Positions 1 through 64,000 of a stretch of 64,000 nucleotides of DNA are shown piece after piece; position 1 is the first letter of the stretch, and each line of letters begins with the position of its first letter. This DNA is from an uncultured virus (IMG/VR IMGVR_UViG_3300048911_000053) (taxonomy: Duplodnaviria; Heunggongvirae; Uroviricota; Caudoviricetes): IMG/VR virus record IMGVR_UViG_3300048911_000053. One strand, written 5' to 3'. Both the position numbers and the translations under genes were made by a program. Under the pieces are notes generated by a model. That model was not told where the DNA came from. It did not search any database and saw nothing but the letters and a program-made list of their open reading frames with translations.

Positions 1-1245
1 CATTCCATTCGATGTTTGATCAGAAGCGAGTTTATAAAACAGCATGTATGTTCCTGCTGCCAGCGACAATCCTGTCAACGTCAAAGCACCTGCCCCATCC
101 GTAGACGTAGTTCCTGAAGCTAATACACTGCCGCCCCAAGTAGAAGTCAGATACCAATTAATACTTGTTGAAGCTACAGCAGCATTTGAGTTATCTCTCA
201 TGCCAAGTGATGTGCTTGTCGTAACAGCACTTGTCGTAAAGCTTCCTGTAACAACGTTAGAGTCACCATTGGCATTGTTCTGCACCAATGCGTAGTAATA
301 CGTTGTGCTTGCACTGAGGCTTGATACAGAGATTGTTGGAGATGTTGTTGTAACTGCAACAGCTCCGCTATTAGAAACACCTGATGTGCTTCCTGCTGCG
401 TTCTGTCCAGCTTTAACTTGTGTAGCTGTTACACCACTGAAGCCATTACTCGCAGACCAAACACCATAAATATTGTTTGAGCCTGCTGTCCCTTGGTTAG
501 TAGTAGCGCCAAGTGTTGCTGTAGTGGCTGTACCAATAGTTCCAGAAGGTGTTGGTGAGCTTAATGTTGCAGCAGGCGTGCCGGCTGTCTCTGCCAGTAC
601 AACCATTGCTACGTTGTGTACGTTCGCACCAACACTAATAGTGAATGTTGCAGCTTGACTCGCGAGAGACGTAACGCGCTTATGCTCGTTGGTAACACGA
701 GTCAACCCTGTTGTAGTCAGGCCAGTGAAGCCAGTACCAACTGCTGGGAGAGCTGCTGCGCTATTATTTCGAGCATGACCAAACACCAAAGCAGGCTGCA
801 TTGTGTTTGTTGCAGAACCCGACGTTAAGCCATCGGCTGTTGTTGGAGCGAATTGAACTTCTGCTTGCCCTATACTACAGGCAGAATCAATAGCACCTGA
901 TGTAGCAATGCCTGAGAATTCATGCAGGCACATATCGACTGAATCTACGGCTGAACTAAATGTCACCTTCAATGATGTGACGCCGGAAGGCATGTTCAGA
1001 AGAACAAGTATGTGAGAACCAACACCATTACCTGTATCTTGCAATCCGCCTGATGTTGTATCTGTGAATGTTAGAGATGTTCCTGTTTGATCTTTAACAG
1101 AAGTGACAGTTCTTGCACCACTATATCGATCAACAGTCAAAATAACGGCATTGCCTGCTGTTATTGTTGAATCTGGTGTGATGGTGAAGTTGTCGATTGT
1201 TGTAGAATTTGTATATGCTTTGGACTGGATTGGTGAATAAGCCAT
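1..1245 (-). CDS. Ser/Thr/Gly-rich beta-sandwich virion-associated protein, runs off the window (3' partial)
   Basis: Not in the ORF track. ATG at 1245 right after the stop of the previous gene, reading MAYSPIQSKAYTNSTT... open to position 1. Contains an FN3-like segment SLSASTTYYYALVQNNANGDS. Confidence 0.75.
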   Translation of the reverse strand, partial: MAYSPIQSKAYTNSTTIDNFTITPDSTITAGNAVILTVDRYSGARTVTSVKDQTGTSLTFTDTTSGGLQDTGNGVGSHILVLLNMPSGVTSLKVTFSSAVDSVDMCLHEFSGIATSGAIDSACSIGQAEVQFAPTTADGLTSGSATNTMQPALVFGHARNNSAAALPAVGTGFTGLTTTGLTRVTNEHKRVTSLASQAATFTISVGANVHNVAMVVLAETAGTPAATLSSPTPSGTIGTATTATLGATTNQGTAGSNNIYGVWSASNGFSGVTATQVKAGQNAAGSTSGVSNSGAVAVTTTSPTISVSSLSASTTYYYALVQNNANGDSNVVTGSFTTSAVTTSTSLGMRDNSNAAVASTSINWYLTSTWGGSVLASGTTSTDGAGALTLTGLSLAAGTYMLFYKLASDQTSNGM

Positions 1246-1248
1246 TTA

Positions 1249-2877
1249 TTAATTTGCCGTTAGAAGATTTAAAACATTCACACCGATATCAGCCCCATCG
1301 TGCCCGGCGTTCTTACCAAGTGACCCTGATGAAAGAGCGAATGTACTTAGATTCGTTATATCTAATGTTCCTGTGAAAGTAGGGGAGCCCGATACACCGT
1401 GAATTTCCTGAGTAGGAAATGCAGCTTTATAAGTTGATAATGAATACGAAATTTGTGAACGAATAATTGCGTTAGTTGCAGGTGTAAAGAAGTTAAAGTC
1501 AGTATCTAATAGAGGGTCAGCTGTGTTGAACTGATAGCCCATCAACCTTCCAGAGTTTGTGAAAAGGTTTGATCTAAACTTATTTCTAAGAGAGAAGTGT
1601 GTTGAACTTCCACTATCATGCAGAAGATTAACGTCAGCAAAAATTGTGTTGTGATACCACTCTATATCATCACCATTCTGTGATCCTGCTGATTCACCTA
1701 CTAAGATGCCTCCTCCGTTGTAAACTAGGTTATTAGTTACAACTGTCCATTGACCTTCCAAATTCATTGATTCATCAGAACATCTACTGATGACGTTATT
1801 TTTAATTTGAATGTCTACTTGGTTTTGTGCAGTAGCATTATGTGCATATTTCTGATAAACACCTTTAGGAACGTTATCTATTCTATTTCCAATTACATAG
1901 AGATGTTTAACATAACCACACCAGACCGCACACGTATTGTGACTCGTCGTAGAGGACGTTGGGCCTGGACCGTTGAATGTGTTTCTCGTGAAGTAGAGAT
2001 AATCAAAGTTCTGATTAGGGACACCGACAGCTCCATTATTATCGCCACCGACAGCCATATTAAAGATACAATTATCTACCCAAAAATAATTAGTACCTCC
2101 GAAGTTCTCTCCTAAGAACCAACAAGTTCCATTACTATTAAAAGTAATGTCACGGATACACCAATAATGGTGGTTATCCCAGGCGAACTTATTAGCCCCG
2201 CAATTAATTGTTACGGTTTCGCCAGGATAGGCTTTCATAACAGCCCATGATGTAGTTGATGAACCGTTTGCAGCACTACTTGTGTTGGAGAAGACATCAA
2301 AGAATGACGCCGCTGGCGTATATGCTCCACCACGAATTACTAAGCCTTTTCCAGAGCGCATTGCTAAATCTAATGTTGCAGATGTTAATGCTCTTGGAGA
2401 CGTTATTGTTCCTGTATTGCTATCACTCCCCGTAGTAGCTGCATAGATTGGAGTGCCAACATCTGGAAGAGCGATCCCCCCAATTGTGATAACAGATGAA
2501 CCTGATGTAGAACCACTTACTATATTGCTATATAAAGAAGATAATCCTCCACCATTCCCAGCTTTACTTCTAAAGCTCCAACTTGTTGCAGTTCCAACAT
2601 CGTAATCGAAATACGTTGTGCCTGTTGTCAAATTAGGGCCGGCAGAAGAGTAAGCTCCTCCATTTAAGGAAACCTCCCTCGTAAGGTAAGTTGCAGATGA
2701 CGGGAAAGTTGTGATTGCAACTCGCTTAATATTTCCGCTTTGACTTGTTATTGCACCAAGTGTAGGAGCTACTGGAGGAGTTACTGGTGCATCTCCATTT
2801 TGATACCCACTATACCTCTTACCATCTGCCGAAGGCTTTACTATCCAAGATTTACTATTTGCGTTTTTTATTGACAT
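1249..2877 (-). CDS. Putative tailspike/depolymerase: FN3-like N-terminus plus right-handed parallel beta-helix (pectate-lyase-like)
   Basis: 542 aa, Asn/Gly-rich stacked strands (FWVDNCIFN, YFTRNTFN, YVIGNRIDN, IKNNVIS, VTNNLVYN), GSDSNTGTITSP motif, C-terminal GADIG. Lies after the tail fibre genes. Confidence 0.65.
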   Translation of the reverse strand: MSIKNANSKSWIVKPSADGKRYSGYQNGDAPVTPPVAPTLGAITSQSGNIKRVAITTFPSSATYLTREVSLNGGAYSSAGPNLTTGTTYFDYDVGTATSWSFRSKAGNGGGLSSLYSNIVSGSTSGSSVITIGGIALPDVGTPIYAATTGSDSNTGTITSPRALTSATLDLAMRSGKGLVIRGGAYTPAASFFDVFSNTSSAANGSSTTSWAVMKAYPGETVTINCGANKFAWDNHHYWCIRDITFNSNGTCWFLGENFGGTNYFWVDNCIFNMAVGGDNNGAVGVPNQNFDYLYFTRNTFNGPGPTSSTTSHNTCAVWCGYVKHLYVIGNRIDNVPKGVYQKYAHNATAQNQVDIQIKNNVISRCSDESMNLEGQWTVVTNNLVYNGGGILVGESAGSQNGDDIEWYHNTIFADVNLLHDSGSSTHFSLRNKFRSNLFTNSGRLMGYQFNTADPLLDTDFNFFTPATNAIIRSQISYSLSTYKAAFPTQEIHGVSGSPTFTGTLDITNLSTFALSSGSLGKNAGHDGADIGVNVLNLLTAN

Positions 2878-2878
2878 C

Positions 2879-3439
2879 TTATTCTTCTAATGGGAAATCC
2901 CAGTCAATCTTATTAACTTGGTTCTTTGTTGTTCGGGATTCAATGAAGTCTTTTAAAGCCCAACTTCTCTTCATTACTGATTGATAGTTTTGAAAGAAAG
3001 CTGAAGCAAATGCGGAAAACTTCTGAACGTCCATTGGGATGTTGTTATTGTCTTTGCTTCGCCAAGTGAAATCTAAAGGGAGAGGGATTCCTGCAATAAT
3101 AGAAGCCATTACACCTGTGATGTTTGTCTTAGCCTGATCATCTGAATCGTAGATAACACCATCGAAGACGAAACCAGTATTAAAAGACTCTTGTCTTTTG
3201 ATATTTATATAACTGAGCCTTGAGTCTTTAATTTGTCTTAGAGTGAAGAGAGATTCAGGATCAATTACTGTAGGACTTCCACTCGAATCACCAACAATTT
3301 GTTTGCCGTTTGATTGCAGAGACAAGAGCTGTTGATGAGCCGCTTCGGTTATCTCTACTGCATCGCCGGGAATTTGCTCAGGAAGATGGATATTTGGATC
3401 ATAAAATCCACCTGTTGTTTTACTATAATAGATAGTCAT
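2879..3439 (-). CDS. Tail fibre assembly chaperone (Tfa/DUF4376-like)
   Basis: MTIYYSKTTGGFYD...IPGDAVEITEAAHQQLL and WRSKDNNNIPM motifs. Follows the tail fibre gene. Start placed at the ATG overlapping the fibre stop. Confidence 0.8.
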   Translation of the reverse strand: MTIYYSKTTGGFYDPNIHLPEQIPGDAVEITEAAHQQLLSLQSNGKQIVGDSSGSPTVIDPESLFTLRQIKDSRLSYINIKRQESFNTGFVFDGVIYDSDDQAKTNITGVMASIIAGIPLPLDFTWRSKDNNNIPMDVQKFSAFASAFFQNYQSVMKRSWALKDFIESRTTKNQVNKIDWDFPLEE

Positions 3440-4923
3440 TAGTATCCTATTGCGATCCAAAATGATTTAGATATATTCCCTAGCCCAGCACCATTACTGG
3501 TGAATACATCAGTTACTGTGCTAAAACCACTCAGAGTAACGGTATTTGGTGCCCATCTTCGGAGATACGTGTTACCACCGCCGTAAGAATCAGACGGAAA
3601 GTTGACGCCGAAACACGCATTTGGAAAGGCTATCGGGAATGTTACGCTGCTGTTTGTGCTTACTGCGGATTGCTGCACGCCCCATTGAATAATTAATCCA
3701 CTTGGTAATCTTTGATACCCATTTTGAGCTAATGACTGAATTGGTTGAGAGTTTCCACTCCAAATAAATCCATTATCATTTCCATCAATCGAGACTCTTA
3801 ATCCATTAGCACTCCATCCAAGTCTTACTTTATTAGCTGTTTGAAATGGACCGCCGCCTTGTTCAACGGGTGTGTATCCCAATGCATTTTGCTTTGAATT
3901 AGGATCGAAGTTTCCAGAGTTAAAATTATAAATCCACCCACTCCAAACACCGGCATTAAAAAATCTAGTCCATGTCAACGTAGTATTAGATATTGGACTA
4001 TAAGTTTGTTTACACCAGTTTGCATCTCCGCCACCTTCTACTATGACAAAGCCATGTTGTGCTTGAGGAATGTTCGTAGCTGTATTTGAGACATTTAAGA
4101 ATTGAGTTGTTTTATAATTGTTTAGGTCTATTGATTGCCAACCCGCAGAAGCACCTAAACCAAAATCACCTGTGATGGTAACTTTCGTCCAAGCTCTCCA
4201 AGTTCCACCAACAAGGGTTCTCGTAAAGCAATCATTAGAGTTCGCTGCATATGCAACTTGCTTTTGGTAGGTAGAACCATCTGAAACTTGATGAAGCAGG
4301 TAGTTGTAGTCCCCATTCGGAGGACCATTTGGAGAACTATTTGTTAAATAATACAGACCGTTTCTTGTAAGGGCGTTGTAATCGAGGACTTGCGCTCCTG
4401 TAAAGCTCCTACCGAAACCCCAATCACCAACTTTCATTGCATCGCCAACAGCACCAGTGGTGTTTAATACAGCGGCTGACCCTAGTTGGAGATTGTTTCT
4501 CGCGGTAACTGGATTATTTAAGTCACTGAGGTTGTTCGTTGCTCGAAGATATCTACCATCAGATGTTGCTTTACTGTAAGCCGTTCCGGCTGAATCCCAT
4601 GCAAGAACCCAATAAGATGATGCGTCTGGAGCTGTTACTGGATTTTTATTCGTATTTGTAACCAGACATTTGTATATGAGTCCATCCGAACCCATTACAT
4701 AAGACTTACCATTTCTGTAATCAGTTGTAGCATCCCATTCTGAAATGCCATGTTGGTTAATATGCGCAATGAATTGATCCTGTCTGTTCTGAAGGTAATT
4801 CTCATATTCAAAAGGAGGGATTTCTGCAACCCACCCCTGAGCAATTTTTGCATCTGATGGGACTGTCTTTGTTCCAGTGTCAGCCCATACTTTGTTTACA
4901 TTTGGTTTAGAAAATTCTGCCAT
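3439..4923 (-). CDS. Tail fibre protein
   Basis: N-terminal baseplate-anchor segment (KIAQGWVAEIPPFEYENY), NNLSDLNNPVTARNNLQLG, knob-like repeats, C-terminal NGYQRLPSGLIIQWG...FPIAFPNAC...WIAIGY. Confidence 0.9.
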   Translation of the reverse strand: MAEFSKPNVNKVWADTGTKTVPSDAKIAQGWVAEIPPFEYENYLQNRQDQFIAHINQHGISEWDATTDYRNGKSYVMGSDGLIYKCLVTNTNKNPVTAPDASSYWVLAWDSAGTAYSKATSDGRYLRATNNLSDLNNPVTARNNLQLGSAAVLNTTGAVGDAMKVGDWGFGRSFTGAQVLDYNALTRNGLYYLTNSSPNGPPNGDYNYLLHQVSDGSTYQKQVAYAANSNDCFTRTLVGGTWRAWTKVTITGDFGLGASAGWQSIDLNNYKTTQFLNVSNTATNIPQAQHGFVIVEGGGDANWCKQTYSPISNTTLTWTRFFNAGVWSGWIYNFNSGNFDPNSKQNALGYTPVEQGGGPFQTANKVRLGWSANGLRVSIDGNDNGFIWSGNSQPIQSLAQNGYQRLPSGLIIQWGVQQSAVSTNSSVTFPIAFPNACFGVNFPSDSYGGGNTYLRRWAPNTVTLSGFSTVTDVFTSNGAGLGNISKSFWIAIGY

Positions 4924-4935
4924 TTATTTTTATCT

Positions 4936-5577
4936 TTAAAGGATAGTTCCTGAGTAATCAAGATCAATTCCAAGTGGAAGGGGGATGTATCGATCACCTA
5001 GAGCTATCTCATCAAGCCCTTTAAAATAGGAGAGTTGAGGATCGTTATAGCTTCGACCAATGTTCAAAGAAATTCTTGCAGAGGATTCTGTATACGTTAT
5101 GTTTGTCACGTTGTACAAAAGCTTAATAATTTCAATGAAGTCGTCGATTGTTCCTTGAGTTGTATTTTTCAGAATTTTGATTTTGATGAGTGCTCTGTAT
5201 TCATCATCATTTAGGAATCGAGCACCACGTAAGTCTTCATACAAACTCTTATATCTTCCACCTACTAAGGTGCTACCAGAAGTTCCATAACTCAAAGCAC
5301 CGCTCGCTCCAACGAACCCGAAGAAGTAATAGATAACCGAATCAAACAAATCCCTTGGCTGACCAACAATATTTCCAATATGGTCGAGCTGTATACCCGT
5401 TGCAGTATCAATTGTTCTCTTCTGCATTAAATCAGCTAAAACTGATTGAATAGCCAACGATTCTTTCGTTATCAATTGAACCAAGTTATCAATTACAGGT
5501 TTTTCTTTGAACTGCTCGGTTACTCTATCTCTCGCCTGCTCAAGAAAGTCAGTCTGAATAAAAGGATTTGTATCCAT
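4936..5577 (-). CDS. Baseplate wedge protein (DUF2612-like)
   Basis: TATGIQLDHIGNIVG and LNDDEYRALIKIKILKN motifs. Position between baseplate J and fibre. Confidence 0.8.
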   Translation of the reverse strand: MDTNPFIQTDFLEQARDRVTEQFKEKPVIDNLVQLITKESLAIQSVLADLMQKRTIDTATGIQLDHIGNIVGQPRDLFDSVIYYFFGFVGASGALSYGTSGSTLVGGRYKSLYEDLRGARFLNDDEYRALIKIKILKNTTQGTIDDFIEIIKLLYNVTNITYTESSARISLNIGRSYNDPQLSYFKGLDEIALGDRYIPLPLGIDLDYSGTIL

Positions 5578-5578
5578 A

Positions 5579-7030
5579 TTAAGTGATCGTTATCGTAATG
5601 TTACTGGCATCCAGTGTTGGAATCTGACTGAAGGTAGTTGTTATGTTCGAGGTGCCAGAAGGTGATGGAGATGTTCCAGCATGCAATGAATTGACTTGAT
5701 GACCGGCTACTGAGTTGATAGGTGAATAGAGTCTTGAAAAGATAACATCACTACCGATCGACATAGTATCTTTGTTGAAGTTAACCAAAGCAGCTTTAAT
5801 CTGATCAACACCATCTGGAGGAAAGTCTGCATCCGTTGAGATGTTAATGGTGACGTAGTAAACGAGTGGGGTTGGTCTTTGAAAATAAATTGTCTTAGAG
5901 TTTCCAGCAGCATCGGTTATCGTTGTTGAGGATGAACCGTAAGTTCTAATACCGACAGGCTTATTTTTCCAGATAGCCGCACCAATATCTGTTGCAGTGC
6001 CACCACTAATCAGAGCCATAAAACTATGTGCAGGAATACCATTACCGTCAGTCGTATCCGTTTCATTAGAAAGGATGATTACTTCTTCGACACCGACGAT
6101 ATCTTTTAAATCAGAATATAATGCGTCCCCGATGTTTCCACCACGGATGTATTTGGCATTCTTAAAGCGGAGCCTTAACTCCTCATCTGTTTCAGCATTT
6201 CGGCCAGTTGTTGCTGACGTATAGTTAACAACACCGTCCCAACCAAGAATAGGTGTGGCAATCGTATCAATTGTATTTGGGCCTTGATCGAGTGGACCTG
6301 TTTCGGTTGCAGTGCATAAACAATACTTCGTTGACTTAACTGTACTTAGTGATCCAGTTAATACGACCGTCAAAGGCGAAAAGCTATTCAGAGTCGTTAC
6401 TGTCAGGAATGTATTATCAATAGTTGCTGTTGTTACGAGACTTGAAGCGTTTGCATCAATCTGCGCTTTTAATCCATTCAGGATTTCTATTAACGTAGCT
6501 GATGAATCTGAAGTGTATGATGAGGTGATAGTTCTTATCCCATCAGAAATTTGGACACTATATGTAGAAGCATTCGATACAGTGGTTATTGCTACTGTAA
6601 AACTTGAAACGTTAGTATTATTCAGTGTCACAGCTATATCCGTTGTGAACTGAACACCAGTGAAACTTGATTTAACTGTAGAGCCTTGTGGGATCGTTGT
6701 ATTGTAATCTCCAGACAAGAAGACATAAGCTTGCGTTGGAGAGGCTGTGAAACGTTGAAGGCCCCCAAGGAATACTTGATTATCTAAAGCAATGCCAGAA
6801 GCTGAATTAGGATCATAAGCCATCCATACTTCTTGAAGCTGTTCCCATAGCTCAGTAAGTGGCGCTGATTGCAGACCGATCAATCTTCCTAAGATGCTGC
6901 CGGGAGTTGTATCAACTTTATCACCGGGAGGAACTAAGTCTTGAAAGAGAGCTGTTGCTTCTGAGTTGAGTGAATCAAGTATCTCTGGCAGTCTTTTTAT
7001 CGTTAAACCTTTATCTGTGATTCCTGCCAT
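5579..7030 (-). CDS. Baseplate J-like wedge protein
   Basis: GRNAETDEELRLR, DPNSASGIALD and GIPAHSF motifs. Confidence 0.9.
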   Translation of the reverse strand: MAGITDKGLTIKRLPEILDSLNSEATALFQDLVPPGDKVDTTPGSILGRLIGLQSAPLTELWEQLQEVWMAYDPNSASGIALDNQVFLGGLQRFTASPTQAYVFLSGDYNTTIPQGSTVKSSFTGVQFTTDIAVTLNNTNVSSFTVAITTVSNASTYSVQISDGIRTITSSYTSDSSATLIEILNGLKAQIDANASSLVTTATIDNTFLTVTTLNSFSPLTVVLTGSLSTVKSTKYCLCTATETGPLDQGPNTIDTIATPILGWDGVVNYTSATTGRNAETDEELRLRFKNAKYIRGGNIGDALYSDLKDIVGVEEVIILSNETDTTDGNGIPAHSFMALISGGTATDIGAAIWKNKPVGIRTYGSSSTTITDAAGNSKTIYFQRPTPLVYYVTINISTDADFPPDGVDQIKAALVNFNKDTMSIGSDVIFSRLYSPINSVAGHQVNSLHAGTSPSPSGTSNITTTFSQIPTLDASNITITIT

Positions 7031-7033
7031 TAA

Positions 7034-7396
7034 TTAACCAACTGTTATTATATTTATGTTGTCAGTGATATTGCCTGAAGTATCTTGAACTCTGAATGAA
7101 AGGCTATATTCTCTGGTGTTTGTTTTTACGCTGGTAAATTCGATAATTTGTTTTACGTACTCATCTTCTCTAATAATATTTTGAAGAATCGCATCGATTG
7201 TTGCTTTATCTCTATTTTTACCAAGAATGCTTTGATAATAAGGAGTGCCGTAGTCTTCATCTAAATACCACTCACCCATGAAGGTGAGTAGTTTGATCTT
7301 TAAACGTTGAGACAGCGCCTCTGTAATATTTGATGTAACTTGAGCACTACCATCAAAAACAATGTCGTGTGTAGTACTGTCAAGGAGAAGGTCCAT
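7034..7396 (-). CDS. Baseplate wedge/sheath initiator (gp25/DUF2634-like)
   Basis: QRLKIKLLTFMGEWYLDEDYGTPY motif, 120 aa, upstream of baseplate J. Confidence 0.8.
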   Translation of the reverse strand: MDLLLDSTTHDIVFDGSAQVTSNITEALSQRLKIKLLTFMGEWYLDEDYGTPYYQSILGKNRDKATIDAILQNIIREDEYVKQIIEFTSVKTNTREYSLSFRVQDTSGNITDNINIITVG

Positions 7397-8229
7397 TAGT
7401 TTGGTCCTGCTGAAACAACTGTTGAACTTCCAGTTTGTACGTTTACAACATTATGGTTGTGAGTCGATCCGATATTTTTACCGTCGTGACTAATTGATCC
7501 ACCAGTAAATGTTACTGATCCGTTGAAATTGGACGTATATCCGCTGGCTACAGAGAAATTGCCGTATACAGTGACGGTGCCATTCATTCTTATTGTTGGG
7601 CTTGTCACGACGGTAGAGGTTGCATTTACTGCAACATCTGTGGCGTTAACAGTTGCGGTTGTAGAATTTATTACTGTGTCCGGGGCGTTCACTTCAACCT
7701 TCACAGGCGAATTGGCAACGATCTTCCCATCAGGTTTTAAACGTACTTCGCACTCAGCGGCAGTACCAATGTTATGCGCAATAACAGCATCTTTTGTGCT
7801 GTGCGAGTGAGTTCTTTGCTTAGGGTTATTTATTGCATTGGAGAAAGGAGAGAGGCCAGGAATTGCCATAGCATCTCGCCTATCATGTTTTCTAAAGTCT
7901 GTCGGCTTTGTTGGAAGCCCACCACCTGCTTTAAATGTGTCTAATCCTCTTTGGGAGAATACACATAAAACAGTATCACCTTTATCAACAGGGAAAGTGA
8001 AAGCTGAAGTTTTTGATGATGGAAATATCAACGGAACATTCAGAATAGGGGGATGAGCCACTGTGGACCCATCGGGGAATATTTTATTTATAAGTGGTTG
8101 AACATCTACACGCTGATCCTGTAGGTTCGAATGAACTGTTAGAATTACACAAGGTATTGCGGTGTTCGTATTAATCATTTCATAAGAGAAGGCACTCTTA
8201 ACAACTTCTTCTAAGCTTGACTCTCTCAT
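7396..8229 (-). CDS. Baseplate central spike (Gp138/gpV-like)
   Basis: OB-fold N-terminus (VDVQPLIN, GDTVLCVFSQR, RKHDRRDAMAIPG), beta-helix, C-terminal HNH-type metal-binding tip (STHNHNV). Confidence 0.85.
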   Translation of the reverse strand: MRESSLEEVVKSAFSYEMINTNTAIPCVILTVHSNLQDQRVDVQPLINKIFPDGSTVAHPPILNVPLIFPSSKTSAFTFPVDKGDTVLCVFSQRGLDTFKAGGGLPTKPTDFRKHDRRDAMAIPGLSPFSNAINNPKQRTHSHSTKDAVIAHNIGTAAECEVRLKPDGKIVANSPVKVEVNAPDTVINSTTATVNATDVAVNATSTVVTSPTIRMNGTVTVYGNFSVASGYTSNFNGSVTFTGGSISHDGKNIGSTHNHNVVNVQTGSSTVVSAGPN

Positions 8230-9101
8230 TTTTCAATCTTACCTGTACAATAAACTTTGCAATCCCATGTATCACCACGGTAGTCACCATGAAACTCAAC
8301 AGAATCAACTTTAAATGGTCCTGAGATATCTCCTGTATCCCTCAGTACAACGAGGCTCCCAGGTTTAATCGTTGGATTAATGAGGCAAATAAATTCAATA
8401 CCTTCTTTTTTGGCAGGGTCTTTCTTGTGTCGTCTTCTGTCACCGCTCGTGTAATAGGGTGATTCAATCATTCCGGTTGTTGGTGAAATGATAGGTGCAT
8501 CCACTTCATTACCTGTGTGTCCTTTAGCATCGTTGACGTAAAGAACTTTGCTGTCGATACGCCACTCAATATCATAGGATTCAGCCAGTTCATCGAGCAT
8601 TTGTTTTGGTGTACCGCTTAATGGATAGCCGTATGTGGCTTGCTGGGTAATTCCAGTTCCTGTGTAGACGCCTTTGGCAATATCCGGCATGGCTGCTCTA
8701 ATGCGTTCAAGAACTTGTTGAACAGTAGAACCAGAAGGAACAACCTCAGAAATATCTGTTTGGTGTAAAGCTGTGTAGCTCGATCCAATGTCTAATTCCG
8801 TAATTCGGTCAGGACCTTCTTTCTTTGTTCTGAAGTAAGTTATGTCACCACTGTAGAGTGTGTGAAGTCCTGTTTCTCTATAACCGACCTTTAATTCCGC
8901 AGAAAGATATTCACTTTTGAATTTACCAAGTGATACTTCCGAAAGGTTGTATATTTTTATTCTGCAACGATCAGGACGATCTTTATTAGAGGCTGACTTA
9001 CTTATTTGAAATGTGATTTGTAGATCGGAGATTTTTAACCCTTCACCGTTTTGTAAATTACCAATAACCAGTGAATAAATCCTATCTCTTTGCAATGCCA
9101 T
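8226..9101 (-). CDS. Baseplate hub protein
   Basis: CRIKIYNLSE, ISPTTGMIESP and CLINPTIKPG motifs; synteny. Confidence 0.75.
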   Translation of the reverse strand: MALQRDRIYSLVIGNLQNGEGLKISDLQITFQISKSASNKDRPDRCRIKIYNLSEVSLGKFKSEYLSAELKVGYRETGLHTLYSGDITYFRTKKEGPDRITELDIGSSYTALHQTDISEVVPSGSTVQQVLERIRAAMPDIAKGVYTGTGITQQATYGYPLSGTPKQMLDELAESYDIEWRIDSKVLYVNDAKGHTGNEVDAPIISPTTGMIESPYYTSGDRRRHKKDPAKKEGIEFICLINPTIKPGSLVVLRDTGDISGPFKVDSVEFHGDYRGDTWDCKVYCTGKIEK

Positions 9102-9102
9102 G

Positions 9103-9435
9103 TTATGTACTGTATATGTAATAGAGATCGTAATACTGATCTAAGTATCGGGCTTTAGTTAAATACTCATCTGAGCTTGTTTCTGATTTAGCAACTAGGA
9201 GGAAATAGCCAGACAGGAATGGAGAATAAAATTCATCAAGAATAGGGTAATTCGGTGTTAGTCGGACACCCTCAACAATTGAATTCCCTGATTCTTCACT
9301 AACGGACATAAACCAAGAATTTGCTCGTTCATTGAAAGTAAATCTGAATACAAGAGAAACACCCTCAATGACTGCTGAATAGCTGTAGATTGCATTAGAG
9401 TTTAATGAAAGCAACGAAGCTTTTACTGTAGTCAT
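9103..9435 (-). CDS. Small baseplate/virion structural protein
   Basis: 110 aa with FRFTFNERANSWFMSV, in the conserved position before the hub gene. Confidence 0.65.
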   Translation of the reverse strand: MTTVKASLLSLNSNAIYSYSAVIEGVSLVFRFTFNERANSWFMSVSEESGNSIVEGVRLTPNYPILDEFYSPFLSGYFLLVAKSETSSDEYLTKARYLDQYYDLYYIYST

Positions 9436-10229
9436 TTAGGCAGGACTCCTGTATCTTTCAAAAATTTAACGGTCTTTGGAAGAGACTTTCCGTCTTGCTT
9501 TTTAAAGCTATCAATTAATTCACTAAGGGATGTTGTAATAGTTTCTTTTACATCTTGCAAAACTGTCGTAGTTTCGTCTTTGGAAAGTGGCCCCTTGTAT
9601 GTCTCTGTGCTTGCTTTATCTTTCATTGAACCGGAGACTGACTTGGCAACTTTCGTTGTTTTAAGTTCTATAAATGTTGCTCTTTGTAAGGTGATATCTA
9701 CATTCAGAACATCACCAGAGTCAGGGTCTTCAGAGAATTGAAGATTAGTGATTACAAGATCAAGCTCATACGTAGTAGGTACTGTGCCTTCAAACTCGAT
9801 CATCGTGACTGTCTCTCGGTTATCACGAATACTGATCAAGAGATTTTTTACACGTTGTAAGCTATTAACTTCTCTATCAGCCAATTCGATTTGTGGAGAA
9901 ACACTTTTACCGAAAGGTGAGAGTGACCCTATAACTGTTTCCAAGAGTGTGTCTTGGACTTTGATAATGTTTACAGGGTCTGCTACTACATTGTTGTTTA
10001 CGAATGTGAATTCGGAGCTACTTGGTCTTCCTGTATTAAAGTCAACGCTGCTGAACACACCTTTCAATGTAAATGTTGGATTCTCAGTAACGATATGATC
10101 GTTGATCGATCCAGCACCATCAATAGGGTGCGCAGTTAATTTGCTTTGGTAAGAAGATGAGTTTGTTAGTACTGCGTCAAAGAATACTGTATCAGCTTCT
10201 GAATCTGTCCTTTGTAAAGCTATAGTCAT
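9432..10229 (-). CDS. Distal tail/tube-initiator (Dit-like) baseplate protein
   Basis: LTAHPIDGAGSINDHIVTEN motif, immediately after tape measure. Confidence 0.7.
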   Translation of the reverse strand: MTIALQRTDSEADTVFFDAVLTNSSSYQSKLTAHPIDGAGSINDHIVTENPTFTLKGVFSSVDFNTGRPSSSEFTFVNNNVVADPVNIIKVQDTLLETVIGSLSPFGKSVSPQIELADREVNSLQRVKNLLISIRDNRETVTMIEFEGTVPTTYELDLVITNLQFSEDPDSGDVLNVDITLQRATFIELKTTKVAKSVSGSMKDKASTETYKGPLSKDETTTVLQDVKETITTSLSELIDSFKKQDGKSLPKTVKFLKDTGVLPK

Positions 10230-12259
10230 TATTGTGCTGCTCTAGGAAAGATGAGAAGTGCATCATTGTGAATCTTTTGCATGTTCTCTTTAAAGTAATC
10301 GTGGAAGGCTAACGGGTTATCCGTTGTGATATTGAATTCAAATGTTGGATTGCTTTGTATGTTTGGACTTGGATTACTTCTGAACTGATTCAATCTATCG
10401 ATACGGTCTTGATAATAAGAAATTTCGCCCTTACCATGCGCCATACTTTTTAATCGTTCTTGTTCTGCAATTCTTTGATCCAACGTCATCGCTGATGTTT
10501 GGCTATATGCGTAGGCTCCAATACCAGCGGCTGCAACAAGAGTCGCCCCAATTGGGTTTCTTGCTACTAAGCCAGCTAATGAACGAACAATTCCACCTTT
10601 TGCAACATCTTTCGCAACTTCAGTGGTTTTACCGAGTCCGCCTATCTTAGATAACCATCCAAAAACGGTTGCTAAAGCTCCAGCCAATGTTATCGCGTAG
10701 ATAACAAGCTCCATCCAGTTTTTCTTATCTAAAGCATCTCCAATCGCACTATTTTTACCTTGTGCAAAAGCGAGCAAATCAGAAAGTGTTGCTAATCCTA
10801 ATAGGACGAGGGTGAGCTTTGCAAACATCGCTCCAAAGGCTGTATTTAAAAACCAAATACCTGTTGTTAGACCACCAATAACCAGAACAGACTTTTGGAC
10901 TGTTGGATTTAATTGTTCAAAGTATCCAAGCATGTTTCCGATTAATTCAACAGGCACAGAGAGTGCTGAACCTAATAAGTCAAATGCAACTCCTAAACCT
11001 TTCACCAATGGTCCAGATTCTGTCAACGCACCGGTAAGCTTATTGAAGAATCTTGCAACAGCAGTGTCAAAACCACTCTTGGCTAATTTCTCAACGGTTT
11101 CTTCCCATTGTTTACGGAATACACCTTGAGCATATTGACTGGACTTTAAATATTTTGACCAACCTAATTCAGCTTGCTTGGCGAGTAACGCAAAGAACTT
11201 CGGGAGAATTTCATCTGAATTTAATTGGCCACTTGAATTCAGCAGTTGTTGAACTGACATCCCAGCGGCTTGAGCCATTAAAGGAATTGCTCCCTTCATG
11301 TGTTCGGCCAACTGACCTTTCAATTCTTCTGACATGATTTTACGTTTACCCATCATTTGCTGGATAGCAATCAATGAGCCTTTCGTATCTTCACCACTCA
11401 TACCCATTACTTGGGTATATTTTAGGAGTTGTCCGAAACCTTGTTGTGTATTTCCTTCGAGCTTTGTGCCTTTAGCAGCAGCAACGAATCCTGCATAGTC
11501 TGGAGCGATCTGACGAAGCGTTAAGCCATACTCTCGGCCAACTGTATTAAGAAACTGCATTTCTTTACCAGCAGCTTCAGCAGAGCCTGTAACACTTAGC
11601 ATGGCATTGTTAATGCCATTCAATTCTTGGGATATACTGTTCAATGATGCAATGGACCAAGCGGCACCAAAGCCGGGCAGAAACCCACGCATCCAATGAG
11701 CTGCTTCAGAGCCTACACCTGCCCCCATGAATCCGGCTTTACCTTGTCTACTCCATGAATCCTTTCGATCATTCTTCATGTGTGCAAGGCGTTCAGCACC
11801 CTCAACTGAAAGCTTGTATCTGTCACCAAGCGTTGAGAAATTTCCACCAACGGTAGATGGATCAATTCCAGCTCTCAAAGCCCTCGTAAACGACGTAGCA
11901 CGCGTTCTAAACGTCGACTGGTTGTCAGCCTTAGCCTTGATGTTATTTAGCTTTTCAGTGGCTCTGGCCTCGTTTGCAGTAGCTTTGGCGACGGCTTCCC
12001 TTGTCTTAGCTGCTATGGCTTCTGCTTTTTGTCTGAGGGTGATATTTCTAATCTGCTTCCCTTCGATATCGAGCTGACGCTTCTGAGCCATCTGCGTCTT
12101 GGCTAAGCCTCTTTCGACTTTACCAACAGTTGCATCAAATGCCGATACGAAGGTTTTTAATGACGCTTCTACACTCTTCAGTGATTTTTCAAGGTCTGTC
12201 AGTTGTTTCTTGTCGATCTTAAAGCCGACTGTAGCGAAAAACTTTGCTAAATCTTGCAT
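10229..12259 (-). CDS. Tail tape measure protein
   Basis: 676 aa, Ala/Gly-rich helical, QMMGKRKIMSEELKGQLAE tape-measure motif, hydrophobic segments. Confidence 0.9.
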   Translation of the reverse strand: MQDLAKFFATVGFKIDKKQLTDLEKSLKSVEASLKTFVSAFDATVGKVERGLAKTQMAQKRQLDIEGKQIRNITLRQKAEAIAAKTREAVAKATANEARATEKLNNIKAKADNQSTFRTRATSFTRALRAGIDPSTVGGNFSTLGDRYKLSVEGAERLAHMKNDRKDSWSRQGKAGFMGAGVGSEAAHWMRGFLPGFGAAWSIASLNSISQELNGINNAMLSVTGSAEAAGKEMQFLNTVGREYGLTLRQIAPDYAGFVAAAKGTKLEGNTQQGFGQLLKYTQVMGMSGEDTKGSLIAIQQMMGKRKIMSEELKGQLAEHMKGAIPLMAQAAGMSVQQLLNSSGQLNSDEILPKFFALLAKQAELGWSKYLKSSQYAQGVFRKQWEETVEKLAKSGFDTAVARFFNKLTGALTESGPLVKGLGVAFDLLGSALSVPVELIGNMLGYFEQLNPTVQKSVLVIGGLTTGIWFLNTAFGAMFAKLTLVLLGLATLSDLLAFAQGKNSAIGDALDKKNWMELVIYAITLAGALATVFGWLSKIGGLGKTTEVAKDVAKGGIVRSLAGLVARNPIGATLVAAAGIGAYAYSQTSAMTLDQRIAEQERLKSMAHGKGEISYYQDRIDRLNQFRSNPSPNIQSNPTFEFNITTDNPLAFHDYFKENMQKIHNDALLIFPRAAQ

Positions 12260-12262
12260 GTA

Positions 12263-12457
12263 TTACCTAGCCTGAACCTTCTGTTGTTCTTTCTTTTGGA
12301 TTTCTTCTTCTATGCTGTTCTTAGCTTCAATAATTTCTAGGAAATCGTATAAATCTTCGAGATCATAGATTGAATCAAGCTCATGCTTCGTACAGAGTTG
12401 AGGCTCAAAGAGGAGGACCGTCATAATCTCAAAATCCATTGAGAATGATTTCTCCAA
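12263..12457 (-). CDS. Tail assembly chaperone C-terminal extension (probably reached by -1 frameshift)
   Basis: -1 frame relative to 12493..12870 and open through the overlap. ELDSIYDLEDLYDFLEII motif. Confidence 0.65.
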   Translation of the reverse strand: MEKSFSMDFEIMTVLLFEPQLCTKHELDSIYDLEDLYDFLEIIEAKNSIEEEIQKKEQQKVQAR

Positions 12458-12492
12458 CTCTTTTTGAACGGGGCTAGGCGGTTCCTTAGAAT

Positions 12493-12870
12493 TTACAGAT
12501 TTTCTACGGAACCGAGTACGGTAAAAACAGATGCGAAGTTAAATTTGATCAGTTCTTTAAGCAGGTTAAAGAGTTTTGCGTAATCTGTACTGAATTCAAA
12601 ATCGAAGTTGATTTGCATTCCACCTTTAGTTGCGCCAAGCACAACCATTTCCTTCAGCATTTCTTCATCAAGATCATCAAGATTCTCCGCTAACTTTTCC
12701 AAGGCAATGCTAATTGCTTGTTCTTCGGATTGAGAATTCTTCGTAATCTCAGCAAATGCTGGCAGAAGTACTTTCGCTAATTTCTTCTGGTATTTAAGAC
12801 CCTTTGTTGCAGGGTAAGCAGTAAGAAGATAATCAGTACCTTCTACATTTACAGTTTGTTGTTTTAACAT
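12493..12870 (-). CDS. Tail assembly chaperone
   Basis: 125 aa, between tube-like genes and tape measure. Confidence 0.75.
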   Translation of the reverse strand: MLKQQTVNVEGTDYLLTAYPATKGLKYQKKLAKVLLPAFAEITKNSQSEEQAISIALEKLAENLDDLDEEMLKEMVVLGATKGGMQINFDFEFSTDYAKLFNLLKELIKFNFASVFTVLGSVENL

Positions 12871-12882
12871 TTGGACTATTCG

Positions 12883-13344
12883 TTAAAGATTAAATATATT
12901 TAAAATGGATTTAGCGTTGCCGCCATGATTTATTGTGTAGCTGTCTAAGCAAGCTATATCCCATTTGCGCGTACCGATTTCTGCGGAGAAATGTATCTCC
13001 GAAAGATCAGTTATGAATCCTGTTTCTGAATGGACTTCTGTCGTTCCTGACAAATCCTTCAAAACAATTTGGCAACGTCCTGTGCCTTTAATTAAATCTT
13101 GTCTTACGATTTCAGAAAATACATCGTTTGCCATAGATGCAGCTCCAACTTCTATTGAAATAATTATTGAGCTGTCTAATGATCTTGAGCGTGTATTCTT
13201 TCCACGGATACCTTTAATCATCTTAAAAGCATCTGTACTTCGTTTAAGACTAATGCTGTCCCAATCTTGGACAACAAAACCGGCTACGCTTAAATTAACG
13301 TCGCCAGGGTTATATGTGAATACTCTTGCTGTACCAAAATTCAT
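12883..13344 (-). CDS. Tail tube-like protein (paralogue 3)
   Basis: TYNPGDVNLSVAG...TRKWDIAC, similar to the two upstream genes. Confidence 0.7.
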   Translation of the reverse strand: MNFGTARVFTYNPGDVNLSVAGFVVQDWDSISLKRSTDAFKMIKGIRGKNTRSRSLDSSIIISIEVGAASMANDVFSEIVRQDLIKGTGRCQIVLKDLSGTTEVHSETGFITDLSEIHFSAEIGTRKWDIACLDSYTINHGGNAKSILNIFNL

Positions 13345-13844
13345 CGAATCAGGTTCCCGATAGTTGGAGCAAATGCTGTGACTTGATTAATCAGTTCTTC
13401 AAGTACATCGGGTTGTCCAGAGTTATCGCCAATATTCATTACACCTTCGGAAGCAAGTAACTCCCATGTCCGGGTTTCAATTCCAGAACTAAACGTAACA
13501 TTGGGTAGTGTTGTAATCCATGTGTTAGAACTATGGAAGAATGTACTTCCTGAATTATCTTTTATTGTTAATGGGAACATTCCCATTTGAGTTAGTTCGT
13601 CAATCTCAATCAACTTCATCAGTATCGAATTAGAAGGTGCTGATTGTGAGAGAGTAATATCAATCTTAAAGAGTTGATCTTTTTGAAATGATCGTGAGAC
13701 TACACCGTCTGCGCTTTTTCTATTGCTATAGATGGGATTGGACTTCTGAATATTTACAAATGTTCCATCAGCAAAGCCTTCGATTTTATAAAAGCCAGCG
13801 ATGAGTACATCAACGCTTGTCGGTGAGTAGGTCCATAAAGCCAT
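13341..13844 (-). CDS. Tail tube-like protein (paralogue 2)
   Basis: TYSPTSVDVLIAG...GFADGTFV...IKDNSG...TRTWEL, DUF3277-like pattern. Confidence 0.75.
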   Translation of the reverse strand: MALWTYSPTSVDVLIAGFYKIEGFADGTFVNIQKSNPIYSNRKSADGVVSRSFQKDQLFKIDITLSQSAPSNSILMKLIEIDELTQMGMFPLTIKDNSGSTFFHSSNTWITTLPNVTFSSGIETRTWELLASEGVMNIGDNSGQPDVLEELINQVTAFAPTIGNLIR

Positions 13845-13867
13845 TGTAAGCCTGAATACTAAAGAGG

Positions 13868-13888
13868 AGAGGGGCGAGATGCCCCTCT
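13868..13888 (-). terminator. Probable intrinsic terminator after the tail tube gene
   Basis: AGAGGGGC-5nt-GCCCCTCT hairpin with a weak U tract. Confidence 0.5.
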
Positions 13889-13895
13889 GTTTAAC

Positions 13896-14414
13896 TTAGC
13901 GCCAACGGTCTTCTATGACGCCACCAAGAGCTTCATATGCAGCAGCATCAGCAGGATCAAACTTCGCATTTCCTGCAATGTTTGTATCGAGATGAATAGC
14001 GTGAATATGCCACTCTCTAAGTTGCATAGAAGTACCAAAATCGGAATCAGGTACTTTACTAATATATGCTTGAGAGGCGTGATAGATACTACGACCTGAG
14101 TTGTCTTTCACTGTAACAGTGAAGAGGCCAGTCGAATCTAATGTTGCTACATCTTCAAGATAGAGCTGCATCAGAACGTCGTTACTATTAGATGTTTGTT
14201 GAAGAGGGATTACCAAAGTTCCAGAAGTGTTCGGTTGATAAATACGTGTTGGCGTATTATCTGCACCTGTATATTTACCGAATGTGTCGGTATCACGACT
14301 GATCTTTACAATGGAGTCTTCAGAAAAACCACTGACAATATGAGACATATTGCCTTTTGACAAAACGACCGTTACATCACTCGGTGCGTAAGTCGCAAGT
14401 AATACACTTGCCAT
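13896..14414 (-). CDS. Major tail tube protein
   Basis: TYAPSDV...GFSEDSIV...LQQTSNSND...VKDNSG...REWHI, directly after the sheath gene. Confidence 0.85.
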   Translation of the reverse strand: MASVLLATYAPSDVTVVLSKGNMSHIVSGFSEDSIVKISRDTDTFGKYTGADNTPTRIYQPNTSGTLVIPLQQTSNSNDVLMQLYLEDVATLDSTGLFTVTVKDNSGRSIYHASQAYISKVPDSDFGTSMQLREWHIHAIHLDTNIAGNAKFDPADAAAYEALGGVIEDRWR

Positions 14415-14430
14415 TATTATTTAACTCCAA

Positions 14431-15726
14431 TTATACGGAAATTGTCCCGGCGATGCGGACAAAATGGATTGCACCGGCAAGAGTGCCTTCGAAGGTGATA
14501 TCTTCAACAGTACGAAGTGCTTTAACGTTCGGTGAAATAGAAGCAACAGAAGGAACGAATACTTTCGGTTTAGGATTATTAGCTAATCCACCATTGGTAA
14601 TACCTTCTTGAAGCACTGCATACATTTCGCTTTGGATAAGAGTTAATCCAGCTTGTGTCAGTGGGATTTTCTTAGTATTAACAAGGCGAGAATAAATACG
14701 CTCAACCATTCTTGCTTCAAGCCAATCAGCGAAAATCATCACGTCAATGAATTCACCACCTGACATCTTCCCTTCACGCATGATGCTTAAACCACCAATT
14801 GTTTCGTAGGTGTTGCAATTCTTATTATTTGCGTTGTTGCTTTGAGTTGAAGAAAGCGTATCGCGAGTAACTGAAGAGAGTGATTTGAATTTCCAAGTAT
14901 TAGAGCCGGGGGTTTCAGGTAGTTGATAACCGATCCACGCACATTCAGGAAATTGAGTATCAGCGCTTGCGCTATAGCTAATGAATGTTCTTTGGTATCC
15001 TGCGGCCTTCAATTGAGATGCAATATCTGTTGTTGCTGTTGTTAAGATTGCAGATGAACTTGAGGATGTTCCGTAGATTTTCTTACGCGCTTCAATTGCT
15101 TCAGCGATTACAAGGATATCTGCATCGTTATGTGTCTCTGCTGTCAGTGCATACCAATCATTATTTTCTGATTCAACAGCAGCAATCGAATCAGCCCAAG
15201 ACTCTGTGCTTGATGCTAGTGTTAATGCTACGTTGCTTGAAGACTTGATTGACCATGAAGCACCTGGAGATGATACAGATACAGAGAATGTACCATTCAG
15301 GTTATCAGTCATATTGATACCAACAACAGAAGCCGCTGCAAATTGGGAACGGAGAGCTGCGACAATTTCAATAGCTGTTGGAGTTGAATCTGACGTGGCG
15401 CTGATTACAGTGTTGTTGATAGTTAACGAGTAGACTGTATTTGCAGCTACTGTACCAATCGATCCATTTACGCTGTCTACTTGACGACGGCCAACGATGA
15501 TCTTCGGCGGTTTATTTTCTTGAGAGAAGAGTCGTAATGCAGCTTTGTACACATTACTAGATGAAGTAAAATCATCTGCAACTTCTGTGATATCTTCATA
15601 AACAGCAGTTCGTGAAGAGAAGGCTGTATGTGCTGCCAAGAACAGAGGGATATTAAACGATACTCTGGAAACGGCAGCAGTTTCACGACTGATATTAATT
15701 TGAATAATGTCGGAAGTGTTGCTCAC
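14431..15726 (-). CDS. Tail sheath protein (DUF3383-like)
   Basis: PGSNTWKFKSL, GEFIDVMIFADWL and LAGAIHFVRIAGTISV motifs. Confidence 0.9.
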   Translation of the reverse strand: MSNTSDIIQINISRETAAVSRVSFNIPLFLAAHTAFSSRTAVYEDITEVADDFTSSSNVYKAALRLFSQENKPPKIIVGRRQVDSVNGSIGTVAANTVYSLTINNTVISATSDSTPTAIEIVAALRSQFAAASVVGINMTDNLNGTFSVSVSSPGASWSIKSSSNVALTLASSTESWADSIAAVESENNDWYALTAETHNDADILVIAEAIEARKKIYGTSSSSSAILTTATTDIASQLKAAGYQRTFISYSASADTQFPECAWIGYQLPETPGSNTWKFKSLSSVTRDTLSSTQSNNANNKNCNTYETIGGLSIMREGKMSGGEFIDVMIFADWLEARMVERIYSRLVNTKKIPLTQAGLTLIQSEMYAVLQEGITNGGLANNPKPKVFVPSVASISPNVKALRTVEDITFEGTLAGAIHFVRIAGTISV

Positions 15727-15766
15727 TATTTTTACCTGTTATTTTTATTATTGAATTAGAAAACGC

Positions 15767-18700
15767 TTATAGGTTTGCTAAGAGAGTTGCCATTTGAGGT
15801 TTATCTACTGGCGATGAGAGACTGCTTGGAGTAAGCATGAACATATAAGATTGATTAACCCACGGGCCACCTGACCAATAAGCCCAACCGTTCCAAACAT
15901 CGGAATTGGAAGTCATATAATTAACAAGGGCCGGACCTTCAGAAGCACAACTAGCATCTGCTGACCAAGCAAACTCACCGAGGAATCCTTTGTAATTATT
16001 TGTTCTTGCCCACGAAGTGAATGCGGCTAAACGCGTAGAACCTGAATTTAGTGAACAAGTTGAATGTGTTCCGCTGTTGTCACTATCGAGATATTGATGT
16101 ACTTCAAACATGAAGTTAACATCGGAGAATCCTGTCCAAGCTGCTGCATTGCCACTCGATACCCATGAATGAGCACCTGTGTAGGAGCTTCCGGGTATTA
16201 AAATTAAATGAGAAGTTGTTTCTGCTCTTATTGCATTAACAGCGAGTGTTGCTACCGCCTTCCATTCCGATGCCGTGTGTCCAGTAGGTTCATTCATCAA
16301 ACCAAAGATAACGTTTGTTTGGTTTTTAAAGATGTGAGCAATTCTGGACCAGAAATCAGCAAACTTTTGTGGCATACCTGCGGAGATGCCTGTGGACGTT
16401 CCAATACTTACATTTGACCAACTTGCTTCATCCCATTTACTTCCGTAGTCATGTGGGTCGATGACCACATACATATTTTTGGAAGCACAATATTGAACAA
16501 CATTATTGATTCTGTTTACTTCAGCTTGGTTCAAAGCTCTATTACAAATTGGTTGGAGCCTTGCACCACTAACAGGGAGTCTAATTAACGTGAACCCTTT
16601 AGCTGCGTAATAGTCAATTTCGGCATTGGTCGGATACGTGTAGTGGAATGAATATGTTCCATACGGTGAAGGTTTATTAAACTCAGCACTGGAGAGATTG
16701 ACTCCTTTAAACTTATTAGGGAGTGTAGGAGGTATGAGAGGTGCTGGATAAGTGCTATTAACAAAGGTGGAAAGGGTTGGTAATGGTGTTGAGTAATATG
16801 AAGCGATATCCGCATTAAATGCACTCATATCTTGGTCACTTAATGTGTTCCCAAAGATAAAGAGTTCCCTCACTTTACCAGACCACTTCTCACCGGCAGC
16901 CCATCTAAACCAACCCATGTTGATTTGAGCACGGTTATTGTCCATCACGAGGTTAGGCGCAGTTGTAGTCTGCTGGCCAATAAGTACACCGTCGCGATAA
17001 GTTTGTTTCCCATTTATGGAATTAGCTGACCAACGTCCTGCGTAGTTATGCCACTCGTTATCAATAACCCCTATAGACAACTCTGTTGGGCTATCAATGG
17101 ATATTTCCCATTTCTTATTCTTGTTAATCCAATTGTTGTAATTACTAAACTGCCAAGACAGTAATCTTCCACCTGAACGGTGTGAGACTCTGGAAATGAG
17201 GGTCTGTCCTTGTAAGCCTTGCAATACAGAAGGGATATCCGCTCTGTGAATCCACTCCGATCTTCCATCGAATAGAACAGAAGGGTATCCATCAACATCA
17301 TTCAATATAAAGAATGGATAATCTTTTGGAGAGGTTCCACCAACTGTGTTATCTGAGAAGACAGGTTGAATATCTTGTTTCTTTATCCCTTGGTCATACC
17401 ATCGGACTAATCTTAACGATGAACCTTGTGACCAAGTTTGTATTGCTTCCCTATCCAGATCGCCATCTACAGTGAATCCAAAATCAGCGGATACACTATC
17501 AATCTCTCTCTTCAAACGAATACATGGCCCAGTGTATGGGCTGAATACTCTTCTGAATGAAAAGATATTATTGGCAAAACTGTCTGAGTTAGAAGCAGAG
17601 AACAAGTCAGGGATAGTACAGTAACTTCCATTCTGAGGATCAGCTAACGATCTATTATTTGTGCAAGATATCGTTATGATCTTCTGAGTAATAGGGGCAT
17701 TGTATTTAAAGGTTGCCCTACCGTTGAATCCAGGTGACAACACAACAGAGGATGGTGTGAAAGACCCACCAGCACCATTATCATTCGGTGTCACTGTGAT
17801 TGCTTGAGTAATTATTCCTCGATACTCTACTACCCAGTCCTCAGAAGCTTCTCCAGCATTTCCTCTTGCCGGGGTATTAGGGGCAACAAGGAAATAATAA
17901 TTAGGCTGAATACCGACTTCGGTATATTTAGTGAGGACTGCCATCTGTGTGGCGTCTTTAACACCAACAGGTGCTGTTGAGAGTGGGTATGATCCCCACA
18001 ATGGTCCAGCGGTCCAGTAATCAACTTCTAGGGAATGTATCTTACAAAAATCAAGAATATTATCTAAAGCCAAATTCCAACCAGGATCGTCGTTGCCAGC
18101 ACCCATTTCTCCGATGTGGCCCTTGTATCCATTCTTTTCCAACCAGTCAGTGAAGACTTTAATTCTTTCACGACCTGTAGTAATGGTTACTCCATTCTGT
18201 ATTTCTGTTTGCCAATTGAAATGTGTTCCAGAATTATCTCTATCTAAATAGCAGTGTGCTGAGTAGATAATTTTATTCGATGGATCATTGATATGGAGGT
18301 TGTCGTTGTACTGTGTCCATGTACCAGCAGATGACCAATTATCACCTTCAATGTAAATTGTGGAATCAACATCGACAGTTCGTATCGCATCGACAGCAGC
18401 TTGAGCTGCTAATGGCCAAGCCTGTGGTGACGGCATTGCGTTGGGTTCATTCATCAGGTCATAACTGAGTGTTGATGAATACCCTTGGAATGCAGTGGCA
18501 ATCTTTAACCAGAGATCAGCAAAATTCTCATTTGAGACATTAGGGCCACCAATCTTACCTTCAAGCCTTGATCCATAATTATGGACATCGAGAAGAACTT
18601 TCACATTAACACTAGCGCAGTAATCTACTACTGTTTTAATTCTTCCAAAATACGCTGAGTCAAAAGGTCCATTCAGTTGTGGCTGTAATCTTTCCCATCG

Positions 18701-19657
18701 AATCGGTAGACGTATTCTGTTGAAACCCTTCGATTTGAAGTAATCAATTTCAGAATTTGATGGAGCTTTATAGTTTGTGCCGTAAACGCCAGGGATAGCA
18801 CTGCCTGTGAATTCCAAACCTGCTAAGTTAATCCCCATAGAGAACACACCAAAACTTGGTGATTCAACATTTGTGTATGCATGAACTACAGGGGAGTAAG
18901 CGGAGTATTGGCCATTTCTTGAAGTACGCGATCGATAATAGTAAATACCGTGCGTTGGTAGACCAGTGTCATCAAAAGAGTAAGGGTGGCTCTGTGCATT
19001 TGCTTGATTATATATTTCCGCCCAATTACTTCCATCAGCACTTCTTTCAACTGTTAGGACGCAGTTTGCCGTGTAGTTGTAAATGTCTACACGTATACTT
19101 GTATCGGATAATGTAGATACTGATAAATGAGGTATAGCAGGAGGGGCGAGGTAGGGTATTGAAATTTCCTCCCCTCTGAGATTGTTCATTATTATCTTAT
19201 CGATAACATCAATCTTTTCGCGACTCTCGGAGGCAAATGCAAATGTGATATCAACAACGTAACGTGGTATCCACTTGGTGTCTCTTTTTTCAGGCTGAAA
19301 CTTTGGCTGTCGTTTATTAATAATCGAGATGTTTCTGAAACCAAACTCTTGCCAGTATTTTACATGGGAGAGGTTATGCAGGAATTCAGTACATAGTGTT
19401 GGAGAGTCGTCACCGACAAAAATAAACTGAACCTTACACGAATATTCATTTCTGATTAAAAGGGTTTCAGCATCATCTGTCAGCGTACCTTGATACTCTC
19501 TTCCAACTTGAACAAGTTGATTGGCTACCAAGGCAAGGCAATTTCCCTTCGGCTCTGGATAGCTTTGATACATAAAATATATATGGCTTTGAGGGATGCT
19601 TGTGACTAACGATACGCAATCGAATAATGCATCTTCAAATTCTTTTAAATAACTCAT
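15767..19657 (-). CDS. Tail completion/terminator protein fused to FN3, GH5 glycoside hydrolase, Ig-like and LamG-like modules and a second GH5
   Basis: First ~165 aa occupy the tail-terminator slot (YPEPKGNC...RYVVDITFAF). Two GH5 domains with GINLAGLEF/GVNLSSAEF, RLPIRWERLQP/RLPVSGARLQP, DVHNYG/DPHDYG, MNEP twice, IGEMG/LGEFA. Confidence 0.85.
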   Translation of the reverse strand: MSYLKEFEDALFDCVSLVTSIPQSHIYFMYQSYPEPKGNCLALVANQLVQVGREYQGTLTDDAETLLIRNEYSCKVQFIFVGDDSPTLCTEFLHNLSHVKYWQEFGFRNISIINKRQPKFQPEKRDTKWIPRYVVDITFAFASESREKIDVIDKIIMNNLRGEEISIPYLAPPAIPHLSVSTLSDTSIRVDIYNYTANCVLTVERSADGSNWAEIYNQANAQSHPYSFDDTGLPTHGIYYYRSRTSRNGQYSAYSPVVHAYTNVESPSFGVFSMGINLAGLEFTGSAIPGVYGTNYKAPSNSEIDYFKSKGFNRIRLPIRWERLQPQLNGPFDSAYFGRIKTVVDYCASVNVKVLLDVHNYGSRLEGKIGGPNVSNENFADLWLKIATAFQGYSSTLSYDLMNEPNAMPSPQAWPLAAQAAVDAIRTVDVDSTIYIEGDNWSSAGTWTQYNDNLHINDPSNKIIYSAHCYLDRDNSGTHFNWQTEIQNGVTITTGRERIKVFTDWLEKNGYKGHIGEMGAGNDDPGWNLALDNILDFCKIHSLEVDYWTAGPLWGSYPLSTAPVGVKDATQMAVLTKYTEVGIQPNYYFLVAPNTPARGNAGEASEDWVVEYRGIITQAITVTPNDNGAGGSFTPSSVVLSPGFNGRATFKYNAPITQKIITISCTNNRSLADPQNGSYCTIPDLFSASNSDSFANNIFSFRRVFSPYTGPCIRLKREIDSVSADFGFTVDGDLDREAIQTWSQGSSLRLVRWYDQGIKKQDIQPVFSDNTVGGTSPKDYPFFILNDVDGYPSVLFDGRSEWIHRADIPSVLQGLQGQTLISRVSHRSGGRLLSWQFSNYNNWINKNKKWEISIDSPTELSIGVIDNEWHNYAGRWSANSINGKQTYRDGVLIGQQTTTAPNLVMDNNRAQINMGWFRWAAGEKWSGKVRELFIFGNTLSDQDMSAFNADIASYYSTPLPTLSTFVNSTYPAPLIPPTLPNKFKGVNLSSAEFNKPSPYGTYSFHYTYPTNAEIDYYAAKGFTLIRLPVSGARLQPICNRALNQAEVNRINNVVQYCASKNMYVVIDPHDYGSKWDEASWSNVSIGTSTGISAGMPQKFADFWSRIAHIFKNQTNVIFGLMNEPTGHTASEWKAVATLAVNAIRAETTSHLILIPGSSYTGAHSWVSSGNAAAWTGFSDVNFMFEVHQYLDSDNSGTHSTCSLNSGSTRLAAFTSWARTNNYKGFLGEFAWSADASCASEGPALVNYMTSNSDVWNGWAYWSGGPWVNQSYMFMLTPSSLSSPVDKPQMATLLANL

Positions 19658-20022
19658 TTAGTGAGTTCAATCCTATGTGCTATCGCTTTATAGTGATCCA
19701 GAATTCCCATTTCATAATGTTGAACACGGAATACCACGAATCTTTCACCTTTGTAGATGAACTCATCAGCAGGCCACCCATCAATATCTTCATTCAACGT
19801 TCTAATTTCATAGGATGAATAGAGTCTTAATGATTTTTTTGTTCTGAGGGATTCTGGAAGAAGTAAGAGATCGTTGTATTTAGCCGGTTGGACATTTGCT
19901 AAAATATTTATCTTCTCTTCTCCAAATGCTTCTACCACTCTTCCTCTGACGAGTTGCCCGTATTGTTTCCTGAGCAAAGTGATAGGTATTTTTCCTACTC
20001 CGATAAACTGTGCGCTTGGCAT
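19654..20022 (-). CDS. Head closure/head-tail joining protein
   Basis: ILANVQP...LLLPESLR...HYKAIA pattern; synteny. Confidence 0.7.
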   Translation of the reverse strand: MPSAQFIGVGKIPITLLRKQYGQLVRGRVVEAFGEEKINILANVQPAKYNDLLLLPESLRTKKSLRLYSSYEIRTLNEDIDGWPADEFIYKGERFVVFRVQHYEMGILDHYKAIAHRIELTK

Positions 20023-20025
20023 TAG

Positions 20026-20505
20026 TTAAGCCTTATGTTCAATTCTGTACTCAACTGACTCAAGCATAAAATCTGTAAATTGAAGAACATCATCGAACCC
20101 TTTCTCTTCAATCCAGCCTTCACTGTTGTGATCGTAGTTGCTGTACTCTTCAATAATTTTCTTCATTAGAAGGACTTCACTTTCACCAAGACGCCGCAAT
20201 GTTGCATTTATTGAGGCACCACTTATTATTTTTTTAATGGCTTGGTGTACGTTCTGAATTGTTTTCTCGTCAGTGATAGTCTCTTCCATGAATGGTCGAG
20301 CTGGTGAGTCGTTTGTGTTGATATTATTTAGGTAGGCCACTTCAGCAACATACATGCCGACGTTATACCCTTCTGGAAACACATGGTTTGGTGTGCCGGG
20401 GTACATCTTGTCGAAGAAGCCTACTTGAACTTCTGATCGATCAAGATTAAGAAGTGATTTTCTTAATCCGTTAAATCCTGCATAACTAACTTTTAAAGAG
20501 GACAT
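20026..20505 (-). CDS. Neck/tail completion protein
   Basis: VQVGFF, PARPFME and KGFDDVLQFT motifs; synteny. Confidence 0.65.
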   Translation of the reverse strand: MSSLKVSYAGFNGLRKSLLNLDRSEVQVGFFDKMYPGTPNHVFPEGYNVGMYVAEVAYLNNINTNDSPARPFMEETITDEKTIQNVHQAIKKIISGASINATLRRLGESEVLLMKKIIEEYSNYDHNSEGWIEEKGFDDVLQFTDFMLESVEYRIEHKA

Positions 20506-20939
20506 ATATCAAAATACCCCTGAGAGTATTTTAGTGCTTCTTGAGGAAGATAAGATTTATAGAAACGGTTTGTTGGTGTGTCTAAATTTGAAATGTTCGC
20601 TCGTATATCTGCTTGTGAGATACCGCCAGCATATGGCATTGCCTCAATGAATCCTGAGTGTGGATTCTGAATTAAGAGCAATAGGAATTCTTTATAGTTT
20701 CTGAAAAACTCTGATCCATAGTATTCAATATCACCAGCACGTTCTCTGGCATATCTTGCCAAGGAAGGTAGGATATATCTTGCACATTCAAGTGCGGATT
20801 GTTTTTCTGAATCTGAGTTCTTTGTTAAAACGTATTGGTAAATATCATCAGTTAGGAATTCAATGTCAGGTAATATGTCGCCTGTCATCAATCGAACTCT
20901 ATCAATTGCTGATGTACTTGGATTTCCAGAGAAAGGCAT
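20493..20939 (-). CDS. Head-tail adaptor
   Basis: IDRVRLMTGD...FLTDDIYQY...PYAGGIS, after major capsid. Confidence 0.7.
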   Translation of the reverse strand: MPFSGNPSTSAIDRVRLMTGDILPDIEFLTDDIYQYVLTKNSDSEKQSALECARYILPSLARYARERAGDIEYYGSEFFRNYKEFLLLLIQNPHSGFIEAMPYAGGISQADIRANISNLDTPTNRFYKSYLPQEALKYSQGYFDICPL

Positions 20940-20951
20940 TCATTTAACCTT

Positions 20952-20977
20952 AAAAGAAAAGAGGGCCGAAGCCCTCT
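20952..20977 (-). terminator. Intrinsic terminator after the major capsid gene
   Basis: Minus strand AGAGGGC-TTCG-GCCCTCT followed by TTTCTTTT. Confidence 0.85.
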
Positions 20978-20986
20978 CTATTTCTA

Positions 20987-22009
20987 TTAACCTGTATAAC
21001 CGCGAACAATTGCTTGCGGTAAGCGCAGCATATTGATGAAGTTAGTTTCGGTTTGGATTTCGATCTTCTCGCCACGGTTATCACGATATTCAAACGCGTA
21101 GAGTCTTTCACCGATTGTGTTAACAAGATCAAACTTGTTGGCTGGTGAAAAGAATGTTTTGAAGCTATCGGTCATACCGGTTGGCAGGAAGTAAGCGTCA
21201 CCCGATGGGATCAGTGCTGTGCCACCGTATGAGCCACGGTATTCGATGAAACGAACGCCAGCGTAGTAGAACTCGCGGTAACGGCTATCCAAGCCCTGAG
21301 CTGCCAAACGATTGCGCAGAGGTTCCATTGTTGATACGTAGTATTGATACGCATTAACAACTTTGGCGTGCTGGATAAGACGATTGAAGAAAACCGGAGA
21401 ACACAGAGCAACGATGCCAGTCGGGATTTCACCAGAGAGCAGGTTGTCTTGAATTGCTGCAATAACGCTTTCAATCTTAGCGATTGGGTCAGTTGTTGAC
21501 TGATCAAGGTCAATATCAATCTCTGTACGAGTGATACCAAACGAACTGTACCAGTCAACAGAAACAGTACCATTAGGAGCGTAAACAGTTCCTGCTGTGA
21601 TTGCTTGTGCACGAGCAACTTCCATTGTTTGGAAATGCATTTTTGCCAAACGATCAAGCTTACGAGCAATTACCAGAGCTTCTTGCTCAACGTTATCACT
21701 ACCGTATGCACGACGACCTTGAATGTCTTGTGGAGAAACGTAGTCATCGATTGGGAAGTGTGGAACAGGGAACGCGTGAACTTCGCGGTTAGCATCTTTT
21801 GATACGTTAGCACGTTCACCACGAACACGATCCAGAATGCTTCCTGCTGTGAATGTTTGTTTTTCTACTTGGATAGTATGTTCTGCAACACCTTCTTCAC
21901 CGAAGATACCAAGTTGATTGATCAAACCCCATTGGTTTGGTACTACCAGAATCTCTGGAGTACGATCAACCATCTCAAATGGGTTTGTAAGACTGCGTGA
22001 AATAGTCAT
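20987..22009 (-). CDS. Major capsid protein (lambda gpE-like family)
   Basis: VPNQWGLINQLGIF, PHFPIDDYVSPQDIQG and PANKFDLVNTIG motifs; follows decoration gene. Confidence 0.9.
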   Translation of the reverse strand: MTISRSLTNPFEMVDRTPEILVVPNQWGLINQLGIFGEEGVAEHTIQVEKQTFTAGSILDRVRGERANVSKDANREVHAFPVPHFPIDDYVSPQDIQGRRAYGSDNVEQEALVIARKLDRLAKMHFQTMEVARAQAITAGTVYAPNGTVSVDWYSSFGITRTEIDIDLDQSTTDPIAKIESVIAAIQDNLLSGEIPTGIVALCSPVFFNRLIQHAKVVNAYQYYVSTMEPLRNRLAAQGLDSRYREFYYAGVRFIEYRGSYGGTALIPSGDAYFLPTGMTDSFKTFFSPANKFDLVNTIGERLYAFEYRDNRGEKIEIQTETNFINMLRLPQAIVRGYTG

Positions 22010-22047
22010 TTATTAAATAAACTCTTTATTATTTTTATTTTCAGTGA

Positions 22048-22728
22048 TTAGATTTGTTTCAGAACCATGATGCGTTTAGCTTCAAGGGCAGAATAAACAG
22101 CTTGTTTTTGCGTAGCAGTAGTAAACGAGCTTCCTAACACGAGGGCACCATCAGCAACGATTACTTCACCACGGTAGATAGCAAGAACCGTCGTATCTGT
22201 GGTAGCTGCAATAGCGATATCAGTTGAAACGCCGAGGTTGTTAGCCATTACGATGACGATATCTTCGTCAACAGTACCTACTTCAACAATTTTGTATTTC
22301 TCAGTACCTGTGACAACGATAGAGAAAGAATCACCAGCAACAGCAGCAGTACCACCAGCAGTGATAGTGAAGCTAATACCGTCAGCACTGAATGCAGCAC
22401 CAGTTGCGCCTGTACCGATGAAACGGCCACGAGGATCAACTACACGGAAAGCAGTAGCAGCAGTGAAGAGGACTGTGTAAACACCAGGACGAGCTTTCGT
22501 TCCAACAGTGATTGCTGACGATGTAGCATTACCTGTTGAGCCAGTATTGATTGTTGGTGTAGCAGCAGCGCCACTCACAAGTGAACGTGCCAATACAGTG
22601 CCTGGAACGTATGTTTTTGCAGTAGCTTCGTTAGCAATTACAGCTAAACGGCTAAATGCAAGGTCAGAGTCATCTTCGAATTTGAAAATGTTAGAGAAGC
22701 GTTGGTTCTCAGTTGCAATAAGTGTCAT
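22048..22728 (-). CDS. Head decoration protein
   Basis: PGTVLA...YRGEVIV...ALEAKRIMV, between protease and capsid. Confidence 0.8.
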   Translation of the reverse strand: MTLIATENQRFSNIFKFEDDSDLAFSRLAVIANEATAKTYVPGTVLARSLVSGAAATPTINTGSTGNATSSAITVGTKARPGVYTVLFTAATAFRVVDPRGRFIGTGATGAAFSADGISFTITAGGTAAVAGDSFSIVVTGTEKYKIVEVGTVDEDIVIVMANNLGVSTDIAIAATTDTTVLAIYRGEVIVADGALVLGSSFTTATQKQAVYSALEAKRIMVLKQI

Positions 22729-22747
22729 GTAGACTTAGTTCCAATTA

Positions 22748-24091
22748 TTATTTGTTATATTGTTTTTCGAGAACTGCTTTGACTGCGTTTGCTGGCTTTA
22801 CACCAACGCCTTCACCATCGTGGCCGAGTTCTTTAAACGGGGTTGTTTTAGCTTGAGCTGCTGCTTGTGCTTCGAAAGCGACTGCAACGGCTTCAAATGC
22901 TTCATCGGAAAGTTGCTCTGTTGATGCAAAGATGCTGAGAGATTTCTCTTCATCCAAACATGCAGTAAGGCGAGCTTTACGTGCATTCATTTTGTCTTCG
23001 AGTTCAGCTTTAGCTTTAGCTTCTGCTTGTGCTTGAAGGGTTTCTACAGTCGCTTGCAAAGTAGCTAATTGAGCATCTTTACCAGTGAGAGTGGCTTGAA
23101 GTTGCTCTGCGGTTGCAGCAGCTGCATCGAGCTTATTTGTGAGTTCAAGCACTTGTGCTTGTAATTCTGCTAATTGCATTGAATCATCTTCTTGGGTTTC
23201 AACAGAGGCCGATGGCGTGTTAGATGTTGGTTTTAATTTAATCAAGGTTGTCTTACCTTCAGAGACATCGGCTAAGTAGTTTGCAAACTCTTCGCGTGTC
23301 ATAATCTTATCTACAAGTCCGATTGCTTGAGCCTCATCAGAGAGGAACATTTTTGCTTTCGTACTCTTAACTGCATTTACTTCGATGCTACGCATCTCGG
23401 AAATATAGGTAACAAAGTTCGTATAAAGAGTATCTACTTTGTCTTGAAGATCGTTCAGAAATGATTCTGTAAAGTCGCCTTCAGAATCGAACGGAATCTT
23501 GCTCTCACCTGCATAAACATAGGTATCTTCAATACCCATTGACTTGAGAGCCTTATTTGCATTTCGCAACTTAACTACGACACCAATCGAACCGGCTGTA
23601 GCTTCAGGATTGATTACAACTTCATGGGCTGATGAAGTGATCCCGTAGGTCGCACTAGCACTCATACCATCGATATATGCAATCAGATTAATTCCCTTTT
23701 CGTCTGCGACTTTACGAAGATATCTACCAGTTTCCATCATCGAATAAGCTTCGCCTCCCGGTCCATCAACATCGAGGACGATTGTCGTAGCTCCTTCAGA
23801 AATAAGCTGTTCGAAATCTTCAGTAATTTGTTGGTAACTGCATCCAGACTCTCCACATAAGCCTTGATAGGCTATATATGTGAGAGGACCATCTACAGTC
23901 ACGACACCAGTTTTAGTATCTTCGTTATATTGTGGTGTGCGGTATTCTTTGTTTGGGCTTCCAAGAATGGCGAATTCAGTCTCACCATTCCTTGCCTCTA
24001 TATATGATATTGCTTTACCTAGTGCTTCAGATGTTACGAGGTGAGGCGTATTTGTCAGCTTCTGATAAAGCTTGAACAGCTCGTGAGCCAT
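22748..24091 (-). CDS. Prohead protease (S49 family) with C-terminal scaffold
   Basis: LDVDGPGGE, DGMSASATY and AGSIGVV motifs; Ala/Glu/Gln coiled-coil tail. Confidence 0.9.
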   Translation of the reverse strand: MAHELFKLYQKLTNTPHLVTSEALGKAISYIEARNGETEFAILGSPNKEYRTPQYNEDTKTGVVTVDGPLTYIAYQGLCGESGCSYQQITEDFEQLISEGATTIVLDVDGPGGEAYSMMETGRYLRKVADEKGINLIAYIDGMSASATYGITSSAHEVVINPEATAGSIGVVVKLRNANKALKSMGIEDTYVYAGESKIPFDSEGDFTESFLNDLQDKVDTLYTNFVTYISEMRSIEVNAVKSTKAKMFLSDEAQAIGLVDKIMTREEFANYLADVSEGKTTLIKLKPTSNTPSASVETQEDDSMQLAELQAQVLELTNKLDAAAATAEQLQATLTGKDAQLATLQATVETLQAQAEAKAKAELEDKMNARKARLTACLDEEKSLSIFASTEQLSDEAFEAVAVAFEAQAAAQAKTTPFKELGHDGEGVGVKPANAVKAVLEKQYNK

Positions 24092-25560
24092 TATTTATTA
24101 CTCTTATTTGAGACAGATTTGTCACCACCACCGGGTGATGTGCTTGTACCGTCACCGGCAGTCTTCATTCCATCACCAGCTCTTGAACGATTGTTAGGAA
24201 GTCTTTCCTGAACAACTTCTTCATCTTCCGGTTTTGGTTGAAGTTGGAACACTTTCTTCCTGATGTCGTTATAAACATCACGATCCATTTCAACAGCGTT
24301 AACTGAGAATATTCTTTGAACTGCTGAACTGAATGCGTCGATATCTACATCATCTAGCTCACAAGCGACCAATTTTGGATATTCTGTTTCAGACCAGCCA
24401 TTAAGTTGGAATGTTTGAGGAATCAAGTCTGAATTGATTACGTCACATATCTCACTGATGATTGCCTCAACAGCCATGATCATCAGATTTGTTTTTTCAC
24501 CCGCTAAGGCGAATGATCCAACTTGATCTTGTCCAAGCTTTAAGAAATCAGTAAAGAGGGTTGTTAGGATTTTGTTATCCCAACGACGTATGATCTTATC
24601 GGTATCATATTGCTTACCACCTGTGACTCCCATAAGTTCAAAGTCGAAGAGTGGCATGCGAGATTCTGGATCGTAAGCATTCGGAATAATTAAACCAGAC
24701 TGCTCATTGTTCTGAATGTTTCGAATTACTGATTTGTAGTATTCGTATATCGCTTTTTGCTCAGGAGTTGCATCTTCCGACATGTAGACGGGAGGTATGC
24801 GAAGCACAGGCATTCCACCCATGTCCCTAGATATACCAATTGCTTCAATTTCTTCAATACTCGTTCTAAACTTCCACGCAACATAAACCTGTTTAAGTGG
24901 GCTATTGCCTTGAGGGTTATTTCTTTTTGCGTTGTATTTGAAGTTGAGAAGCTTTTCAGCAGGAATTGTTATTCTTGTATTACCTGCTTCAGCAATTTTG
25001 AATAATCGATAACTATTATTTACAAGTGCTAAGTCTTGTACGATTCCAACGAAGTCTCTACCATCGTCTGAGAATTGCCAACCCACAATTGTATCTTGAG
25101 ATCGAATAGGAAGTTTTTTCCAACCTACATACCCATCATTAAATTTGGAGCCGTTAGAGTAGTAGCGTTTACGGAATACTTTTTCATGTGGTGAGAATCC
25201 ATAAACTAAGAAAGAACAAACTTCCTTAATGAACGATCTCCATGAATGATCCATGTCATCAATACATTGATTGATGAATTCAGCACGTTTATTTTGTAAT
25301 TCATTTGCACCGATGGGGGCTTCAATTCTCCATTCGACCCTCTCAAGCATCATTTCAAATAATGAGAGAGAAGCGGCAATGGTTGAATCGTAACTCATCT
25401 GTTTGTAGATATTCACACAAACAGGCCAAGCTAGGTCTTTTCGAAACTCTTCTAAGATTTGATTATGGGAAACCTTTAGACCTATGGTTCCCATCTCAGA
25501 CATTCGTAAGCGAGGGATTGCTTGACTAGCACCATCGTCTAAACTTTGGGTTTCAGACAT
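24091..25560 (-). CDS. Portal protein
   Basis: YGFSPHEKV, KKLPIRSQDTI, NNPQGNSPL and GSFALA motifs; follows terminase. Confidence 0.9.
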   Translation of the reverse strand: MSETQSLDDGASQAIPRLRMSEMGTIGLKVSHNQILEEFRKDLAWPVCVNIYKQMSYDSTIAASLSLFEMMLERVEWRIEAPIGANELQNKRAEFINQCIDDMDHSWRSFIKEVCSFLVYGFSPHEKVFRKRYYSNGSKFNDGYVGWKKLPIRSQDTIVGWQFSDDGRDFVGIVQDLALVNNSYRLFKIAEAGNTRITIPAEKLLNFKYNAKRNNPQGNSPLKQVYVAWKFRTSIEEIEAIGISRDMGGMPVLRIPPVYMSEDATPEQKAIYEYYKSVIRNIQNNEQSGLIIPNAYDPESRMPLFDFELMGVTGGKQYDTDKIIRRWDNKILTTLFTDFLKLGQDQVGSFALAGEKTNLMIMAVEAIISEICDVINSDLIPQTFQLNGWSETEYPKLVACELDDVDIDAFSSAVQRIFSVNAVEMDRDVYNDIRKKVFQLQPKPEDEEVVQERLPNNRSRAGDGMKTAGDGTSTSPGGGDKSVSNKSNK

Positions 25561-25570
25561 AAATTGTCTC

Positions 25571-26995
25571 TTAAATTAATGAAAATGGATTTTTCTGCTC
25601 CATGACAGGTATGGTGAAATTAGGGATATTCATAGATGTAGCAAGGAACATGAAAGCATCACCTGTAGCATCAACAGCATCATCTTTAACATTTCTTGAA
25701 CCATCGAATCTTTCTAATTCTGAGAAATAGTCAGTGATCCATTCACCATTTACGTAATCAACAATATTCGCTTCAGCTACTGCCGCAAAAGGTGCAAACC
25801 GTGTGATCTTGGATGTATGTGTTGTTTTTACTTTGGCGTAGAAACCCGATTCAGCAAGCTCTTTAACAATCTGTTGTGAATATGCTTTACCAGCAGCGCC
25901 AGGGTCTTGGGGGATGATGATTAAAGTGTCTTGACCATCTTCACGAGCTGTCTTTAGGATTCGTTCCAATACACCGTGTGGTCTGTCTCTGAATCGAATT
26001 GAATCTTCAATCGTATATCTTCCTTCCTTGGTCCGAGACATTTTAACGCCAACAGTCCAGTCAGGATTTGGATAAGATTCAGAGGGGAGTGTTCCAGCAA
26101 TATCCCACGCTCTAACACGACGAACCACTTTGAGAGGAGGGAATGGAACTACATTAAGCCAATCACGTTTAAAATAACCAGATGCTTCTTGTCGAGCGTA
26201 CCAGTTACCATAGAGGAGGCGTTCTTTCTCAACTCTTTGCAGTCCTTCAAGCCATGCGACATACGAAGGATTCTTTTCCATAACAACGGGGTTGTCGTGG
26301 ACATTAGCTGAAATGAAAGTAAGCGTAAGAGGTAAAACAGTTGGACCGTATTTTTCTTTTAATTCTTCAGCGGTATCACCAAACCGTATTTTTCCATCTT
26401 GAACGATGAAGTATCGAACGATGCCATCTTTATCTGGATCAGGTCTTCCTGCTAATTCACCATCTTTTATGAGATACCAATCAATCCAGTCTTTTAGGAA
26501 GGAATCAGCATCCGGGTTACAGGTGATCTTCATGTGAGGAGAGACAGGGCAACGCGGGTTTCTCATACGAGACATTAAGTATTGAACTTGTCTCTCGGTG
26601 AATTGTTGACCTTCATCCACAAGGATTAATGAGTTTTCTGTTCCTTGAAAGTTATCTTCATCTTTCTCATATTCAAAGTGCTTTAAGAAGACTTCAGCGC
26701 CAGATGTGAAAACAAATTTACCGTCTTTATCTTTCCATCTAACTTTAGGATCAATCTTCTTGAAGAGTTCTTGACACTTATCGAGCATACCTCCAGGCCC
26801 TTTGAGCTGTGGTGTGGTACGTCGAGTAATGATCGCTCTGAAGTATTTATGATGATGATATTTAAGTAAATCAAGTACGCCTAAATGGCTTTTACCCGAT
26901 CCAGCAGCACCGCCAAAGATTGTTATGTCTGCCGTGCTGTTTATAAACATCTCTTGTTTACGAGATTTTGGACCTATTACTTCACGTTCTGACAT
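25571..26995 (-). CDS. terL: Terminase large subunit
   Basis: Walker A GGAAGSGKS, Walker B ILVDEGQQF, TCNP, nuclease RAWDIA and KDDAVDA. Confidence 0.95.
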   Translation of the reverse strand: MSEREVIGPKSRKQEMFINSTADITIFGGAAGSGKSHLGVLDLLKYHHHKYFRAIITRRTTPQLKGPGGMLDKCQELFKKIDPKVRWKDKDGKFVFTSGAEVFLKHFEYEKDEDNFQGTENSLILVDEGQQFTERQVQYLMSRMRNPRCPVSPHMKITCNPDADSFLKDWIDWYLIKDGELAGRPDPDKDGIVRYFIVQDGKIRFGDTAEELKEKYGPTVLPLTLTFISANVHDNPVVMEKNPSYVAWLEGLQRVEKERLLYGNWYARQEASGYFKRDWLNVVPFPPLKVVRRVRAWDIAGTLPSESYPNPDWTVGVKMSRTKEGRYTIEDSIRFRDRPHGVLERILKTAREDGQDTLIIIPQDPGAAGKAYSQQIVKELAESGFYAKVKTTHTSKITRFAPFAAVAEANIVDYVNGEWITDYFSELERFDGSRNVKDDAVDATGDAFMFLATSMNIPNFTIPVMEQKNPFSLI

Positions 26996-27012
26996 TTTTA
27001 TTTTTTTATTAT

Positions 27013-27306
27013 TCAGCAGACTAGATCGTACTTTCTAATACCTGGGATATGATCACCAATTGAGTAATCAGCATATTGAGGAATAGTAATTTGAGGAAAT
27101 CTAGTATCGTGTTGTGTGTAATCACCTACATTTATTTTTACATCATTCCGATACGTCGGCGTTACTTTATCGAATACTAGATTTAAATGATCTTTGATTA
27201 TTTGCCATTGAATAGCGTCAGGTGTGTAACTGGTTAGTTCAGCAAAACCTTGTAACCAGCGACAAAAATTCTCAGGAGTCAATTTCAGTTCCTTCTGCAA
27301 CGGCAT
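27013..27306 (-). CDS. Hypothetical phage protein
   Basis: TPENFCRWLQGFAEL...QWQIIKDHLNLVFDKVTP, co-oriented with terL. Confidence 0.65.
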   Translation of the reverse strand: MPLQKELKLTPENFCRWLQGFAELTSYTPDAIQWQIIKDHLNLVFDKVTPTYRNDVKINVGDYTQHDTRFPQITIPQYADYSIGDHIPGIRKYDLVC

Positions 27307-27411
27307 ATCTTGAAGGAAGATACGGTTTGCTAATTAAATTATTGGATACTGCTAATGTAAAAGCAGCTAATACGAGGACCGTTATGAATTTCATTATTTA
27401 TTACTTTTATT

Positions 27412-27488
27412 TGGGGTGATCAACGAGACTCGAACTCGCATCCTCTGGAGTCACATTCCAGTGCTTTACCATTAAGCTATGAACAACC
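27412..27488 (-). tRNA. tRNA-His(GTG)
   Basis: Cloverleaf, CTGGA-ATGTGAC-TCCAG anticodon arm, extra 5' G, encoded CCA. Confidence 0.9.
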
Positions 27489-27494
27489 ATTAAT

Positions 27495-27571
27495 TGGTGC
27501 ATCAGGTTGGACTCTAACCAACGGCCTTCCGCTTATCAGGCGAACGCTCTAAACAACTGAGCTACAGATGC
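27495..27571 (-). tRNA. tRNA-Ile(GAT)
   Basis: TTCGC-CTGATAA-GCGGA arm, T-loop TTAGAGT (atypical), CCA. Confidence 0.85.
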
Positions 27572-27572
27572 A

Positions 27573-27655
27573 TGGTGAAGGTGGAGGGATTCGCACCCAC
27601 ATGCTTTCGCGTCCGGGTTACAGCCGGATACCACTTCTATTATGGCGTCACCAAC
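27573..27655 (-). tRNA. tRNA-Tyr(GTA), atypical or degenerate
   Basis: TCCGG-CTGTAAC-CCGGA arm, long variable arm, CCA. Two U-U mismatches in the acceptor stem and no GG in the D-loop. Confidence 0.7.
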
Positions 27656-27728
27656 AAGAATTAAGTCTCCTATTGAATGCCGGGAGGTGGCGGCAATCTC
27701 TTTCTACACATTGGTAGGCGAGATGAAT

Positions 27729-27803
27729 TGGTCTCAGTGGTGTGACTCGAACACACATTGTCTTCGCCCCAAACGAAGTGACCAGCCTTTGGCCCACACG
27801 GAG
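27729..27803 (-). tRNA. tRNA-Pro(TGG)
   Basis: CTTCG-TTTGGGG-CGAAG arm, C1-G72, A73, CCA. Confidence 0.85.
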
Positions 27804-27810
27804 ATTAACT

Positions 27811-27887
27811 TGGTTGCGGGTATCAGATTTGAACTGATGATCTTCGGCTTATGAGGCCGTTATGTTAGACCACTACACTAACCCGCA
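27811..27887 (-). tRNA. tRNA-Met(CAT)
   Basis: CGGC-CTCATAA-GCCG arm, TGCGGGT/ACCCGCA acceptor, CCA. Confidence 0.88.
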
Positions 27888-27893
27888 TTTGAT

Positions 27894-28100
27894 TTATTTA
27901 CCTAAACGATCAATGTTTGAAGCGATTCTCTGAGCTTCAATAAGATTTTTATCATTGCATTGACCAATAACAAGAAATTCATCGGATACATCATCAACGA
28001 CAAAAACTATTTTCTTTCCTTCGCCTATTAGAATTTTAAACAGGATGTCTAACTTTTCTTGTTCTAATTCAAAATCTAAAACTTCGACTCTCAGAGTCAT
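27894..28100 (-). CDS. Hypothetical protein within the tRNA cluster
   Basis: 68-aa ORF with AAGG upstream, filling the gap between tRNAs. Confidence 0.55.
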   Translation of the reverse strand: MTLRVEVLDFELEQEKLDILFKILIGEGKKIVFVVDDVSDEFLVIGQCNDKNLIEAQRIASNIDRLGK

Positions 28101-28117
28101 TCATTAACCTTTTGAAA

Positions 28118-28206
28118 TGGCGGAAAGTTGATGGCACGATCACCAAACCCGCTAAGGCTCCAACTGTTTAGCAAACAGCGTTCAACACCTGTTGAATTAA
28201 CTTTCC
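28118..28206 (-). tRNA. tRNA-Ser(GCT) with 6-bp D-stem
   Basis: GCTGT-TTGCTAA-ACAGT arm, long variable arm, G73, CCA. Confidence 0.85.
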
Positions 28207-28214
28207 ATTTAATT

Positions 28215-28352
28215 CGGCACAAGGGTAGGGAATCGAACCCCACTCGGCACAGTGATTATCTTAGCGCTACAATAAAAACTGCTTTAAGCCTTTACCACTA
28301 CATACTTCAACATTCAGCGTGCGCACGCTTAGAATGCTTAATATGCCCTTGC
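28215..28352 (-). ncRNA. 138-nt tRNA-like RNA (acceptor stem and T-arm, enlarged interior)
   Basis: GCAAGGG/CCCTTGT acceptor, TGGGG-TTCGATT-CCCTA T-arm, two long hairpins in place of D and anticodon arms. Confidence 0.7.
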
Positions 28353-28359
28353 ATGAAAT

Positions 28360-28446
28360 TGGCGGAAGAAGTGAGACTCGAACTCACGGAACCCGGAGGT
28401 TCGGCGGTTTTCAAGACCGCTGCAATAGCCGCTATGCGACTCTTCC
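28360..28446 (-). tRNA. tRNA-Ser(TGA)
   Basis: GCGGT-CTTGAAA-ACCGC arm, long variable arm, CCA. Confidence 0.92.
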
Positions 28447-28454
28447 ATAATGTT

Positions 28455-28531
28455 TGGTGAGACTGATAGGACTCGAACCTATAATCGTCGGATTAAAAGT
28501 CCGATGCTTTAAACCATTTAGCTACAATCTC
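28455..28531 (-). tRNA. tRNA-Lys(TTT)
   Basis: TCGGA-CTTTTAA-TCCGA arm, CCA. Confidence 0.92.
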
Positions 28532-28532
28532 T

Positions 28533-28607
28533 TGGCAGGCCACTACGGATTTGAACCGCAACCACAAGCATTTGGAGTGCTGTATGCTACCGTTACACTA
28601 ATGACCT
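28533..28607 (-). tRNA. tRNA-Trp(CCA)
   Basis: AGCA-CTCCAAA-TGCT arm, G73, CCA. Confidence 0.9.
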
Positions 28608-28614
28608 ATTTAGT

Positions 28615-28690
28615 TGGTAGGGATATTGAGGATCGAACTCAATACTTCCGCGTGAAAGGCGGGAGTTTTAACCAAATAAACTACATCCCC
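28615..28690 (-). tRNA. tRNA-Glu(TTC)
   Basis: CCGC-CTTTCAC-GCGG arm, CCA. Confidence 0.85.
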
Positions 28691-28692
28691 AT

Positions 28693-28768
28693 TGGAATCA
28701 CCGATTGGACTTGCACCAATATAATCCTGCTTTGCAAACAGGCGCGTAACTATCTCTGCCACAGTGAC
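28693..28768 (-). tRNA. tRNA-Cys(GCA)
   Basis: CCTGT-TTGCAAA-GCAGG arm, U73, CCA. Confidence 0.85.
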
Positions 28769-28775
28769 ATTAATT

Positions 28776-28851
28776 TGGAGCGGCTTACGAGATTCGAACT
28801 CGTAACTTCGACTTGGAAGGACGTTATGTTGCCGTTAAACACCAAAGCCGC
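28776..28851 (-). tRNA. tRNA-Gly(TCC)
   Basis: Loop CTTCCAA, GCGG/CCGC acceptor, U73, CCA. Confidence 0.88.
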
Positions 28852-28859
28852 TTTTAATA

Positions 28860-28934
28860 TGGTGGACGATAACGGTATCGAACCGTTCCCTCAGCAGTGC
28901 AAGTGCCGCGTGCTCCCATCAACACCTAAAGCCC
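28860..28934 (-). tRNA. tRNA-Ala(TGC)
   Basis: CGGCA-CTTGCAC-TGCTG arm, G3-U70, A73, CCA. Confidence 0.85.
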
Positions 28935-28991
28935 ATATTGCTGTCTCAACCTTTCGGGAAACAGACTTCAACCAACAATGTTGGATGTTAC

Positions 28992-29066
28992 TGGAGCTAC
29001 GGCCCGGAGTTGCGCCGGGTTCTCACGCTTACAAGGCGCGTGCATCACTAACAATGCTTACATAGC
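28992..29066 (-). tRNA. tRNA-Thr(TGT)
   Basis: CGCGC-CTTGTAA-GCGTG arm, atypical T-loop CGCAACT, CCA. Confidence 0.82.
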
Positions 29067-29143
29067 GAAATTCGAGGCTTGTTTATTGTCCGGTACAAGC
29101 TTAAACCGGAGAGAAAAGCCAAGGAGAGGAAGGCTTATTTAAC

Positions 29144-29269
29144 TGAAAGCATTTGGTTTCATACGTGCTCTATCCAATTGAGCTAGAGGCATTTTGCAAT
29201 GCCTTGTAGGACTCGAACCTACATCACGCCATTAGCAGTGGGAGAAGTTTTAGTTGCTGTATGCTTTCA
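29144..29269 (-). ncRNA. Circularly permuted tRNA-like RNA (anticodon GCT) inside a TACAGCAA-motif closing stem
   Basis: Order: TGAAAGCAT, ACAGCAA, CCA-CTGCTAA-TGGCG, T-arm GTAGG-TTCGAGT-CCTAC, closed acceptor AAGGCAT-TGCAAA-ATGCCTC, D-arm GCTC-AATTGGATA-GAGC, ACGTA, ATGCTTTCA. Confidence 0.85.
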
Positions 29270-29274
29270 AAAGG

Positions 29275-29349
29275 CTGGCGTACTTGGACTCGAACCAAGC
29301 TCATTCCTGATTAACAGTCAGGCACCCTCACCCGGAGAGCTATACGCCA
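29275..29349 (-). tRNA. tRNA-Asn(GTT), CCA not encoded
   Basis: CCTGA-CTGTTAA-TCAGG arm, U1-A72, G73, followed by CCT. Confidence 0.88.
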
Positions 29350-29630
29350 TTTATTTTATAACCTGTAAGTTTGCGCGTAAGACTCTTAATCGTGCTTATA
29401 CGTCCAAGTAACAGAGGCGTACAGGTTTTATTATTCTGGTTGTGCATCTACCACCTGATCACAACGACTCAATCCCTAATCGGATTGCCTTCACCACAAC
29501 TGGCTTTCACCAGATAGCCTGTCGGCCATAACCCAAACGGTCCAAGTTTGGTTGTTCTTATTATTGTTAAATACTGATTACTCAGCGTTGCACTGAGCTA
29601 GATGCGCGTAGTTTGGACTGGAGGGATTTG

Positions 29631-29963
29631 TTACGGAGTTAATGAGAGCTTGAGAATTGCGCCATTCTTAGTGGCTATTTCTTCTTCGTCGCCATCAACA
29701 TCGGATTCTTTACCGTTCAAGCGGACTTCATCTTCAACTACTGCAACACGTACATCAACGTAAGTACCAACGATGTATTTTGCAGCATTAAGTCGAGTTT
29801 CATCTTTCTCAGCACTCAACATTATGGAGTGTATCTTCTGAATTGCATCAGGAGTGATGTCTTCAAGAAGCTGTTGTACTTTTCTGAGTTTAGACTTCTT
29901 TCCGCCAGAACCTTTTGGTCTACCACGAGTGTTGCCACTCTGACCGGGCTGGAACTGTGCCAT
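29631..29963 (-). CDS. Probable terminase small subunit (DUF5681-like N-terminus)
   Basis: MAQFQPGQSGNTRGRPKG motif; upstream of the tRNA cluster and terL. Confidence 0.6.
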   Translation of the reverse strand: MAQFQPGQSGNTRGRPKGSGGKKSKLRKVQQLLEDITPDAIQKIHSIMLSAEKDETRLNAAKYIVGTYVDVRVAVVEDEVRLNGKESDVDGDEEEIATKNGAILKLSLTP

Positions 29964-30103
29964 GTATTATTATTCTCAATAAATTTCAAGCAGTGTTTCA
30001 GGGTTTATATTGAAACGTTTGTAATCTGCTGGTTCAAAGTGTTTACGAATCACCGTTCATTTGGTGGAAGTAATACTTATCTAAATCTTTCACTGTATAT
30101 AAC

Positions 30104-30661
30104 CTATAATACTACATTATTTTTCATTTCTACATTGGAAATAGTATTCCTTACATATTTCTCAAATAATCCCCTCACAAGAAACGTCTTTTTGTGTCCA
30201 TTCAACATCAGACACACTTTCCCATGACCACCATCACTTAACCTTCTACGGATATTGTCTTTGTACGAATGCACAACGGATTCATTGTTGATTGTGTACA
30301 ACCCTTCATACCCCTCTATCCAAGATTCACCATCTTTCACCGATTCCATCACTGGTTGGAGATTGGATAGCTGCACATTCGAAGGATTCCCATCAATGAA
30401 TATGTATGCTTTTGTTCCAAGGAAAGCTTTAGCTAAGATATCAGCCACACGTATGTCTAATGATTCGCACTCGTGGAATACTCTCCAGTAAATTTGTTTT
30501 CCTCTCTTAACCGTCTTTAGTGGACCTACACAGCCTTCTTGGTTGTATCTGTATGGAGTTCCACTCTCGCTTATTGCGTACTTTCCTCTCTGCCCACTGA
30601 TCCAGCGTTGGTTGATGGGTAATTCTCGTTCGTACTTAGAAACCTCCTTCTTTTGCTTCAA
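30104..30661 (-). CDS. NUMOD4/HNH homing-endonuclease-like protein, probably degenerate
   Basis: IEGYEGLYTINNES (NUMOD4-like). RVADILAKAFL...IDGNPSNVQLSNL lacks the usual His. Confidence 0.6.
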   Translation of the reverse strand: MKQKKEVSKYERELPINQRWISGQRGKYAISESGTPYRYNQEGCVGPLKTVKRGKQIYWRVFHECESLDIRVADILAKAFLGTKAYIFIDGNPSNVQLSNLQPVMESVKDGESWIEGYEGLYTINNESVVHSYKDNIRRRLSDGGHGKVCLMLNGHKKTFLVRGLFEKYVRNTISNVEMKNNVVL

Positions 30662-30833
30662 TCAAGCCCTCTACACACTCTCCATGCTCATACTCCCTTG
30701 TATTTACTGAATCGGGATTTAAAACAATCCTTCGACAGAAGATACACAAGTCATTAAGCTGTTCATTTTTCATACTGAAGAACCAAATATCACTATCCAG
30801 TACACTATTACATGCTATGCATCTACCACACAT
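30636..30833 (-). CDS. Small Zn-finger-like hypothetical protein
   Basis: CIAC and CIFC pairs; overlaps the start of the next gene. Confidence 0.55.
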   Translation of the reverse strand: MCGRCIACNSVLDSDIWFFSMKNEQLNDLCIFCRRIVLNPDSVNTREYEHGECVEGLIEAKEGGF

Positions 30834-31189
30834 GCTAAAATTCTTATCTCGTCATTTGTAATTACATTTAAGCCTACTTAGCTATATATACTTAGCTATA
30901 CAATATATACTTATTTATATACTATATAATAAATACTACTAAGTTATTACTACTAATACTTACTAAGTTATAGTAAGAATATCATATTTATTATAATTTA
31001 TCCATTGGAAATAGTATTCTGTACGCAATACAGCCATAGAGAAGCAAAGATATTGGCTATCTGTACAAAAAGTAACCAAAGTTAATTATCAAGTATTATT
31101 ATAAATATCCTTTACAAATACCTTCAATAGTGTAGAATTGACGTGTCAGTTCAGGCTGACTAGCAGAAGCCATAACTTAGGAGAACACT

Positions 31190-31381
31190 ATGATGCAAGT
31201 GATACCTGAAGAGAGCATCCCTAAAGGTGTAATCAAAGAGATGAGTCTCGAAGAAGAAGTTGAATATCTACGTAAGGAGAATGCTGAGTGGAGAGAGTGT
31301 GCAGTAGCGTTGTTCAGAACCAAATTGGTTCAGGACGAACTGATAAGTATCAGAAAGGCACAACTCCTATCTCAATTGTAG
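31190..31381 (+). CDS. Hypothetical protein
   Basis: AGGAG RBS upstream; coiled-coil-like. Confidence 0.6.
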   Translation: MMQVIPEESIPKGVIKEMSLEEEVEYLRKENAEWRECAVALFRTKLVQDELISIRKAQLLSQL

Positions 31382-31456
31382 ATTGGGAAGAGTGCACAAA
31401 AGTAAGTCAATCTGAGATTGATCAAGTAATAAACAACAAAAGAGAAGTAGTAACTT

Positions 31457-31855
31457 ATGACTGAAGAAATCATTGTAAAAAGTATAACAGCATACAGTTT
31501 GTATGAATTTGTCCTCGAAACATCTGAACTAGCAAAACAAGGTTTCAGCTTCGTTGATACCAATATGTGTACACCTCGGGTTATGGGCAGTATTTATAGT
31601 GCAGTCATGGCTAAAGGTATCGAAGTCAAAAAACACCCTAAAACCAGTGCCGTCATCAAAGATAGTGACCCTTCTATCTTCGGATTGGTGCCAAAAGCCC
31701 CTGAAACGACTTTAGAGAGCACTTCCGAAGAAGCCACTCCAAGCCAAGACAATGACTCCAGCGTTGCTAAAAGCGATACTGAAGCAACCGCAGAGGGTGT
31801 CGAAGTTAAACGTCGTGGTCGTAAGCCGGCTGTTCAAGCTGATCCCGTAAGTTAA
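31457..31855 (+). CDS. Hypothetical protein with acidic linker and KRRGRKP tail
   Basis: 132-aa ORF in the plus-strand operon. Confidence 0.65.
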   Translation: MTEEIIVKSITAYSLYEFVLETSELAKQGFSFVDTNMCTPRVMGSIYSAVMAKGIEVKKHPKTSAVIKDSDPSIFGLVPKAPETTLESTSEEATPSQDNDSSVAKSDTEATAEGVEVKRRGRKPAVQADPVS

Positions 31856-31875
31856 TAAGAAAGGAATTACTGTCG

Positions 31876-32604
31876 TTGAGAAGTCGCAGTAGAAGAGAAG
31901 TACGTAAAGAGAAGGCTGGTGGTCGTAAGCCAATCCCTGAAAAATTCAAAGAGGAACGAGAGAGTAAGGCAAAACAGGTTGTACCTAAAGGTGAGAACCA
32001 ACGGAAACTCATTGCTGCTCTGAAGAGTGATGTTGTGGTGCTTGCTACAGGCTCTGCCGGTACTGGTAAGACATTCATTACCTCAGTCATAGCAGCCAAT
32101 AAGTACGTGCAGCAGGAGATCGATAAGATCGTTCTGACGCGTCCTTACGTTGGTATGGGGAAGTCTAGTGGGTTCTGGCCAGGAACAATTCGGGAGAAGA
32201 TAGAACCATACCTTCGTCCAGTGCTTGATGTACTGAAGGATCGGATAGGTGCTAACGACTTTGAAAGCCTCATTGGTAAAAGCATAGAGCTGCAACCATT
32301 GGAAGCAGTCAGAGGACGCACCTTTGATAATGCAATGGTGATTATTGATGAAGCACAGAATACGACACCTGAAGAAGTAAGAGCCTTGGTTACTCGAATT
32401 GGACAGAACACACAAATGGTTTTCTGTGGTGACACATCGCAGTCAGACATTCGTGGTGATAATGGTTTGAAGTATTTAACTAAGATCATTGAAGACAACA
32501 ATCTCGAAGGGTGCTCAGTAATTCATTTCAAGCCAGAGGATAGCGTGAGAAGTGATATCTGTGCTGTGTTTGTAAAAATCTTTGACAACGAAGGGCGAAA
32601 TTAA
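31876..32604 (+). CDS. phoH: PhoH-like ATPase
   Basis: GSAGTGKT, KIVLTRP, RGRTFDNAMVIIDEAQN, GDTSQSDI. Confidence 0.93.
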   Translation: MRSRSRREVRKEKAGGRKPIPEKFKEERESKAKQVVPKGENQRKLIAALKSDVVVLATGSAGTGKTFITSVIAANKYVQQEIDKIVLTRPYVGMGKSSGFWPGTIREKIEPYLRPVLDVLKDRIGANDFESLIGKSIELQPLEAVRGRTFDNAMVIIDEAQNTTPEEVRALVTRIGQNTQMVFCGDTSQSDIRGDNGLKYLTKIIEDNNLEGCSVIHFKPEDSVRSDICAVFVKIFDNEGRN

Positions 32605-33230
32605 TGAAGACGAATTTAGTTTCAAAAGGGGTGTTGCTGAGTAATGATTTTAATTATGGCTCTCAAGATGAGATGTACGAGGAGAGCATTACTGCGAAGC
32701 ATTATCATCGCTACATAGTTGGTGAAATAGGTCATCCAGAAGAATACGTCTCTCTTTGTCAGCTATTACGTTCAATGAGTCAAGTTGATCGTATGACTCT
32801 CCATATCAACAGCACTGGAGGTCGGCTTGATACAACGATTATGTTGATCAATGCCATTCGTGAATGCGCTGGTATTGTCCATTCCTTCATTGAGTATGAG
32901 TGTGCTTCTGCTGTTACGCTCATCTTCCTTTCGTGTAGTGAGTGGTCATGGTCACAGCAAGCTAAATTTATGACTCATACTGCTTCCTATGGCTCTTACG
33001 GAAAGGAAGGAGAGGTATTTGCTGAGGTCACATTCAATCGTGTGCATTTACATAAAATGCTCCGTGATTTTTATACAGGTTTCCTAACTGATACTGAGAT
33101 TCAACAGGTAATTGGTGGTCTTGATATCTACTTAGATGCTGACCAGATAGCAGAACGTATGGATAAATATTCGCAAGTGTCCCCAGTAATTGTTGACCAT
33201 GTTGAAGACGAGGATCAATTAGACGAGTGA
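32604..33230 (+). CDS. ClpP-like protease subunit
   Basis: LHINSTGG, ECASA (catalytic Ser), FMTHTAS, DIYLDADQ. Confidence 0.85.
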   Translation: MKTNLVSKGVLLSNDFNYGSQDEMYEESITAKHYHRYIVGEIGHPEEYVSLCQLLRSMSQVDRMTLHINSTGGRLDTTIMLINAIRECAGIVHSFIEYECASAVTLIFLSCSEWSWSQQAKFMTHTASYGSYGKEGEVFAEVTFNRVHLHKMLRDFYTGFLTDTEIQQVIGGLDIYLDADQIAERMDKYSQVSPVIVDHVEDEDQLDE

Positions 33231-33493
33231 ACAATAAAAAGCAAATATCGATCTATAAGTTTATCCGCATCACACATTTGGATAACGCATTATCTGGTCG
33301 TGCTTGCCTTTTATTGGAAGGTGAAAAATATGCTCCTGTGTTGTATGCCGTCAAGTATCGAGAATTCGTTTATCTCAGATACTTGGTGTCTCCAAGCAGG
33401 AGCCTCTATGTACGATACAAGCTAAGTGATGTCGTGAGAAAGGGTGAGGATATTGTTGTATTTATTCCTGACGAAACGGTTGTAATTATTTAA
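33227..33493 (+). CDS. Hypothetical protein
   Basis: Start and stop coupled to both neighbours. Confidence 0.55.
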   Translation: MNNKKQISIYKFIRITHLDNALSGRACLLLEGEKYAPVLYAVKYREFVYLRYLVSPSRSLYVRYKLSDVVRKGEDIVVFIPDETVVII

Positions 33494-33750
33494 TGACGAA
33501 AAGTTGTGTTGTTGCACTTCCTTTCGATTGCTTTGAAACGAAATATGATGAAGAAGGAAATCCTGTTGGGTTTAAACCTCCATCGTGCTGGTACATCCTT
33601 AATGCGATGGGAGAATACATATTCATTAAGAAGCAATCGAGAAAAGATGCGCAAGAAATAGTGGATAAGATTTATTGGAAAGAGAAATACATTGTTAGAG
33701 CTGCATACAACAAGGCACAGAAGAAAACATTTACGGTGAAGGGTAGGTGA
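33493..33750 (+). CDS. Hypothetical phage protein
   Basis: Coupled ORF, WYILNAMGEYIFIK. Confidence 0.6.
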   Translation: MTKSCVVALPFDCFETKYDEEGNPVGFKPPSCWYILNAMGEYIFIKKQSRKDAQEIVDKIYWKEKYIVRAAYNKAQKKTFTVKGR

Positions 33751-34053
33751 TTGAAGATGTATGACGTAGATTATTTTACTAACAAGTTTGAAGCAATTCC
33801 AGAGGAGAGTTGGTGTACAGGCACATACAATTTCGGTGACAAACGTTGCGCCTATGGACATTGCGGCCTTTCTGAAGAAGTTCCATCAATGGCAAATGTT
33901 CCAGAGGCTCGTGCTCTGAGAGATTTGGATAGAACGCGTGTTTTCAATCGAATCAATGATGGAAATGATTCAAGGTATCAACAAAAAACACCGAAGCAAC
34001 GTGTGCTGGCTGCATTGAAAGATATTAAGGTTAAGCGTGAAACAAAAGTTTAA
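33751..34053 (+). CDS. Hypothetical phage protein
   Basis: YFTNKFEAIPEESWCTG...CAYGHCG...INDG...TPKQRVLAAL. Confidence 0.65.
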   Translation: MKMYDVDYFTNKFEAIPEESWCTGTYNFGDKRCAYGHCGLSEEVPSMANVPEARALRDLDRTRVFNRINDGNDSRYQQKTPKQRVLAALKDIKVKRETKV

Positions 34054-34480
34054 AAATCTCTACATGCAGATGGCTGAGACAGTTTCCACAATGTCTCACG
34101 CCGTCAGGAAAAAGGTCGGATGTATCATCGTGAGCCCGCAGGATTTGCTGTGCATTGGATATAACGGCATGCCTAGTGGTTGGGATAATAATTGTGAATG
34201 GATGCAACCAACTGGTGCAGATGGTTCACTTGTTCCAACGCATCAGCTTGCGACATTGAAAGAAGTTCTTCACGCAGAGTCGAATGCTTTAATGAAAGCC
34301 GCTCGTGAAGGCTTCAGCCTCAAAGGTAGCTCGATGTTTGTTACATGCAGTCCGTGTCTTGAGTGTGCAAAATTGATTCATCAAGCAGGAATTAAAGAGA
34401 TTTATTACAAAGAGGTTTATCGCAGTACAGATGGAATTAATTTCCTAACTAAATGCGGTATTGATGTAAAACAAATTTGA
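34037..34480 (+). CDS. dCMP deaminase
   Basis: GYNGMPSG, HAESNAL and SPCLECAKLI zinc deaminase motifs. Confidence 0.93.
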   Translation: MKQKFKNLYMQMAETVSTMSHAVRKKVGCIIVSPQDLLCIGYNGMPSGWDNNCEWMQPTGADGSLVPTHQLATLKEVLHAESNALMKAAREGFSLKGSSMFVTCSPCLECAKLIHQAGIKEIYYKEVYRSTDGINFLTKCGIDVKQI

Positions 34481-34489
34481 GAAGTATTA

Positions 34490-35050
34490 ATGCCAATTAA
34501 TAATGTTGTCGAAGGCGATTTAGTAAAACTAGCTGCACAAGGTATGTTCGATGTAATTGTACATGGGTGTAATTGCTTCTGCACAATGAAATCAGGTATT
34601 GCGAAGTCGATAGTTGAGCAGTGGCCTATGGCTGCTTACATCGATAGTAAAACTGTAAAAGGTGATCGAAATAAACTCGGTACGTATACATCAGCATATA
34701 TCACTGAAATAGATTTAGAGATTATCAATGCATACACTCAATACAAGTATGGCACTGACAAAATTCAAGTTGAGTACAAAGCTGTTCAGAAAGTGTTTCA
34801 GTCGTTGAATGAGGAATATAAAAATCTTGGTGTGATAGTGGGCATCCCAAAAATTGGTTGTGGTCTTGCTGGTGGTGAATGGCCTGTTGTAGAGCACATC
34901 ATTGATCAAGCAACTCCAGACTTGAATATCTATCTCATTGAATTTGAGAAAGAGCCTGATTTGGATTTCTATCCTACAGGTAGAAACGAAATAATGGTTG
35001 AAGCCTATCGTCATGCGTATAACGCTGCGAATCCCAAACAAAGAGGTTGA
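34490..35050 (+). CDS. Macrodomain (ADP-ribose processing) protein
   Basis: VEGDL, VHGCNCFCTMKSGIA, NAYTQ, PKIGCGLAGGEW. Confidence 0.9.
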   Translation: MPINNVVEGDLVKLAAQGMFDVIVHGCNCFCTMKSGIAKSIVEQWPMAAYIDSKTVKGDRNKLGTYTSAYITEIDLEIINAYTQYKYGTDKIQVEYKAVQKVFQSLNEEYKNLGVIVGIPKIGCGLAGGEWPVVEHIIDQATPDLNIYLIEFEKEPDLDFYPTGRNEIMVEAYRHAYNAANPKQRG

Positions 35051-36108
35051 GTGTGAGTAGTCTACAAAGAAATTTATATGGTTTAGATAAAAACGGTGGC
35101 TTCAAAGTTTGGAGCATCGCTGTACAAGGTAATGTCATCTTCATCACTCACGGAAAATTGGGTGGAAAGACGCAAACCAAAGAGGAACACATTAAAGGTA
35201 AAAACATTGGTCGTGCAAATGAAACGAGTGATTGTGAACAAGCTTTATTAGAAGCCGAGAGCCGTTACAAGAAACAACTTGATAAAGGTTATCGCGAGAA
35301 CAAAGAGGATTTGCAAGAGCTGCCGCTATTGCCAATGCTTGCACATGATTATCACAAACAAGGGCATCGTATTCAGTATCCGTGTTGGGCAAGTCCTAAG
35401 CTTGACGGTGTGAGGTGCCTTGCTTATTGGGAAGGAGATCGTGTTGTTTTATTGAGTCGTGGCGGGAAGGAATACAGCGTTCCACATATACAGGCAAAGC
35501 TTGAGGCAACATTGCCAAAAGATATGATCTTGGATGGAGAAATTTATATTCACGGTAAGTATCTTGAAGAAATTACGTCTGCTGTTAAGAAAGCAAACGA
35601 ATTGACGCCACAATTAGAGTTAGTTGTGTTTGATATTGTTGATGACCGTCCCTTCAGTGACCGTGTGCAAGACCTTCTAATGTTGGAAGATGATATTGAT
35701 GCAAAGTTTATTGAATATTGGTGGGTTGAAACCGAAGATCAAATGAAGTCCGATCACAAGGATGAAGTTGCCAAAGGTTATGAAGGCATTATGCTCCGCA
35801 ATCTTGATGGTAAATATGAATCCGGTAAGCGCAGCGCTGATCTTCAGAAGTACAAAGAGTTCTTCGATGATGAATTCGAAATCACAGGTATTGAAGAAGA
35901 TCGAAATGATAATGCTGTATTCACGGTGAAGAATAAGTTTGCTGATAATGAATTCAACGTGACATTTGGTGACTTCGAGCAACGGAAGGAATTTCTGAAG
36001 CGGACTGACTTAATTGGGAAAATGATTACTGTGAAGTATCAGACGCTTTATAAAGATACACGTATACCTCAATTTCCTACAGGAGTTGCTATTAGAGATT
36101 ATGAATAG
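35047..36108 (+). CDS. ATP-dependent DNA ligase
   Basis: PMLAH, SPKLDGVRC, LDGEIY, GYEGIMLR, LQKYK. Confidence 0.93.
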   Translation: MSVSSLQRNLYGLDKNGGFKVWSIAVQGNVIFITHGKLGGKTQTKEEHIKGKNIGRANETSDCEQALLEAESRYKKQLDKGYRENKEDLQELPLLPMLAHDYHKQGHRIQYPCWASPKLDGVRCLAYWEGDRVVLLSRGGKEYSVPHIQAKLEATLPKDMILDGEIYIHGKYLEEITSAVKKANELTPQLELVVFDIVDDRPFSDRVQDLLMLEDDIDAKFIEYWWVETEDQMKSDHKDEVAKGYEGIMLRNLDGKYESGKRSADLQKYKEFFDDEFEITGIEEDRNDNAVFTVKNKFADNEFNVTFGDFEQRKEFLKRTDLIGKMITVKYQTLYKDTRIPQFPTGVAIRDYE

Positions 36109-36313
36109 AGATATCTGGAAAAACCATCTATTAAGTGGTGGAAGTATTTCTGTCTGTAACACCTGGACATTCGAAAAGTGTTACATGACGTGTTCAGGAT
36201 CAGAAGATGATTACATTTGTTGCGATGAGTCATATTCGAATATCGATGAAACACTAGATGCAATTGAAATGTTAGATTATTCGAATGGTGACGAAATTAT
36301 TTTAAATGACTAA
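36101..36313 (+). CDS. Hypothetical protein
   Basis: ATG overlapping the ligase 3' end (MNRDIWKNHL). Confidence 0.5.
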   Translation: MNRDIWKNHLLSGGSISVCNTWTFEKCYMTCSGSEDDYICCDESYSNIDETLDAIEMLDYSNGDEIILND

Positions 36314-36355
36314 ATCAAAATTGAGAACGACTGGCGTTGCTATTAGAGACTATGA

Positions 36356-36574
36356 ATGAAACTTGATGAGAATTATACATACATTCTTGTTTGCTCTGAG
36401 AGTGGAGAGCAGTTACCAGAGTCTTGGTATCTTGATAACAAAGTCTGCCCATCCTGCGGCACTATTGATGTCTACACAGCACATCAAACGATTGTAGCTG
36501 GTAAATGGAATCGTCCTAATTTACTTGAACGGAGTATAGGTAAGAAAGCTTATTTCATTAGAAGGGAAGATTAG
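36356..36574 (+). CDS. Hypothetical protein with CPSCG
   Basis: 72-aa coupled ORF. Confidence 0.55.
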   Translation: MKLDENYTYILVCSESGEQLPESWYLDNKVCPSCGTIDVYTAHQTIVAGKWNRPNLLERSIGKKAYFIRRED

Positions 36575-36579
36575 AGATT

Positions 36580-36795
36580 ATGAAATATAGATATTCTGAG
36601 TGTGAGTACTTTAATAGGGTGTTCTGTTTAAGAGATGGAAAAGTCTATAGCGCACAACTTAGAAAAGTAGAGTGGAGATGGGGATATGGTTTCGTCCGTT
36701 TACACAGAATGCCTTACAAAAATGTAGAGAGGCGGTGGTATGACGAGTCTGAGGGTGTCACTTACTATTATGGTAGAAGACTTTTTGGATTATGA
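36580..36795 (+). CDS. Hypothetical protein
   Basis: 71-aa ORF in operon. Confidence 0.5.
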   Translation: MKYRYSECEYFNRVFCLRDGKVYSAQLRKVEWRWGYGFVRLHRMPYKNVERRWYDESEGVTYYYGRRLFGL

Positions 36796-36947
36796 GCAAA
36801 CCAAAATTTAAAGTAACTGGTTTCCATGCATTTGGTGGAAAGCTTTTGAATTGGCAATACTGCCAGAAGTGTGGATTGATAACACTTAAAAATGAAAATA
36901 CACAAAAAGCAATACAGAGAGCTTGTCCTGGTAAGGAGGAAGAGTAA
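36792..36947 (+). CDS. Small hypothetical protein (YCQKCGL...C)
   Basis: 51-aa ORF below the track cutoff; ATGA and TAATG overlaps with neighbours. Confidence 0.55.
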   Translation: MSKPKFKVTGFHAFGGKLLNWQYCQKCGLITLKNENTQKAIQRACPGKEEE

Positions 36948-37326
36948 TGAAAATTACATTGAAGACGTTACACAAAGCAACAGCACAGCAAGTATTTGAT
37001 CAAATTGCTCGCACTTACTAAAACAAAGTGAGAAGTCGCGAGATAAGGATGTTTGTCTCTACAGACACCCTTCAGGCTTTCTTAAATGTGCAGCAGGGTG
37101 CCTTATTGCAGATGATGAATATAAACCTGAATTTGAACGTAAGGATTGGGGCCAGCTGCTAATGGAAAAACAAGTCCCTGATGCACATTATGGATTAATC
37201 AAAGACCTCCAGATCGCACATGATAGGGACCCGGTTCGTATGTGGAGATATTCACTAAAAGATGTTGCACAAGATTATAGAGGCCCAATGGGCGAACGAT
37301 TGAATACGGATGTGCTGGGTCTATGA
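36947..37326 (+). pseudogene. Frameshifted hypothetical phage gene
   Basis: AGGAGG RBS. MKITLKTLHKATAQQVFDQIAR stops after 24 codons, while the adjacent frame continues HLLKQSEKS...CLYR...LKCAAGCLIADDEY to TGA at 37326. Confidence 0.7.
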
Positions 37327-37368
37327 AAGCATAAAAGCAATTTAACTAATGAGGAAACAAAGAAACAA

Positions 37369-38247
37369 ATGAATGCAGTAGTAAATAGAAATCAAGCGAT
37401 GAATGACACTTATCGCGCAGTTTATGGTAAGGATGTTATCCGTATTGGTGATATCACAATCAAGCAGGATGTCGAAGGTCGGTATTGTTTGAATGACTTA
37501 CACAGGGCAGCGGGAGGGGAAGATCGACACCAGCCCCGTTATTGGCTGGCTGGTCAACACGCTCAAGAGATGGTCAGCATTTTGGAAACTAGCGGAATTC
37601 CGCTAGTTTCCAAAATTGGCCGAAATGGAGGCACTTACGTTAGTAAGCAGCTTGTCTATGGTTATGCCATGTGGATTAGTCCGGCTTTCCAACTGAAAGT
37701 TAGTGAAGCTTATGACAAGCTCCAGACAAATGGTGTAGCTGTCTCTGAGCACGCTGCCGAAGACTTCCTAACGAATCCTATGAAATACATGCGTGCTCTG
37801 ATGACTCAAGCCGAGGCAATTGCGAAAGAGAATACCATTCTGCTTCGCAAGAACACGGAGGTGACTGAACAACGTGACGGTCTTGTGACAACCGTAGGAA
37901 AGCATAATCGCACGATTCATAAAATCATGCGCATGTTCCCCGGCGTGAATACGATGAGCATTAAATCTGACCTGATGGGGATGGGATATTTTTACAAGAA
38001 AGGGAATACCCATCGAGTTTACTCGCAGTATCTACACAAGTTGTTTAACGAGAAGGTAGATGATGAGCGTGGGACGGCAGATATCTTCCTTGAGAAAGAT
38101 GGACTGATCTTGGTTGCTCAGCTTTACAAGCAAGGCAAGCTGACGATGAAGAAGAAGGAGGAAGATTTCTATAAACACATTGATGTTGAGGGAATATTGG
38201 CTGGTCTCGGAATTGCTCAGCGTACAGGCGAGTTACAAGCAGCATGA
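37369..38247 (+). CDS. KilA-N domain DNA-binding protein (antirepressor-like)
   Basis: IKQDVEGRYCLNDLHRAAGG, GGTYVSKQLVYGYAMWISPAFQLKV, C-terminal LYKQGKLTMKK. Confidence 0.9.
   Translation: MNAVVNRNQAMNDTYRAVYGKDVIRIGDITIKQDVEGRYCLNDLHRAAGGEDRHQPRYWLAGQHAQEMVSILETSGIPLVSKIGRNGGTYVSKQLVYGYAMWISPAFQLKVSEAYDKLQTNGVAVSEHAAEDFLTNPMKYMRALMTQAEAIAKENTILLRKNTEVTEQRDGLVTTVGKHNRTIHKIMRMFPGVNTMSIKSDLMGMGYFYKKGNTHRVYSQYLHKLFNEKVDDERGTADIFLEKDGLILVAQLYKQGKLTMKKKEEDFYKHIDVEGILAGLGIAQRTGELQAA
37579..37616. repeat. Perfect 38-bp palindrome inside the KilA-N gene
   Basis: ATTTTGGAAACTAGCGGAA|TTCCGCTAGTTTCCAAAAT. Confidence 0.95.
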
Positions 38248-38696
38248 AAACAATCATAGCCGGAAGTAGAGGCATCGATAACGCTCTCCGTGTTGTTGCT
38301 AAGGCCATTAATGCTTCGGGGTGGCTTATGCAGATCACAGAGGTGGTGTCTGGTACAGCAAGAGGGATAGATAGAGCAGGAGAACGTTGGGCTGAAGATA
38401 ATCAAATAAAGATTAAAACATTCCCTGCTTGGTGGAATGATCTCAGTGGTAGTGATGGGATGCCTGTTGTGGAAAGAACACAGGCAGATGGTAGGAGATA
38501 CAACGCAGCGGCAGGCCATAATCGAAATCAACGAATGGCTGAGTACGCAGATGCACTCATTGCAGTATGGGACGGTGTTAGTAAAGGGACAAAGGATATG
38601 ATTGATCGAGCAACGAAGGAAGGGTTAAAGGTGTATGTCTATAGAGTTGAAACTGAAATGTTAGATAGTAAAGGTAAATTAAATGACGACTCATAG
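38244..38696 (+). CDS. SLOG/YspA-like (DUF2493-like) protein
   Basis: IIAGSR, VVSGTARGID, AGHNRNQRMAEYADALIAVWDGVSKGT. Confidence 0.85.
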   Translation: MKTIIAGSRGIDNALRVVAKAINASGWLMQITEVVSGTARGIDRAGERWAEDNQIKIKTFPAWWNDLSGSDGMPVVERTQADGRRYNAAAGHNRNQRMAEYADALIAVWDGVSKGTKDMIDRATKEGLKVYVYRVETEMLDSKGKLNDDS

Positions 38697-38780
38697 TGGA
38701 TGGGCAGGGAGGATTGGGTCAGCTGTTTGCTCAATTATCTTGATAGTAATCATCGTAGCAATTTTTGTTTAGGAGGAAGA

Positions 38781-39356
38781 TTGGAAACATATTGGACAAG
38801 TGATCTTCACTGGCACCATGCAAGAATTCAGGAGTTTACTGGAAGACCGTGGAATGTTGAAGATCAAACGGAAGCATTAATTAATATTTGGAACGCACAA
38901 GTAAAACCGGGAGACACAGTATATCACTTAGGTGATTTCTGTTTCGGCCTGAATAAAGCTGAAGCAATTCCAAAGATTGTAAAGCGTCTTAATGGAAATA
39001 TTGGTTTCATTCTTGGTAATCACGATACGAGAGCGCACTACGAACAACTAAAAGAAATGTTCGGCGGACGTGTGCTGTTTGTAGAAGACTTCAAACGTAT
39101 TCGTGTCAGCAAGAAAGAAATTACGCTTTGCCATTATCCACTTGTTGTTTGGGAAAATTCTCATCATGGGAAATGGAGCCTTCATGGACATTGCCACGGC
39201 AGTTATGAGCATCCGGGTAGAAGTCTTGATGTAGGGTTAGATAATGCAATCAAGGTACTTGGTGGATACAGACTATTTACTTTTGATGACCTGAATAATT
39301 ACTTCAGAGATAGAGAACCTTGGATGCCAGATCATCATAATGTGAGGACGACATGA
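38781..39356 (+). CDS. Calcineurin-like metallophosphoesterase
   Basis: TSDLHWHH, YHLGDF, LGNHD, CHYP, LHGHCH. TTG start chosen from AGGAGG at 38771. Confidence 0.9.
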   Translation: METYWTSDLHWHHARIQEFTGRPWNVEDQTEALINIWNAQVKPGDTVYHLGDFCFGLNKAEAIPKIVKRLNGNIGFILGNHDTRAHYEQLKEMFGGRVLFVEDFKRIRVSKKEITLCHYPLVVWENSHHGKWSLHGHCHGSYEHPGRSLDVGLDNAIKVLGGYRLFTFDDLNNYFRDREPWMPDHHNVRTT

Positions 39357-39577
39357 TTTCAGCAGAAGAATTAAGAAAGTTTAAATTGGAACTAACAGAG
39401 GATAATTTCATTGAGAGAGTGCTCTTTGCAATAGAAGGCTGTGCTCGGGTTGGGACTGATAAGTTTGAACTTAAATTCTCTTATCCGCCAGGAGGCTTGT
39501 ATGAATTAATAGCTATTGTCAAAAGAAAAGGATTTCTTACTGATGTCTCTAGTCAACGCTTAGTTATTTCTTGGTAA
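39353..39577 (+). CDS. Hypothetical protein
   Basis: Coupled ORF ending LVISW. Confidence 0.55.
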   Translation: MISAEELRKFKLELTEDNFIERVLFAIEGCARVGTDKFELKFSYPPGGLYELIAIVKRKGFLTDVSSQRLVISW

Positions 39578-39595
39578 AACATTAAGGAGAACACG

Positions 39596-39928
39596 GTGAC
39601 AATTAGTTTAGCTGCTGTATTAGTTTTGATATGGATTCACTTTATTGCGGACTTCATTTTTCAAACAGACAAAATGGCATTGAATAAAAGCTCTAATACA
39701 AAATGGTTATCCATTCATGTGCTTGTGTACTCACTATTCTTCGCTTTCTTTGGATGGAAGTTTACAGCAGTTACATACATAGCGCATTGGTTGACAGACT
39801 TCGTATCGAGCAGGGTGACATCGTATTTGTGGAAGAAAGAAAAACGCCACTGGTTCTTTGTCGTAATTGGATTAGATCAAGCGCTACATATGACAGCGTT
39901 AATCTTGGCATATTTTTATTTAGTTTAA
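39596..39928 (+). CDS. DUF3307-like membrane protein
   Basis: HFIADFIFQT, HWLTD, GLDQALH. Confidence 0.85.
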   Translation: MTISLAAVLVLIWIHFIADFIFQTDKMALNKSSNTKWLSIHVLVYSLFFAFFGWKFTAVTYIAHWLTDFVSSRVTSYLWKKEKRHWFFVVIGLDQALHMTALILAYFYLV

Positions 39929-39950
39929 TAGAAAACACTTTAAGGAATAA

Positions 39951-41096
39951 ATGAGTAGCACATATAAAGTTCCATTAACAACAATCAAGGAAATTAAGCC
40001 CCACGGTAATGCAGACAGACTCGAAATAGTTTATGTGTACGGATGGGAAGTAGTAGCAGCAAAAGGTCAATACAAAATTGGTGATGTTGCATTTTATGTA
40101 CCGATTGATTCGATCTTAGATCAAGGTTTAGAGAATTTTCTGTTTCCTCCTGATTCTAAAATCAAACTCGATAAACATAGAGTGAGACAAATTAAAATCC
40201 GTGGTGTTGCATCACAGGGTATGTTGATTAATCCACAGACGTTGATTGATGCAGGCTTATTTAAAGGTGATCTAATTCTTGAGGATGATTATGCAGAGGT
40301 ATTAGGTATCACTAAATATGACCCTCCTGCACCTAAAGAACATACTGGTACGGGTTTACCAGCACCGAAGAAACGTAAACTAGAAAATCCAGAGTTTAAG
40401 AAGTACGGTGGATTAGATAACTACAAATGGTATCCAGATTTGTTCCAAGAAGGCGAATTGGTAGTCATCGAAGAAAAAATACATGGCTCTCATGTTCGAT
40501 GTGGTATGGCTCCTGTCCAAGTCGATACATGGTGGAAGAAAGTTAAGAAATTCTTTGGCTTCCTCCCAACACATGAATGGGTATATGGATCGAACAACGT
40601 TCAATTGCAGACTAAGGCAAAGAATAAGTTCACTGGATACTACGATACGAATATCTATTGTGAAGTATTGGAGAAGTACAACATTCAAAGCAAGCTCCAA
40701 CCCGGTGAGTATTTACATGGGGAAGTTTATGGCTCAGGTGTTCAGAAAAACTATCACTACGATTGCAGTGAAGGTGAACGCAGGCTTTGTATCTTTGATG
40801 TTCGAGTGACTGATCCAGTGACAGGTGTACAACGTTATCTTGATCCCGATGAACGCTTCCATTGGCTAGGTACGCGAGGTCTTGGGTCACTCGGTGTTCC
40901 AAACTTGTATTGGGGTGAATGGAGAGGTGTTGATCATGCCAAGACACTGACTATAGGTAATTCAGTGATGGCTCCCGGTCAAAAGGTGATGGAAGGCGTC
41001 GTGATTCGTAATGTGGATTACAGCGATGGCCGTAAGATTCTGAAGCTTATTAGTGAAGACTATTTAGCTGATTCTACGAATACAGATCATCATTAA
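39951..41096 (+). CDS. RNA ligase (Rnl2/DRB0094-like with N-terminal OB domain)
   Basis: PHGNADRLE, KIRGVASQG, EEKIHGS, HGEVYGSGVQ, IFDV, EGVVIR, KLISEDYL. Confidence 0.9.
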   Translation: MSSTYKVPLTTIKEIKPHGNADRLEIVYVYGWEVVAAKGQYKIGDVAFYVPIDSILDQGLENFLFPPDSKIKLDKHRVRQIKIRGVASQGMLINPQTLIDAGLFKGDLILEDDYAEVLGITKYDPPAPKEHTGTGLPAPKKRKLENPEFKKYGGLDNYKWYPDLFQEGELVVIEEKIHGSHVRCGMAPVQVDTWWKKVKKFFGFLPTHEWVYGSNNVQLQTKAKNKFTGYYDTNIYCEVLEKYNIQSKLQPGEYLHGEVYGSGVQKNYHYDCSEGERRLCIFDVRVTDPVTGVQRYLDPDERFHWLGTRGLGSLGVPNLYWGEWRGVDHAKTLTIGNSVMAPGQKVMEGVVIRNVDYSDGRKILKLISEDYLADSTNTDHH

Positions 41097-41098
41097 CA

Positions 41099-41674
41099 AT
41101 GAAAGAGAATAGATGCAGAACTTGTAATACCGTAGACCAAAGTGTTAGGTGGGGTAGTAAAACACTCTGCCACGCTTGCTACCAAAAAGAATATGTTGAG
41201 ACTAATGCATTAAAGCGTATATGTGCATCTTGTGGATCAACAGAATCTAAAGGTTCATGGTATCGCGGCCCAAAATGTAGTAAATGCTACCATAATGGGA
41301 GATATCAAGAAGGGAGGTCTAGGAGTCCATCACAAAAATATAGTCACCTTGTTTCACAATCGAAACGAAGAAACTCTGTGATGGAAATATCTAAGGAAGA
41401 GTATCTAGATTTGATAAAAGATGGATGTTTTTATTGTGACAGGGATTTATTTAGATTTACTGGGCACAGTCTAGATAAAGTTGATTCTGATAGAGGGTAC
41501 GTAATAGGGAATGTTCTTCCTTGTTGCGGAGACTGCAACAGCCTGCGTATGAATATTCTCACTGTAGATGAAACTATAGAGGTAGTTAAACTCATCAGGA
41601 TTATTCGAGGCACACTGGAGAGTCCTTGGGACTGCCAAACGAGAGCAGATGAAGCCACCCTTTATTTTGATTAA
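41099..41674 (+). CDS. HNH endonuclease with Cys-rich N-terminus
   Basis: CFYC...SLDKVDSDRGYVIGNVLPCCGDCN. Confidence 0.8.
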   Translation: MKENRCRTCNTVDQSVRWGSKTLCHACYQKEYVETNALKRICASCGSTESKGSWYRGPKCSKCYHNGRYQEGRSRSPSQKYSHLVSQSKRRNSVMEISKEEYLDLIKDGCFYCDRDLFRFTGHSLDKVDSDRGYVIGNVLPCCGDCNSLRMNILTVDETIEVVKLIRIIRGTLESPWDCQTRADEATLYFD

Positions 41675-41700
41675 TTCATTTAATTTATTATAAATAAACG

Positions 41701-41730
41701 TTGACATTTTATTATAGATAATACTAGAAT
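41701..41730 (+). promoter_or_regulatory. sigma70-type promoter
   Basis: TTGACA-18-TAGAAT with AT-rich upstream element. Confidence 0.75.
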
Positions 41731-41748
41731 TTAAACATTAGGAAACAT

Positions 41749-42024
41749 ATGGCAAAGACAAGAATTAAAGTAATTGAAAGAGGTAATGGAGGGGTTGATT
41801 ACATTGCTCAGGTGTTAATAAGAAATCCGGGCAGTTTATTTTACCCATTCCGTTCATGGAATAGCATCTTATATAAGTTTGATACAGGCATTCATCCATC
41901 ATTATGCGCTACGTTGGAAAGTGCTCAATATCGCATTGATGGGTATCTCGCTAAAGAGGCTGCTGAGAAAGAAGCTAAGAGGTTGCTGAAAGTTAAGAAA
42001 GTGAGATATGTCAAATACCCATAA
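41749..42024 (+). CDS. Hypothetical protein
   Basis: First ORF after the promoter, AGGA RBS. Confidence 0.6.
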   Translation: MAKTRIKVIERGNGGVDYIAQVLIRNPGSLFYPFRSWNSILYKFDTGIHPSLCATLESAQYRIDGYLAKEAAEKEAKRLLKVKKVRYVKYP

Positions 42025-42406
42025 GAGTTTAATCCTGGTGAGAGGATTACCGGGTGCTGGTAAAAGTACATTTGCAAAAAGCCTCAGAGGTCAACATTTT
42101 GAGGCTGACCAATTCTTTATTGGTGACGATGGTGTTTATCGATGGGACGGGATGCAGATTGGTGAGGCTCATGTGTGGTGTCAAACATCCACTGAGCTGG
42201 CAATGGAGCTACGTTATCCACTAATTGTTGTGTCGAACACCTTCACCACTGAGAAAGAGTTGAAGCCTTACTTGAATATGGCTAGGAAGCATAATTACCA
42301 GACAACGGTATTGATTGTTGAAAATAGGAACTCTACTGAGAGTGTACATAACGTACCTCCAGAGGTGATTGAGAAAATGAGAGCGAGGTTTAGCGTAAGG
42401 CTATGA
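42008..42406 (+). CDS. P-loop kinase (polynucleotide kinase/AAA_33-like)
   Basis: LVRGLPGAGKSTFA, FEADQFF, VVSNTFT, HNVPPEVIEKM. Confidence 0.88.
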   Translation: MSNTHKSLILVRGLPGAGKSTFAKSLRGQHFEADQFFIGDDGVYRWDGMQIGEAHVWCQTSTELAMELRYPLIVVSNTFTTEKELKPYLNMARKHNYQTTVLIVENRNSTESVHNVPPEVIEKMRARFSVRL

Positions 42407-42678
42407 GTTTAGGAATGATCTATTTGATTGGCTTGGTTGTCACATGGATAGGTGCTGTTGCTTATGCGTATTTCTTGAATGAAGAAAAAATTAAAGGTAA
42501 ATGTAAAAGATTTAACAAAACTTCCGATGATTATGAACACTCTGTGGAGCATTACTTCATTGCAACTCTTTACGGAGTTATCTGGCCTACAAGTGTTCCT
42601 ATTACTGCCATTATTCTGGTGGGGTTAGTTTTAGGAAAAGAAATAGTGAAATATTTTGATAAGAAGGAAATAAAATAA
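42403..42678 (+). CDS. Small two-TM membrane protein
   Basis: Two hydrophobic stretches, IWP motif. Confidence 0.6.
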   Translation: MSLGMIYLIGLVVTWIGAVAYAYFLNEEKIKGKCKRFNKTSDDYEHSVEHYFIATLYGVIWPTSVPITAIILVGLVLGKEIVKYFDKKEIK

Positions 42679-43496
42679 TGGGCTTCATCAGAGTTAATGG
42701 GAGAACAGTTGATAGCTTCACATTCCCTGGCGGTGAGCTACAGATTAATATCGGAAACCTGTTTGATGAGCATGTAATTGTCGATGCTTGTATTCAGAAC
42801 TCAGATGATATTATGAAGCTCATCCTCGTAACTGAAGCTGTTTCACAAACGGGGTATACAAAAGAAAGATATTTGAATCTCCATTATGTTCCGTATGCAC
42901 GACAAGATAGGAGATGCAATGAAGGTGAAGCGCATAGCTTGCGTGCATTCGCTGAGCTTATAAATATTTTAGATTATGATTGTGTCCATGTCAGTGATCC
43001 ACATAGCGATGTTGTTGAAGCACTGATTGATAATGTGCATGTAATTCATCAAGAAGATTTGGTAACACAAATCGTGCCGAAGGGTGATTACTTCGTTGTA
43101 AGTCCAGATGGTGGAGCACTGAAGAAGATTTATAAAGTGGCTAAGGCTCTTGATGCAGCAGCCATCGTTAAAGCGGACAAGGTTAGGGATATTACAACAG
43201 GAGCAATTACAGCAACTAATATTTCTATTCCATCACTCTACGCTCAAACAGGTAAGACTTTTCTAGTGGTAGATGATATTTGTGATGGAGGTAGAACGTT
43301 TGTTGAATTAGGAAAGGAGATGCTATGTAACGGTGTGGAGAGGGACCAACTAGAGCTGTATGTAACGCACGGTATCTTTAGTAAAGGCTTTGATGAGTTG
43401 TTGCAGTATTACAGTAAAATTTATACGACGAATTCTTTTCGTCAGGACATTAACCAAGAAGGTGTAGAAGTTTTGGACGTGTGGGAAATCAAATGA
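42678..43496 (+). CDS. Ribose-phosphate pyrophosphokinase-like protein (Prs/Adps-like)
   Basis: FPGGE, YVPYARQDR, DPHSDV, SPDGGA, VVDDICDGGRTF, YVTHGIFSKG. Confidence 0.9.
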   Translation: MGFIRVNGRTVDSFTFPGGELQINIGNLFDEHVIVDACIQNSDDIMKLILVTEAVSQTGYTKERYLNLHYVPYARQDRRCNEGEAHSLRAFAELINILDYDCVHVSDPHSDVVEALIDNVHVIHQEDLVTQIVPKGDYFVVSPDGGALKKIYKVAKALDAAAIVKADKVRDITTGAITATNISIPSLYAQTGKTFLVVDDICDGGRTFVELGKEMLCNGVERDQLELYVTHGIFSKGFDELLQYYSKIYTTNSFRQDINQEGVEVLDVWEIK

Positions 43497-43717
43497 AAGT
43501 AGAGTTAGAAGGAATAAAACCAACTTTTCGGCCGGTGAAATTGATCATCTCGATCGATAACGAGAATGAACTCAGAGAGTTATGGCATCGCTTTAATTTA
43601 CCCAGTAGGATCTTTGTGAATGAGGGGGTAGTTGATCTTCCAAATTCATGTGATTCTTATGGAGTTTGGAGAGTTCTTAATAATTTAGCAATCGAAACAG
43701 GGGTACGAGTGAAGTGA
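43495..43717 (+). CDS. Hypothetical protein (start approximate)
   Basis: KVELEGIKPTFRPVKLIISIDNENELRELW, between the two NAD genes. Confidence 0.5.
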
Positions 43718-45321
43718 ATTTAAATGCATTAACAATTATCGATTTTTATAAAGCAGATCATCGTCGTCAGTATCCAGAAGGTACTGAATTGGTTTACTCC
43801 AATTTCACACCTCGTAGTGGAAGACTTGCACCTGTATTGAAAGATCGTTGGGATGGGAAAGTAGTTGTATTCGGTATTCAGTATCTCTGTGTGCATTACC
43901 TGATCGAGGTATTTGATGAGACTTTCTTTTTGCTACCCAAAGAAACTGTTGTTCGTCAGTACAAACGTCGAATGGATACAGCTCTTGGTCAAGATGCAGT
44001 GTCAGTAGATCACATCGAAGCTCTACATGATCTTGGATACCTGCCTATTGAGATTAAAGCACTTCCTGAAGGCTCAGTAGTCCCGATGAAGGTTCCTGTA
44101 CTTACAATCAAGAATACACTTCCTGAATTCTTTTGGATTGTGAATTATCTGGAGACTTTGCTGAGTAATACTTTATGGCATCCGATGACTGTTGCAACGA
44201 TTGCTCGTGAATACAAACGTATGCTGATGGATTATGCAGAAACCACTGGAGCATCGAAGGATTTTGTTCCATTCCAAGCACATGATTTTAGCTATCGCGG
44301 AGTAGAAAATCCGTATGCTGCTGCTAGTGCAATGGGTCACCTGTTGTCATTCGTAGGTACTGATACTGTCGCTGCTATTGATGCTGCTGAAGACTACTAC
44401 GGAGCTGATGCTGAAAAAGAACTAATTGGTTGTAGCGTACCTGCTACTGAACACAGTGTTATGTGTATGGGTGGACAAGAAGATGAGATCGGTACTTTTA
44501 AGCGGTTGGTTACTGAGTTGTATCCTCGTGGTATTGTTTCCATCGTTTCTGACACTTGGGATTTCTGGCGTGTTGTTACTGAGTATGTTGATATTCTCAA
44601 ACCAGAGATTATGGCTCGTGAAGGGAAGGTGGTAATCCGTCCTGATAGTGGTGATCCGGTTAAGATTGTTTGCGGGTATCGCGCATATGAGCACAACGGG
44701 CCAGAACATCTTGGAGACATCCTAGGCCGATTCGATACCATCAACGCAGAAGTAATTAAGTGGCGTGGGAAATGGTATGAAATTAAACAAGATTTGACTT
44801 TCAACGAAACTAATCTGACTGACTCTGAAGTTAAAGGCGCAATCCAATGCTTATGGGATGTCTTTGGTGGCACTATCAACGACAAGGGCTTCAAGGAGCT
44901 TGATCCACACATTGGCCTCATCTATGGCGATAGCATCACTCTGGAGCGTGCTCAAACGATTCTGGAAGGATTGAAGGCTAAAGGCTTTGCATCGAGTAAT
45001 GTTGTATTTGGTGTTGGCAGCTTCACGTATCAACACGTCACTCGTGACAGCTTTGGTTTTGCAATGAAAGCAACCTATGGTGTTGTAGATGGTGTAGGAA
45101 GAGAAATCTTCAAAGACCCAATTACTGACAGCGGCACTAAGAAATCAGCTAAAGGGTTACTTCGTATTGATCTAGATGATAATGGTGAATACGTTCTGAA
45201 AGATCAGTGTGATTGGATGACTGAGGAAGGTGGACAACTGGAGACTGTATTCAAAGATGGCGATCTGGTAAAAACAACGACACTGGCTGAGATTCGTCAA
45301 CGAGTAGAAGAGGGGTTGTAA
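43714..45321 (+). CDS. Nicotinamide phosphoribosyltransferase-like protein (Nampt/Namat-like)
   Basis: DFYKADH, YSNFTPR, HDFSYRG, SVPATEHSVM, SIVSDTWD, VIRPDSGDP, IYGDSIT, KDPITDSGTKKSAKG. Confidence 0.93.
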   Translation: MNLNALTIIDFYKADHRRQYPEGTELVYSNFTPRSGRLAPVLKDRWDGKVVVFGIQYLCVHYLIEVFDETFFLLPKETVVRQYKRRMDTALGQDAVSVDHIEALHDLGYLPIEIKALPEGSVVPMKVPVLTIKNTLPEFFWIVNYLETLLSNTLWHPMTVATIAREYKRMLMDYAETTGASKDFVPFQAHDFSYRGVENPYAAASAMGHLLSFVGTDTVAAIDAAEDYYGADAEKELIGCSVPATEHSVMCMGGQEDEIGTFKRLVTELYPRGIVSIVSDTWDFWRVVTEYVDILKPEIMAREGKVVIRPDSGDPVKIVCGYRAYEHNGPEHLGDILGRFDTINAEVIKWRGKWYEIKQDLTFNETNLTDSEVKGAIQCLWDVFGGTINDKGFKELDPHIGLIYGDSITLERAQTILEGLKAKGFASSNVVFGVGSFTYQHVTRDSFGFAMKATYGVVDGVGREIFKDPITDSGTKKSAKGLLRIDLDDNGEYVLKDQCDWMTEEGGQLETVFKDGDLVKTTTLAEIRQRVEEGL

Positions 45322-45587
45322 TGGCCCCTACACCAAATCAGAAAGATATTGAGTATTTACAGAAGCTCATACCAATGGATTGCGAGGTAATCAACCTAGC
45401 CATTCTCAGCAACCTTTCTGTTGTGTTTATGGTGAAGGTCGAACATATGCACCCTAAATATTGGTATGGTTGGAGTAACTTAATGGATAACAACATAACA
45501 ATCTTCAGACCTATTGGTGGTATTTGGAGAGATGTTGTATTCGATATTAATGAATTAAATTTTGATAAAGCAGAAGAGGTAGTATGA
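45321..45587 (+). CDS. Hypothetical protein
   Basis: Coupled ORF. Confidence 0.5.
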   Translation: MAPTPNQKDIEYLQKLIPMDCEVINLAILSNLSVVFMVKVEHMHPKYWYGWSNLMDNNITIFRPIGGIWRDVVFDINELNFDKAEEVV

Positions 45588-46039
45588 ATTTAGAAATAGA
45601 TGTACCAGTAGACTTTCAAGGGTGGGTTTTAGATTTAGGTGATAAGTTTCGACCAGAACCAACGCTTTGTATTCAAGCCAAATCCCTTTGCAGATTTATG
45701 GATAGTCTTGGTTATGAATATCAACCCGAAGGGCTTGTATTTACGCTAACTGAAGATCAAGGCCGTGTAGGTGAGGCAAGAGCAACACTGAGTCTTGCTA
45801 CAGCTATCCGATTACACAATGCAAGAGATATTGATTGGATAATGTCTGGTGGATTCTGTTGGCTACCTGTAATGCCTTCAGTGAAATTTCGTAAGTACTA
45901 TTTGGATTGTGCTTTAACAGCCAAGATCGTTCGAGAAGTGAAACTACAGATCGTTGACGATGAGGTAGTAACGAGTAATGACTTGGTGAGGTTTGTAAAA
46001 CCAGAATATGCATCCATGTTAAAGCGTGGGTTTATGTAG
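45584..46039 (+). CDS. Hypothetical protein
   Basis: GAGGT RBS; last gene before the terminator. Confidence 0.6.
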   Translation: MNLEIDVPVDFQGWVLDLGDKFRPEPTLCIQAKSLCRFMDSLGYEYQPEGLVFTLTEDQGRVGEARATLSLATAIRLHNARDIDWIMSGGFCWLPVMPSVKFRKYYLDCALTAKIVREVKLQIVDDEVVTSNDLVRFVKPEYASMLKRGFM

Positions 46040-46063
46040 GGAGCCTTTCGGCTCCCTTTTGTT
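46038..46063 (+). terminator. Intrinsic terminator between convergent genes
   Basis: AGGGAGCC-TTTC-GGCTCCCT then TTTGTTT. Confidence 0.85.
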
Positions 46064-46561
46064 TCACTTCTTTTTGGTCTTGCCTTGAGGCTCACTCGGA
46101 GCAGTTTCAGGAACAAGCTGTACACATCGAGCAGTATCCGTAAAGGCAACTTTCAACATAGCCTGTTTATCCTTCAACATATCCTCCTTCATAAGCCCTT
46201 CACTGAATGCCTGTTTGAATTGGACAGGAGCATGACCAAATCCAGACCAATTACGCTGGAAGCCATGTATGTCCGTAATCTGATATTTGTCCTCAATCTG
46301 AACCATCTGTTTCCGTTTTTTAGGAACAGGGACTGTGGAGCCATCGAGTGACATTCCAACTTCAGCCAGCATCTCAGCAACTTTCTGGAGCGTTTGTTCT
46401 CGCTTAGACTCAAATACCATTGATTGATGGTGTTCCTCTTGAGCCTCCCTAAGACGCTCGCTCACTATCTCCTGAAGGGATTCCAACTGTTCAATCGTCA
46501 ACTTCTTTAGAGCGGCCTTGGCTCTACCCTTGTGACTCAAAATATCAAAGAACTCACTCAT
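46064..46561 (-). CDS. H-NS family nucleoid-associated protein homologue
   Basis: MSEFFDILSHKGRAKAALKKLTIEQLESLQE oligomerisation helix and KYQITDIHGFQRNWSGFGHAP DNA-binding-like domain. GGAG RBS before the ATG at 46561. Confidence 0.8.
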   Translation of the reverse strand: MSEFFDILSHKGRAKAALKKLTIEQLESLQEIVSERLREAQEEHHQSMVFESKREQTLQKVAEMLAEVGMSLDGSTVPVPKKRKQMVQIEDKYQITDIHGFQRNWSGFGHAPVQFKQAFSEGLMKEDMLKDKQAMLKVAFTDTARCVQLVPETAPSEPQGKTKKK

Positions 46562-47147
46562 TAGCTTTCTCCATTGATTAAAAATTGTACAGACGCTTTC
46601 TGCTCGGACCAGTCCCCTCCGTAGAAATAACATCCGTGAATTGAAGACAATCTATAAACGCTTTAGAAGAATATCAGACTGAGGGTAGGGATTGCTATAG
46701 CTATTCCTAGATCGTTCCCCATAGACGTTCCTATGAAGCTATACAGCATGTTTATAGTGACTCATACAGTCTTTATTTCTTTGTTATTTACATTCCCGCC
46801 GTCTGAAATAAGTCCTGTTAATAGGTGATTGTTTTTGAGCGTTTTGGTAAATATCACAGGTTTGATCGGGAGGTGTTTATCAATGTAGGAGCATGGCTTT
46901 TGTAGCTTTCTGAAATTTTAAAATATCCAACCATTACGCCTAGCCATTACGCTTCAACGCCAAGCCATTGATTCTATTGGAAGTTCGTCCCCAGTAACGG
47001 GAGACAGTGCGGGAATGCATCTAGTTTAAGCTGATTTGATGCCTTGTTTGTGTCATTTGTTGGTATGAATCGAGAATCTAAAACTATGAGCGATATTGAT
47101 TATATCTAATCACGTTCGCTAAACAACTCTACTACAACCTCCCTACA

Positions 47148-47241
47148 CCACAACATATAGTGCAAACGCTATATTTGCCTCCTACATATTGATACGTCAA
47201 CCATAACACTACATATAGTGCCTGCTTTCTACATATTGTGT
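47148..47241. promoter_or_regulatory. Four NrdR-box-like 16-mers
   Basis: CCACAACATATAGTGC (47148), CTCCTACATATTGATA (47179), ACACTACATATAGTGC (47206), TTTCTACATATTGTGT (47226). Confidence 0.55.
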
Positions 47242-47269
47242 TGCCATAAAGCATATAGCCAGAAACAAC

Positions 47270-47292
47270 AAAGCCCGCATTAGCGGGCTTTT
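47270..47292. terminator. Intrinsic terminator, potentially bidirectional
   Basis: AAAGCCCGC-ATTA-GCGGGCTTTT. Confidence 0.8.
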
Positions 47293-47310
47293 TGCTTACG
47301 TCCGATGGCT

Positions 47311-47481
47311 TCAGAACAGAAACTTAACTACAGCCAAAGCTGCTCCGAATACGCCTGCTACGGCTACAAAGGGATACCATCGAGCTTCGGCGTTAATCTT
47401 TGATGTCTCGGCCATAAGCTTAGAGATTTCAGCTTGTAGCTTGTCTTGGCTGAGTTCATTCATTGTCGGTGCCTGTTGCAT
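47311..47481 (-). CDS. Small coiled-coil protein with C-terminal TM helix
   Basis: 56 aa MQQAPTMNELSQDKLQAEISKLMAETSKINAEARWYPFVAVAGVFGAALAVVKFLF; AAGGAG RBS; below the track cutoff. Confidence 0.7.
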   Translation of the reverse strand: MQQAPTMNELSQDKLQAEISKLMAETSKINAEARWYPFVAVAGVFGAALAVVKFLF

Positions 47482-47796
47482 TGTGCTTGCTCCTTATTGA
47501 TAACATTTAGAAGTGTTTTAGTCAATGCTGAGTGTGTAGGCTACACAGCACCGCTTTAGTAATAAACACTCGCCATCCTTTGCGATAATGCTTAGCGTGC
47601 ACGTTGTAACCTTTAAGCTTGTAACGCTCTGCCACTTCGATTGCTTGCCAACTACTAGGGATTCGGAAAGTAATCATAATTAGATGCCTCGCTCTTGATC
47701 TTCGTTGCTCATGCTCTTGCAAACTGAGCCAAACAATACGCAGACGCTAAAGCCGACTAGAAGGTATAACCCGATCAAGTGCAGATACTCAAACAT

Positions 47797-47997
47797 TTAG
47801 ATTTGCTCCTTTGCTTCTAAGTAGAATTCAGATTCTTTGCCTTGTAATTTACCCTCATAAACAAGGCCGCAAGATGTCCCGTTATAGATGTCGGTAACTT
47901 GATAACTACCGTCGAACTTTGTTACCGAATAGCGACCATTGCACCAATGCACGACTTTTCCAGCATCGACGGCTTGTTTAATCTCTTCTAGTGACAT
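47797..47997 (-). CDS. Hypothetical early-type protein
   Basis: MSLEEIKQAVDAGKVVHW; follows the stop of the upstream gene. Confidence 0.6.
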   Translation of the reverse strand: MSLEEIKQAVDAGKVVHWCNGRYSVTKFDGSYQVTDIYNGTSCGLVYEGKLQGKESEFYLEAKEQI

Positions 47998-47999
47998 GA

Positions 48000-48335
48000 T
48001 TAAGCTGCCTTCTTTGAAGGAATTGGCCAAAACTTGTCAGATGTTATTGGCATCAATTCGAGTTGATATACATTGCTATAATCAATGTGCGTTACAACTG
48101 CATTAGTGGGCATTTGAGCAATGTTATTAGTCTGCTGAGGCTTTGCCGTAGCTTTAGGGGAGAGTTGCTGTAAAGCTTCCACACCATAAGGAAAGGACTC
48201 TTTCCCGAACATATTGCAAGCAAGGTTTAGACGTTGTTTCCATGTTCCCTTAACATCTTCCTTACGTCCAACTCTACCGCTCATTACCTTACGGATCAGG
48301 CGAGCTGTACAAGAGAAGCGAGATAATGAATTCAT
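48000..48335 (-). CDS. Hypothetical early-type protein
   Basis: MNSLSRFSCTARLIRK; GAGGG RBS; AT-rich promoter-like region upstream. Confidence 0.55.
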   Translation of the reverse strand: MNSLSRFSCTARLIRKVMSGRVGRKEDVKGTWKQRLNLACNMFGKESFPYGVEALQQLSPKATAKPQQTNNIAQMPTNAVVTHIDYSNVYQLELMPITSDKFWPIPSKKAA

Positions 48336-48483
48336 TTTTTTGTTACCCTCTATTAATTCTTGTTTGTGTTTAGATGTTGTTATACTAGCGTTGTATAATA
48401 AATTAATCAAATAAATCAATAGAAAGAATTACTATAGATAATCCTTTATTAATTAATAAATATAATAAATGAAATTGAGGACG

Positions 48484-48508
48484 AAAAAGAGCCGACATAA
48501 AGTCGGCT
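48484..48508 (-). terminator. Intrinsic terminator
   Basis: AGCCGAC-TTTAT-GTCGGCT then CTTTTT. Confidence 0.7.
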
Positions 48509-48543
48509 GAGGTGCCCGTTAGGGCGAGGGTAAAAGGGTGTGG

Positions 48544-48927
48544 CTAGTTTAAGAGTTCGTCCGGTATTTCTACCGTGTCACCGAATTTGGATGCGACATA
48601 GCAGCGCATGGCGGCTTCGAGTGGTGTTGATCCGGGATACTGCCAAGGTTCGCTATCTTCGACGTAAATAATAGCTGTCCAGTCTAAGATAGGGTGAATA
48701 TCTTCACTAATGTTAATTCTTTCACGCTCAATAATCGGCCCGCAAGATTCCCAATCTATCGAAAATGATTTAGATAGATTTGGATTTGTTTTCGCGGTTA
48801 CAAAAAAGGTAAAACCGTCGTCTCTTAAACACTCTTTTATTACTATTCGACTTTCACCGTAGAGCAATACCGCAACCGCGTAATCGAGCGCGATATCTGT
48901 TAATTCGGATGTTTTAATAAGGGCCAT
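48544..48927 (-). CDS. NinX/DUF2591-like protein
   Basis: KTSELTDIALDYAVA, DWESCGPIIERERI, GSTPLEAAMRCYVASKFGDTVEIP. Confidence 0.8.
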   Translation of the reverse strand: MALIKTSELTDIALDYAVAVLLYGESRIVIKECLRDDGFTFFVTAKTNPNLSKSFSIDWESCGPIIERERINISEDIHPILDWTAIIYVEDSEPWQYPGSTPLEAAMRCYVASKFGDTVEIPDELLN

Positions 48928-48991
48928 TTTGTTTAATCCTCTGCATTATCATCTCTAGTAAATTGTGAAACAAAACTATCTACTTTTTTGC

Positions 48992-49189
48992 TTAACTCTT
49001 TATAGTTTTTTCTACCTCTGCTAATCTTTTTTGATAGTACGTGATCGCTTTAACAAAAGCGGCTTGCTCTGTTTCAGAGCGCATCGCTAAATTCATTCCG
49101 CGAGTTTTATCATATAACCAAAAACCATCACGGCACTCAGTTAAACCGAGAGTATCTGTTAATACGGAGTGTTGGATTATTTTAGACAT
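48992..49189 (-). CDS. Hypothetical early-type protein
   Basis: DGFWLYDKTRGMNLAM; tight operon. Confidence 0.65.
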   Translation of the reverse strand: MSKIIQHSVLTDTLGLTECRDGFWLYDKTRGMNLAMRSETEQAAFVKAITYYQKRLAEVEKTIKS

Positions 49190-49191
49190 GA

Positions 49192-49389
49192 TTACACCCC
49201 GTCAATTGTAATCGTGATTTTCTCGCCCCGGTAGACGATATAACAGCGATTCACTTGTATATGTACCCGTCGCCATTTGCTTTCATAAAGAGCTAGCCAT
49301 CTGTCCGCGTATTCGTTTTTAACGTAGACTTGCTCAGTCCGAAAAGGTCCGTTGCCTGAGCCATGTTGTAAAAAACCGTAATCACTCAT
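49192..49389 (-). CDS. Hypothetical early-type protein
   Basis: Tight operon, GAGG RBS. Confidence 0.65.
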   Translation of the reverse strand: MSDYGFLQHGSGNGPFRTEQVYVKNEYADRWLALYESKWRRVHIQVNRCYIVYRGEKITITIDGV

Positions 49390-49391
49390 GA

Positions 49392-49661
49392 TTATTCATC
49401 CTCCGCATATTGCCCTACATAGCAATATTTATCGTATTGCTCATCGTGCAATAAACCTTCTTTACATAACGAGTCTGTCCAGTTGTTGAACGCTTCGTTA
49501 ATGGCCGGTTGATCGTCCTCCCCGTACTGTTCGATCACGAGAGGTGCGATCTCTTCATCGAATTTCTCGCTTAATTCACCTTCGCTGCTGATTAACGGCG
49601 GGTATTGATTCTCTGCCCACAATTCTACAGCTTCCAACAGATCAAAACTTTTAAATGTCAT
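49392..49661 (-). CDS. Acidic hypothetical protein
   Basis: AAGGAG RBS; strongly Asp/Glu-rich (EAFNNWTDSLCKEG). Confidence 0.7.
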   Translation of the reverse strand: MTFKSFDLLEAVELWAENQYPPLISSEGELSEKFDEEIAPLVIEQYGEDDQPAINEAFNNWTDSLCKEGLLHDEQYDKYCYVGQYAEDE

Positions 49662-49959
49662 GTTGACTCCTTAGCGCTCATGCAAAATTAATTCAATCGG
49701 ATAAAATCTAGCTGAGATTGCGTAACCTTAGCGCGTTCACCCAATGCATTTCGTTAAATTCTATGTGCGGATCAACACTCAAAATGTCCGTTTTCGTTGT
49801 TGCCCAAATGCCACAAACCGGGCAATTTCTTGCCTTTTTAATCGCTTCCTTTAATTCCAGGGTTGTCTCGTATTCCCATCGAGTAATGATCCCATCGCTG
49901 ACATTTTTAAGAATCAAGATATATTCATTGAGCATGGTAGTTCCCAACAATGAGGTGGA

Positions 49960-50412
49960 TTATTGAAACCAGCGAGTACCGACACCGCGCCCCAATTCCT
50001 TCTTGAAATAATCGCGCAGCCACTGCCCCTTGTTGTCAGTATCGGCGGGCATCACATCGCGCATATAACTCCACAAGGCACTCGCCAATACAGCGCAACA
50101 CGCCGCCCGGTACTCCGTCGGATAATATTGGCCTGTGCAATACGTTAAGGATTTACTCTTCTCCTCGTAAGACAGGCGACCGCTGAAGGAATGATCGAGC
50201 GCAAATAAAATGTGATCTTCTGTTAACCCATCGCGGTTATTCACCGCGATGAAAATCTTCTTGAAGTCGGATAATTGTAAAGCGATGCGGGATTTATCCT
50301 CGCGAAAGCCTTCCGTATTATCCCCGCCATAGTTACGGGGATCGAGGCCAGCCGGTTCATACGCCAGATGATTGATAAGGGACAGCAATTGTTGCTTGGT
50401 GGGTTTGCTCAT
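49960..50412 (-). CDS. Hypothetical early-type protein
   Basis: MSKPTKQQLL...LDPRNYG...YCTGQYYPTEYRAACCAVLA; GAGG RBS; directly downstream of a promoter. Confidence 0.7.
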   Translation of the reverse strand: MSKPTKQQLLSLINHLAYEPAGLDPRNYGGDNTEGFREDKSRIALQLSDFKKIFIAVNNRDGLTEDHILFALDHSFSGRLSYEEKSKSLTYCTGQYYPTEYRAACCAVLASALWSYMRDVMPADTDNKGQWLRDYFKKELGRGVGTRWFQ

Positions 50413-50452
50413 TTCTTTACCCTCATTTGTTGTTTTGTGTTTCGATGAGTAA

Positions 50453-50481
50453 ATAATAAGAGGATGAAATAAGGTTGTCAA
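50453..50481 (-). promoter_or_regulatory. sigma70-type early promoter
   Basis: Minus strand TTGACA-17-TATTAT. Confidence 0.8.
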
Positions 50482-50714
50482 TAGAAATATAATAAATTCT
50501 TGTAATAAATAATATTGCCTTAACTTCTTTTGTTTGACATACTCGATGAAATAGAAACTAATTGGAAAAAGAAAAATGGATGCAGCAATAAAAGAAGCGT
50601 TTAAAGAATATCGCCCTATGAGCTGGGTTGAATATGTCGACGGTGTGCGTTTGCGTTACACATTATTCTTGGCCGAACATGCTTAACATACCGTCCTGGT
50701 TGGACTATTGTTGT

Positions 50715-50821
50715 AAAAATCTAGCTAGTCCTTCGGTGAAAACTTAGATAGTCCTATGATAAAAACTTAGATAGTCCTTAAATGAAAAGTCAGACAGTCC
50801 CTATAAAAATCTAGGCAGTCC
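50715..50821. repeat. Five degenerate 17-bp direct repeats, period 23/23/23/21
   Basis: AAAAATCTAGCTAGTCC, GAAAACTTAGATAGTCC, AAAAACTTAGATAGTCC, GAAAAGTCAGACAGTCC, AAAAATCTAGGCAGTCC. Confidence 0.9.
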
Positions 50822-50971
50822 CAGTAATTATTGTAATATTTGCTTTACGTTAAATATTTTTACAATTTTTACGATAAGTGTATTTACTTATTGTAAATAG
50901 ATGAATATAGTGACTTCATTAGATAACTATTCGGGCGAATAGAGATGATAATAAATAGAGCGGGTACAAAT

Positions 50972-50998
50972 AAAAACGGCGGGATTATTCCCCGCCGT
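50972..50998 (-). terminator. Intrinsic terminator overlapping a stop codon
   Basis: ACGGCGGG...CCCGCCGT then TTTT. Confidence 0.7.
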
Positions 50999-51365
50999 CC
51001 TCAGTCTTTTGTCCATCTTCCTTTTTGGCTTCATCAGCGGCCTTGGCTTCCTGCTCGGCTAGGTATTCCTCTTCAATCTGCGTCGGATGCTTTTTCTTAG
51101 GATAGGAATAGCAATGAACCAATACTTCATCATTCGGAAGCGTTCGACAAGTGTACTCACCACCGTATTTTTTCTTGTATTGGCCGATAGCGGCGTTCAT
51201 TTTTGCAATGTTAGTGTTACTAAAAACACCGCTTTTGCCTCGCTCTATTTCCCAAAAGCGATACATGGTTTTTCGACCGCCGCGCGCAATATGAGGAACA
51301 GGACCTTCAACGATTCGAAGTTTACTTCTGTTGTTGGCGTTGTCCTTCTCATTTGGTGTCGACAT
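50985..51365 (-). CDS. Hypothetical protein, possibly DNA-binding
   Basis: GGRKTMYRFWEIERGKS...YTCRTL; AGGAG RBS before MSTPNEK. Confidence 0.6.
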   Translation of the reverse strand: MSTPNEKDNANNRSKLRIVEGPVPHIARGGRKTMYRFWEIERGKSGVFSNTNIAKMNAAIGQYKKKYGGEYTCRTLPNDEVLVHCYSYPKKKHPTQIEEEYLAEQEAKAADEAKKEDGQKTEDGGE

Positions 51366-51607
51366 CTTTAAGCTCCTAATCACAAGAATGTATAAGCTGC
51401 CTATAAATAATACCTGACTAATAAATTAGGTCAATAGTTTTATTCAAGCAATACCAATTAATCTAAGATGAGCTATCCTAGATGAGAAGTCTTATAGCAG
51501 TCTGACAATAAATATACGTATTAGTGCTTATTGTTATTTGTAATCGCTATATAGAGGATGAAGAATAATTAAAGGAGGGAAAGGTAGGTAAAATATAGCC
51601 TTTCCCA

Positions 51608-52654
51608 TTACCTGTAAAAACGCAGCCTTTCCTTGTATGCATTGAGAATGAGTTGTTCAACCAACAAAGGATCAACCTTATCAGGGAATTCTGAATTTTC
51701 AGCCAGTCCTTCAACCTCCTTGATAATTTCATCGAGTAATTCACTCACCTCAGAAAATGGCCTTTCCCCACGTTTAACACTCAGTAAAAAGTCAGCATTG
51801 CCTAATGGGTATTTCAAATCACCAATCACGTAGATTTGTTTGAGTTGATAGGCTGCTCTTAGGGCATGACTCATTGCTTTCCAGTCAACCCCTTCGTTCT
51901 GCATCGCCAAACGAGCGCGCTCGCCGTACTCGTTCCATTTGGCTGTGAGGAGGCGTTTGAATTCTTCAATTCGCATAGTGGGTTGATAGAGCGATCCAAG
52001 AACAGAGTAATACTCCATCTCAGGACGCCTCACCATAAAGCAATGTTCATTGATGGGGAGATTATTCCATTCGATCGATAGATATCTATCAACAGGCTTT
52101 CCATCAATTAAGGCCCCGCCAAAACCGTGGGAAGGAACAGAATGGATAAATTCATAAGTTGTACGGAGAGCGGCTAGACGACTTCCCTTGACTCCGTATT
52201 TATTGGCTTGCTTTTTACAATACCCTAGAAATGCTTTCATGTTCTTTGTATAGAATTCATTCCGTTTAGATCGAATCAAAAGCCACGGAAGATCACCATA
52301 CAAATAAGCATGAGTTACATCATTTGAATGGATCATATCCATTGCAATGGTTTCACCTTCAGATAGCATATGCATAAATTTCTGGATGCTATAAATAGTG
52401 ATTTCAAGATCATTTGCCTTGTTCTTCTCATCTTTACTCTTGACAGGGGCAAATGAGTATTGATCCTTGGCTTTCCCCAGTAACATATTGTTAATGCTCG
52501 GTATATAGATACCTTTAACGTCAATGTCTGAATCAATTGTATTGGTTCCATACAGATAAGAGCCGTGGAGGGTGACAAACATTAGCTTGTCTTGTGGGGC
52601 GGCCTCTCTTTGGAAAAAGTCAATAGTTTCTTGCAGTATTCTCAGCTTGTCCAC
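51608..52654 (-). CDS. Pol-beta superfamily nucleotidyltransferase (T4 NrdC.11/RlaP-like)
   Basis: HGSYLYGTNTIDSDIDVKGIYIP, GYCKKQANKYGVKGSRL, DWKAMSHALR, LLSVKRG. GTG start chosen by RBS. Confidence 0.85.
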   Translation of the reverse strand: MDKLRILQETIDFFQREAAPQDKLMFVTLHGSYLYGTNTIDSDIDVKGIYIPSINNMLLGKAKDQYSFAPVKSKDEKNKANDLEITIYSIQKFMHMLSEGETIAMDMIHSNDVTHAYLYGDLPWLLIRSKRNEFYTKNMKAFLGYCKKQANKYGVKGSRLAALRTTYEFIHSVPSHGFGGALIDGKPVDRYLSIEWNNLPINEHCFMVRRPEMEYYSVLGSLYQPTMRIEEFKRLLTAKWNEYGERARLAMQNEGVDWKAMSHALRAAYQLKQIYVIGDLKYPLGNADFLLSVKRGERPFSEVSELLDEIIKEVEGLAENSEFPDKVDPLLVEQLILNAYKERLRFYR

Positions 52655-52809
52655 TTCTCTTCCTTTATATAGATAAATAATGCTCACTAAAGTATAATAA
52701 ATAAATGTGAAAGTCAACTACTAAAATTAATAAATTAAGTGTTGCACAGTATAATAAATAAGTATAATCTGTTTCTAAGATTAAAGTTAACAGAGGATGA
52801 GAAAACAAA

Positions 52810-53007
52810 TTGACCACTAAGCGCACCAAACACCAGCGTGAACTGTACGAGTTGGCGGGCGAGTTCTTTGAGTTGCGCTCGGCCGCGATAGATTTTCATG
52901 AGTTGGCCACCACCACTCAAAATGAGGGGCTTCGACTTATTGGCGTGAGATTAAAGGCTTACGATGGCGGACATGAAGCAATCAAGCTGGCGGAGAGTGG
53001 AGAGTGA
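52810..53007 (+). CDS. Hypothetical protein
   Basis: First ORF after a promoter-like region. Confidence 0.5.
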   Translation: MTTKRTKHQRELYELAGEFFELRSAAIDFHELATTTQNEGLRLIGVRLKAYDGGHEAIKLAESGE

Positions 53008-53258
53008 AACTTAATAGAGATCGTATTGAATGGTGGCTTGGGCTGCTTACTATCAATGTTTATTGGCCGAACATTTTATTAAGAAAAAGGCAGTTTCATG
53101 CCATTTTTAAAACTCAAATCATTTACAGAAATAGGGCTGATTGGGCTTGGGACAGGAGCTGCGTGTTGCAGATTCTGGGGTTTGGTGTTGGTTTCGCATG
53201 GAATCATTGTGACAACCCGAATTACATTTTCAAATCTAATAGTGAGAGCAAGCAATGA
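53004..53258 (+). CDS. Hypothetical protein
   Basis: GTGA coupling, GGAG RBS. Confidence 0.5.
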   Translation: MKLNRDRIEWWLGLLTINVYWPNILLRKRQFHAIFKTQIIYRNRADWAWDRSCVLQILGFGVGFAWNHCDNPNYIFKSNSESKQ

Positions 53259-53947
53259 AAACCAAAACGATCTACGCAGCGATTGATGAATTAAGCCATC
53301 TTGCGGATAATTTAGAGTTGTGTGCATTTGATCTAAACACAGGGATGCTCGATACCTTTATCAAAAGATTGCGGGAGCTCTCCTGCATCCTGCCCGAACC
53401 GCAGCCGGTTTATAAAGAAGGAACGCCCCTGATAGAAATTGCTGCCGATGGTTGGTCGCGTGGTTTTCTTATCGAACAAACAATCAGCGAACTTATTGCA
53501 CAGGGGTTGCCGTTTGAGGTTGTTATTCGCAGCCTCGTCGAAGGTTTGTGGACTGAATGGAATGAGAATTTGGACAGCATGAACAAAGCTGAACAAAAGC
53601 CGGTGGCGACAGAAATTTTGCACGAAGCTCTTACCTGTATGGATCGAGCGAGAAATATTCTGACAGATGGAAAACCAACACCAACTAATAATTGGGGAAT
53701 GTTGGACACACGATATTTGCGCGAGAGATTGGCCAAAAACTCCCCCACCGAGAGCCGGCCACAGGGTGATGTAAGCATAGATGAAAATTTATTAGATGCT
53801 GCGAGGGATTTTTATAATCGAACTATCGCAGACCCGGTTGTAATTATTAGGGCTTTTACGCAAGAGAGGCAACAATCTATAGCTGAAGCCGGGGAGCGAT
53901 TGAGGCTCGCCTTAGTAGCGCGATTAGGAGAGAGTAAAAATGGGTAA
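53255..53947 (+). CDS. Hypothetical mosaic phage protein
   Basis: 230-aa coupled ORF. Confidence 0.6.
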   Translation: MKTKTIYAAIDELSHLADNLELCAFDLNTGMLDTFIKRLRELSCILPEPQPVYKEGTPLIEIAADGWSRGFLIEQTISELIAQGLPFEVVIRSLVEGLWTEWNENLDSMNKAEQKPVATEILHEALTCMDRARNILTDGKPTPTNNWGMLDTRYLRERLAKNSPTESRPQGDVSIDENLLDAARDFYNRTIADPVVIIRAFTQERQQSIAEAGERLRLALVARLGESKNG

Positions 53948-54272
53948 TGCAACGCTTGAGGGCGCTATCGCATATCTGGAGATCAATATTTCTGCATTGA
54001 TTTCAAACGGAGAATATGAGGAAGCAGAAGAGTTAGAGCCGGTATTGAAGTGGTTGAAGTTAAATCAATCGAGCATTCCAGCCACCACCGCAGCGCATGG
54101 CGTGCCGGATGACATTTTAAATTGGATTCAACAAGACCCAAGCGACCGCTGGATAGATAGTTCAACAACCTGGAATGTTGGATACAGAACGGCTTGGGCA
54201 ACTATAGGCATCATGTTTGAAAAACATGGATTGCTCAACGCCGCCCCCTCTGCGCGTCAGGAGCCGGAGTGA
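53940..54272 (+). CDS. Hypothetical protein
   Basis: AGGAG RBS; ends LLNAAPSARQEPE. Confidence 0.6.
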   Translation: MGNATLEGAIAYLEINISALISNGEYEEAEELEPVLKWLKLNQSSIPATTAAHGVPDDILNWIQQDPSDRWIDSSTTWNVGYRTAWATIGIMFEKHGLLNAAPSARQEPE

Positions 54273-54568
54273 TGAGCGGAAAGCCAAGTAACGAAAAGAC
54301 AGCCGAGCTGTACCTAGCGCTAAAAAACGCCAGAGAATTGGAAGTTAAACTCAACAAGGAAATGGCAGAAATTGAGCGGCTGCAAGCATCAATTGAATTA
54401 TGCCGTCGGGAGTCCGCGACACAGAAAAGGATTGTATTGGATTTGATGAGCAAAATGGATGTTGCAGCTAACGGTAATTATGGATGGGAAAATCGGGTTC
54501 TGTGGTTTTTAGCCGAATTAACTCGACAAGCAGAGCAAGCACCCCAGCCAGCGAGGAATGAAACGTGA
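54269..54568 (+). CDS. Hypothetical coiled-coil protein
   Basis: Coupled ORF. Confidence 0.55.
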   Translation: MMSGKPSNEKTAELYLALKNARELEVKLNKEMAEIERLQASIELCRRESATQKRIVLDLMSKMDVAANGNYGWENRVLWFLAELTRQAEQAPQPARNET

Positions 54569-54765
54569 GAATACTTAATAAACCCGAATTGGATTTGTGG
54601 CTTGACCAAGCTCGAATACTTGGGCATGACTGTTTAGCAATCAAAGGTCCGGCACTTGACGGCATGACTTACGAAGATGGCGAGCCAGTTTTAAGGCCGG
54701 TGAATGTTGCGTGGCGCAATGTGCATACGGGAGACACCATCGACATTATTTATGGCAACGGATAA
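54565..54765 (+). CDS. Hypothetical protein
   Basis: Coupled ORF, GAGG RBS. Confidence 0.5.
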   Translation: MRILNKPELDLWLDQARILGHDCLAIKGPALDGMTYEDGEPVLRPVNVAWRNVHTGDTIDIIYGNG

Positions 54766-54871
54766 GTAATGAGCTTCGATGACATTCCAGAGGATTATCA
54801 AGAAAGTTTTTCGTGCCCGCAATGCCATCAAGGATCGGTGACGCAAAATATTATTTCCGGCGATTGGGAAT

Positions 54872-55912
54872 GTGATTCGTGTGAATTTAAATCCGCGCCG
54901 CAATCAGGAGAGAGTGATGAGTGAACATGAATTAGATGCAGCCTGTAAGGCGCTGTGGGAATGCGAGACACACAAGATGTTGGCAATGGGCGGATACCCT
55001 GTCGATTACGAAAGTCAGCCGGAGACAATAAAGCTGCATTTACGTCGCCAAGTTAGAGCTGTCTTGCAAAATTCCCCCGCGCCCGCTGTCGTTGGTGGTG
55101 AGGCTGATCAATGGACTGAATTTATGCTCAGCGAAGCGCTCGCAACTATTGAAAATGATTATATTGAGGGTGATCTGTCAGCGCTGAGCAAGCCGTCTAT
55201 AGACCGCCGATATTTATGCGTCGAAATGCTTCGCGATCATTTTCGCGGAAGCGCCCCACCCATCATGGAGGCTGAGACTAAACAATTACCAAAAGGACTG
55301 ATTGAGTTTTTAGATTACTCGATAAAGTCTAAACAAGATTTGATGCGAGTGCAGGAAGTCCGCGAGCATATTCGCGATCTGGAAAGATGGAAAGCTGAGC
55401 TTTTGGCTTTAGTCGTCCCACCCATCGTGGATGGGCGGCACACGCCGGAGCCGATTCATCACGACGTGAATGGATGGCCTACGCCTTGGCGTCTGGATTT
55501 AAAAAACGGAGGTCTGCGAGGCGTGTTCAGGGCCGCCAATAGCAAGACTGTTGCTATTGACATGGCGGGTGAGACATACGCCGAAACCGTCGCATTTTTC
55601 CGCCGCATAGTGGCGTGCGTGAATGCTTGTGCGGGAATCGATACCGACTGGCTGGAATCGATGGCGAGCGGTGCGAAAACGCCGCCAAGCTGCGGGAAAG
55701 AGCACCAGCTAATCTTGTGGGATCGCGTCAACACAGCCGAACAACAGCGCGACCGGCTGCTCTCGGCATTACGCAACGCACGTTATCAGCTTGTAGGATG
55801 GCAAGGTGAGCCGACCGAGCATTCTTGTTCGATACATAGAAGCTGCATGGCTGAAATCGACGCAGCCATCGCCGCCGCATCGGGTGAATGCAGAGAACAA
55901 GAAAATGCTTAA
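54872..55912 (+). CDS. Mosaic accessory protein of temperate-phage type (true start probably ~54914)
   Basis: HTPEP...RRIVACVNACAGIDTDWLE...AEQQRDRLLSAL...IDAAIAAA modules; AGGAG before VMSEHEL. Confidence 0.65.
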   Translation: MIRVNLNPRRNQERVMSEHELDAACKALWECETHKMLAMGGYPVDYESQPETIKLHLRRQVRAVLQNSPAPAVVGGEADQWTEFMLSEALATIENDYIEGDLSALSKPSIDRRYLCVEMLRDHFRGSAPPIMEAETKQLPKGLIEFLDYSIKSKQDLMRVQEVREHIRDLERWKAELLALVVPPIVDGRHTPEPIHHDVNGWPTPWRLDLKNGGLRGVFRAANSKTVAIDMAGETYAETVAFFRRIVACVNACAGIDTDWLESMASGAKTPPSCGKEHQLILWDRVNTAEQQRDRLLSALRNARYQLVGWQGEPTEHSCSIHRSCMAEIDAAIAAASGECREQENA

Positions 55913-56384
55913 TCAATGCGATGGATGTCAACGTGGCTTACCATTGAAGAATGGTAGCCACTATAACCCTGATGGCTCTTATGATTACATCGGTTGTACG
56001 AAGAAGCTGTATGTGCAAGAAGAGTCGAATGAATTAATAAGACGAACTAGAGAAATGCAGAATGAAACCGGATTAGGGGTTGTGTATTGCCGTAACATTA
56101 TCAAGATGAAGATGTTGGAAGAAAAAATTAAGTTAAGTAATGAGCTAAACCCTTCCATTAAAGAAATAATCTTGGAGATGTTAGATATCGTTTGGGGAAG
56201 ATGATAGTAATGTACATCTGCTGGAAATGTCTGCATGTAAATAAAATTGAATCAATGCCGATAGTGAAACACAAGACAGAGCAAGAGTATTTTTATTCTT
56301 GCTCAAGTTGTAAATGCAAAACATTTATGTATGGAACGTTTATCACTTCCATGCCAGTTAGTTTAAGTAAGAGAGAAAGACTAA

Positions 56385-57080
56385 ATGAGTTATAAAGAAG
56401 AAAATCCTGTTGTAACGATAGACAGCAGAAATGAGGAAGTATATTCCCACCCTGCTTATGGTGTTGTTGTGTTAACACATGTTAGCGGAGGTAATGGGGT
56501 TTTATTCGGTAGTGATATCGGTCATATGGGACGTATGCGTATCTCAGTGTCTCGTTCAAAACTCCACAGACATCTCAGCAATGATTGGATACATGGTGAA
56601 GGTGGTTTGCCATTAATTGAATTCGAGATGAGTCATGCACAATTTGCAGAATTCATTACAGGTGTTGGGAGAGGGGAGGGAACACCTTGTACTCTTCGTT
56701 ATGCAGCATCTGGCCCTATTGAAGAAATGCCTGCAATCAAATCATTAGAGACTAAGCAGGATTTGTTTAAGCGTGAGATACGGGGTTCTGTAGCTGAGAA
56801 TTTGCAAGCAGTTAGTAAACAGATTACCAAGCTTCAGGAGATGATTGACAGTGGAAAATTATCTAAACCTGAATTACGAGAGATTGCAAAAGACCTTCGT
56901 AATTATATTGATCGAACTCCCGCTGATCTTGAGTTTGTTATTGAACAAAGTGAAGAGGCTTTAGATAAAGCAACGACTCACGCTAAGATCGAAGTTGAAG
57001 CGTTTATTGGAGCAAAAGCACGAAGTTTAGGATTAGAGAGTATTCAACAATTAGCGCAAATTGCTTTGGAAAAAGGATGA
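56385..57080 (+). CDS. Conserved-looking phage hypothetical protein
   Basis: HPAYG...VSGG..LFGSDI...IEFEMSHAQFAEFI...GEGTPCTL. Confidence 0.75.
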   Translation: MSYKEENPVVTIDSRNEEVYSHPAYGVVVLTHVSGGNGVLFGSDIGHMGRMRISVSRSKLHRHLSNDWIHGEGGLPLIEFEMSHAQFAEFITGVGRGEGTPCTLRYAASGPIEEMPAIKSLETKQDLFKREIRGSVAENLQAVSKQITKLQEMIDSGKLSKPELREIAKDLRNYIDRTPADLEFVIEQSEEALDKATTHAKIEVEAFIGAKARSLGLESIQQLAQIALEKG

Positions 57081-57295
57081 GTGAAGGCTGGACAGTAAAC
57101 GAGAATGATTTAGCAATAGCCAAGAGTGGTATTGAATTACAAGCGCAGGCGTATGGCGTTGACCTGGATGTAAAAGAATTTCGCCTTTTCGTAGATCATA
57201 TGATCAATGTGGTAGCAAACCTCTACGCTCAGATTAGGTGGGTACAAAATATTATTCATAAAGAAATTATTGACGGTATAAAAGTAAATGAGTGA
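57077..57295 (+). CDS. Hypothetical protein
   Basis: Coupled ORF. Confidence 0.5.
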   Translation: MSEGWTVNENDLAIAKSGIELQAQAYGVDLDVKEFRLFVDHMINVVANLYAQIRWVQNIIHKEIIDGIKVNE

Positions 57296-57563
57296 GCAAG
57301 TATTAGATTATCAAACGTTCTGCCCACAAGGCACATCAAAAGAAGATCGTAAACGACTCAATGTTGGAGATATATTCGCTAACCAATCGAAGTGTCTGAA
57401 ATGTAATGATGTAGTGAGAAGTCGTAATAGGCATGACTTCAGATCATGCAAATGTGGGAATCTCAGTGTTGATGGTGGTAGTTGCTACTCAAAGAGGCTC
57501 TGCCGTGATGTGTGGGACACTGTAAAAGATATGTCCATTCTTTATGATGATACTGAGGAATAA
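57288..57563 (+). CDS. Zn-ribbon protein
   Basis: CLKCNDVVRSRNRHDFRSCKCGNLSVDGG. Confidence 0.7.
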   Translation: MSEQVLDYQTFCPQGTSKEDRKRLNVGDIFANQSKCLKCNDVVRSRNRHDFRSCKCGNLSVDGGSCYSKRLCRDVWDTVKDMSILYDDTEE

Positions 57564-57565
57564 GA

Positions 57566-58104
57566 TGATTAATAATGAACTACTCAAAAGCATGCTGCAC
57601 AGCCCTATCTATAACTACGCCATCCCAGGTTTAATTTCTTGGATGGTTGGTGAACCGGGTAAGAATGGTTGTGTACGATTGTTTGAAAGCACAAGAAATC
57701 ATGTTGAACCTGTAACTCCTCATAGTCATCGCTTTGATCTTCAGAGCTTCGTGATAAGTGGCATGGTCACTAATCGAATATGGAAACCTGCTATCGGTTC
57801 ATTTGAACACGAAAGAACAGATTCTTATTTAATGTCTTTCTTGGAGTACGAAGGATCGGTAGGTGCTTACATCAAGAAAAATCATACTGTAGGGAGTTGG
57901 TTGGGGGAGGATGCTCTTTACAGATCAGGCGATAACTATTTCATGGCAGCAGACGTTATCCATAGTATTTATTTCACCAAAGGCTCGAAAGTATTGATCT
58001 TCGAAGGACCGAATAAAACAGATAGTTCAATAATCTTGGAGCCATTTGTTGACGGTGAAGTGATAGAAACTTTTAAAGTTGAGCCTTGGATGTTTAAGCG
58101 GTAA
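57566..58104 (+). CDS. Cupin-like hypothetical protein (start approximate)
   Basis: TPHSHRFDLQSFVISGMVTN and IHSI motifs. Confidence 0.6.
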
Positions 58105-58108
58105 GTGT

Positions 58109-58408
58109 ATGCAAGAGTTGATAGAAGTTATAAGGGAATTACAAGAGAATATCATAAATATCAATAAGGCTATCCCTATTGATGTGGCACTGTGGGATTC
58201 TGACACGATAGCAACCTACCTACGTCGTTCACCACGCTCGATGAAGAACATAACACCTCTACCAGACTTCCCAAAACCAATTGTACTTCCAAGCGCAGGT
58301 AATGGAAGAAACGTAATGAAGTTGTGGAAGGCAGTAGAGGTGATTAGTTGGACTGAAGGTTATCAACAGAAGGAAGAGGGGAGAAGGGGAAGAAGAAGGG
58401 TTAATTAA
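58109..58408 (+). CDS. Excisionase/AlpA-like winged-helix protein
   Basis: LWDSDTIATYL...LPDFPKPIVLP...LWKAVEVISW; adjacent to the integrase. Confidence 0.75.
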   Translation: MQELIEVIRELQENIININKAIPIDVALWDSDTIATYLRRSPRSMKNITPLPDFPKPIVLPSAGNGRNVMKLWKAVEVISWTEGYQQKEEGRRGRRRVN

Positions 58409-58432
58409 AAGGGAGGCTTTGCCTCCCTGTTT
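58407..58432. terminator. Bidirectional terminator between the convergent xis-like and int genes
   Basis: AAAAGGGAGGC-TTT-GCCTCCCTGTTT. Confidence 0.8.
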
Positions 58433-59558
58433 ACATTGTAATCTCAATATCCTTTAACCTTTCAGCTGTCTTCTTTGCATTCTGTACGTGGTACACCTTA
58501 AACATAATCTTAGGGTCTTTCCATCCTCCACTGGTCATTAGTTCCTGCATATCCATATGCTCAGAGAGCATTGATTGAGATGTACGTCTACTATCGTGGA
58601 ACGTTTTTCCTTTCAACCCAATCCGATCTCTATACACTCGAAATAATGTATCTTTTGATGAAGGGGTTAGATTAAAAATAGTTTCCTTATTTCGAGGAAT
58701 ATCTAATGCCAGTTTATAAAGTTCAATAGCATTCTTAACAAGAACAACATGTCGTGCTTCCCCTGTCTTAGATATCTCTTTAGGTATCCATAGGAGTCCT
58801 GCCTCCAAATCAACATTGTTTGGTGTATTAAGTAATATCTCCTGAGATCGTTGCATAGTACAAAGACCAATCTTAAAAGCTAAAGCAACTTCTTGAATTC
58901 GTTTTTGAGGAACAGTTCCATCAACATAACTGAGTTCTTTACAGAGCAAATCGACCTCTTCCTTTGTCCACACACTATCACGAGGAGGACTATCATCGGG
59001 CTTAGGTACAACACCTTTAAGTGGATGACGTTTTATCCAACGCCAACCCATCGGCATAGCTCTGGTAAATATGCTAGAAAGGAGTGTATGGTACTTTCGG
59101 ATACTGGCATCTTTGATCTGTCTCTTACCAAAGCGGCGATCATCAATCCAGTCAAAGAATGGGCTGTACTCGTCTGAGTCAAGTGGGAGGTCGGCGTAGT
59201 ATTCCAATTCACTCAACAACCAATCACCCATTTTCTTGCCACGCATCATCTCATTACGGAGGTATTCAATCTCTCCGACACGTTTACGATAGTTGCGTTT
59301 GGTGCGGTCAAGTTCCTTCTCAATGTACGCATCCATTAAGTCACCCAGCGTTCGAGTGCTTCTAATGGGTACTGTTGGATTCTTTGGAGAACCGTGTTTA
59401 CCATCAAGAATTTCTTGTTCAAGAATTGCAGCAGCACGCTCAGCGGCTTTCGATGTATCTCGGGTGACAGATTTGCGGATACCGTTGACGTAGACCTCGC
59501 AGCGATAGCTGACGATCTTGCCAAGTCGGTTAGTAATTTCTCGTGGTTTAGATGCCAT
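58431..59558 (-). CDS. int: Tyrosine recombinase/phage integrase
   Basis: Catalytic set TMQRSQEI (R), SKTGEAR (K), FHDSRR (HxxR), GGWKD (W), KVYH (Y); N-terminal arm-binding-like domain. Confidence 0.9.
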   Translation of the reverse strand: MASKPREITNRLGKIVSYRCEVYVNGIRKSVTRDTSKAAERAAAILEQEILDGKHGSPKNPTVPIRSTRTLGDLMDAYIEKELDRTKRNYRKRVGEIEYLRNEMMRGKKMGDWLLSELEYYADLPLDSDEYSPFFDWIDDRRFGKRQIKDASIRKYHTLLSSIFTRAMPMGWRWIKRHPLKGVVPKPDDSPPRDSVWTKEEVDLLCKELSYVDGTVPQKRIQEVALAFKIGLCTMQRSQEILLNTPNNVDLEAGLLWIPKEISKTGEARHVVLVKNAIELYKLALDIPRNKETIFNLTPSSKDTLFRVYRDRIGLKGKTFHDSRRTSQSMLSEHMDMQELMTSGGWKDPKIMFKVYHVQNAKKTAERLKDIEITM

Positions 59559-59581
59559 AACAAGTCCTCTCAGAGACTGAA

Positions 59582-59820
59582 GCGTAATTTGAGGCGTAAT
59601 TACGTAGTTAAAGATGGGTTTATTATACGTTAAATTGTATTTAAAGCAATAAGAGTCTATAAACAGCCTTTACAACTTATTGCCTTAAAATCAACAACTT
59701 ACGTACAATTTACCCTCTCTGAGAGAGTTTGTTACAAGCTAAAATGGCTCCGCCTGCTGGGGCCATACGTCTCAGAGAATCAACAACATACGTTATTAAA
59801 GCGTAATTTAGGCGTAATTT
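59582..59820. other. Intact attP: tRNA 3'-end core flanked by arm-type repeats and IHF sites
   Basis: Core 59745-59761 reads CCCAGCAGGCGGAGCCA on the minus strand. Paired GCGTAATT repeats at 59582/59594 and 59801/59812. AATCAACAACTTA (59689) matches IHF WATCAANNNNTTR; near-copy at 59778. Confidence 0.8.
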
Positions 59821-59942
59821 TATGTCAAGGGTCTTGAGAGGAGGTCTTGTAAAAGATTTATTTTAAATTAAGTACAACGAAGACTTTATTTATCGTAGGC
59901 TGTCGTCCAGAATGTGAACTGGGTCACATATGGGAGCTGTCG

Positions 59943-60503
59943 ATGTTTCGAGGGAAGTTTGTCAACAAAACCTACAGCTACACAGAGGTAGCTGATGTTC
60001 TTTCACGGAAGGACGATAAGTTGATTATGGGGGCTGGCGTTACGAGTATCGTTTATAGGCTAACAGGTAATCGAGTAATGAAGCTCGGCCATTGTGGTCC
60101 CTACGACATTATTACAAGTATCCAGACTCCGACAGATTTTGCTGATGACCCATATTTAAATTTCATCAAAATGATTGACGGGTCAGCCAACAGGTATTTC
60201 CCCAAGGTTTATGAGGTTAATCTGTTTGAGGACAAAAGAGATGGTCAGTGTTTTTATACGGTGATGACTGAACTTCTACATCCTCTCCGGTATGACTGCG
60301 TTGAGATGCTGAAACAGTACCGTGATATCGCTTGTGAGGCATTATGCTTTCGCAAATACCCTCTAGGTGATGCCCAGCTCATCATGGCGCTGAACACACT
60401 CTGGAAGCTTCAGGAACGGTTTACGGATGATATCCATCCCGACAATGTTATGTTCCGTGGGGTTGAACACCCCTCTTTAGTGTTCATTGATCCTGTTTGC
60501 TGA
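59943..60503 (+). CDS. Small Ser/Thr protein kinase-like protein
   Basis: GAGVTSIVY, VMKL, FPKVY, DDIHPDNVM catalytic loop, FIDP. Confidence 0.75.
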   Translation: MFRGKFVNKTYSYTEVADVLSRKDDKLIMGAGVTSIVYRLTGNRVMKLGHCGPYDIITSIQTPTDFADDPYLNFIKMIDGSANRYFPKVYEVNLFEDKRDGQCFYTVMTELLHPLRYDCVEMLKQYRDIACEALCFRKYPLGDAQLIMALNTLWKLQERFTDDIHPDNVMFRGVEHPSLVFIDPVC

Positions 60504-60535
60504 CAGTGTATGTGATAAAAATAATAAAATAATTG

Positions 60536-60564
60536 TTGCAAAGTATAATAAATACATATAGACT
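60536..60564 (+). promoter_or_regulatory. Promoter for the two tRNAs
   Basis: TTGCAA-17-TAGACT, spacer contains TATAATAAAT. Confidence 0.6.
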
Positions 60565-60580
60565 TCTTTCCATTGAGTTT

Positions 60581-60657
60581 GGGCCAGTAGCTTAGCCGGT
60601 CAAAGCAATCCGCTCATAACGGATAGATAGTGAGTTCGAGTCTCACATGGCCCACCA
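60581..60657 (+). tRNA. tRNA-CAT (Ile2 or elongator Met)
   Basis: ATCCG-CTCATAA-CGGAT arm, GGGCCA/TGGCCC acceptor, CCA. Confidence 0.9.
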
Positions 60658-60665
60658 ATCAAACT

Positions 60666-60742
60666 CTCCCTGTAGCTCAGTAGGACAGAGCAGCGAGCTT
60701 CTACCTCGTAGGTCGGCGGTTCGATTCCGTCCGGGGAGGCCA
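60666..60742 (+). tRNA. tRNA-Arg(TCT)
   Basis: GCGAG-CTTCTAC-CTCGT arm, A after GG in the D-loop, CCA. Confidence 0.9.
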
Positions 60743-60766
60743 CTTTAATTGGAAGGAGAAGAAGCA

Positions 60767-61165
60767 ATGCCGAAGTTTAATGTTGGTGATCGTGTGGAGA
60801 TCGTGCGGGTAGATTATAGCGATACTGCAAAGGGTATTGAAGTAGGAATGCGGGGGACTGTACTGGAACACGATGATGTCCCCTACGTCTCAATTGATGA
60901 ACTGCATATTATTACTCCTGCTCTGACTCAGGATCAGCTTGAACTGATTGAAGGGAAAGAACGTACCTTCATTATTGGGTCGGTCAACAATCATCAACCG
61001 GGCTTCTCAGTTTCAAAGAATCCCGTCAAACATTCAGACCTGATTAAAGCGAAACAGGAAGCAGAGAGATTAGCAACGACCAGTAATAAAGAGGGTGTTG
61101 AGTTTATTGTATTAGAGGTCATTGGATCGGTTAAGAAAGTATCCAGCCCATTAGTTTGGAAATAA
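60767..61165 (+). CDS. Hypothetical protein (KOW/SH3-like N-terminus)
   Basis: MPKFNVGDRVEIV...PVKHSDLIKAKQEAERLA; AAGGAG RBS. Confidence 0.65.
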   Translation: MPKFNVGDRVEIVRVDYSDTAKGIEVGMRGTVLEHDDVPYVSIDELHIITPALTQDQLELIEGKERTFIIGSVNNHQPGFSVSKNPVKHSDLIKAKQEAERLATTSNKEGVEFIVLEVIGSVKKVSSPLVWK

Positions 61166-61233
61166 AATAAAATAATACTTGCAGTTTATAATAAATGTGG
61201 TATTATGGTTACAACACTTAGGAGTGACAAAGA

Positions 61234-61692
61234 ATGAACGTTAAGCACATGAAGATGATGGCTGACTTGCTGCGAGAGATTGCTGCTGACAAGAAGCTGA
61301 AGAAGCATTTTAACTTGAGAAGTTGGGTAGGTCGCCCTGGAGTTTTAATGGGGAGGACAGAACTTGTAAAGAAACCAAAAGATATGAAAGTACTGGTTTC
61401 TGAATGTGGGACTACTGCATGTGCTTGTGGGTATGCAGGACTGACTCTAGCTTTCATTAAGAAAGGTTTTCAATACAATTCCATAAACCATGACATCACT
61501 TACACAACCGAAGATAATATATTCTTCGCTTGGGAAGCAGTAAAGAAGTTCTTTGACCTAAGCTCGGATATGGCGGAATGGTTATTCTTATATGATACCT
61601 ATTTCGATGCATTCAAAAATGAACACGATCCTAAACCATCCGATGTCCTTCGTCGTGTAGAGTTTTTAATAGAAGAATACACAGCCCGGTAA
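61234..61692 (+). CDS. Hypothetical phage protein (CGTTACACG motif)
   Basis: AGGAG RBS; promoter-like TTGCAG..TATTAT upstream. Confidence 0.7.
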   Translation: MNVKHMKMMADLLREIAADKKLKKHFNLRSWVGRPGVLMGRTELVKKPKDMKVLVSECGTTACACGYAGLTLAFIKKGFQYNSINHDITYTTEDNIFFAWEAVKKFFDLSSDMAEWLFLYDTYFDAFKNEHDPKPSDVLRRVEFLIEEYTAR

Positions 61693-61698
61693 AGATTT

Positions 61699-61758
61699 TG
61701 GAAGCCTTCAGCAAACACTAACATTTGACTTCTAATCAAACCACGTTAAGTGCTTCCA
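61699..61758 (+). ncRNA. Minimal TTCAGCAA-motif RNA displaying an anticodon stem-loop (TCT)
   Basis: TGGAAGC/GCTTCCA closing stem, TTCAGCAAACA, TTTGA-CTTCTAA-TCAAA hairpin. Confidence 0.7.
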
Positions 61759-61779
61759 GTTAATTAAGAGGAAAGATCA

Positions 61780-62397
61780 ATGACATTGCTCGAACAAATC
61801 AAAGCAAACTTGGCAGCAGATCGTAAGAGCGCCAACAGAAGTTCAATCAGCATTCATACAGTGATTATTGGCGAATGCGAACGTGTCCATAAAGACCTGA
61901 ACGATGAAGGTGTAATCAGAGTCTTGAAGAAGCTTCTTAAAGATACAAAAGATGCTTTAAGTTACTTCAAGAGTCCTATTGCAGTAGAGGCAGCAGAGTT
62001 TGAGATTAAAGTGATTGAGTCTTATCTTCCTAAACAACTCACTGAGTATGAGATAAAGAATCAAGTTTCAGTTGCTCGTTCTCTCGGTTGTAATGATGTT
62101 GGAGCAATCATGGGTTTCTTTAAGAAGCAACATAGTGGCCGGTACGATGGAGCACTTGTGAGTAAGTATGCAAAAGGCTTCACCCTTATTGAGCTGTTGA
62201 TAGGTACTGCCATAATTGGAATTGTTGGCGTTATCTTTGTTGGTGCAGTCAAAGGAACTCAGGATAACAACCTGACATACGGCATTAATGGTTTTGTGGA
62301 AACACGTTGTATCAGTGGATATCAGTTTACGGTTGGTGAGCGAGGCCATGTTCATCAAATCTATGATGAGAATGGCCGAGGATTGCCTTGTAAGTAA
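61780..62397 (+). CDS. GatB/YqeY-like domain fused in frame to a prepilin-type (type IV pilin N-terminal motif) protein
   Basis: LLEQIKANL...EIKVIESYLPKQLTEYEI...GAIMGFFKKQHSGRYDGALVSK (YqeY), then KG|FTLIELLIGTAIIGIVGVIFV. Confidence 0.8.
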   Translation: MTLLEQIKANLAADRKSANRSSISIHTVIIGECERVHKDLNDEGVIRVLKKLLKDTKDALSYFKSPIAVEAAEFEIKVIESYLPKQLTEYEIKNQVSVARSLGCNDVGAIMGFFKKQHSGRYDGALVSKYAKGFTLIELLIGTAIIGIVGVIFVGAVKGTQDNNLTYGINGFVETRCISGYQFTVGERGHVHQIYDENGRGLPCK

Positions 62398-62423
62398 TTA
62401 TTCAATTAACGAGAGAAAAGAAT

Positions 62424-62663
62424 ATGTTTAAACATGAACTCGGAAGAAAGGCTGAATCAATAGCTACTGGTTTGAAAGGTGTTCTGACATCCCGCTCAGA
62501 AAATCTCTATGGCTGTAATCGTTATTTCATTCAACCGCGTGTAGGGCAAGAGCAGAAAATCCCTGAAGGCTGGTGGATAGATGAAGATGACATCATCACG
62601 CATGAAGAAATAGTTAAACGAGAAGTTAAAACAACTGGTGGACCAATGAGCCAGAAGTGTTGA
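62424..62663 (+). CDS. Hypothetical phage protein
   Basis: TGLKGVLTSRSENLYGCNRYFIQP...WWIDE...TGGP. Confidence 0.7.
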   Translation: MFKHELGRKAESIATGLKGVLTSRSENLYGCNRYFIQPRVGQEQKIPEGWWIDEDDIITHEEIVKREVKTTGGPMSQKC

Positions 62664-62672
62664 TCTAAGTTT

Positions 62673-62807
62673 TGCATCCTTACAGCAAACAATCTTCTAT
62701 CCATGTGGAGGACGTAGGGTTGGTTCGAATCCAACCTCCCCGGTCTAGCGGGGAGTAGTGTAGTGGTAGCACGCGTAAAGAGATGGTGGTAATCCACTAA
62801 GGATGCA
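62673..62807 (+). ncRNA. Circularly permuted tRNA-like RNA (anticodon GTG) inside a TACAGCAA-motif closing stem
   Basis: TGCATCCTTA/TAAGGATGCA stem, TCC-ATGTGGA-GGACG, GTTGG-TTCGAAT-CCAAC, CTCCCCG-GTCTAG-CGGGGAG, GTGT-AGTGGTA-GCAC, GCGTA. Confidence 0.85.
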
Positions 62808-62815
62808 GTAGTTTG

Positions 62816-62900
62816 GCCCGAATAGCGCGTAAGTCTTTGTTGTTAGCTTACCGGCAACAATAAAGCGCCGAAAACGTATTCGATGAAAGGTCGAAAGGGC
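62816..62900 (+). ncRNA. Candidate structured RNA between the two permuted tRNAs
   Basis: GCCC/GGGC, CGAATA/TATTCG, GCGC/GCGC and TTGTTGTT/GGCAACAA pairings; no ORF. Confidence 0.45.
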
Positions 62901-62910
62901 AGATTATTTT

Positions 62911-63030
62911 TGGATGACTACAGCAAACAAACAGCCTATTAAGCCGTGGGTCGTAGGTTCGAGTCCTGCCTCCGTAACTGTAATCGGTACGGTGTAGCTC
63001 AGTTGGTAGAGCAACGTAAATGTTCATCCA
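62911..63030 (+). ncRNA. Circularly permuted tRNA-like RNA (anticodon ATT) inside a TACAGCAA-motif closing stem
   Basis: TGGATGA/TCATCCA stem, GC-CTATTAA-GCCGT, GTAGG-TTCGAGT-CCTGC, CTCCGTA-11nt-TACGGTG, GCTC-AGTTGGTA-GAGC, AACGTA. Confidence 0.85.
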
Positions 63031-63075
63031 GTTAACCTAAACATAAATTTAAATAGAGAGAAGCAAAGAAGGGAA

Positions 63076-64000
63076 ATGAAGAATTATATTGGTTTAGTAA
63101 ATGATCATTCTGGTTCAATGAGTCATTTGGCAAAAGCAGCAGCAAGTGATTACAACACAAACATCACTGCAATCAAAGATGCAGCAAGTCGTGAGATGTT
63201 GGATACCGTAGTTTCTGTGGTTGGTATTGGCCTCAGTAACAATGGTCATGGTGTGGTACGTCAAGTTCAAATCTCCAATCCGCATGTATTGAAACCTATT
63301 CAATCATGGCCGACTCCCGGTGGTACTCCTTTATGGGATGGTGTTGGTGAAATGATTGAATTGTTTGAATCCTTACCGGATGCAAATTCTCCTGATGTGT
63401 CGTTTCTTGTGATCACGACGACTGATGGTGAGGAGATGCATTCAACTCGATACACACGCTATTCATTGGCTGCGAAGATTCAATCATTGCAACAATCTGG
63501 TCGTTGGACATTTGTGTTCCGCGTACCGAAGGGTAATCGTAATTCCCTGAATGGTCTTGGTGTTCCTATCGATAACATCCAAGAGTGGGAAACAACTGCA
63601 ACGGGTATTGCAAAATCAACCGTAGCAACAACTCAGGCAATGGATAACTACTTCACTACACGTTCTGCTGGTGCTCGTTCATCGAATGCCTTTTATGCAA
63701 ATGCGAGTTCAGTGAATACATCTGCATTGAAAGATATCAGCAGTGATGTTTCGTTATACATCGTAGCGGATAGTCAAATGGGTATGGAGATTCGTGAATT
63801 TATTCTGACGAAACGTATGGAATATTTAAAAGGATCAGCGTTCTACCAATTGACTAAGACTGAAGCACGAGTACAACACGATAAATTGATTATTGTTCGT
63901 GACCGTACCACTGGTGCTTTCTATGCCGGTAAAGCCGCTCGTGGAATGATTGGTTTACCAACAGACCGTAATGCACGTCTACATCCCGATGATCATGGCA
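63076..64000 (+). CDS. von Willebrand factor A (vWA) domain protein, 3' partial
   Basis: Not in the ORF track. MKNYIGLVNDHSGSM (MIDAS DxSxS), GGTPLWDG, TTDGEE; open to the window end. Confidence 0.85.
   Translation, partial: MKNYIGLVNDHSGSMSHLAKAAASDYNTNITAIKDAASREMLDTVVSVVGIGLSNNGHGVVRQVQISNPHVLKPIQSWPTPGGTPLWDGVGEMIELFESLPDANSPDVSFLVITTTDGEEMHSTRYTRYSLAAKIQSLQQSGRWTFVFRVPKGNRNSLNGLGVPIDNIQEWETTATGIAKSTVATTQAMDNYFTTRSAGARSSNAFYANASSVNTSALKDISSDVSLYIVADSQMGMEIREFILTKRMEYLKGSAFYQLTKTEARVQHDKLIIVRDRTTGAFYAGKAARGMIGLPTDRNARLHPDDHG

Follow-up and report, generated by a model that had tools for sequence, protein, structure and literature searches.

A permuted tRNA look-alike in a phage tRNA operon, probably a Y RNA-type partner of a divergent Ro60-like protein

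Background

Ro60-Y RNA particles are a conserved RNA-surveillance device that is found from bacteria to humans. Permuted cloverleaves are also known from tRNA genes of Cyanidioschyzon merolae and some archaea, in which the 3' half precedes the 5' half and the termini pair. These genes yield working tRNAs via the splicing endonuclease, a circular intermediate, and RNase P and tRNase Z. The tRNA cluster of phage T4 encodes species 1 and 2, which are small stable RNAs of unknown role. In M. smegmatis the acceptor loop of the Y RNA YrlA is reported to be opened by RNase P, with CCA being added. For the bacterial Y RNA YrlA, the layout outlined by Chen et al. 2014 (PMC4201824) comprises a T arm, a closed acceptor, and a D arm, with the RNA ends in the anticodon stem, and the motif GNCGAAN0-1G near the YrlA 5' end is proposed there as the Ro60 contact. 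Canonical YrlA "lacks the anticodon loop", and for bacterial Y RNAs the question of what the tRNA-like module binds is still open (Wang et al. 2018, bioRxiv 10.1101/312249). In Thermus phage phiLo, according to the experiments outlined in PMC12135203, a phage Ro60 binds phage-encoded Y RNAs and the host PNPase.

Here we describe a circularly permuted cloverleaf of 126 nt (element C, 29144-29269, minus strand) in the genome of an uncultured Caudoviricetes phage, of which a stretch of 64,000 nt (the window) was analysed. It is probable, at about two chances in three, that element C is a Y RNA-type tRNA mimic for a divergent Ro60-like protein of the same phage, which would bind it. Element C appears to belong to a widespread, seemingly undescribed set of phage RNAs that travels with this divergent Ro60 relative; a literature search on permuted tRNA in bacteriophages listed no paper on phage elements.

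Results and discussion

Structure of element C

Element C and its neighbours in the tRNA operon are composed as follows.

29143..29270, minus strand: element C, complete RNA of handle and permuted tRNA mimic, both P1 strands included (sequence, covariance model, MFE, Rfam)
29261..29270, minus strand: P1 5' strand, pairs with 29143-29152 (sequence)
29254..29261, minus strand: handle motif UACAGCAA, directly after the P1 5' strand (sequence)
29227..29241, minus strand: anticodon-like hairpin, 3 bp and 7-nt loop CUGCUAA (sequence)
29206..29222, minus strand: T arm, 5 bp and canonical 7-nt T loop (sequence, Rfam)
29186..29205, minus strand: closed acceptor-like hairpin, GCAA loop, no CCA (sequence, fold)
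29167..29183, minus strand: D arm, 4 bp, loop with A14, A15, G18G19, and A21 (sequence)
29143..29152, minus strand: P1 3' strand, then UUAA (sequence)
29273..29349, minus strand: tRNA-Asn(GUU), upstream operon neighbour (ARAGORN)
28992..29066, minus strand: tRNA-Thr(UGU), downstream operon neighbour (ARAGORN)

All features named by the original prediction are present in their places on the minus strand, in the order closing stem P1, UACAGCAA, anticodon-like hairpin, T arm, closed acceptor hairpin, and D arm. The position between tRNA-Asn and tRNA-Thr is borne out by ARAGORN, which called both neighbours and no tRNA between them. P1 has 9 bp, or 10 bp counting the terminal U.G pair. The rebuilt anticodon stem indeed has five perfect pairs, namely the 3 bp of the hairpin and the CG following it, which pairs with the CG of the 3' half at 29164-29165. 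A variable stretch of 4 nt precedes the T arm, the acceptor helix contains six of the seven tRNA-register pairs and one extra pair, and the D arm is preceded by U8-A9 and followed by ACG-UA. The MFE is -35.6 kcal/mol (z = -2.93), and since none of 200 shuffles folds as well the fold is above chance. The covariance model built here (R1) scores element C with 91.2 bits at 29144-29269 over the full model length. Two other sequencing runs, which belong to different studies, yielded contigs that span the element and are identical to it throughout (X4, 28966-29344, and X6, 28914-29289). Nothing thus points to two misassembled tRNA halves, one of the points on which the original prediction might have failed.

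Two Rfam models match element C. YrlA aligns to the tRNA-like module at 29167-29226 with 31.1 bits (cmscan, model positions 27-81), which is below its gathering score of 69 bits, and the tRNA model (RF00005) recognises only the T arm with 13.9 bits, which is under threshold. The layout is the known one of YrlA-type Y RNAs (as outlined in PMC4201824; Rfam match) and not a new kind of tRNA gene. Element C is a permuted tRNA look-alike, and the term mimic was apt. Element C is not a tRNA gene. It had also been noted that the element carries a serine anticodon and has no long variable arm for recognition by SerRS. It indeed cannot be an ordinary tRNA-Ser, but with an acceptor that is closed into a hairpin and has no CCA end the argument from the variable arm is moot.

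In phage GenBank, megablast of positions 28000-30000 gave no match, and a distant blastn search of the region of element C gave 34 records, none of which covers 80% of the query. The best blastn match, Aeromonas phage 1233, was rejected as a homologue, because the aligned part is just the T arm of a tRNA together with the tRNA that comes after it.

Further copies and short units in the same phage

The last part of the window contains related elements on the plus strand.

62672..62808, plus strand: copy A, architecture as in element C, loop AUGUGGA (sequence, Rfam YrlA, covariance model, fold)
62910..63030, plus strand: copy B, architecture as in element C, loop CUAUUAA with triplet AUU (sequence, Rfam YrlA, covariance model)
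61698..61759, plus strand: short handle unit, P1 plus UUCAGCAA (z = -2.51, 3 of 200 shuffles fold as well)
63076..64000, plus strand: 5' portion of phrog_26613, a gene for a vWA-domain protein of 431 aa that directly follows copies A and B

Copies A and B are about 33.4 kb away from element C, in agreement with the roughly 33 kb given before, and share its P1+UACAGCAA handle exactly. Copy A forms all seven acceptor pairs and has an extra hairpin in the 3' linker; it scores 60.6 bits with the covariance model and 22.6 bits with YrlA (fold z = -4.38). Copy B scores 92.3 and 38.2 bits, respectively (YrlA model positions 23-87). Like that of element C, these YrlA scores are below the gathering score, and in all three elements YrlA aligns to the tRNA-like module only. 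The motif GNCGAAN0-1G is absent 5' of the tRNA-like module in A, B, and C, and UACAGCAA is found there instead. In total the phage has three full copies and four shorter units, all with the same handle; the cargo of the short unit at 61698..61759 is an anticodon-stem-loop-like hairpin only.

Covariation across the RNA family

The covariance model was seeded with 11 sequences and a hand-set structure. A MAFFT alignment of 23 elements (A1) was discarded as its basis because P1 and the acceptor were misaligned. In 80 distinct relatives, aligned by fitting to the model and mostly chosen for ACAGCAA, 87.8% of the cells are paired, compared to 56.7% after shuffling (reached by 0 of 500 shuffles) and 33-44% with the partners slid. 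Changes on both sides are found at 28 of the 29 pairs, including all nine pairs of P1. Pairing amounts to 99.5% in the T arm, 83.7% in the anticodon-like hairpin, and 90.1% at its two closing pairs. The nucleotides at 15 and 48 change together (A-U 33, G-C 30, A-C 3, G-U 2; Fisher 2e-13), with which A15 and U48 of element C are consistent. Each of the six helices is thus backed by covariation, as is the tertiary pair 15:48. U8, A14, G18G19, and A21 are conserved across the family, and the handle has the consensus U-N-C-W-G-C-A-A. Together with the three full copies and four shorter units, the covariation across 80 relatives upholds the view that this is a selected family and not a rearrangement accident.

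The anticodon-like loop has 7 nt in 62 of the 80 relatives, the others including loops of 5, 6, or 8 nt. Among these 62, U33 is found in 53, A37 in 54, and A38 in 56, with 25 different triplets. Some family members have neither D arm nor acceptor, and in other phages non-permuted tRNAs with the same handle as an insertion occur.

A Ro60-like protein encoded next to copies A and B

A contig of the same phage (L140, identical over its overlap with the window) continues beyond the window. About 1.5 kb past the window end it encodes a protein of 472 aa with the domains DUF2828 and DUF7788 (L140 12399-13817), and this gene follows copies A and B at a distance of about 2.4-2.8 kb on their strand. 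The nearest record to this phage (G001), a fragment of 57.8 kb, ends short of this locus.

The AlphaFold model of the DUF2828+DUF7788 protein (pLDDT 82.4) matches a Ro60-like HEAT-repeat ring followed by a vWA domain with a MIDAS, and this architecture is accordingly a predicted one. In a Foldseek search against PDB all 12 matches listed at E <= 1.4e-5 are Ro60/TROVE structures (13 at E <= 0.001), and the alignments to Ro60 extend over the full length (491-581 columns, TM 0.47-0.63). Of the 30 clusters nearest to it in the ESM Atlas, 25 belong to one TROVE + vWA_Ro60 family set. An hhalign comparison with a phage Rsr gave 74% probability (E 2.7e-5) in the vWA part, and the MIDAS motif D-x-S-x-S is invariant in 35 homologues. 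In sequence the relationship is distant. Pfam TROVE (PF05731) has no match to the protein even at E up to 10, and a profile search against PDB sequences retrieved TROVE chains only at E 0.5. The protein type is large, with at least 7,801 matching clusters at 90% identity. Our literature search on DUF2828, DUF7788, PF25043, and PF11443, which did not cover Burroughs and Aravind 2016 (PMC5062991), gave unrelated papers only, and a search on ROT/TROVE with RNA repair found nothing.

Within the window, Pfam TROVE has no match among 64 of the 85 listed ORFs of at least 100 aa. The vWA-domain gene phrog_26613 was considered as protein partner and rejected: It is present in only 3 of 25 carrier contigs, closer relatives of it have coding genes upstream, and its model shows a generic vWA domain with a beta-rich C-terminal part instead of a Ro60 ring.

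Linkage of handle and gene across phages

RNAs with the P1+NCWGCAA handle are common in phage contigs. DUF7788 is encoded in 21 of 25 contigs with ACAGCAA-type elements, and in 13 of the 15 of those that are at least 90% complete, versus 1 of 25 tRNA-array control contigs. The sole control contig with the gene (G044) has no NCWGCAA unit near it. Pfam TROVE was found in one of the 25 carriers, which is one of the four without DUF7788; the other three are 37% complete, 81% complete, and a 99%-complete provirus. Starting from the gene, a P1+NCWGCAA unit is found within 400 nt on the same strand in 51 of 80 IMG/VR gene loci and on the opposite strand in 3, given a unit detector with a high background (163 units on the plus strand versus 63 on the minus strand and 49 in shuffled sequence). 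By this criterion 29 of the 80 loci have no nearby unit. At 70% protein identity, 20 of 26 clusters have a same-strand unit near the gene. A full permuted-tRNA match is present in only 9 of the 80 loci.

Individual genomes show the same arrangement. In L143, L144, L161, and the cyanophage BUCT-ZZ01 (L009) covariance-model matches lie immediately beside the gene, on its strand. When 20 near-complete relatives of this phage are compared, matches of full length are confined to the two that have a Ro60-type gene, of DUF2828 type in one (G060) and of Pfam TROVE type in the other (G068), and each match adjoins the gene. A further contig (G017) has an ACAGCAA-bearing element beside a canonical TROVE gene. 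The original prediction had proposed to look for the element in the tRNA clusters of related phages. It is absent from the tRNA operons of the nine nearest terminase relatives (58-61% identity), whose tRNA arrays give only partial matches of dimeric-tRNA type. The published synteny criterion for YrlA is a distance of at most 4 kb from a Ro60 (TROVE) gene on the same strand. Element C falls outside it, as the Ro60-like gene is about 36 kb off and on the other strand, and copies A and B fall within it only if the DUF2828-type protein is counted as Ro60.

Possible functions of element C

Element C would be transcribed with the tRNA operon and would probably be released by the enzymes that process the neighbouring tRNAs. 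The RNA ends would pair as P1, which together with the adjoining single-stranded UACAGCAA would form the handle, and the handle may be bound by the phage's own DUF2828+DUF7788 ring protein. The remainder is expected to fold into an L-shaped tRNA look-alike whose acceptor is closed and whose anticodon-like stem-loop, in contrast to canonical YrlA, is complete. If Ro60-Y RNA particles are a guide, this module could recruit a factor that binds tRNA to the ring; a host nuclease (for example PNPase), an anticodon nuclease, and the RNA-repair enzymes of the phage are candidates. Alternatively, the module might occupy such a partner as a decoy.

Element C could also act as a decoy on its own, without the Ro60-like protein. 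As a look-alike of a tRNA or an anticodon loop that is produced along with the tRNAs of the phage, it would sequester or misdirect some factor of the host, for example an anticodon nuclease or an enzyme of tRNA modification or processing. Its place in the tRNA operon, distant from the Ro60-like gene and on the other strand, is in line with this, and so are the authentic-looking anticodon loops of the family with their conserved U33, A37, and A38 and many triplets. The phage also carries an RNA-repair gene set (RNA ligase, kinase, phosphoesterase, and RlaP), and such sets are associated with anticodon-nuclease conflicts in the account of Iyer et al. 2021 (PMC7824862). However, element C has exactly the P1+UACAGCAA handle of the copies beside the Ro60-like gene, this handle tracks the gene across phages in both comparisons (21/25 versus 1/25 and 51/80 versus 3/80), and it is of no obvious use to a pure decoy. 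We therefore regard a stand-alone decoy as unlikely.

It is far less probable that element C is without function, be it as the remnant of a rearrangement between tRNAs, as a false positive from a dimeric tRNA, or as an artefact of assembly. False YrlA matches are known to arise from dimeric tRNAs, as pointed out in PMC4201824, and our covariance model also matches tRNA pairs with 27-43 bits. Element C is moreover lineage-specific, and none of the 24 sequencing runs listed for the stretch is an RNA run. These points are outweighed by the complementary acceptor strands that are closed by a tetraloop, by the closure of the whole unit by P1, by the 91 bits over the full model length, by helices that covary across relatives, and by the unchanged sequence in independent contigs from two other runs.

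Least credible is a true permuted tRNA gene of the red-algal and archaeal kind, whose transcript would be circularised at P1 and then cut open in the acceptor loop, yielding a functional tRNA with a GCU anticodon, perhaps with help of the RNA ligase and kinase: All tRNA parts are there including the perfect 5-bp anticodon stem and an acceptor helix close to 7 bp, the phage encodes RNA ligase, kinase, and phosphoesterase, and non-permuted tRNAs with the same handle exist, but by inspection by eye no bulge-helix-bulge can be drawn at the junction, the acceptor is closed by a loop of 4-6 nt without CCA, a variable region of 4 nt next to a GCU anticodon is at odds with bacterial tRNA-Ser, the triplet of copy B is AUU, relatives have 5-, 6-, or 8-nt loops or are without D arm or acceptor, those with partial cargo cannot be tRNAs, and the conserved handle and the Ro60-like linkage would be left unexplained.

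We therefore prefer element C as a Y RNA-type mimic for the Ro60-like protein. All observations taken together may be read more broadly as a second, very large phage Ro60-like RNP system, which presents tRNA or anticodon-loop look-alikes on the ring by a modular handle of its own. This reading is tentative and we would give it slightly less than an even chance. The system would have been overlooked since its ring protein goes by the label DUF2828+DUF7788. P1 plus UNCWGCAA would replace GNCGAAN0-1G as handle, and the cargo would be modular, being a whole permuted tRNA mimic with authentic and varied anticodon loop, a T arm only, an anticodon stem-loop only, or a short A-rich stretch. In some phages the handle would sit within the anticodon stem of a tRNA that is otherwise normal and ends in CCA. 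The look-alikes on the ring could sense, divert, or repair damage from host anticodon nucleases.

If the linkage is real, there is a large, sequence-divergent branch of Ro60-like proteins with its own RNA handle, and the graded set of natural cargos, reaching from the anticodon stem-loop alone to the complete tRNA mimic, could reveal the purpose of the tRNA-like module. It would also explain phage tRNA mimics that seemingly have no protein partner. For annotation it matters that such RNAs sit in tRNA arrays, escape both tRNA finders and the thresholds of Rfam, and may pass for tRNA genes that are broken or misassembled.

Comparison with known systems

Species 1 and 2 of T4 resemble element C as small RNAs encoded within a phage tRNA cluster; we know of no permuted layout or Ro60 link for them. 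The permuted tRNA genes of the red alga C. merolae and of some archaea share with element C the 3' half that is encoded first and the paired termini, whereas the junction of element C is in the anticodon stem and bears a conserved handle. The phiRo60 of phiLo with its RNAs Yrl1 and Yrl2 (PDB 9KOP, 9L5Y), as presented in PMC12135203, is likewise a phage Ro60-type ring protein adjoining Y-like RNA genes, and no structures match the DUF2828+DUF7788 model better than 9KOP and 9L5Y. In contrast to the latter, phiRo60 is a Pfam-type TROVE protein, with about 15% sequence identity in the Foldseek alignment, and the phiLo Yrl RNAs hold their CGAA motif within a stem-bulge-stem and are not presented as full tRNA mimics in the passages of PMC12135203 covered here.

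The closest system is YrlA (RF02553). Common to YrlA and the phage elements are the permuted tRNA-like module of variable stretch, T arm, closed acceptor, and D arm, RNA ends that are paired in a stem at the position of the anticodon stem, the conserved elbow nucleotides with 15:48 (Levitt) covariation, the occurrence in phages and in tandem, and, for copies A and B only, the proximity to a Ro60-type gene on the same strand. Unlike YrlA, the phage elements carry UNCWGCAA in place of GNCGAAN0-1G, the protein linked to them is missed by Pfam TROVE, and element C lies inside a tRNA operon distant from the Ro60-like gene. The phage elements also differ from YrlA by a complete anticodon-like hairpin with a 7-nt loop.

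A permuted tRNA-like RNA within the tRNA operon

Element C, the permuted tRNA-like RNA under study, is located within an operon of 13 tRNAs (ARAGORN), between tRNA-Asn and tRNA-Thr, in an interval where ARAGORN does not call a tRNA. Its parts are given in 5' to 3' order, followed by the flanking tRNAs:

29270-29143, minus strand: element C, whole
minus strand: P1, the closing stem joining the RNA ends, 10 bp (nine Watson-Crick pairs and a terminal U.G)
minus strand: UACAGCAA, then a 12-nt linker, after the 5' strand of P1
minus strand: anticodon-like hairpin, 3 bp with the 7-nt loop CUGCUAA, CG next
minus strand: variable stretch, 4 nt
minus strand: T arm with canonical T loop
minus strand: acceptor-like helix, six of seven tRNA-register pairs and one extra, GCAA loop, without CCA
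minus strand: U8-A9, then the D arm with A14, A15, G18G19, and A21
minus strand: A26, then CG, which pairs with the CG 3' of the hairpin to give a 5-bp anticodon-like stem
minus strand: 11-nt linker, then the 3' strand of P1, forming the 3' end
29273-29349: tRNA-Asn, flanking element C (ARAGORN)
28992-29066: tRNA-Thr, on the other flank (ARAGORN)

In the MFE fold of element C, P1 forms together with the D arm, the T arm, and the acceptor hairpin (z = -2.93), and none of 200 shuffles folds equally well. The original prediction had named a misassembly as a possible refutation. This explanation fails because the independent Logan contigs X4 (28966-29344) and X6 (28914-29289), which come from two further runs of different studies, span the whole element with zero differences. 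Among the 24 listed runs that contain the stretch, none is an RNA run. The two other copies that had been proposed are indeed present in the same phage as copy A (62672-62808, plus strand) and copy B (62910-63030, plus strand). The 95-nt spacer between these copies (62811-62905, plus strand) contains self-complementary stretches and no ORF, and may be a further small RNA.

The RNA family and its covariation

The pattern ACAGCAA, followed by a T-loop motif 20-50 nt downstream, is found in at least 129 IMG/VR loci. Among the matches listed, 113 of 151 (including the three of the window) have a closing stem of at least 6 bp, counted if it starts 0-2 nt before ACAGCAA. Eleven of these elements, with the structure set by hand, were the seed of the covariance model R1, which scores the copies in the window with 92.3, 91.2, and 60.6 bits. 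In 87 matches, representing 80 distinct sequences, the R1 structure is paired to 87.8%. Shuffles are paired to 56.7%, with none of 500 reaching the observed value, and slid partners to 33-44%. Both-sided changes are present in 28 of 29 pairs with support for all six helices, in an alignment that was fitted to R1 and whose rows were mostly picked by ACAGCAA. The tertiary pair 15:48 covaries as well (A-U 33, G-C 30, A-C 3, G-U 2; Fisher 2e-13), and U8, A14, G18G19, and A21 are near-invariant across the family.

A 7-nt anticodon-like loop is present in 62 of the 80 elements, with U33 in 53, A37 in 54, and A38 in 56 of these 62, which together have 25 distinct triplets at the anticodon position. 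In the alignment of relatives, whose rows are non-independent, U occupies the third "anticodon" position in 39 of the 62 elements that have 7-nt loops; the commonest triplets of these non-independent rows, GUU, UGU, UUU, and GCU, are the set of tRNAs reading ANN codons.

Elements chosen without the exact motif contain UCAGCAA, UCUGCAA, GCAGCAA, and similar sequences at the position of the handle (P1 and the adjoining motif), and the handle consensus is U-N-C-W-G-C-A-A. A motif-free scan for T loops with a D arm downstream yielded at least six of seven acceptor pairs in 21 of 120 matches, about 13 of which are true closed-acceptor elements as judged by eye. The exact ACAGCAA is found upstream of 4 of these 21 versus 1 of the 99 others. 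Therefore, the handle characterises a frequent subtype and not every permuted mimic.

Handle units with other cargo

The P1 end signature 5'-UUG...CAG-3', then UUAA, together with the handle is common to element C and six other units (handle plus cargo) of the same phage. Some of these are encoded past the window end on locus L140, whose overlap with the window is 100% identical (window 63076 corresponds to L140 10001) and which runs 10 kb beyond it:

61698-61759, plus strand: fourth unit of the window, P1 plus UUCAGCAA, 3' flank UUAA
63076-64000, plus strand: 431-aa protein, phrog_26613; the remainder of this vWA gene is in the L140 extension, to 11296, plus strand
L140 11358-11423, plus strand: P1 plus UACAGCAA unit
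L140 12117-12176, plus strand: P1 plus UACAGCAA unit
L140 about 12316-12400, plus strand: P1 plus UACAGCAA unit
L140 extension: SpoT-like HD gene
L140 12399-13817: 472-aa ORF, Pfam DUF2828 (89.8 bits) and DUF7788 (148.7 bits)

The fourth unit carries only a hairpin of 4 bp whose 7-nt loop is anticodon-like, and it sits between the ORF 61234-61692 and a YqeY-like ORF. The latter (61780-62397, plus strand), located just upstream of copies A and B, fuses a YqeY-like (GatB/YqeY) domain to a prokaryotic N-terminal methylation (pilin-like) motif. The L140 units are interspersed among the vWA gene, the SpoT-like HD gene, and the Ro60-like gene, and one has a T arm as its only cargo. Each is followed by about 100-250 nt of structured-looking sequence closed by a GUAGU... 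stem. A promoter-like sequence, seen by eye only, recurs at window ~60530 and ~61178 and at L140 ~11316: a TTGCA-type -35 element, then an extended TATAAT and AAAT. It lies ahead of the tRNA-Met/Arg pair, of an ORF, and of the first handle unit downstream.

A handle can also be inserted into a non-permuted tRNA-like gene (L181 9457-9574, plus strand; a similar case is in L191, just upstream of 10001). There, 41 nt comprising a P1 hairpin plus UACAGCAA are inserted into the anticodon stem, in its 5' strand. The gene is otherwise normal (acceptor, D arm, UCC anticodon loop, T arm, ACCA end) and is not called by ARAGORN.

A probable divergent Ro60-like protein

The window contains 85 ORFs of at least 100 aa, and none of the 64 window ORFs searched matches Pfam TROVE, the model for canonical Ro60. 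The 472-aa protein does not match TROVE either, even at E-values up to 10. Aligning 35 homologues to phage Rsr with hhalign gave 74% probability (E 2.7e-5) for the vWA part, and 25 of the 30 nearest ESM Atlas clusters outside its own families belong to one TROVE + vWA_Ro60 family set. The AlphaFold model (pLDDT 82.4, pTM 0.77) has a predicted Ro60-like fold. Among 13 Foldseek matches at E <= 0.001, the 12 listed (E 2.3e-8 to 1.4e-5) are Ro60 structures only, from phage phiLo, Xenopus, Deinococcus, and human (491-581 alignment columns, TM 0.47-0.63), and plain vWA domains start only at E 1.7e-3. Sequence comparison and modelling thus point to a divergent Ro60-like protein. At least 7,801 of 8,000 scored candidates match this family at E <= 1e-5, and among the best 120 members listed every named one is labelled "hypothetical protein". 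At its N-terminus, the phrog_26613 protein has a vWA/MIDAS domain whose fold matches are generic vWA folds, and its C-terminal part is beta-rich; its gene is found next to Y-like RNAs in this phage and in Synechococcus phage BUCT-ZZ01, and is missing from most carrier contigs.

Linkage of the RNA and the gene

DUF7788 is encoded in 21 of 25 contigs with ACAGCAA-type elements (13 of 15 where at least 90% complete) and missing from four, compared to 1 of 25 control contigs (1 of 10 where at least 90% complete) that were picked solely for tRNA arrays. Pfam TROVE is found in 1 of the 25 carriers. By coordinate arithmetic, a pattern-caught element is within about 1.2 kb of the DUF7788 gene in 9 of the 21 contigs and within 10 kb in 15, always (15 of 15) on the same strand.

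Seen from the protein side, in 80 IMG/VR loci with the gene and 3-kb flanks, a P1+NCWGCAA unit is located within 400 nt of the gene ends on the same strand in 51 loci and on the opposite strand in three. If the proteins are clustered at 70% identity, unit-positive loci fall in 20 of 26 clusters; at 90% identity, they fall in 37 of 53. Over whole loci the detector found 163 units on the plus strand, 63 on the minus strand, and 49 in shuffled sequence. Because it is this loose, the evidence is the contrast in strand and position and not the raw count. Of the 80 loci, only 9 have a full permuted-tRNA cargo near the gene, invariably on its strand; in the remaining loci the cargo is short and A-rich, a T arm only, or a larger fold. 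R1 matches directly next to the gene, on its strand, are present in L143, L144, L161, and phage BUCT-ZZ01 (L009).

Among the near-complete relatives of the phage (82-96 kb), only 2 of 20 have full-length R1 matches, both beside a Ro60-type gene. This is a DUF2828-type gene in G060 and a canonical TROVE + vWA_Ro60 gene in G068, whose RNA is without NCWGCAA. A counter-example is G017, where a canonical TROVE gene follows three tandem YrlA-like RNAs, one with ACAGCAA. The sole control contig with the gene (G044) has no unit nearby; its DUF2828-type gene directly adjoins an RNA ligase of the same type as that of the window.

Possible function

Element C is located about 36 kb from the Ro60-like gene, on the opposite strand and within the tRNA operon. 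Nine relatives (terminases 58-61% identical) have tRNA arrays at the same place without an element C-like RNA, and element C is therefore a lineage-specific addition. Most likely it is an extra RNA copy, made together with the tRNAs, for the same RNP. A decoy acting independently of the protein is a less likely alternative.

For the RNP, by analogy with Ro60 and Y RNA, the Ro60-like ring would bind the RNA at P1 and the handle; a tRNA-binding factor might be recruited or occupied by the tRNA-like module. The Ro60 of Thermus phage phiLo binds host PNPase, whose activity it lowers, as well as two Y-like RNAs of the phage (PMC12135203). TROVE proteins with a tRNA-like partner have been placed among phage RNA-repair systems (Iyer et al. 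2021, PMC7824862). The window encodes an RNA-repair gene set:

38700-42406 and 51608-52717: phosphoesterase, RNA ligase (PHA02142 OB domain plus RNA_ligase), AAA_33 kinase, and RlaP nucleotidyltransferase; Macro and PhoH nearby

Because the phage has repair genes and the anticodon loops are authentic and varied in their triplets, it is plausible that these RNAs act in connection with tRNA damage, whether as a decoy, a sensor, or a scaffold for repair. Elsewhere in the window, a 1296-aa ORF of the tail/neck module (15767-19657, minus strand) encodes both a neck-terminator domain and a GH5 cellulase domain, the latter with a strong match of 329 bits.

Relation to YrlA

At the gathering threshold, Rfam detects only tRNAs in the window. 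With E-value thresholds, the sole non-tRNA family matching element C is YrlA (RF02553), a tRNA-mimicking Y RNA. Its model gives 31.1 bits for element C (positions 27-81 of 114), 38.2 bits for copy B (positions 23-87), and 22.6 bits for copy A, all below the gathering score of 69 and with the aligned part confined to the tRNA-like module. According to Chen et al. 2014 (PMC4201824), YrlA is recognised by GNCGAAN0-1G near the 5' end, by V, T, closed "AS", and D elements, by 15:48 covariation, and by a location on the same strand as the Ro60 gene at most 4 kb away. GNCGAAN0-1G is absent from element C. The same article (PMC4201824) warns of false YrlA matches arising from dimeric tRNAs, a reading that is ruled out for element C because its acceptor strands are complementary and the unit is closed by P1.

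The tRNA-mimic layout and the pairing with Ro60 are already known. We did not find the NCWGCAA handle, a complete anticodon arm in such RNAs, or DUF2828+DUF7788 proteins as Ro60-like partners in the literature searched, although part of this could already be covered by Burroughs and Aravind 2016 or by the list of 22 phages in the supplements to Chen et al. 2014 (PMC4201824). Compared to canonical YrlA, which is described as being without the anticodon loop (Wang et al. 2018, bioRxiv 10.1101/312249), element C has a complete anticodon-like loop.

Follow-up and report, generated by a model that had tools for sequence, protein, structure and literature searches.

Y RNAs are bound and stabilized by Ro60, and they tether it to PNPase. 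In animals, the motif recognized by Ro60 is GGUCCGA.

Bacterial Y RNAs, as presented in PMC4201824, share a layout of a terminal stem, an adjoining motif on the 5' strand and variable heads. The Ro60-binding motif of the 5' strand reads GNCGAAN0-1G, and in YrlA the GNCGAA motif is the proposed docking site of the protein. Among phages, the closest described system is that of Thermus phage phiLo, for which PMC12135203 reports phiRo60 together with two RNAs encoded upstream (Yrl1 and Yrl2; PDB 9KOP, 9L5Y). These RNAs comprise a terminal stem and an internal bulge with a short motif, were chosen by a CGAA motif, and belong to a system that was proposed to hijack the host PNPase. Another Ro60-like protein, gp130 of Bas63 (Felixounavirus), counters the Ppl defence system, and the preprint describing it names no RNA.

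Here we analyse a stretch of 64,000 nucleotides from an uncultured Caudoviricetes phage (IMG/VR record IMGVR_UViG_3300048911_000053; hereafter, the window), which harbours a 60-base element (M4 core, 61699-61758, + strand) whose closest known class is the Y RNAs (YrlA/YrlB). We consider that M4 is probably a Y-RNA-like RNA of the short YrlB type that partners a phage homologue of Ro60. As in bacterial Y RNAs, a stem (P1) is formed by pairing of its two ends, and it lies on the same strand as, and a few kb from, the gene of a Ro60 counterpart (Ro60-like by fold, not by Pfam TROVE). The canonical Ro60 motif is absent, M4 having CAGCAAACA at the equivalent place; the gathering threshold of Rfam RF02553 (69 bits) is reached by neither M4 nor its siblings M2 and M1, and 'CAGCAA' was absent from all five supplementary files of PMC4201824 that were searched. 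The family to which M4 belongs shows the layout of Y RNAs in its terminal stem, 5' motif, variable heads, several RNAs per genome and one tRNA-like head.

The short Ro60 RNAs YrlB (S. Typhimurium, M. smegmatis) and Yrn2 (D. radiodurans) resemble M4 in standing beside a tRNA-like RNA (PMC4201824). M4 differs from them in its motif (CAGCAA instead of GNCGAAN0-1G), in being known from sequence alone, in its candidate partner (of the DUF2828/DUF7788 clade, not Pfam TROVE) and in the conserved anticodon-loop positions of its family, which are not reported for YrlB. YrlA (RF02553) is approached by M1, M2 and a copy in mycobacteriophage Lolly9, all having a T arm, a loop-closed acceptor stem and a D arm; by analogy, the protein-binding stem of the siblings would take the place of the anticodon stem. 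Unlike YrlA, M4 has no tRNA-like body, and the siblings match the model at positions 23-87/89 only, so that RF02553 leaves their terminal module uncovered. With phiLo the locus shares a phage Ro60 homologue accompanied by small RNAs with terminal stem and motif, whereas the CGAA motif is absent in M4, and tRNA- or anticodon-like heads are not described in the accessible text of PMC12135203. Bas63 gp130 and the DUF2828 protein are likened here by their Ro60-like description only.

Anatomy of M4 and its siblings

An earlier note on this DNA had described a 7-bp closing stem, a motif and a perfect 5-bp/7-nt hairpin at 61699-61758, and all three can be read from the sequence (Table 1). The motif, which had been placed directly after the stem, is present, but C61706 and TT stand between it and the 5' strand of P1. 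The stem itself (7 bp) grows in the MFE fold to about 10 bp, including a bulge. M4 occupies the gap that separates a 152-aa ORF (stop codon at 61690-61692) from a YqeY-like ORF (ATG at 61780), 6 nt behind the former and 21 nt ahead of the latter, and its sequence is identical, without natural variants, across the DNA contigs of four runs. A search for a promoter-like or terminator-like site belonging to M4 itself was negative; the terminator scan made no call of an intrinsic terminator there, and the stem is followed by GTTAATTAAGAGG, without a U tract.

Table 1. Positions of M4, its siblings and the associated genes
Feature	Position	Strand	Basis or remark
Whole element M4	61695..61764	+	Covariance-model limits; takes in U-rich 5' flank and GUUAAU 3' flank
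P1 5' strand, TGGAAGC (terminal, closing stem)	61699..61705	+	Sequence; paired in MFE fold
Conserved 5'-strand motif CAGCAA(ACA), CAGCAAACA	61709..61717	+	Conservation in alignment A4
Head: TTTGA (61724-61728), loop CTTCTAA (61729-61735), TCAAA (61736-61740)	61724..61740	+	Sequence
P1 3' strand, GCTTCCA	61752..61758	+	Sequence, MFE fold, covariation
Invariant G and UU right behind P1	61759..61761	+	Alignment A4
Genuine phage tRNA-Arg(TCT), outside the RNA family	60666..60742	+	ARAGORN; Rfam tRNA 62.6 bits
Sibling M1: 9-bp P1 (GCATCCTTA/TAAGGATGC), CAGCAAACA, tRNA-like body, extra hairpin	62674..62806	+	Sequence, fold
Sibling M2: P1 TGGATGA/TCATCCA, CAGCAAACA, tRNA-like body, closed acceptor	62911..63030	+	Rfam YrlA (partial), R2
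Further family members beside the DUF2828 gene	L001 7359-7422, L001 8118-8175		
Ro60-like DUF2828 + DUF7788 gene	L001 8399-9817	same as M4	3.7 kb downstream of M4, just outside the window

The normal tRNA-Arg(TCT) that the note had located 1 kb upstream was recovered by both ARAGORN and Rfam at a distance of 957 nt; it has an anticodon loop of its own (CUUCUAC) and an anticodon stem (GCGAG/CUCGU) with nothing in common with that of M4 (UUUGA/UCAAA). The statement that M4 lacks D, T and acceptor arms was borne out as well, as neither ARAGORN nor Rfam detected a tRNA cloverleaf (acceptor, D, anticodon and T arms) at 61699-61758. Rfam YrlA (RF02553) gave no match on M4 at E <= 10.

The tRNA-like body of M1 comprises a V hairpin, a T arm, an acceptor stem closed by a loop and a D arm, and a local YrlA match falls within it (62719-62772, 22.6 bits, E = 0.11). 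In M2 the YrlA match is stronger (62945-63018, 38.2 bits, E = 3.5e-6), covers model positions 23-87 only and stays below the gathering score of 69. M2 and M4 have in common the sequence ACGTWAA ahead of the P1 3' strand.

Two further structures were considered for M4 and rejected. A perfect 6-nt complement of its loop is found 25 nt upstream, and such pairing was dismissed as chance because 3 of 23 members have a complement against 3.0 expected. A K-turn at the junction of stem and CAGCAA, judged by eye, was dropped because the junction has no tandem G-A pairs.

Comparative support for M4 and the CAGCAA family

The fold of M4 is weak when considered alone (MFE -11.8 kcal/mol, z = -1.89, 8 of 200 shuffles folding equally well), and CAGCAAACA with at most one mismatch shows no enrichment across the window (26 seen vs 22 expected); exact copies are clustered, with three of the four located within one 1.3-kb stretch on the + strand. 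An ordinary folding energy and an unenriched motif are what one would expect from a chance hairpin, an intrinsic terminator or a DNA-level repeat (i.e. a recombination or mobile-element scar) without RNA function. We regard such an origin as very nearly negligible. Against it stands the leave-one-out covariance model R2, which was built from 22 sequences, all from other phages and none from this one, and which matched M4 (61695-61764) over model positions 1-69 of 69 with all 12 pairs formed (55.2 bits, E = 4.4e-12). Over both strands of the 64-kb window, R2 produced only two matches at E <= 10, M4 and the sibling at 62907-63036 (M2; 33.8 bits, E = 2.6e-6), while R1 scored M4 at 62.9 bits.

A chance origin is also contradicted by compensatory changes in 12 of 12 pairs: two-sided changes occur across the relatives in 7/7 pairs of P1 and 5/5 pairs of the hairpin, figures that are partly circular because P1 pairing and the presence of a hairpin were criteria by which relatives had been selected. 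The '100% paired' state of P1 is circular for the same reason, as pairing was selected for, and the sequence variation within P1 is not. Mismatches in P1, counted as a gauge of RNA-level pairing, were of the G-U type in 6 cases and of the A-C type in 5, an even split that favours neither outcome. Against a chance origin, furthermore, neither the motif nor the tRNA-like heads are symmetric, and both invariably have the sense orientation, scanner matches are strongly biased to one strand (see below), and a terminator is at odds with the missing U tract and terminator call. Taken at the level of sequence, we deem the comparative evidence for M4 decisive.

The family layout runs from a terminal stem through a 3-nt linker, the 5'-strand motif C-N-G-C-A-A, a head that can be exchanged and an A-rich 3' strand back to the stem, behind which stands an invariant G. 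As used here, the family definition comprises a P1 of at least 7 bp, a 2-4-nt linker, C-N-G-C-A-A, a variable head, and the P1 3' strand followed by G; M4 has every one of these features, and thus conforms to the CAGCAA/DUF2828-associated family. Within the motif, alignment A4 has C, G, C and A as invariant bases (variants CCGCAA, CTGCAA and CAGCGA), and in one relative the sequence reads CAGCGAA, as does the YrlA motif of Pseudomonas. Right behind P1, the same alignment has G in 22/22 sequences and U at the next column in 20/22.

An equal frequency of the pattern in shuffled sequence, which would have spoken against the idea of the earlier note, was not observed. When 139 loci were scanned for closing stem plus CAGCAA, the + strand returned 244 matches and the - strand 69, compared with 44 and 34 after shuffling, and five control hexamers gave 42-68 matches on the + strand. 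A G followed 142 of the 212 unique scanner matches on the + strand, and 18 of 62 on the - strand. R1 produced 102 matches with E <= 1e-3, distributed over 88 sources, and every one of them runs in the direction of the DUF2828 gene (its two '-' matches are both in L004, whose DUF2828 gene fragment is on '-').

The family is absent from Rfam 15, megablast of the M4 region against the phage collection gave no match, and no published description was found in the literature searched. Its members have been missed in annotation or overlaid by spurious small ORFs. As judged by sequence conservation, M4 is one of the small members of a phage RNA family that is widespread but has not been annotated to date.

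Linkage to a Ro60-like protein

A docking protein had been envisaged in the earlier note, and this is plausible; the candidate is the Ro60-like DUF2828/DUF7788 protein. Its sequence matches Pfam DUF7788 (2e-43) and DUF2828 (2e-25). When its AF2 model (pLDDT 83, pTM 0.80) was submitted to Foldseek, the 12 best PDB matches were all Ro60/TROVE structures, aligned over the full length (E 3e-8 to 4e-5, TM 0.39-0.67) and including 9kop, 9l5y, 2nvo, 1yvr, 2i91 and 1yvp, of which 9kop and 9l5y were the best. The sequence identity to Ro60 structures was 13-16%, and the two best PDB matches of a profile search were TROVE proteins at a weak E of 0.11. Pfam TROVE was not found in the nearest record (G001), which does not span this region. 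Going by the predicted fold, the DUF2828/DUF7788 protein is a structural, and not a close sequence, relative of Ro60, its two domains being modelled as a TROVE-like HEAT ring (DUF2828) and a vWA domain (DUF7788).

Homologues of the DUF2828 protein are encoded in 711 of 50,697 phage records, among them Felixounaviruses, Listeria P100-like phages, Staphylococcus, Campylobacter and Vibrio phages, and mycobacteriophages. For the collection of loci an alignment-based search was needed, as a single-protein search of viral contigs yielded 4 loci only. At least one family member lies within 5 kb of the DUF2828/DUF7788 gene in 67 of the 75 loci examined, and across these 75 loci the scanner found 113 matches on the strand of the gene vs 8 on the other. 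The R1 matches are at most 500 nt from the DUF2828 gene in 54 of 74 cases. No R1 match was found in five complete relatives that have a neighbouring vWA-like gene without DUF7788, and of five contigs with R1 matches far from the gene, three have DUF7788 elsewhere and two are only 33-36% complete. The large phages have many members 10-40 kb from the gene, among tRNA genes, and T4-like phages with the gene (phi-pp2, Ci1) have no member within 3-4 kb of it.

In mycobacteriophage Lolly9, three tandem members, followed by a terminator, are positioned right behind a gene annotated as 'Ro-like RNA binding protein'. This trio consists of a hairpin, a tRNA-like member (whose tRNA-like part scores 37.7 bits with Rfam YrlA) and UUUCA-CUGCUAA-UGAAA; the same trio of member kinds is, by its sequences, recurrent in this distant lineage. 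Listeria phage LP-064 carries three members in tandem; Felixounavirus LinBro has four directly behind its DUF2828 gene. Elements of the LinBro type are situated between tRNA genes, are not annotated as tRNAs and are partly covered by small 'hypothetical protein' calls.

At many loci, members end 4-30 nt ahead of the DUF2828 start codon, which, together with the tight fit of M4 between its flanking genes and the lack of a detectable promoter- or terminator-like site of its own, could be read as a cis-acting mRNA element. By this account M4 would be a leader or intergenic structure that controls how the flanking genes are processed and translated or how stable their transcripts are, and not a stand-alone RNA, or, in a variant, the operator by which the Ro60-like protein would control its own mRNA and those nearby. 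We find this distinctly improbable, given the tandem arrays (three members ahead of one terminator in Lolly9, three in LP-064), the members located downstream of the gene or between tRNA genes that are processed from long transcripts, the complete tRNA-body heads, for which no function in an mRNA leader is apparent, and the occurrence of the module inside a tRNA-shaped RNA (L042).

We infer from the genomic neighbourhood that M4 binds the Ro60-like protein, and we propose that CAGCAA is the docking site, by analogy of position with GNCGAAN0-1G in YrlA (PMC4201824). As a Y-RNA-like partner, M4 would be made within a rightward transcript, between the 152-aa ORF and the YqeY-like gene, and would be processed to a discrete RNA whose ends pair as the 7-bp stem. 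This stem, the unpaired C-A-G-C-A-A and the invariant G would then form the constant module that docks the Ro60-like protein, and the apical part would serve as an exchangeable effector head.

The anticodon-arm-like head and its possible role

The head of M4 (UUUGA-CUUCUAA-UCAAA) has all the hallmarks of a tRNA anticodon arm (5-bp stem, 7-nt loop, U33, purine 37), its loop reading C32, U33, UCU, A37 and A38. Among the 22 relatives in alignment A4, loop position 1 is C in 18, position 2 is U in 21, position 6 is A in 22 and position 7 is A in 19, and the loops surround 11 different middle triplets. A loss of the U33/R37 geometry in homologous loops, by which the earlier idea was to be judged, was not encountered (U33 in 21/22, A37 in 22/22). 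The Arg(TCT) identity that had been assigned to the loop is not conserved among relatives. The anticodon-arm-like heads include the triplets UCU, UGU, UUU, CGU, CUU, GCU, GUA, UGA and others; variation of the 'anticodon' is constrained, because U prevails at position 34, and U or A at position 36. The head stem measures exactly 5 bp, a potential sixth pair being unpaired in 19 of 21 relatives. Similarity to a tRNA ends with this arm, as the rest of the tRNA is missing from M4.

The family core had been conceived as closing stem, CAGCAA and anticodon loop, and of these the stem and CAGCAA hold, but the loop does not: a 7-nt loop was the best hairpin in only 16 of 68 short members (about a quarter). 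In this unbiased sample, U at position 2 is combined with a purine at position 6 in 13 of the 16 seven-nt loops, vs 13% in shuffles.

The retention of anticodon-loop geometry around variable triplets would also suit a free-standing anticodon decoy or repair substrate, mimicking the arm of tRNA-Arg(UCU) and being cut by, or soaking up, a host anticodon nuclease, in which case the closing stem and CAGCAA would serve another docking protein or a repair enzyme, independently of the Ro60-like protein. In favour of such a decoy, this phage also encodes an RNA ligase and an RlaP repair-type nucleotidyltransferase, and in LP-064 RtcB is found 1.3 kb from the DUF2828 gene. We nevertheless judge it quite unlikely, as most short members have heads unlike anticodon arms, the constant part tracks the presence of the DUF2828 gene and not that of ligase genes, and the stem of M4 is unrelated to the anticodon stem of the phage tRNA-Arg.

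Returning to M4 as a Y-RNA-like partner, we reason that its head, which keeps C32, U33, A37 and A38 around a variable triplet, would be complemented by the heads of M1 and M2, which would present the remaining tRNA (T arm, capped acceptor and D arm). The resulting particle may thereby offer pieces of tRNA to tRNA-acting enzymes (host-defence nucleases, repair or modification enzymes), either as a tether (cf. Y RNAs, Ro60 and PNPase) or as a decoy. In a more speculative vein, and as a proposal that we think possible but rather doubtful, DUF2828 phages may be equipped with tRNA-part mimics as a modular kit built on a common docking stem, some resembling the tRNA body and others the anticodon arm alone, with the anticodon-arm RNAs acting as specific baits for host anticodon nucleases or other tRNA-directed defence, in order to block, sense or destroy them. 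If true, the baits would represent a counter-defence principle not described so far, and could explain how Bas63 gp130 (Ro60-like) counters a defence system.

The DUF2828 protein has been annotated merely as an 'RNA-binding protein' with its RNA partner unnamed, and the family supplies candidate partners. The Y-RNA concept (constant docking stem and exchangeable head) would hereby be extended to a second protein clade and would gain a new kind of head, the anticodon-arm mimic; the roles of phage Ro60 proteins and tRNA-like RNAs, and their tie to tRNA-targeting defence, become testable in laboratory phage-host pairs such as a Felixounavirus with E. coli K-12 or Lolly9 with M. smegmatis.

The heads recorded across the family comprise tRNA bodies without anticodon arm, ATTGG-loop hairpins, GCTA..TAGCGGACAA hairpins, domains of 150-200 nt and anticodon-arm-like hairpins; for their classification, MFE folding of AU-rich short members was too noisy. 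In L042 (5820-5940), a tRNA-shaped RNA of normal order has, as its anticodon arm, the P1 stem capped by GUUA and then followed by UUACAGCAA, an instance of the module being internal. A scan for the T-loop pattern returned mostly ordinary tRNAs missed by ARAGORN.

The element M4 and its siblings

The 60-nt element M4 reads TGGAAGC-C-TT-CAGCAAACA-CTAACA-TTTGA-CTTCTAA-TCAAA-CCACGTTAAGT-GCTTCCA in the window sequence, is directly followed by GTTAAT, and occupies the 87 nt that separate a 152-aa ORF (stop codon 61690-61692) from the ATG (61780) of a YqeY-like ORF. The earlier note's description of it (stems, motif and hairpin, with a tRNA-Arg(tct) approximately 1 kb upstream) was accurate. No tRNA was called at M4 by ARAGORN or Rfam, and a signal scan found no terminator or promoter signature there. 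Taken alone, the element is unremarkable as a fold (MFE -11.8 kcal/mol, z -1.89; 8 of 200 shuffles equally stable). Pairing of the loop with nearby sequence was considered and rejected, as it showed no excess over chance (3 of 23 members vs 3.0 expected). The ORF after M4 (61780-62397, + strand) encodes a YqeY-like domain (Pfam PF09424, 5.6e-17; PHROG 'tRNA amidotransferase'). In the middle of the same protein, at residues 129-152, it carries a type IV pilin-like N-terminal methylation motif, and it also has a hydrophobic stretch; such a combination is unusual for a domain related to tRNA.

The larger siblings M1 and M2 begin with the closing stem (P1) followed by CAGCAAACA, and end with ACGTAAA and the closing stem. 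Their heads (the variable apical part above P1 and CAGCAA) are permuted tRNA bodies, composed of a V hairpin, a T arm, a loop-closed acceptor stem and a D arm. In a relaxed-threshold scan the tRNA-like part of M2 matched Rfam YrlA, the Y RNA-like family of bacteria, over model positions 23-87 of 114 with 38.2 bits and E 3.5e-6, below the gathering score of 69, and M1 matched more weakly. Since metagenome contigs of ordinary tRNAs align to the D-arm and T-arm halves of M2 (62945-63018) in swapped order, with an anticodon arm (..CTGTTAA.., Asn GTT type) lying between both halves, the M2 head looks like a circularly permuted tRNA-Asn-like gene minus its anticodon arm. The 3' end of the family (C-Y-G-U-U) resembles the 5' half of an Asn-type anticodon loop, which may be coincidence.

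We extended the window with the IMG/VR contig L001, which is identical to its end and continues past it (window position = L001 + 57075). A motif scan of this contig recovered M4, M1, M2 and two further members, M5 (P1 TGGAAGC, as in M4) and M6, which lie on either side of an HD_4 hydrolase gene, immediately ahead of the Ro60-like gene.

Coordinates of the RNA elements and associated genes
Feature	Coordinates	Record	Remarks
M4	61699-61758 (+)	window	
M1	62674-62806	window	downstream of M4; ends as in M4
M2	62911-63030	window	downstream of M4; ends as in M4
M5	7359-7422	L001	window-equivalent 64434-64497, beyond window; motif scan
M6	8118-8175	L001	window-equivalent 65193-65250, beyond window; motif scan
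tRNA-Met	60581	window	~1 kb upstream of M4; ARAGORN and Rfam
tRNA-Arg(tct)	60666-60742	window	~1 kb upstream of M4; ARAGORN and Rfam
vWA-like protein, 431 aa	from 63076; 63076-63999 (+) in window, continuing to L001 7296	window, L001	partly in window
HD_4 hydrolase		L001	downstream
472-aa protein	8399-9817	L001	Pfam DUF2828 and DUF7788
RNA ligase	39951-41096	window	PF09414 and PHA02142 OB fold
RlaP	51608-52717	window	repair-pathway nucleotidyltransferase
NAD salvage genes	42678-45321	window	NAMPT-like, PRPP-synthetase-like
LinBro members	5770-5836, 5937-5991, 6325-6392	L141	
LinBro member, tRNA-like head	6412-6537	L141	

Distribution of the family and its proposed partner gene

The scan required one strand of a 7-bp stem, CAGCAA after a further 2-4 nt, and the reverse complement of that strand no more than 215 nt away. 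In 139 loci it gave 244 matches in the direction of the query gene and 69 in the reverse direction, vs 44 and 34 in shuffled sequence and 42-68 and 29-56 with five control hexamers, so that stem plus CAGCAA, for which the earlier note had proposed the shuffling check, is commoner than chance. A protein-alignment search for genes of the Ro60-like DUF2828/DUF7788 protein (hereafter the DUF2828 gene) yielded 80 loci from viral contigs, of which 75 were scanned after near-duplicates had been removed. Matches followed by G ran with the gene in 113 cases and against it in 8, and were present in 64 of the 75 loci; by scan and covariance-model matches together, 67 of 75 had one or more members within 5 kb. 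Most model matches (54 of 74) lay at most 500 nt from the gene, on either side. The consensus runs from a U-rich flank through the stem (starting R-G, ending C-Y), a 3-nt linker, C-N-G-C-A-A, the variable head, an A-rich 3' strand and the stem to an invariant G, usually followed by UU.

The covariance model R1 produced 102 matches (E<=1e-3) in 88 sources, all co-directional with the DUF2828 gene; at locus L004 the gene fragment lies on the minus strand, as do both R1 matches. Five complete genomes that carry a homologue of the vWA-like gene and are devoid of DUF7788 gave no R1 match in ~440 kb of sequence; neither the DUF2828 gene nor the RNA family is present in them. In five contigs with R1 matches, the DUF2828 gene is missing from the surrounding 6 kb: three carry the gene elsewhere and the remaining two are only 33-36% complete. 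By this agreement of presence and absence across genomes, the family therefore tracks the Ro60-like gene, not the vWA-like gene adjoining M2. The vWA-like protein itself starts with a MIDAS-like DHSGSM motif, has no Pfam match (assigned phrog_26613), and has homologues within the tRNA gene arrays of many large phages.

By tblastn, a DUF2828-type protein occurs in 711 of 50,697 phage records. In the Felixounavirus Escherichia phage LinBro (L141), four members follow the gene, interleaved with a tRNA array; they carry no annotation or are overlapped by tiny 'hypothetical protein' calls. These small CDSs between tRNA genes (5885-5986, 6370-6519, 6506-6607) are probably spurious. Mycobacteriophage Lolly9 has three tandem members after a 'Ro-like' gene, with a terminator at the end. 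One is of the hairpin type, one is tRNA-like and matches Rfam YrlA at 37.7 bits, and one has the hairpin UUUCA-CUGCUAA-UGAAA. In Listeria phage LP-064 (L144), three members immediately precede the gene, and RtcB is also close by. A full-length ROOL RNA match (1471-2022, + strand; 87.4 bits against a gathering score of 99.1) is located 640 nt upstream of these members and the gene, and the RtcB-like ligase 1.3 kb downstream of the latter. No family member was found within 3-4 kb of the gene in T4-like phi-pp2 and Ci1, and T4-like phages may use a different RNA. In Citrobacter phage Ci1 (L140) the region 5894-6128, 500 nt downstream of the DUF2828 gene, contains a 114-nt 'tRNA-Pseudo/tRNA-OTHER' annotation and an Rfam tRNA match with a long insert (5894-6008); no CAGCAA member was found in this region.

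Anticodon-arm-like and other heads

The family membership proposed for M4 in the earlier note was upheld by a second covariance model, R2, built on an alignment (A4) of 22 M4-like sequences from other phages and none from this one: it recovered M4 at full length (55.2 bits, E 4.4e-12) and M2 at 33.8 bits, with no other window match reaching E<=10. Within A4 both helices are paired in 98.5% of cells, all 12 pairs show two-sided changes, and the covariation score is 0.92 vs 0.21 shuffled and at most 0.16 with slid partners, figures that overstate independence because P1 pairing was a search criterion and the hairpin-bearing sequences were hand-picked. A less biased sample comes from 68 short members chosen blind to their heads, where the best hairpin had a 7-nt loop in 16 vs 5.0 in shuffles; 13 of these 16 loops combined U2 with a purine at position 6 (shuffles 13%), and 10 also had a pyrimidine at position 1 (shuffles 2.8%). 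Model matches outside the first training set had the loops CUUGUAA, CUUUUAA (twice), CUCUUAA, CUGCUAA, CUUGAAA (three times), CUGAAAA, CUCGAAA and UUUGUAC.

The loops of A4 show C1 in 18/22, U2 in 21/22, A6 in 22/22 and A7 in 19/22, bearing out the loop geometry of the earlier note, and hold 11 different middle triplets; the hairpin stem has exactly 5 bp, with the next potential pair left unformed in 19/21. As judged from sequence, this pattern of loop and stem conservation is that of an anticodon arm. The loop is not fully free, with U predominating at position 34 and U or A at position 36.

The anticodon loop, which the earlier note had counted as part of the family core, does not belong to it. 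Other short members carry unrelated heads: AUUGG-type loops, AAGCAA-rich unstructured heads, or a GCUA...UAGCGGACAA hairpin, as in M6. Larger members bear tRNA bodies or 150-200-nt domains. In contig L042 an element (5820-5940, + strand) adopts a tRNA fold in normal, non-permuted order (z -4.4). It has an acceptor stem of 8 bp with an ACCA end, as well as T and long V arms; a P1-like stem capped by GUUA and then UUACAGCAA take the place of the anticodon arm. This internal position argues that P1 with CAGCAA is a folded recognition module and not merely an RNA-end processing signal. The L042 element received no ARAGORN call and lies 60 nt upstream of a vWA-like gene.

A Ro60-like protein and the Y-RNA comparison

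Over 7,800 homologues of the 472-aa protein are present in the protein collection. The AlphaFold model of this protein, from a 30-sequence alignment (pLDDT 83, pTM 0.80), had Ro60/TROVE structures as all of its best 12 PDB matches, aligned over the full length (E 3e-8 to 4e-5, TM 0.39-0.67, 13-16% identity), among them Thermus phage phiLo Ro60, D. radiodurans Rsr, and Xenopus and human Ro60. PHROGs names its family 'RNA-binding protein', and in mycobacteriophages the homologues bear the annotation 'Ro-like RNA binding protein'. Structural matches and homologue annotation together indicate that the phage encodes a Ro60-like ring protein on the same strand, 3.7 kb downstream of M4.

YrlA RNAs are bound by Ro60, carry its site (GNCGAAN0-1G) on the 5' strand of the terminal stem and have a head that mimics a tRNA with closed acceptor, according to PMC4201824 and bioRxiv 10.1101/312249; Ro60 contacts mainly the 5' strand (PMC4201824). 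M4 is best read as a short, YrlB-like member of a Y-RNA-like set serving the DUF2828-clade phage Ro60 homologue. The constant stem/CAGCAA/G module would dock the Ro60-like protein, by analogy with GNCGAA in YrlA, and the head would be a variable effector module; in one relative the motif is CAGCGAA, that of Pseudomonas YrlA. Y RNAs tether Ro60 to PNPase. Host PNPase is bound by phage phiLo Ro60 with its Yrl RNAs (PMC12135203). In Bas63 the Ppl defence system is countered by the Ro60-like gp130, a putative DUF2828 protein, and the authors of that study suspected hidden Y RNAs among the tRNA genes (bioRxiv 10.1101/2024.10.10.617714). The phage studied here also encodes an RNA ligase, RlaP and the YqeY-like protein. 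A putative role of anticodon-arm heads as decoy or bait is attractive.

What is new here is the proposed partner clade, the motif, the family size and the anticodon-arm character of one head class. No Rfam 15 family matches M4 or the constant module, and no description of such RNAs was found in the full texts searched. Supplementary table S2 of the YrlA study (PMC4201824) lists its 22 phages: Bacillus phage G, CcrColossus and 20 mycobacteriophages of cluster C. 'CAGCAA' was not found in the five supplementary files of that study that were searched. Elsewhere in the window, the intergenic stretch 59575-59830, beside an integrase gene (58431-59558, - strand), holds several GCGTAATT-containing repeats and repeated TCTCAGAG words.
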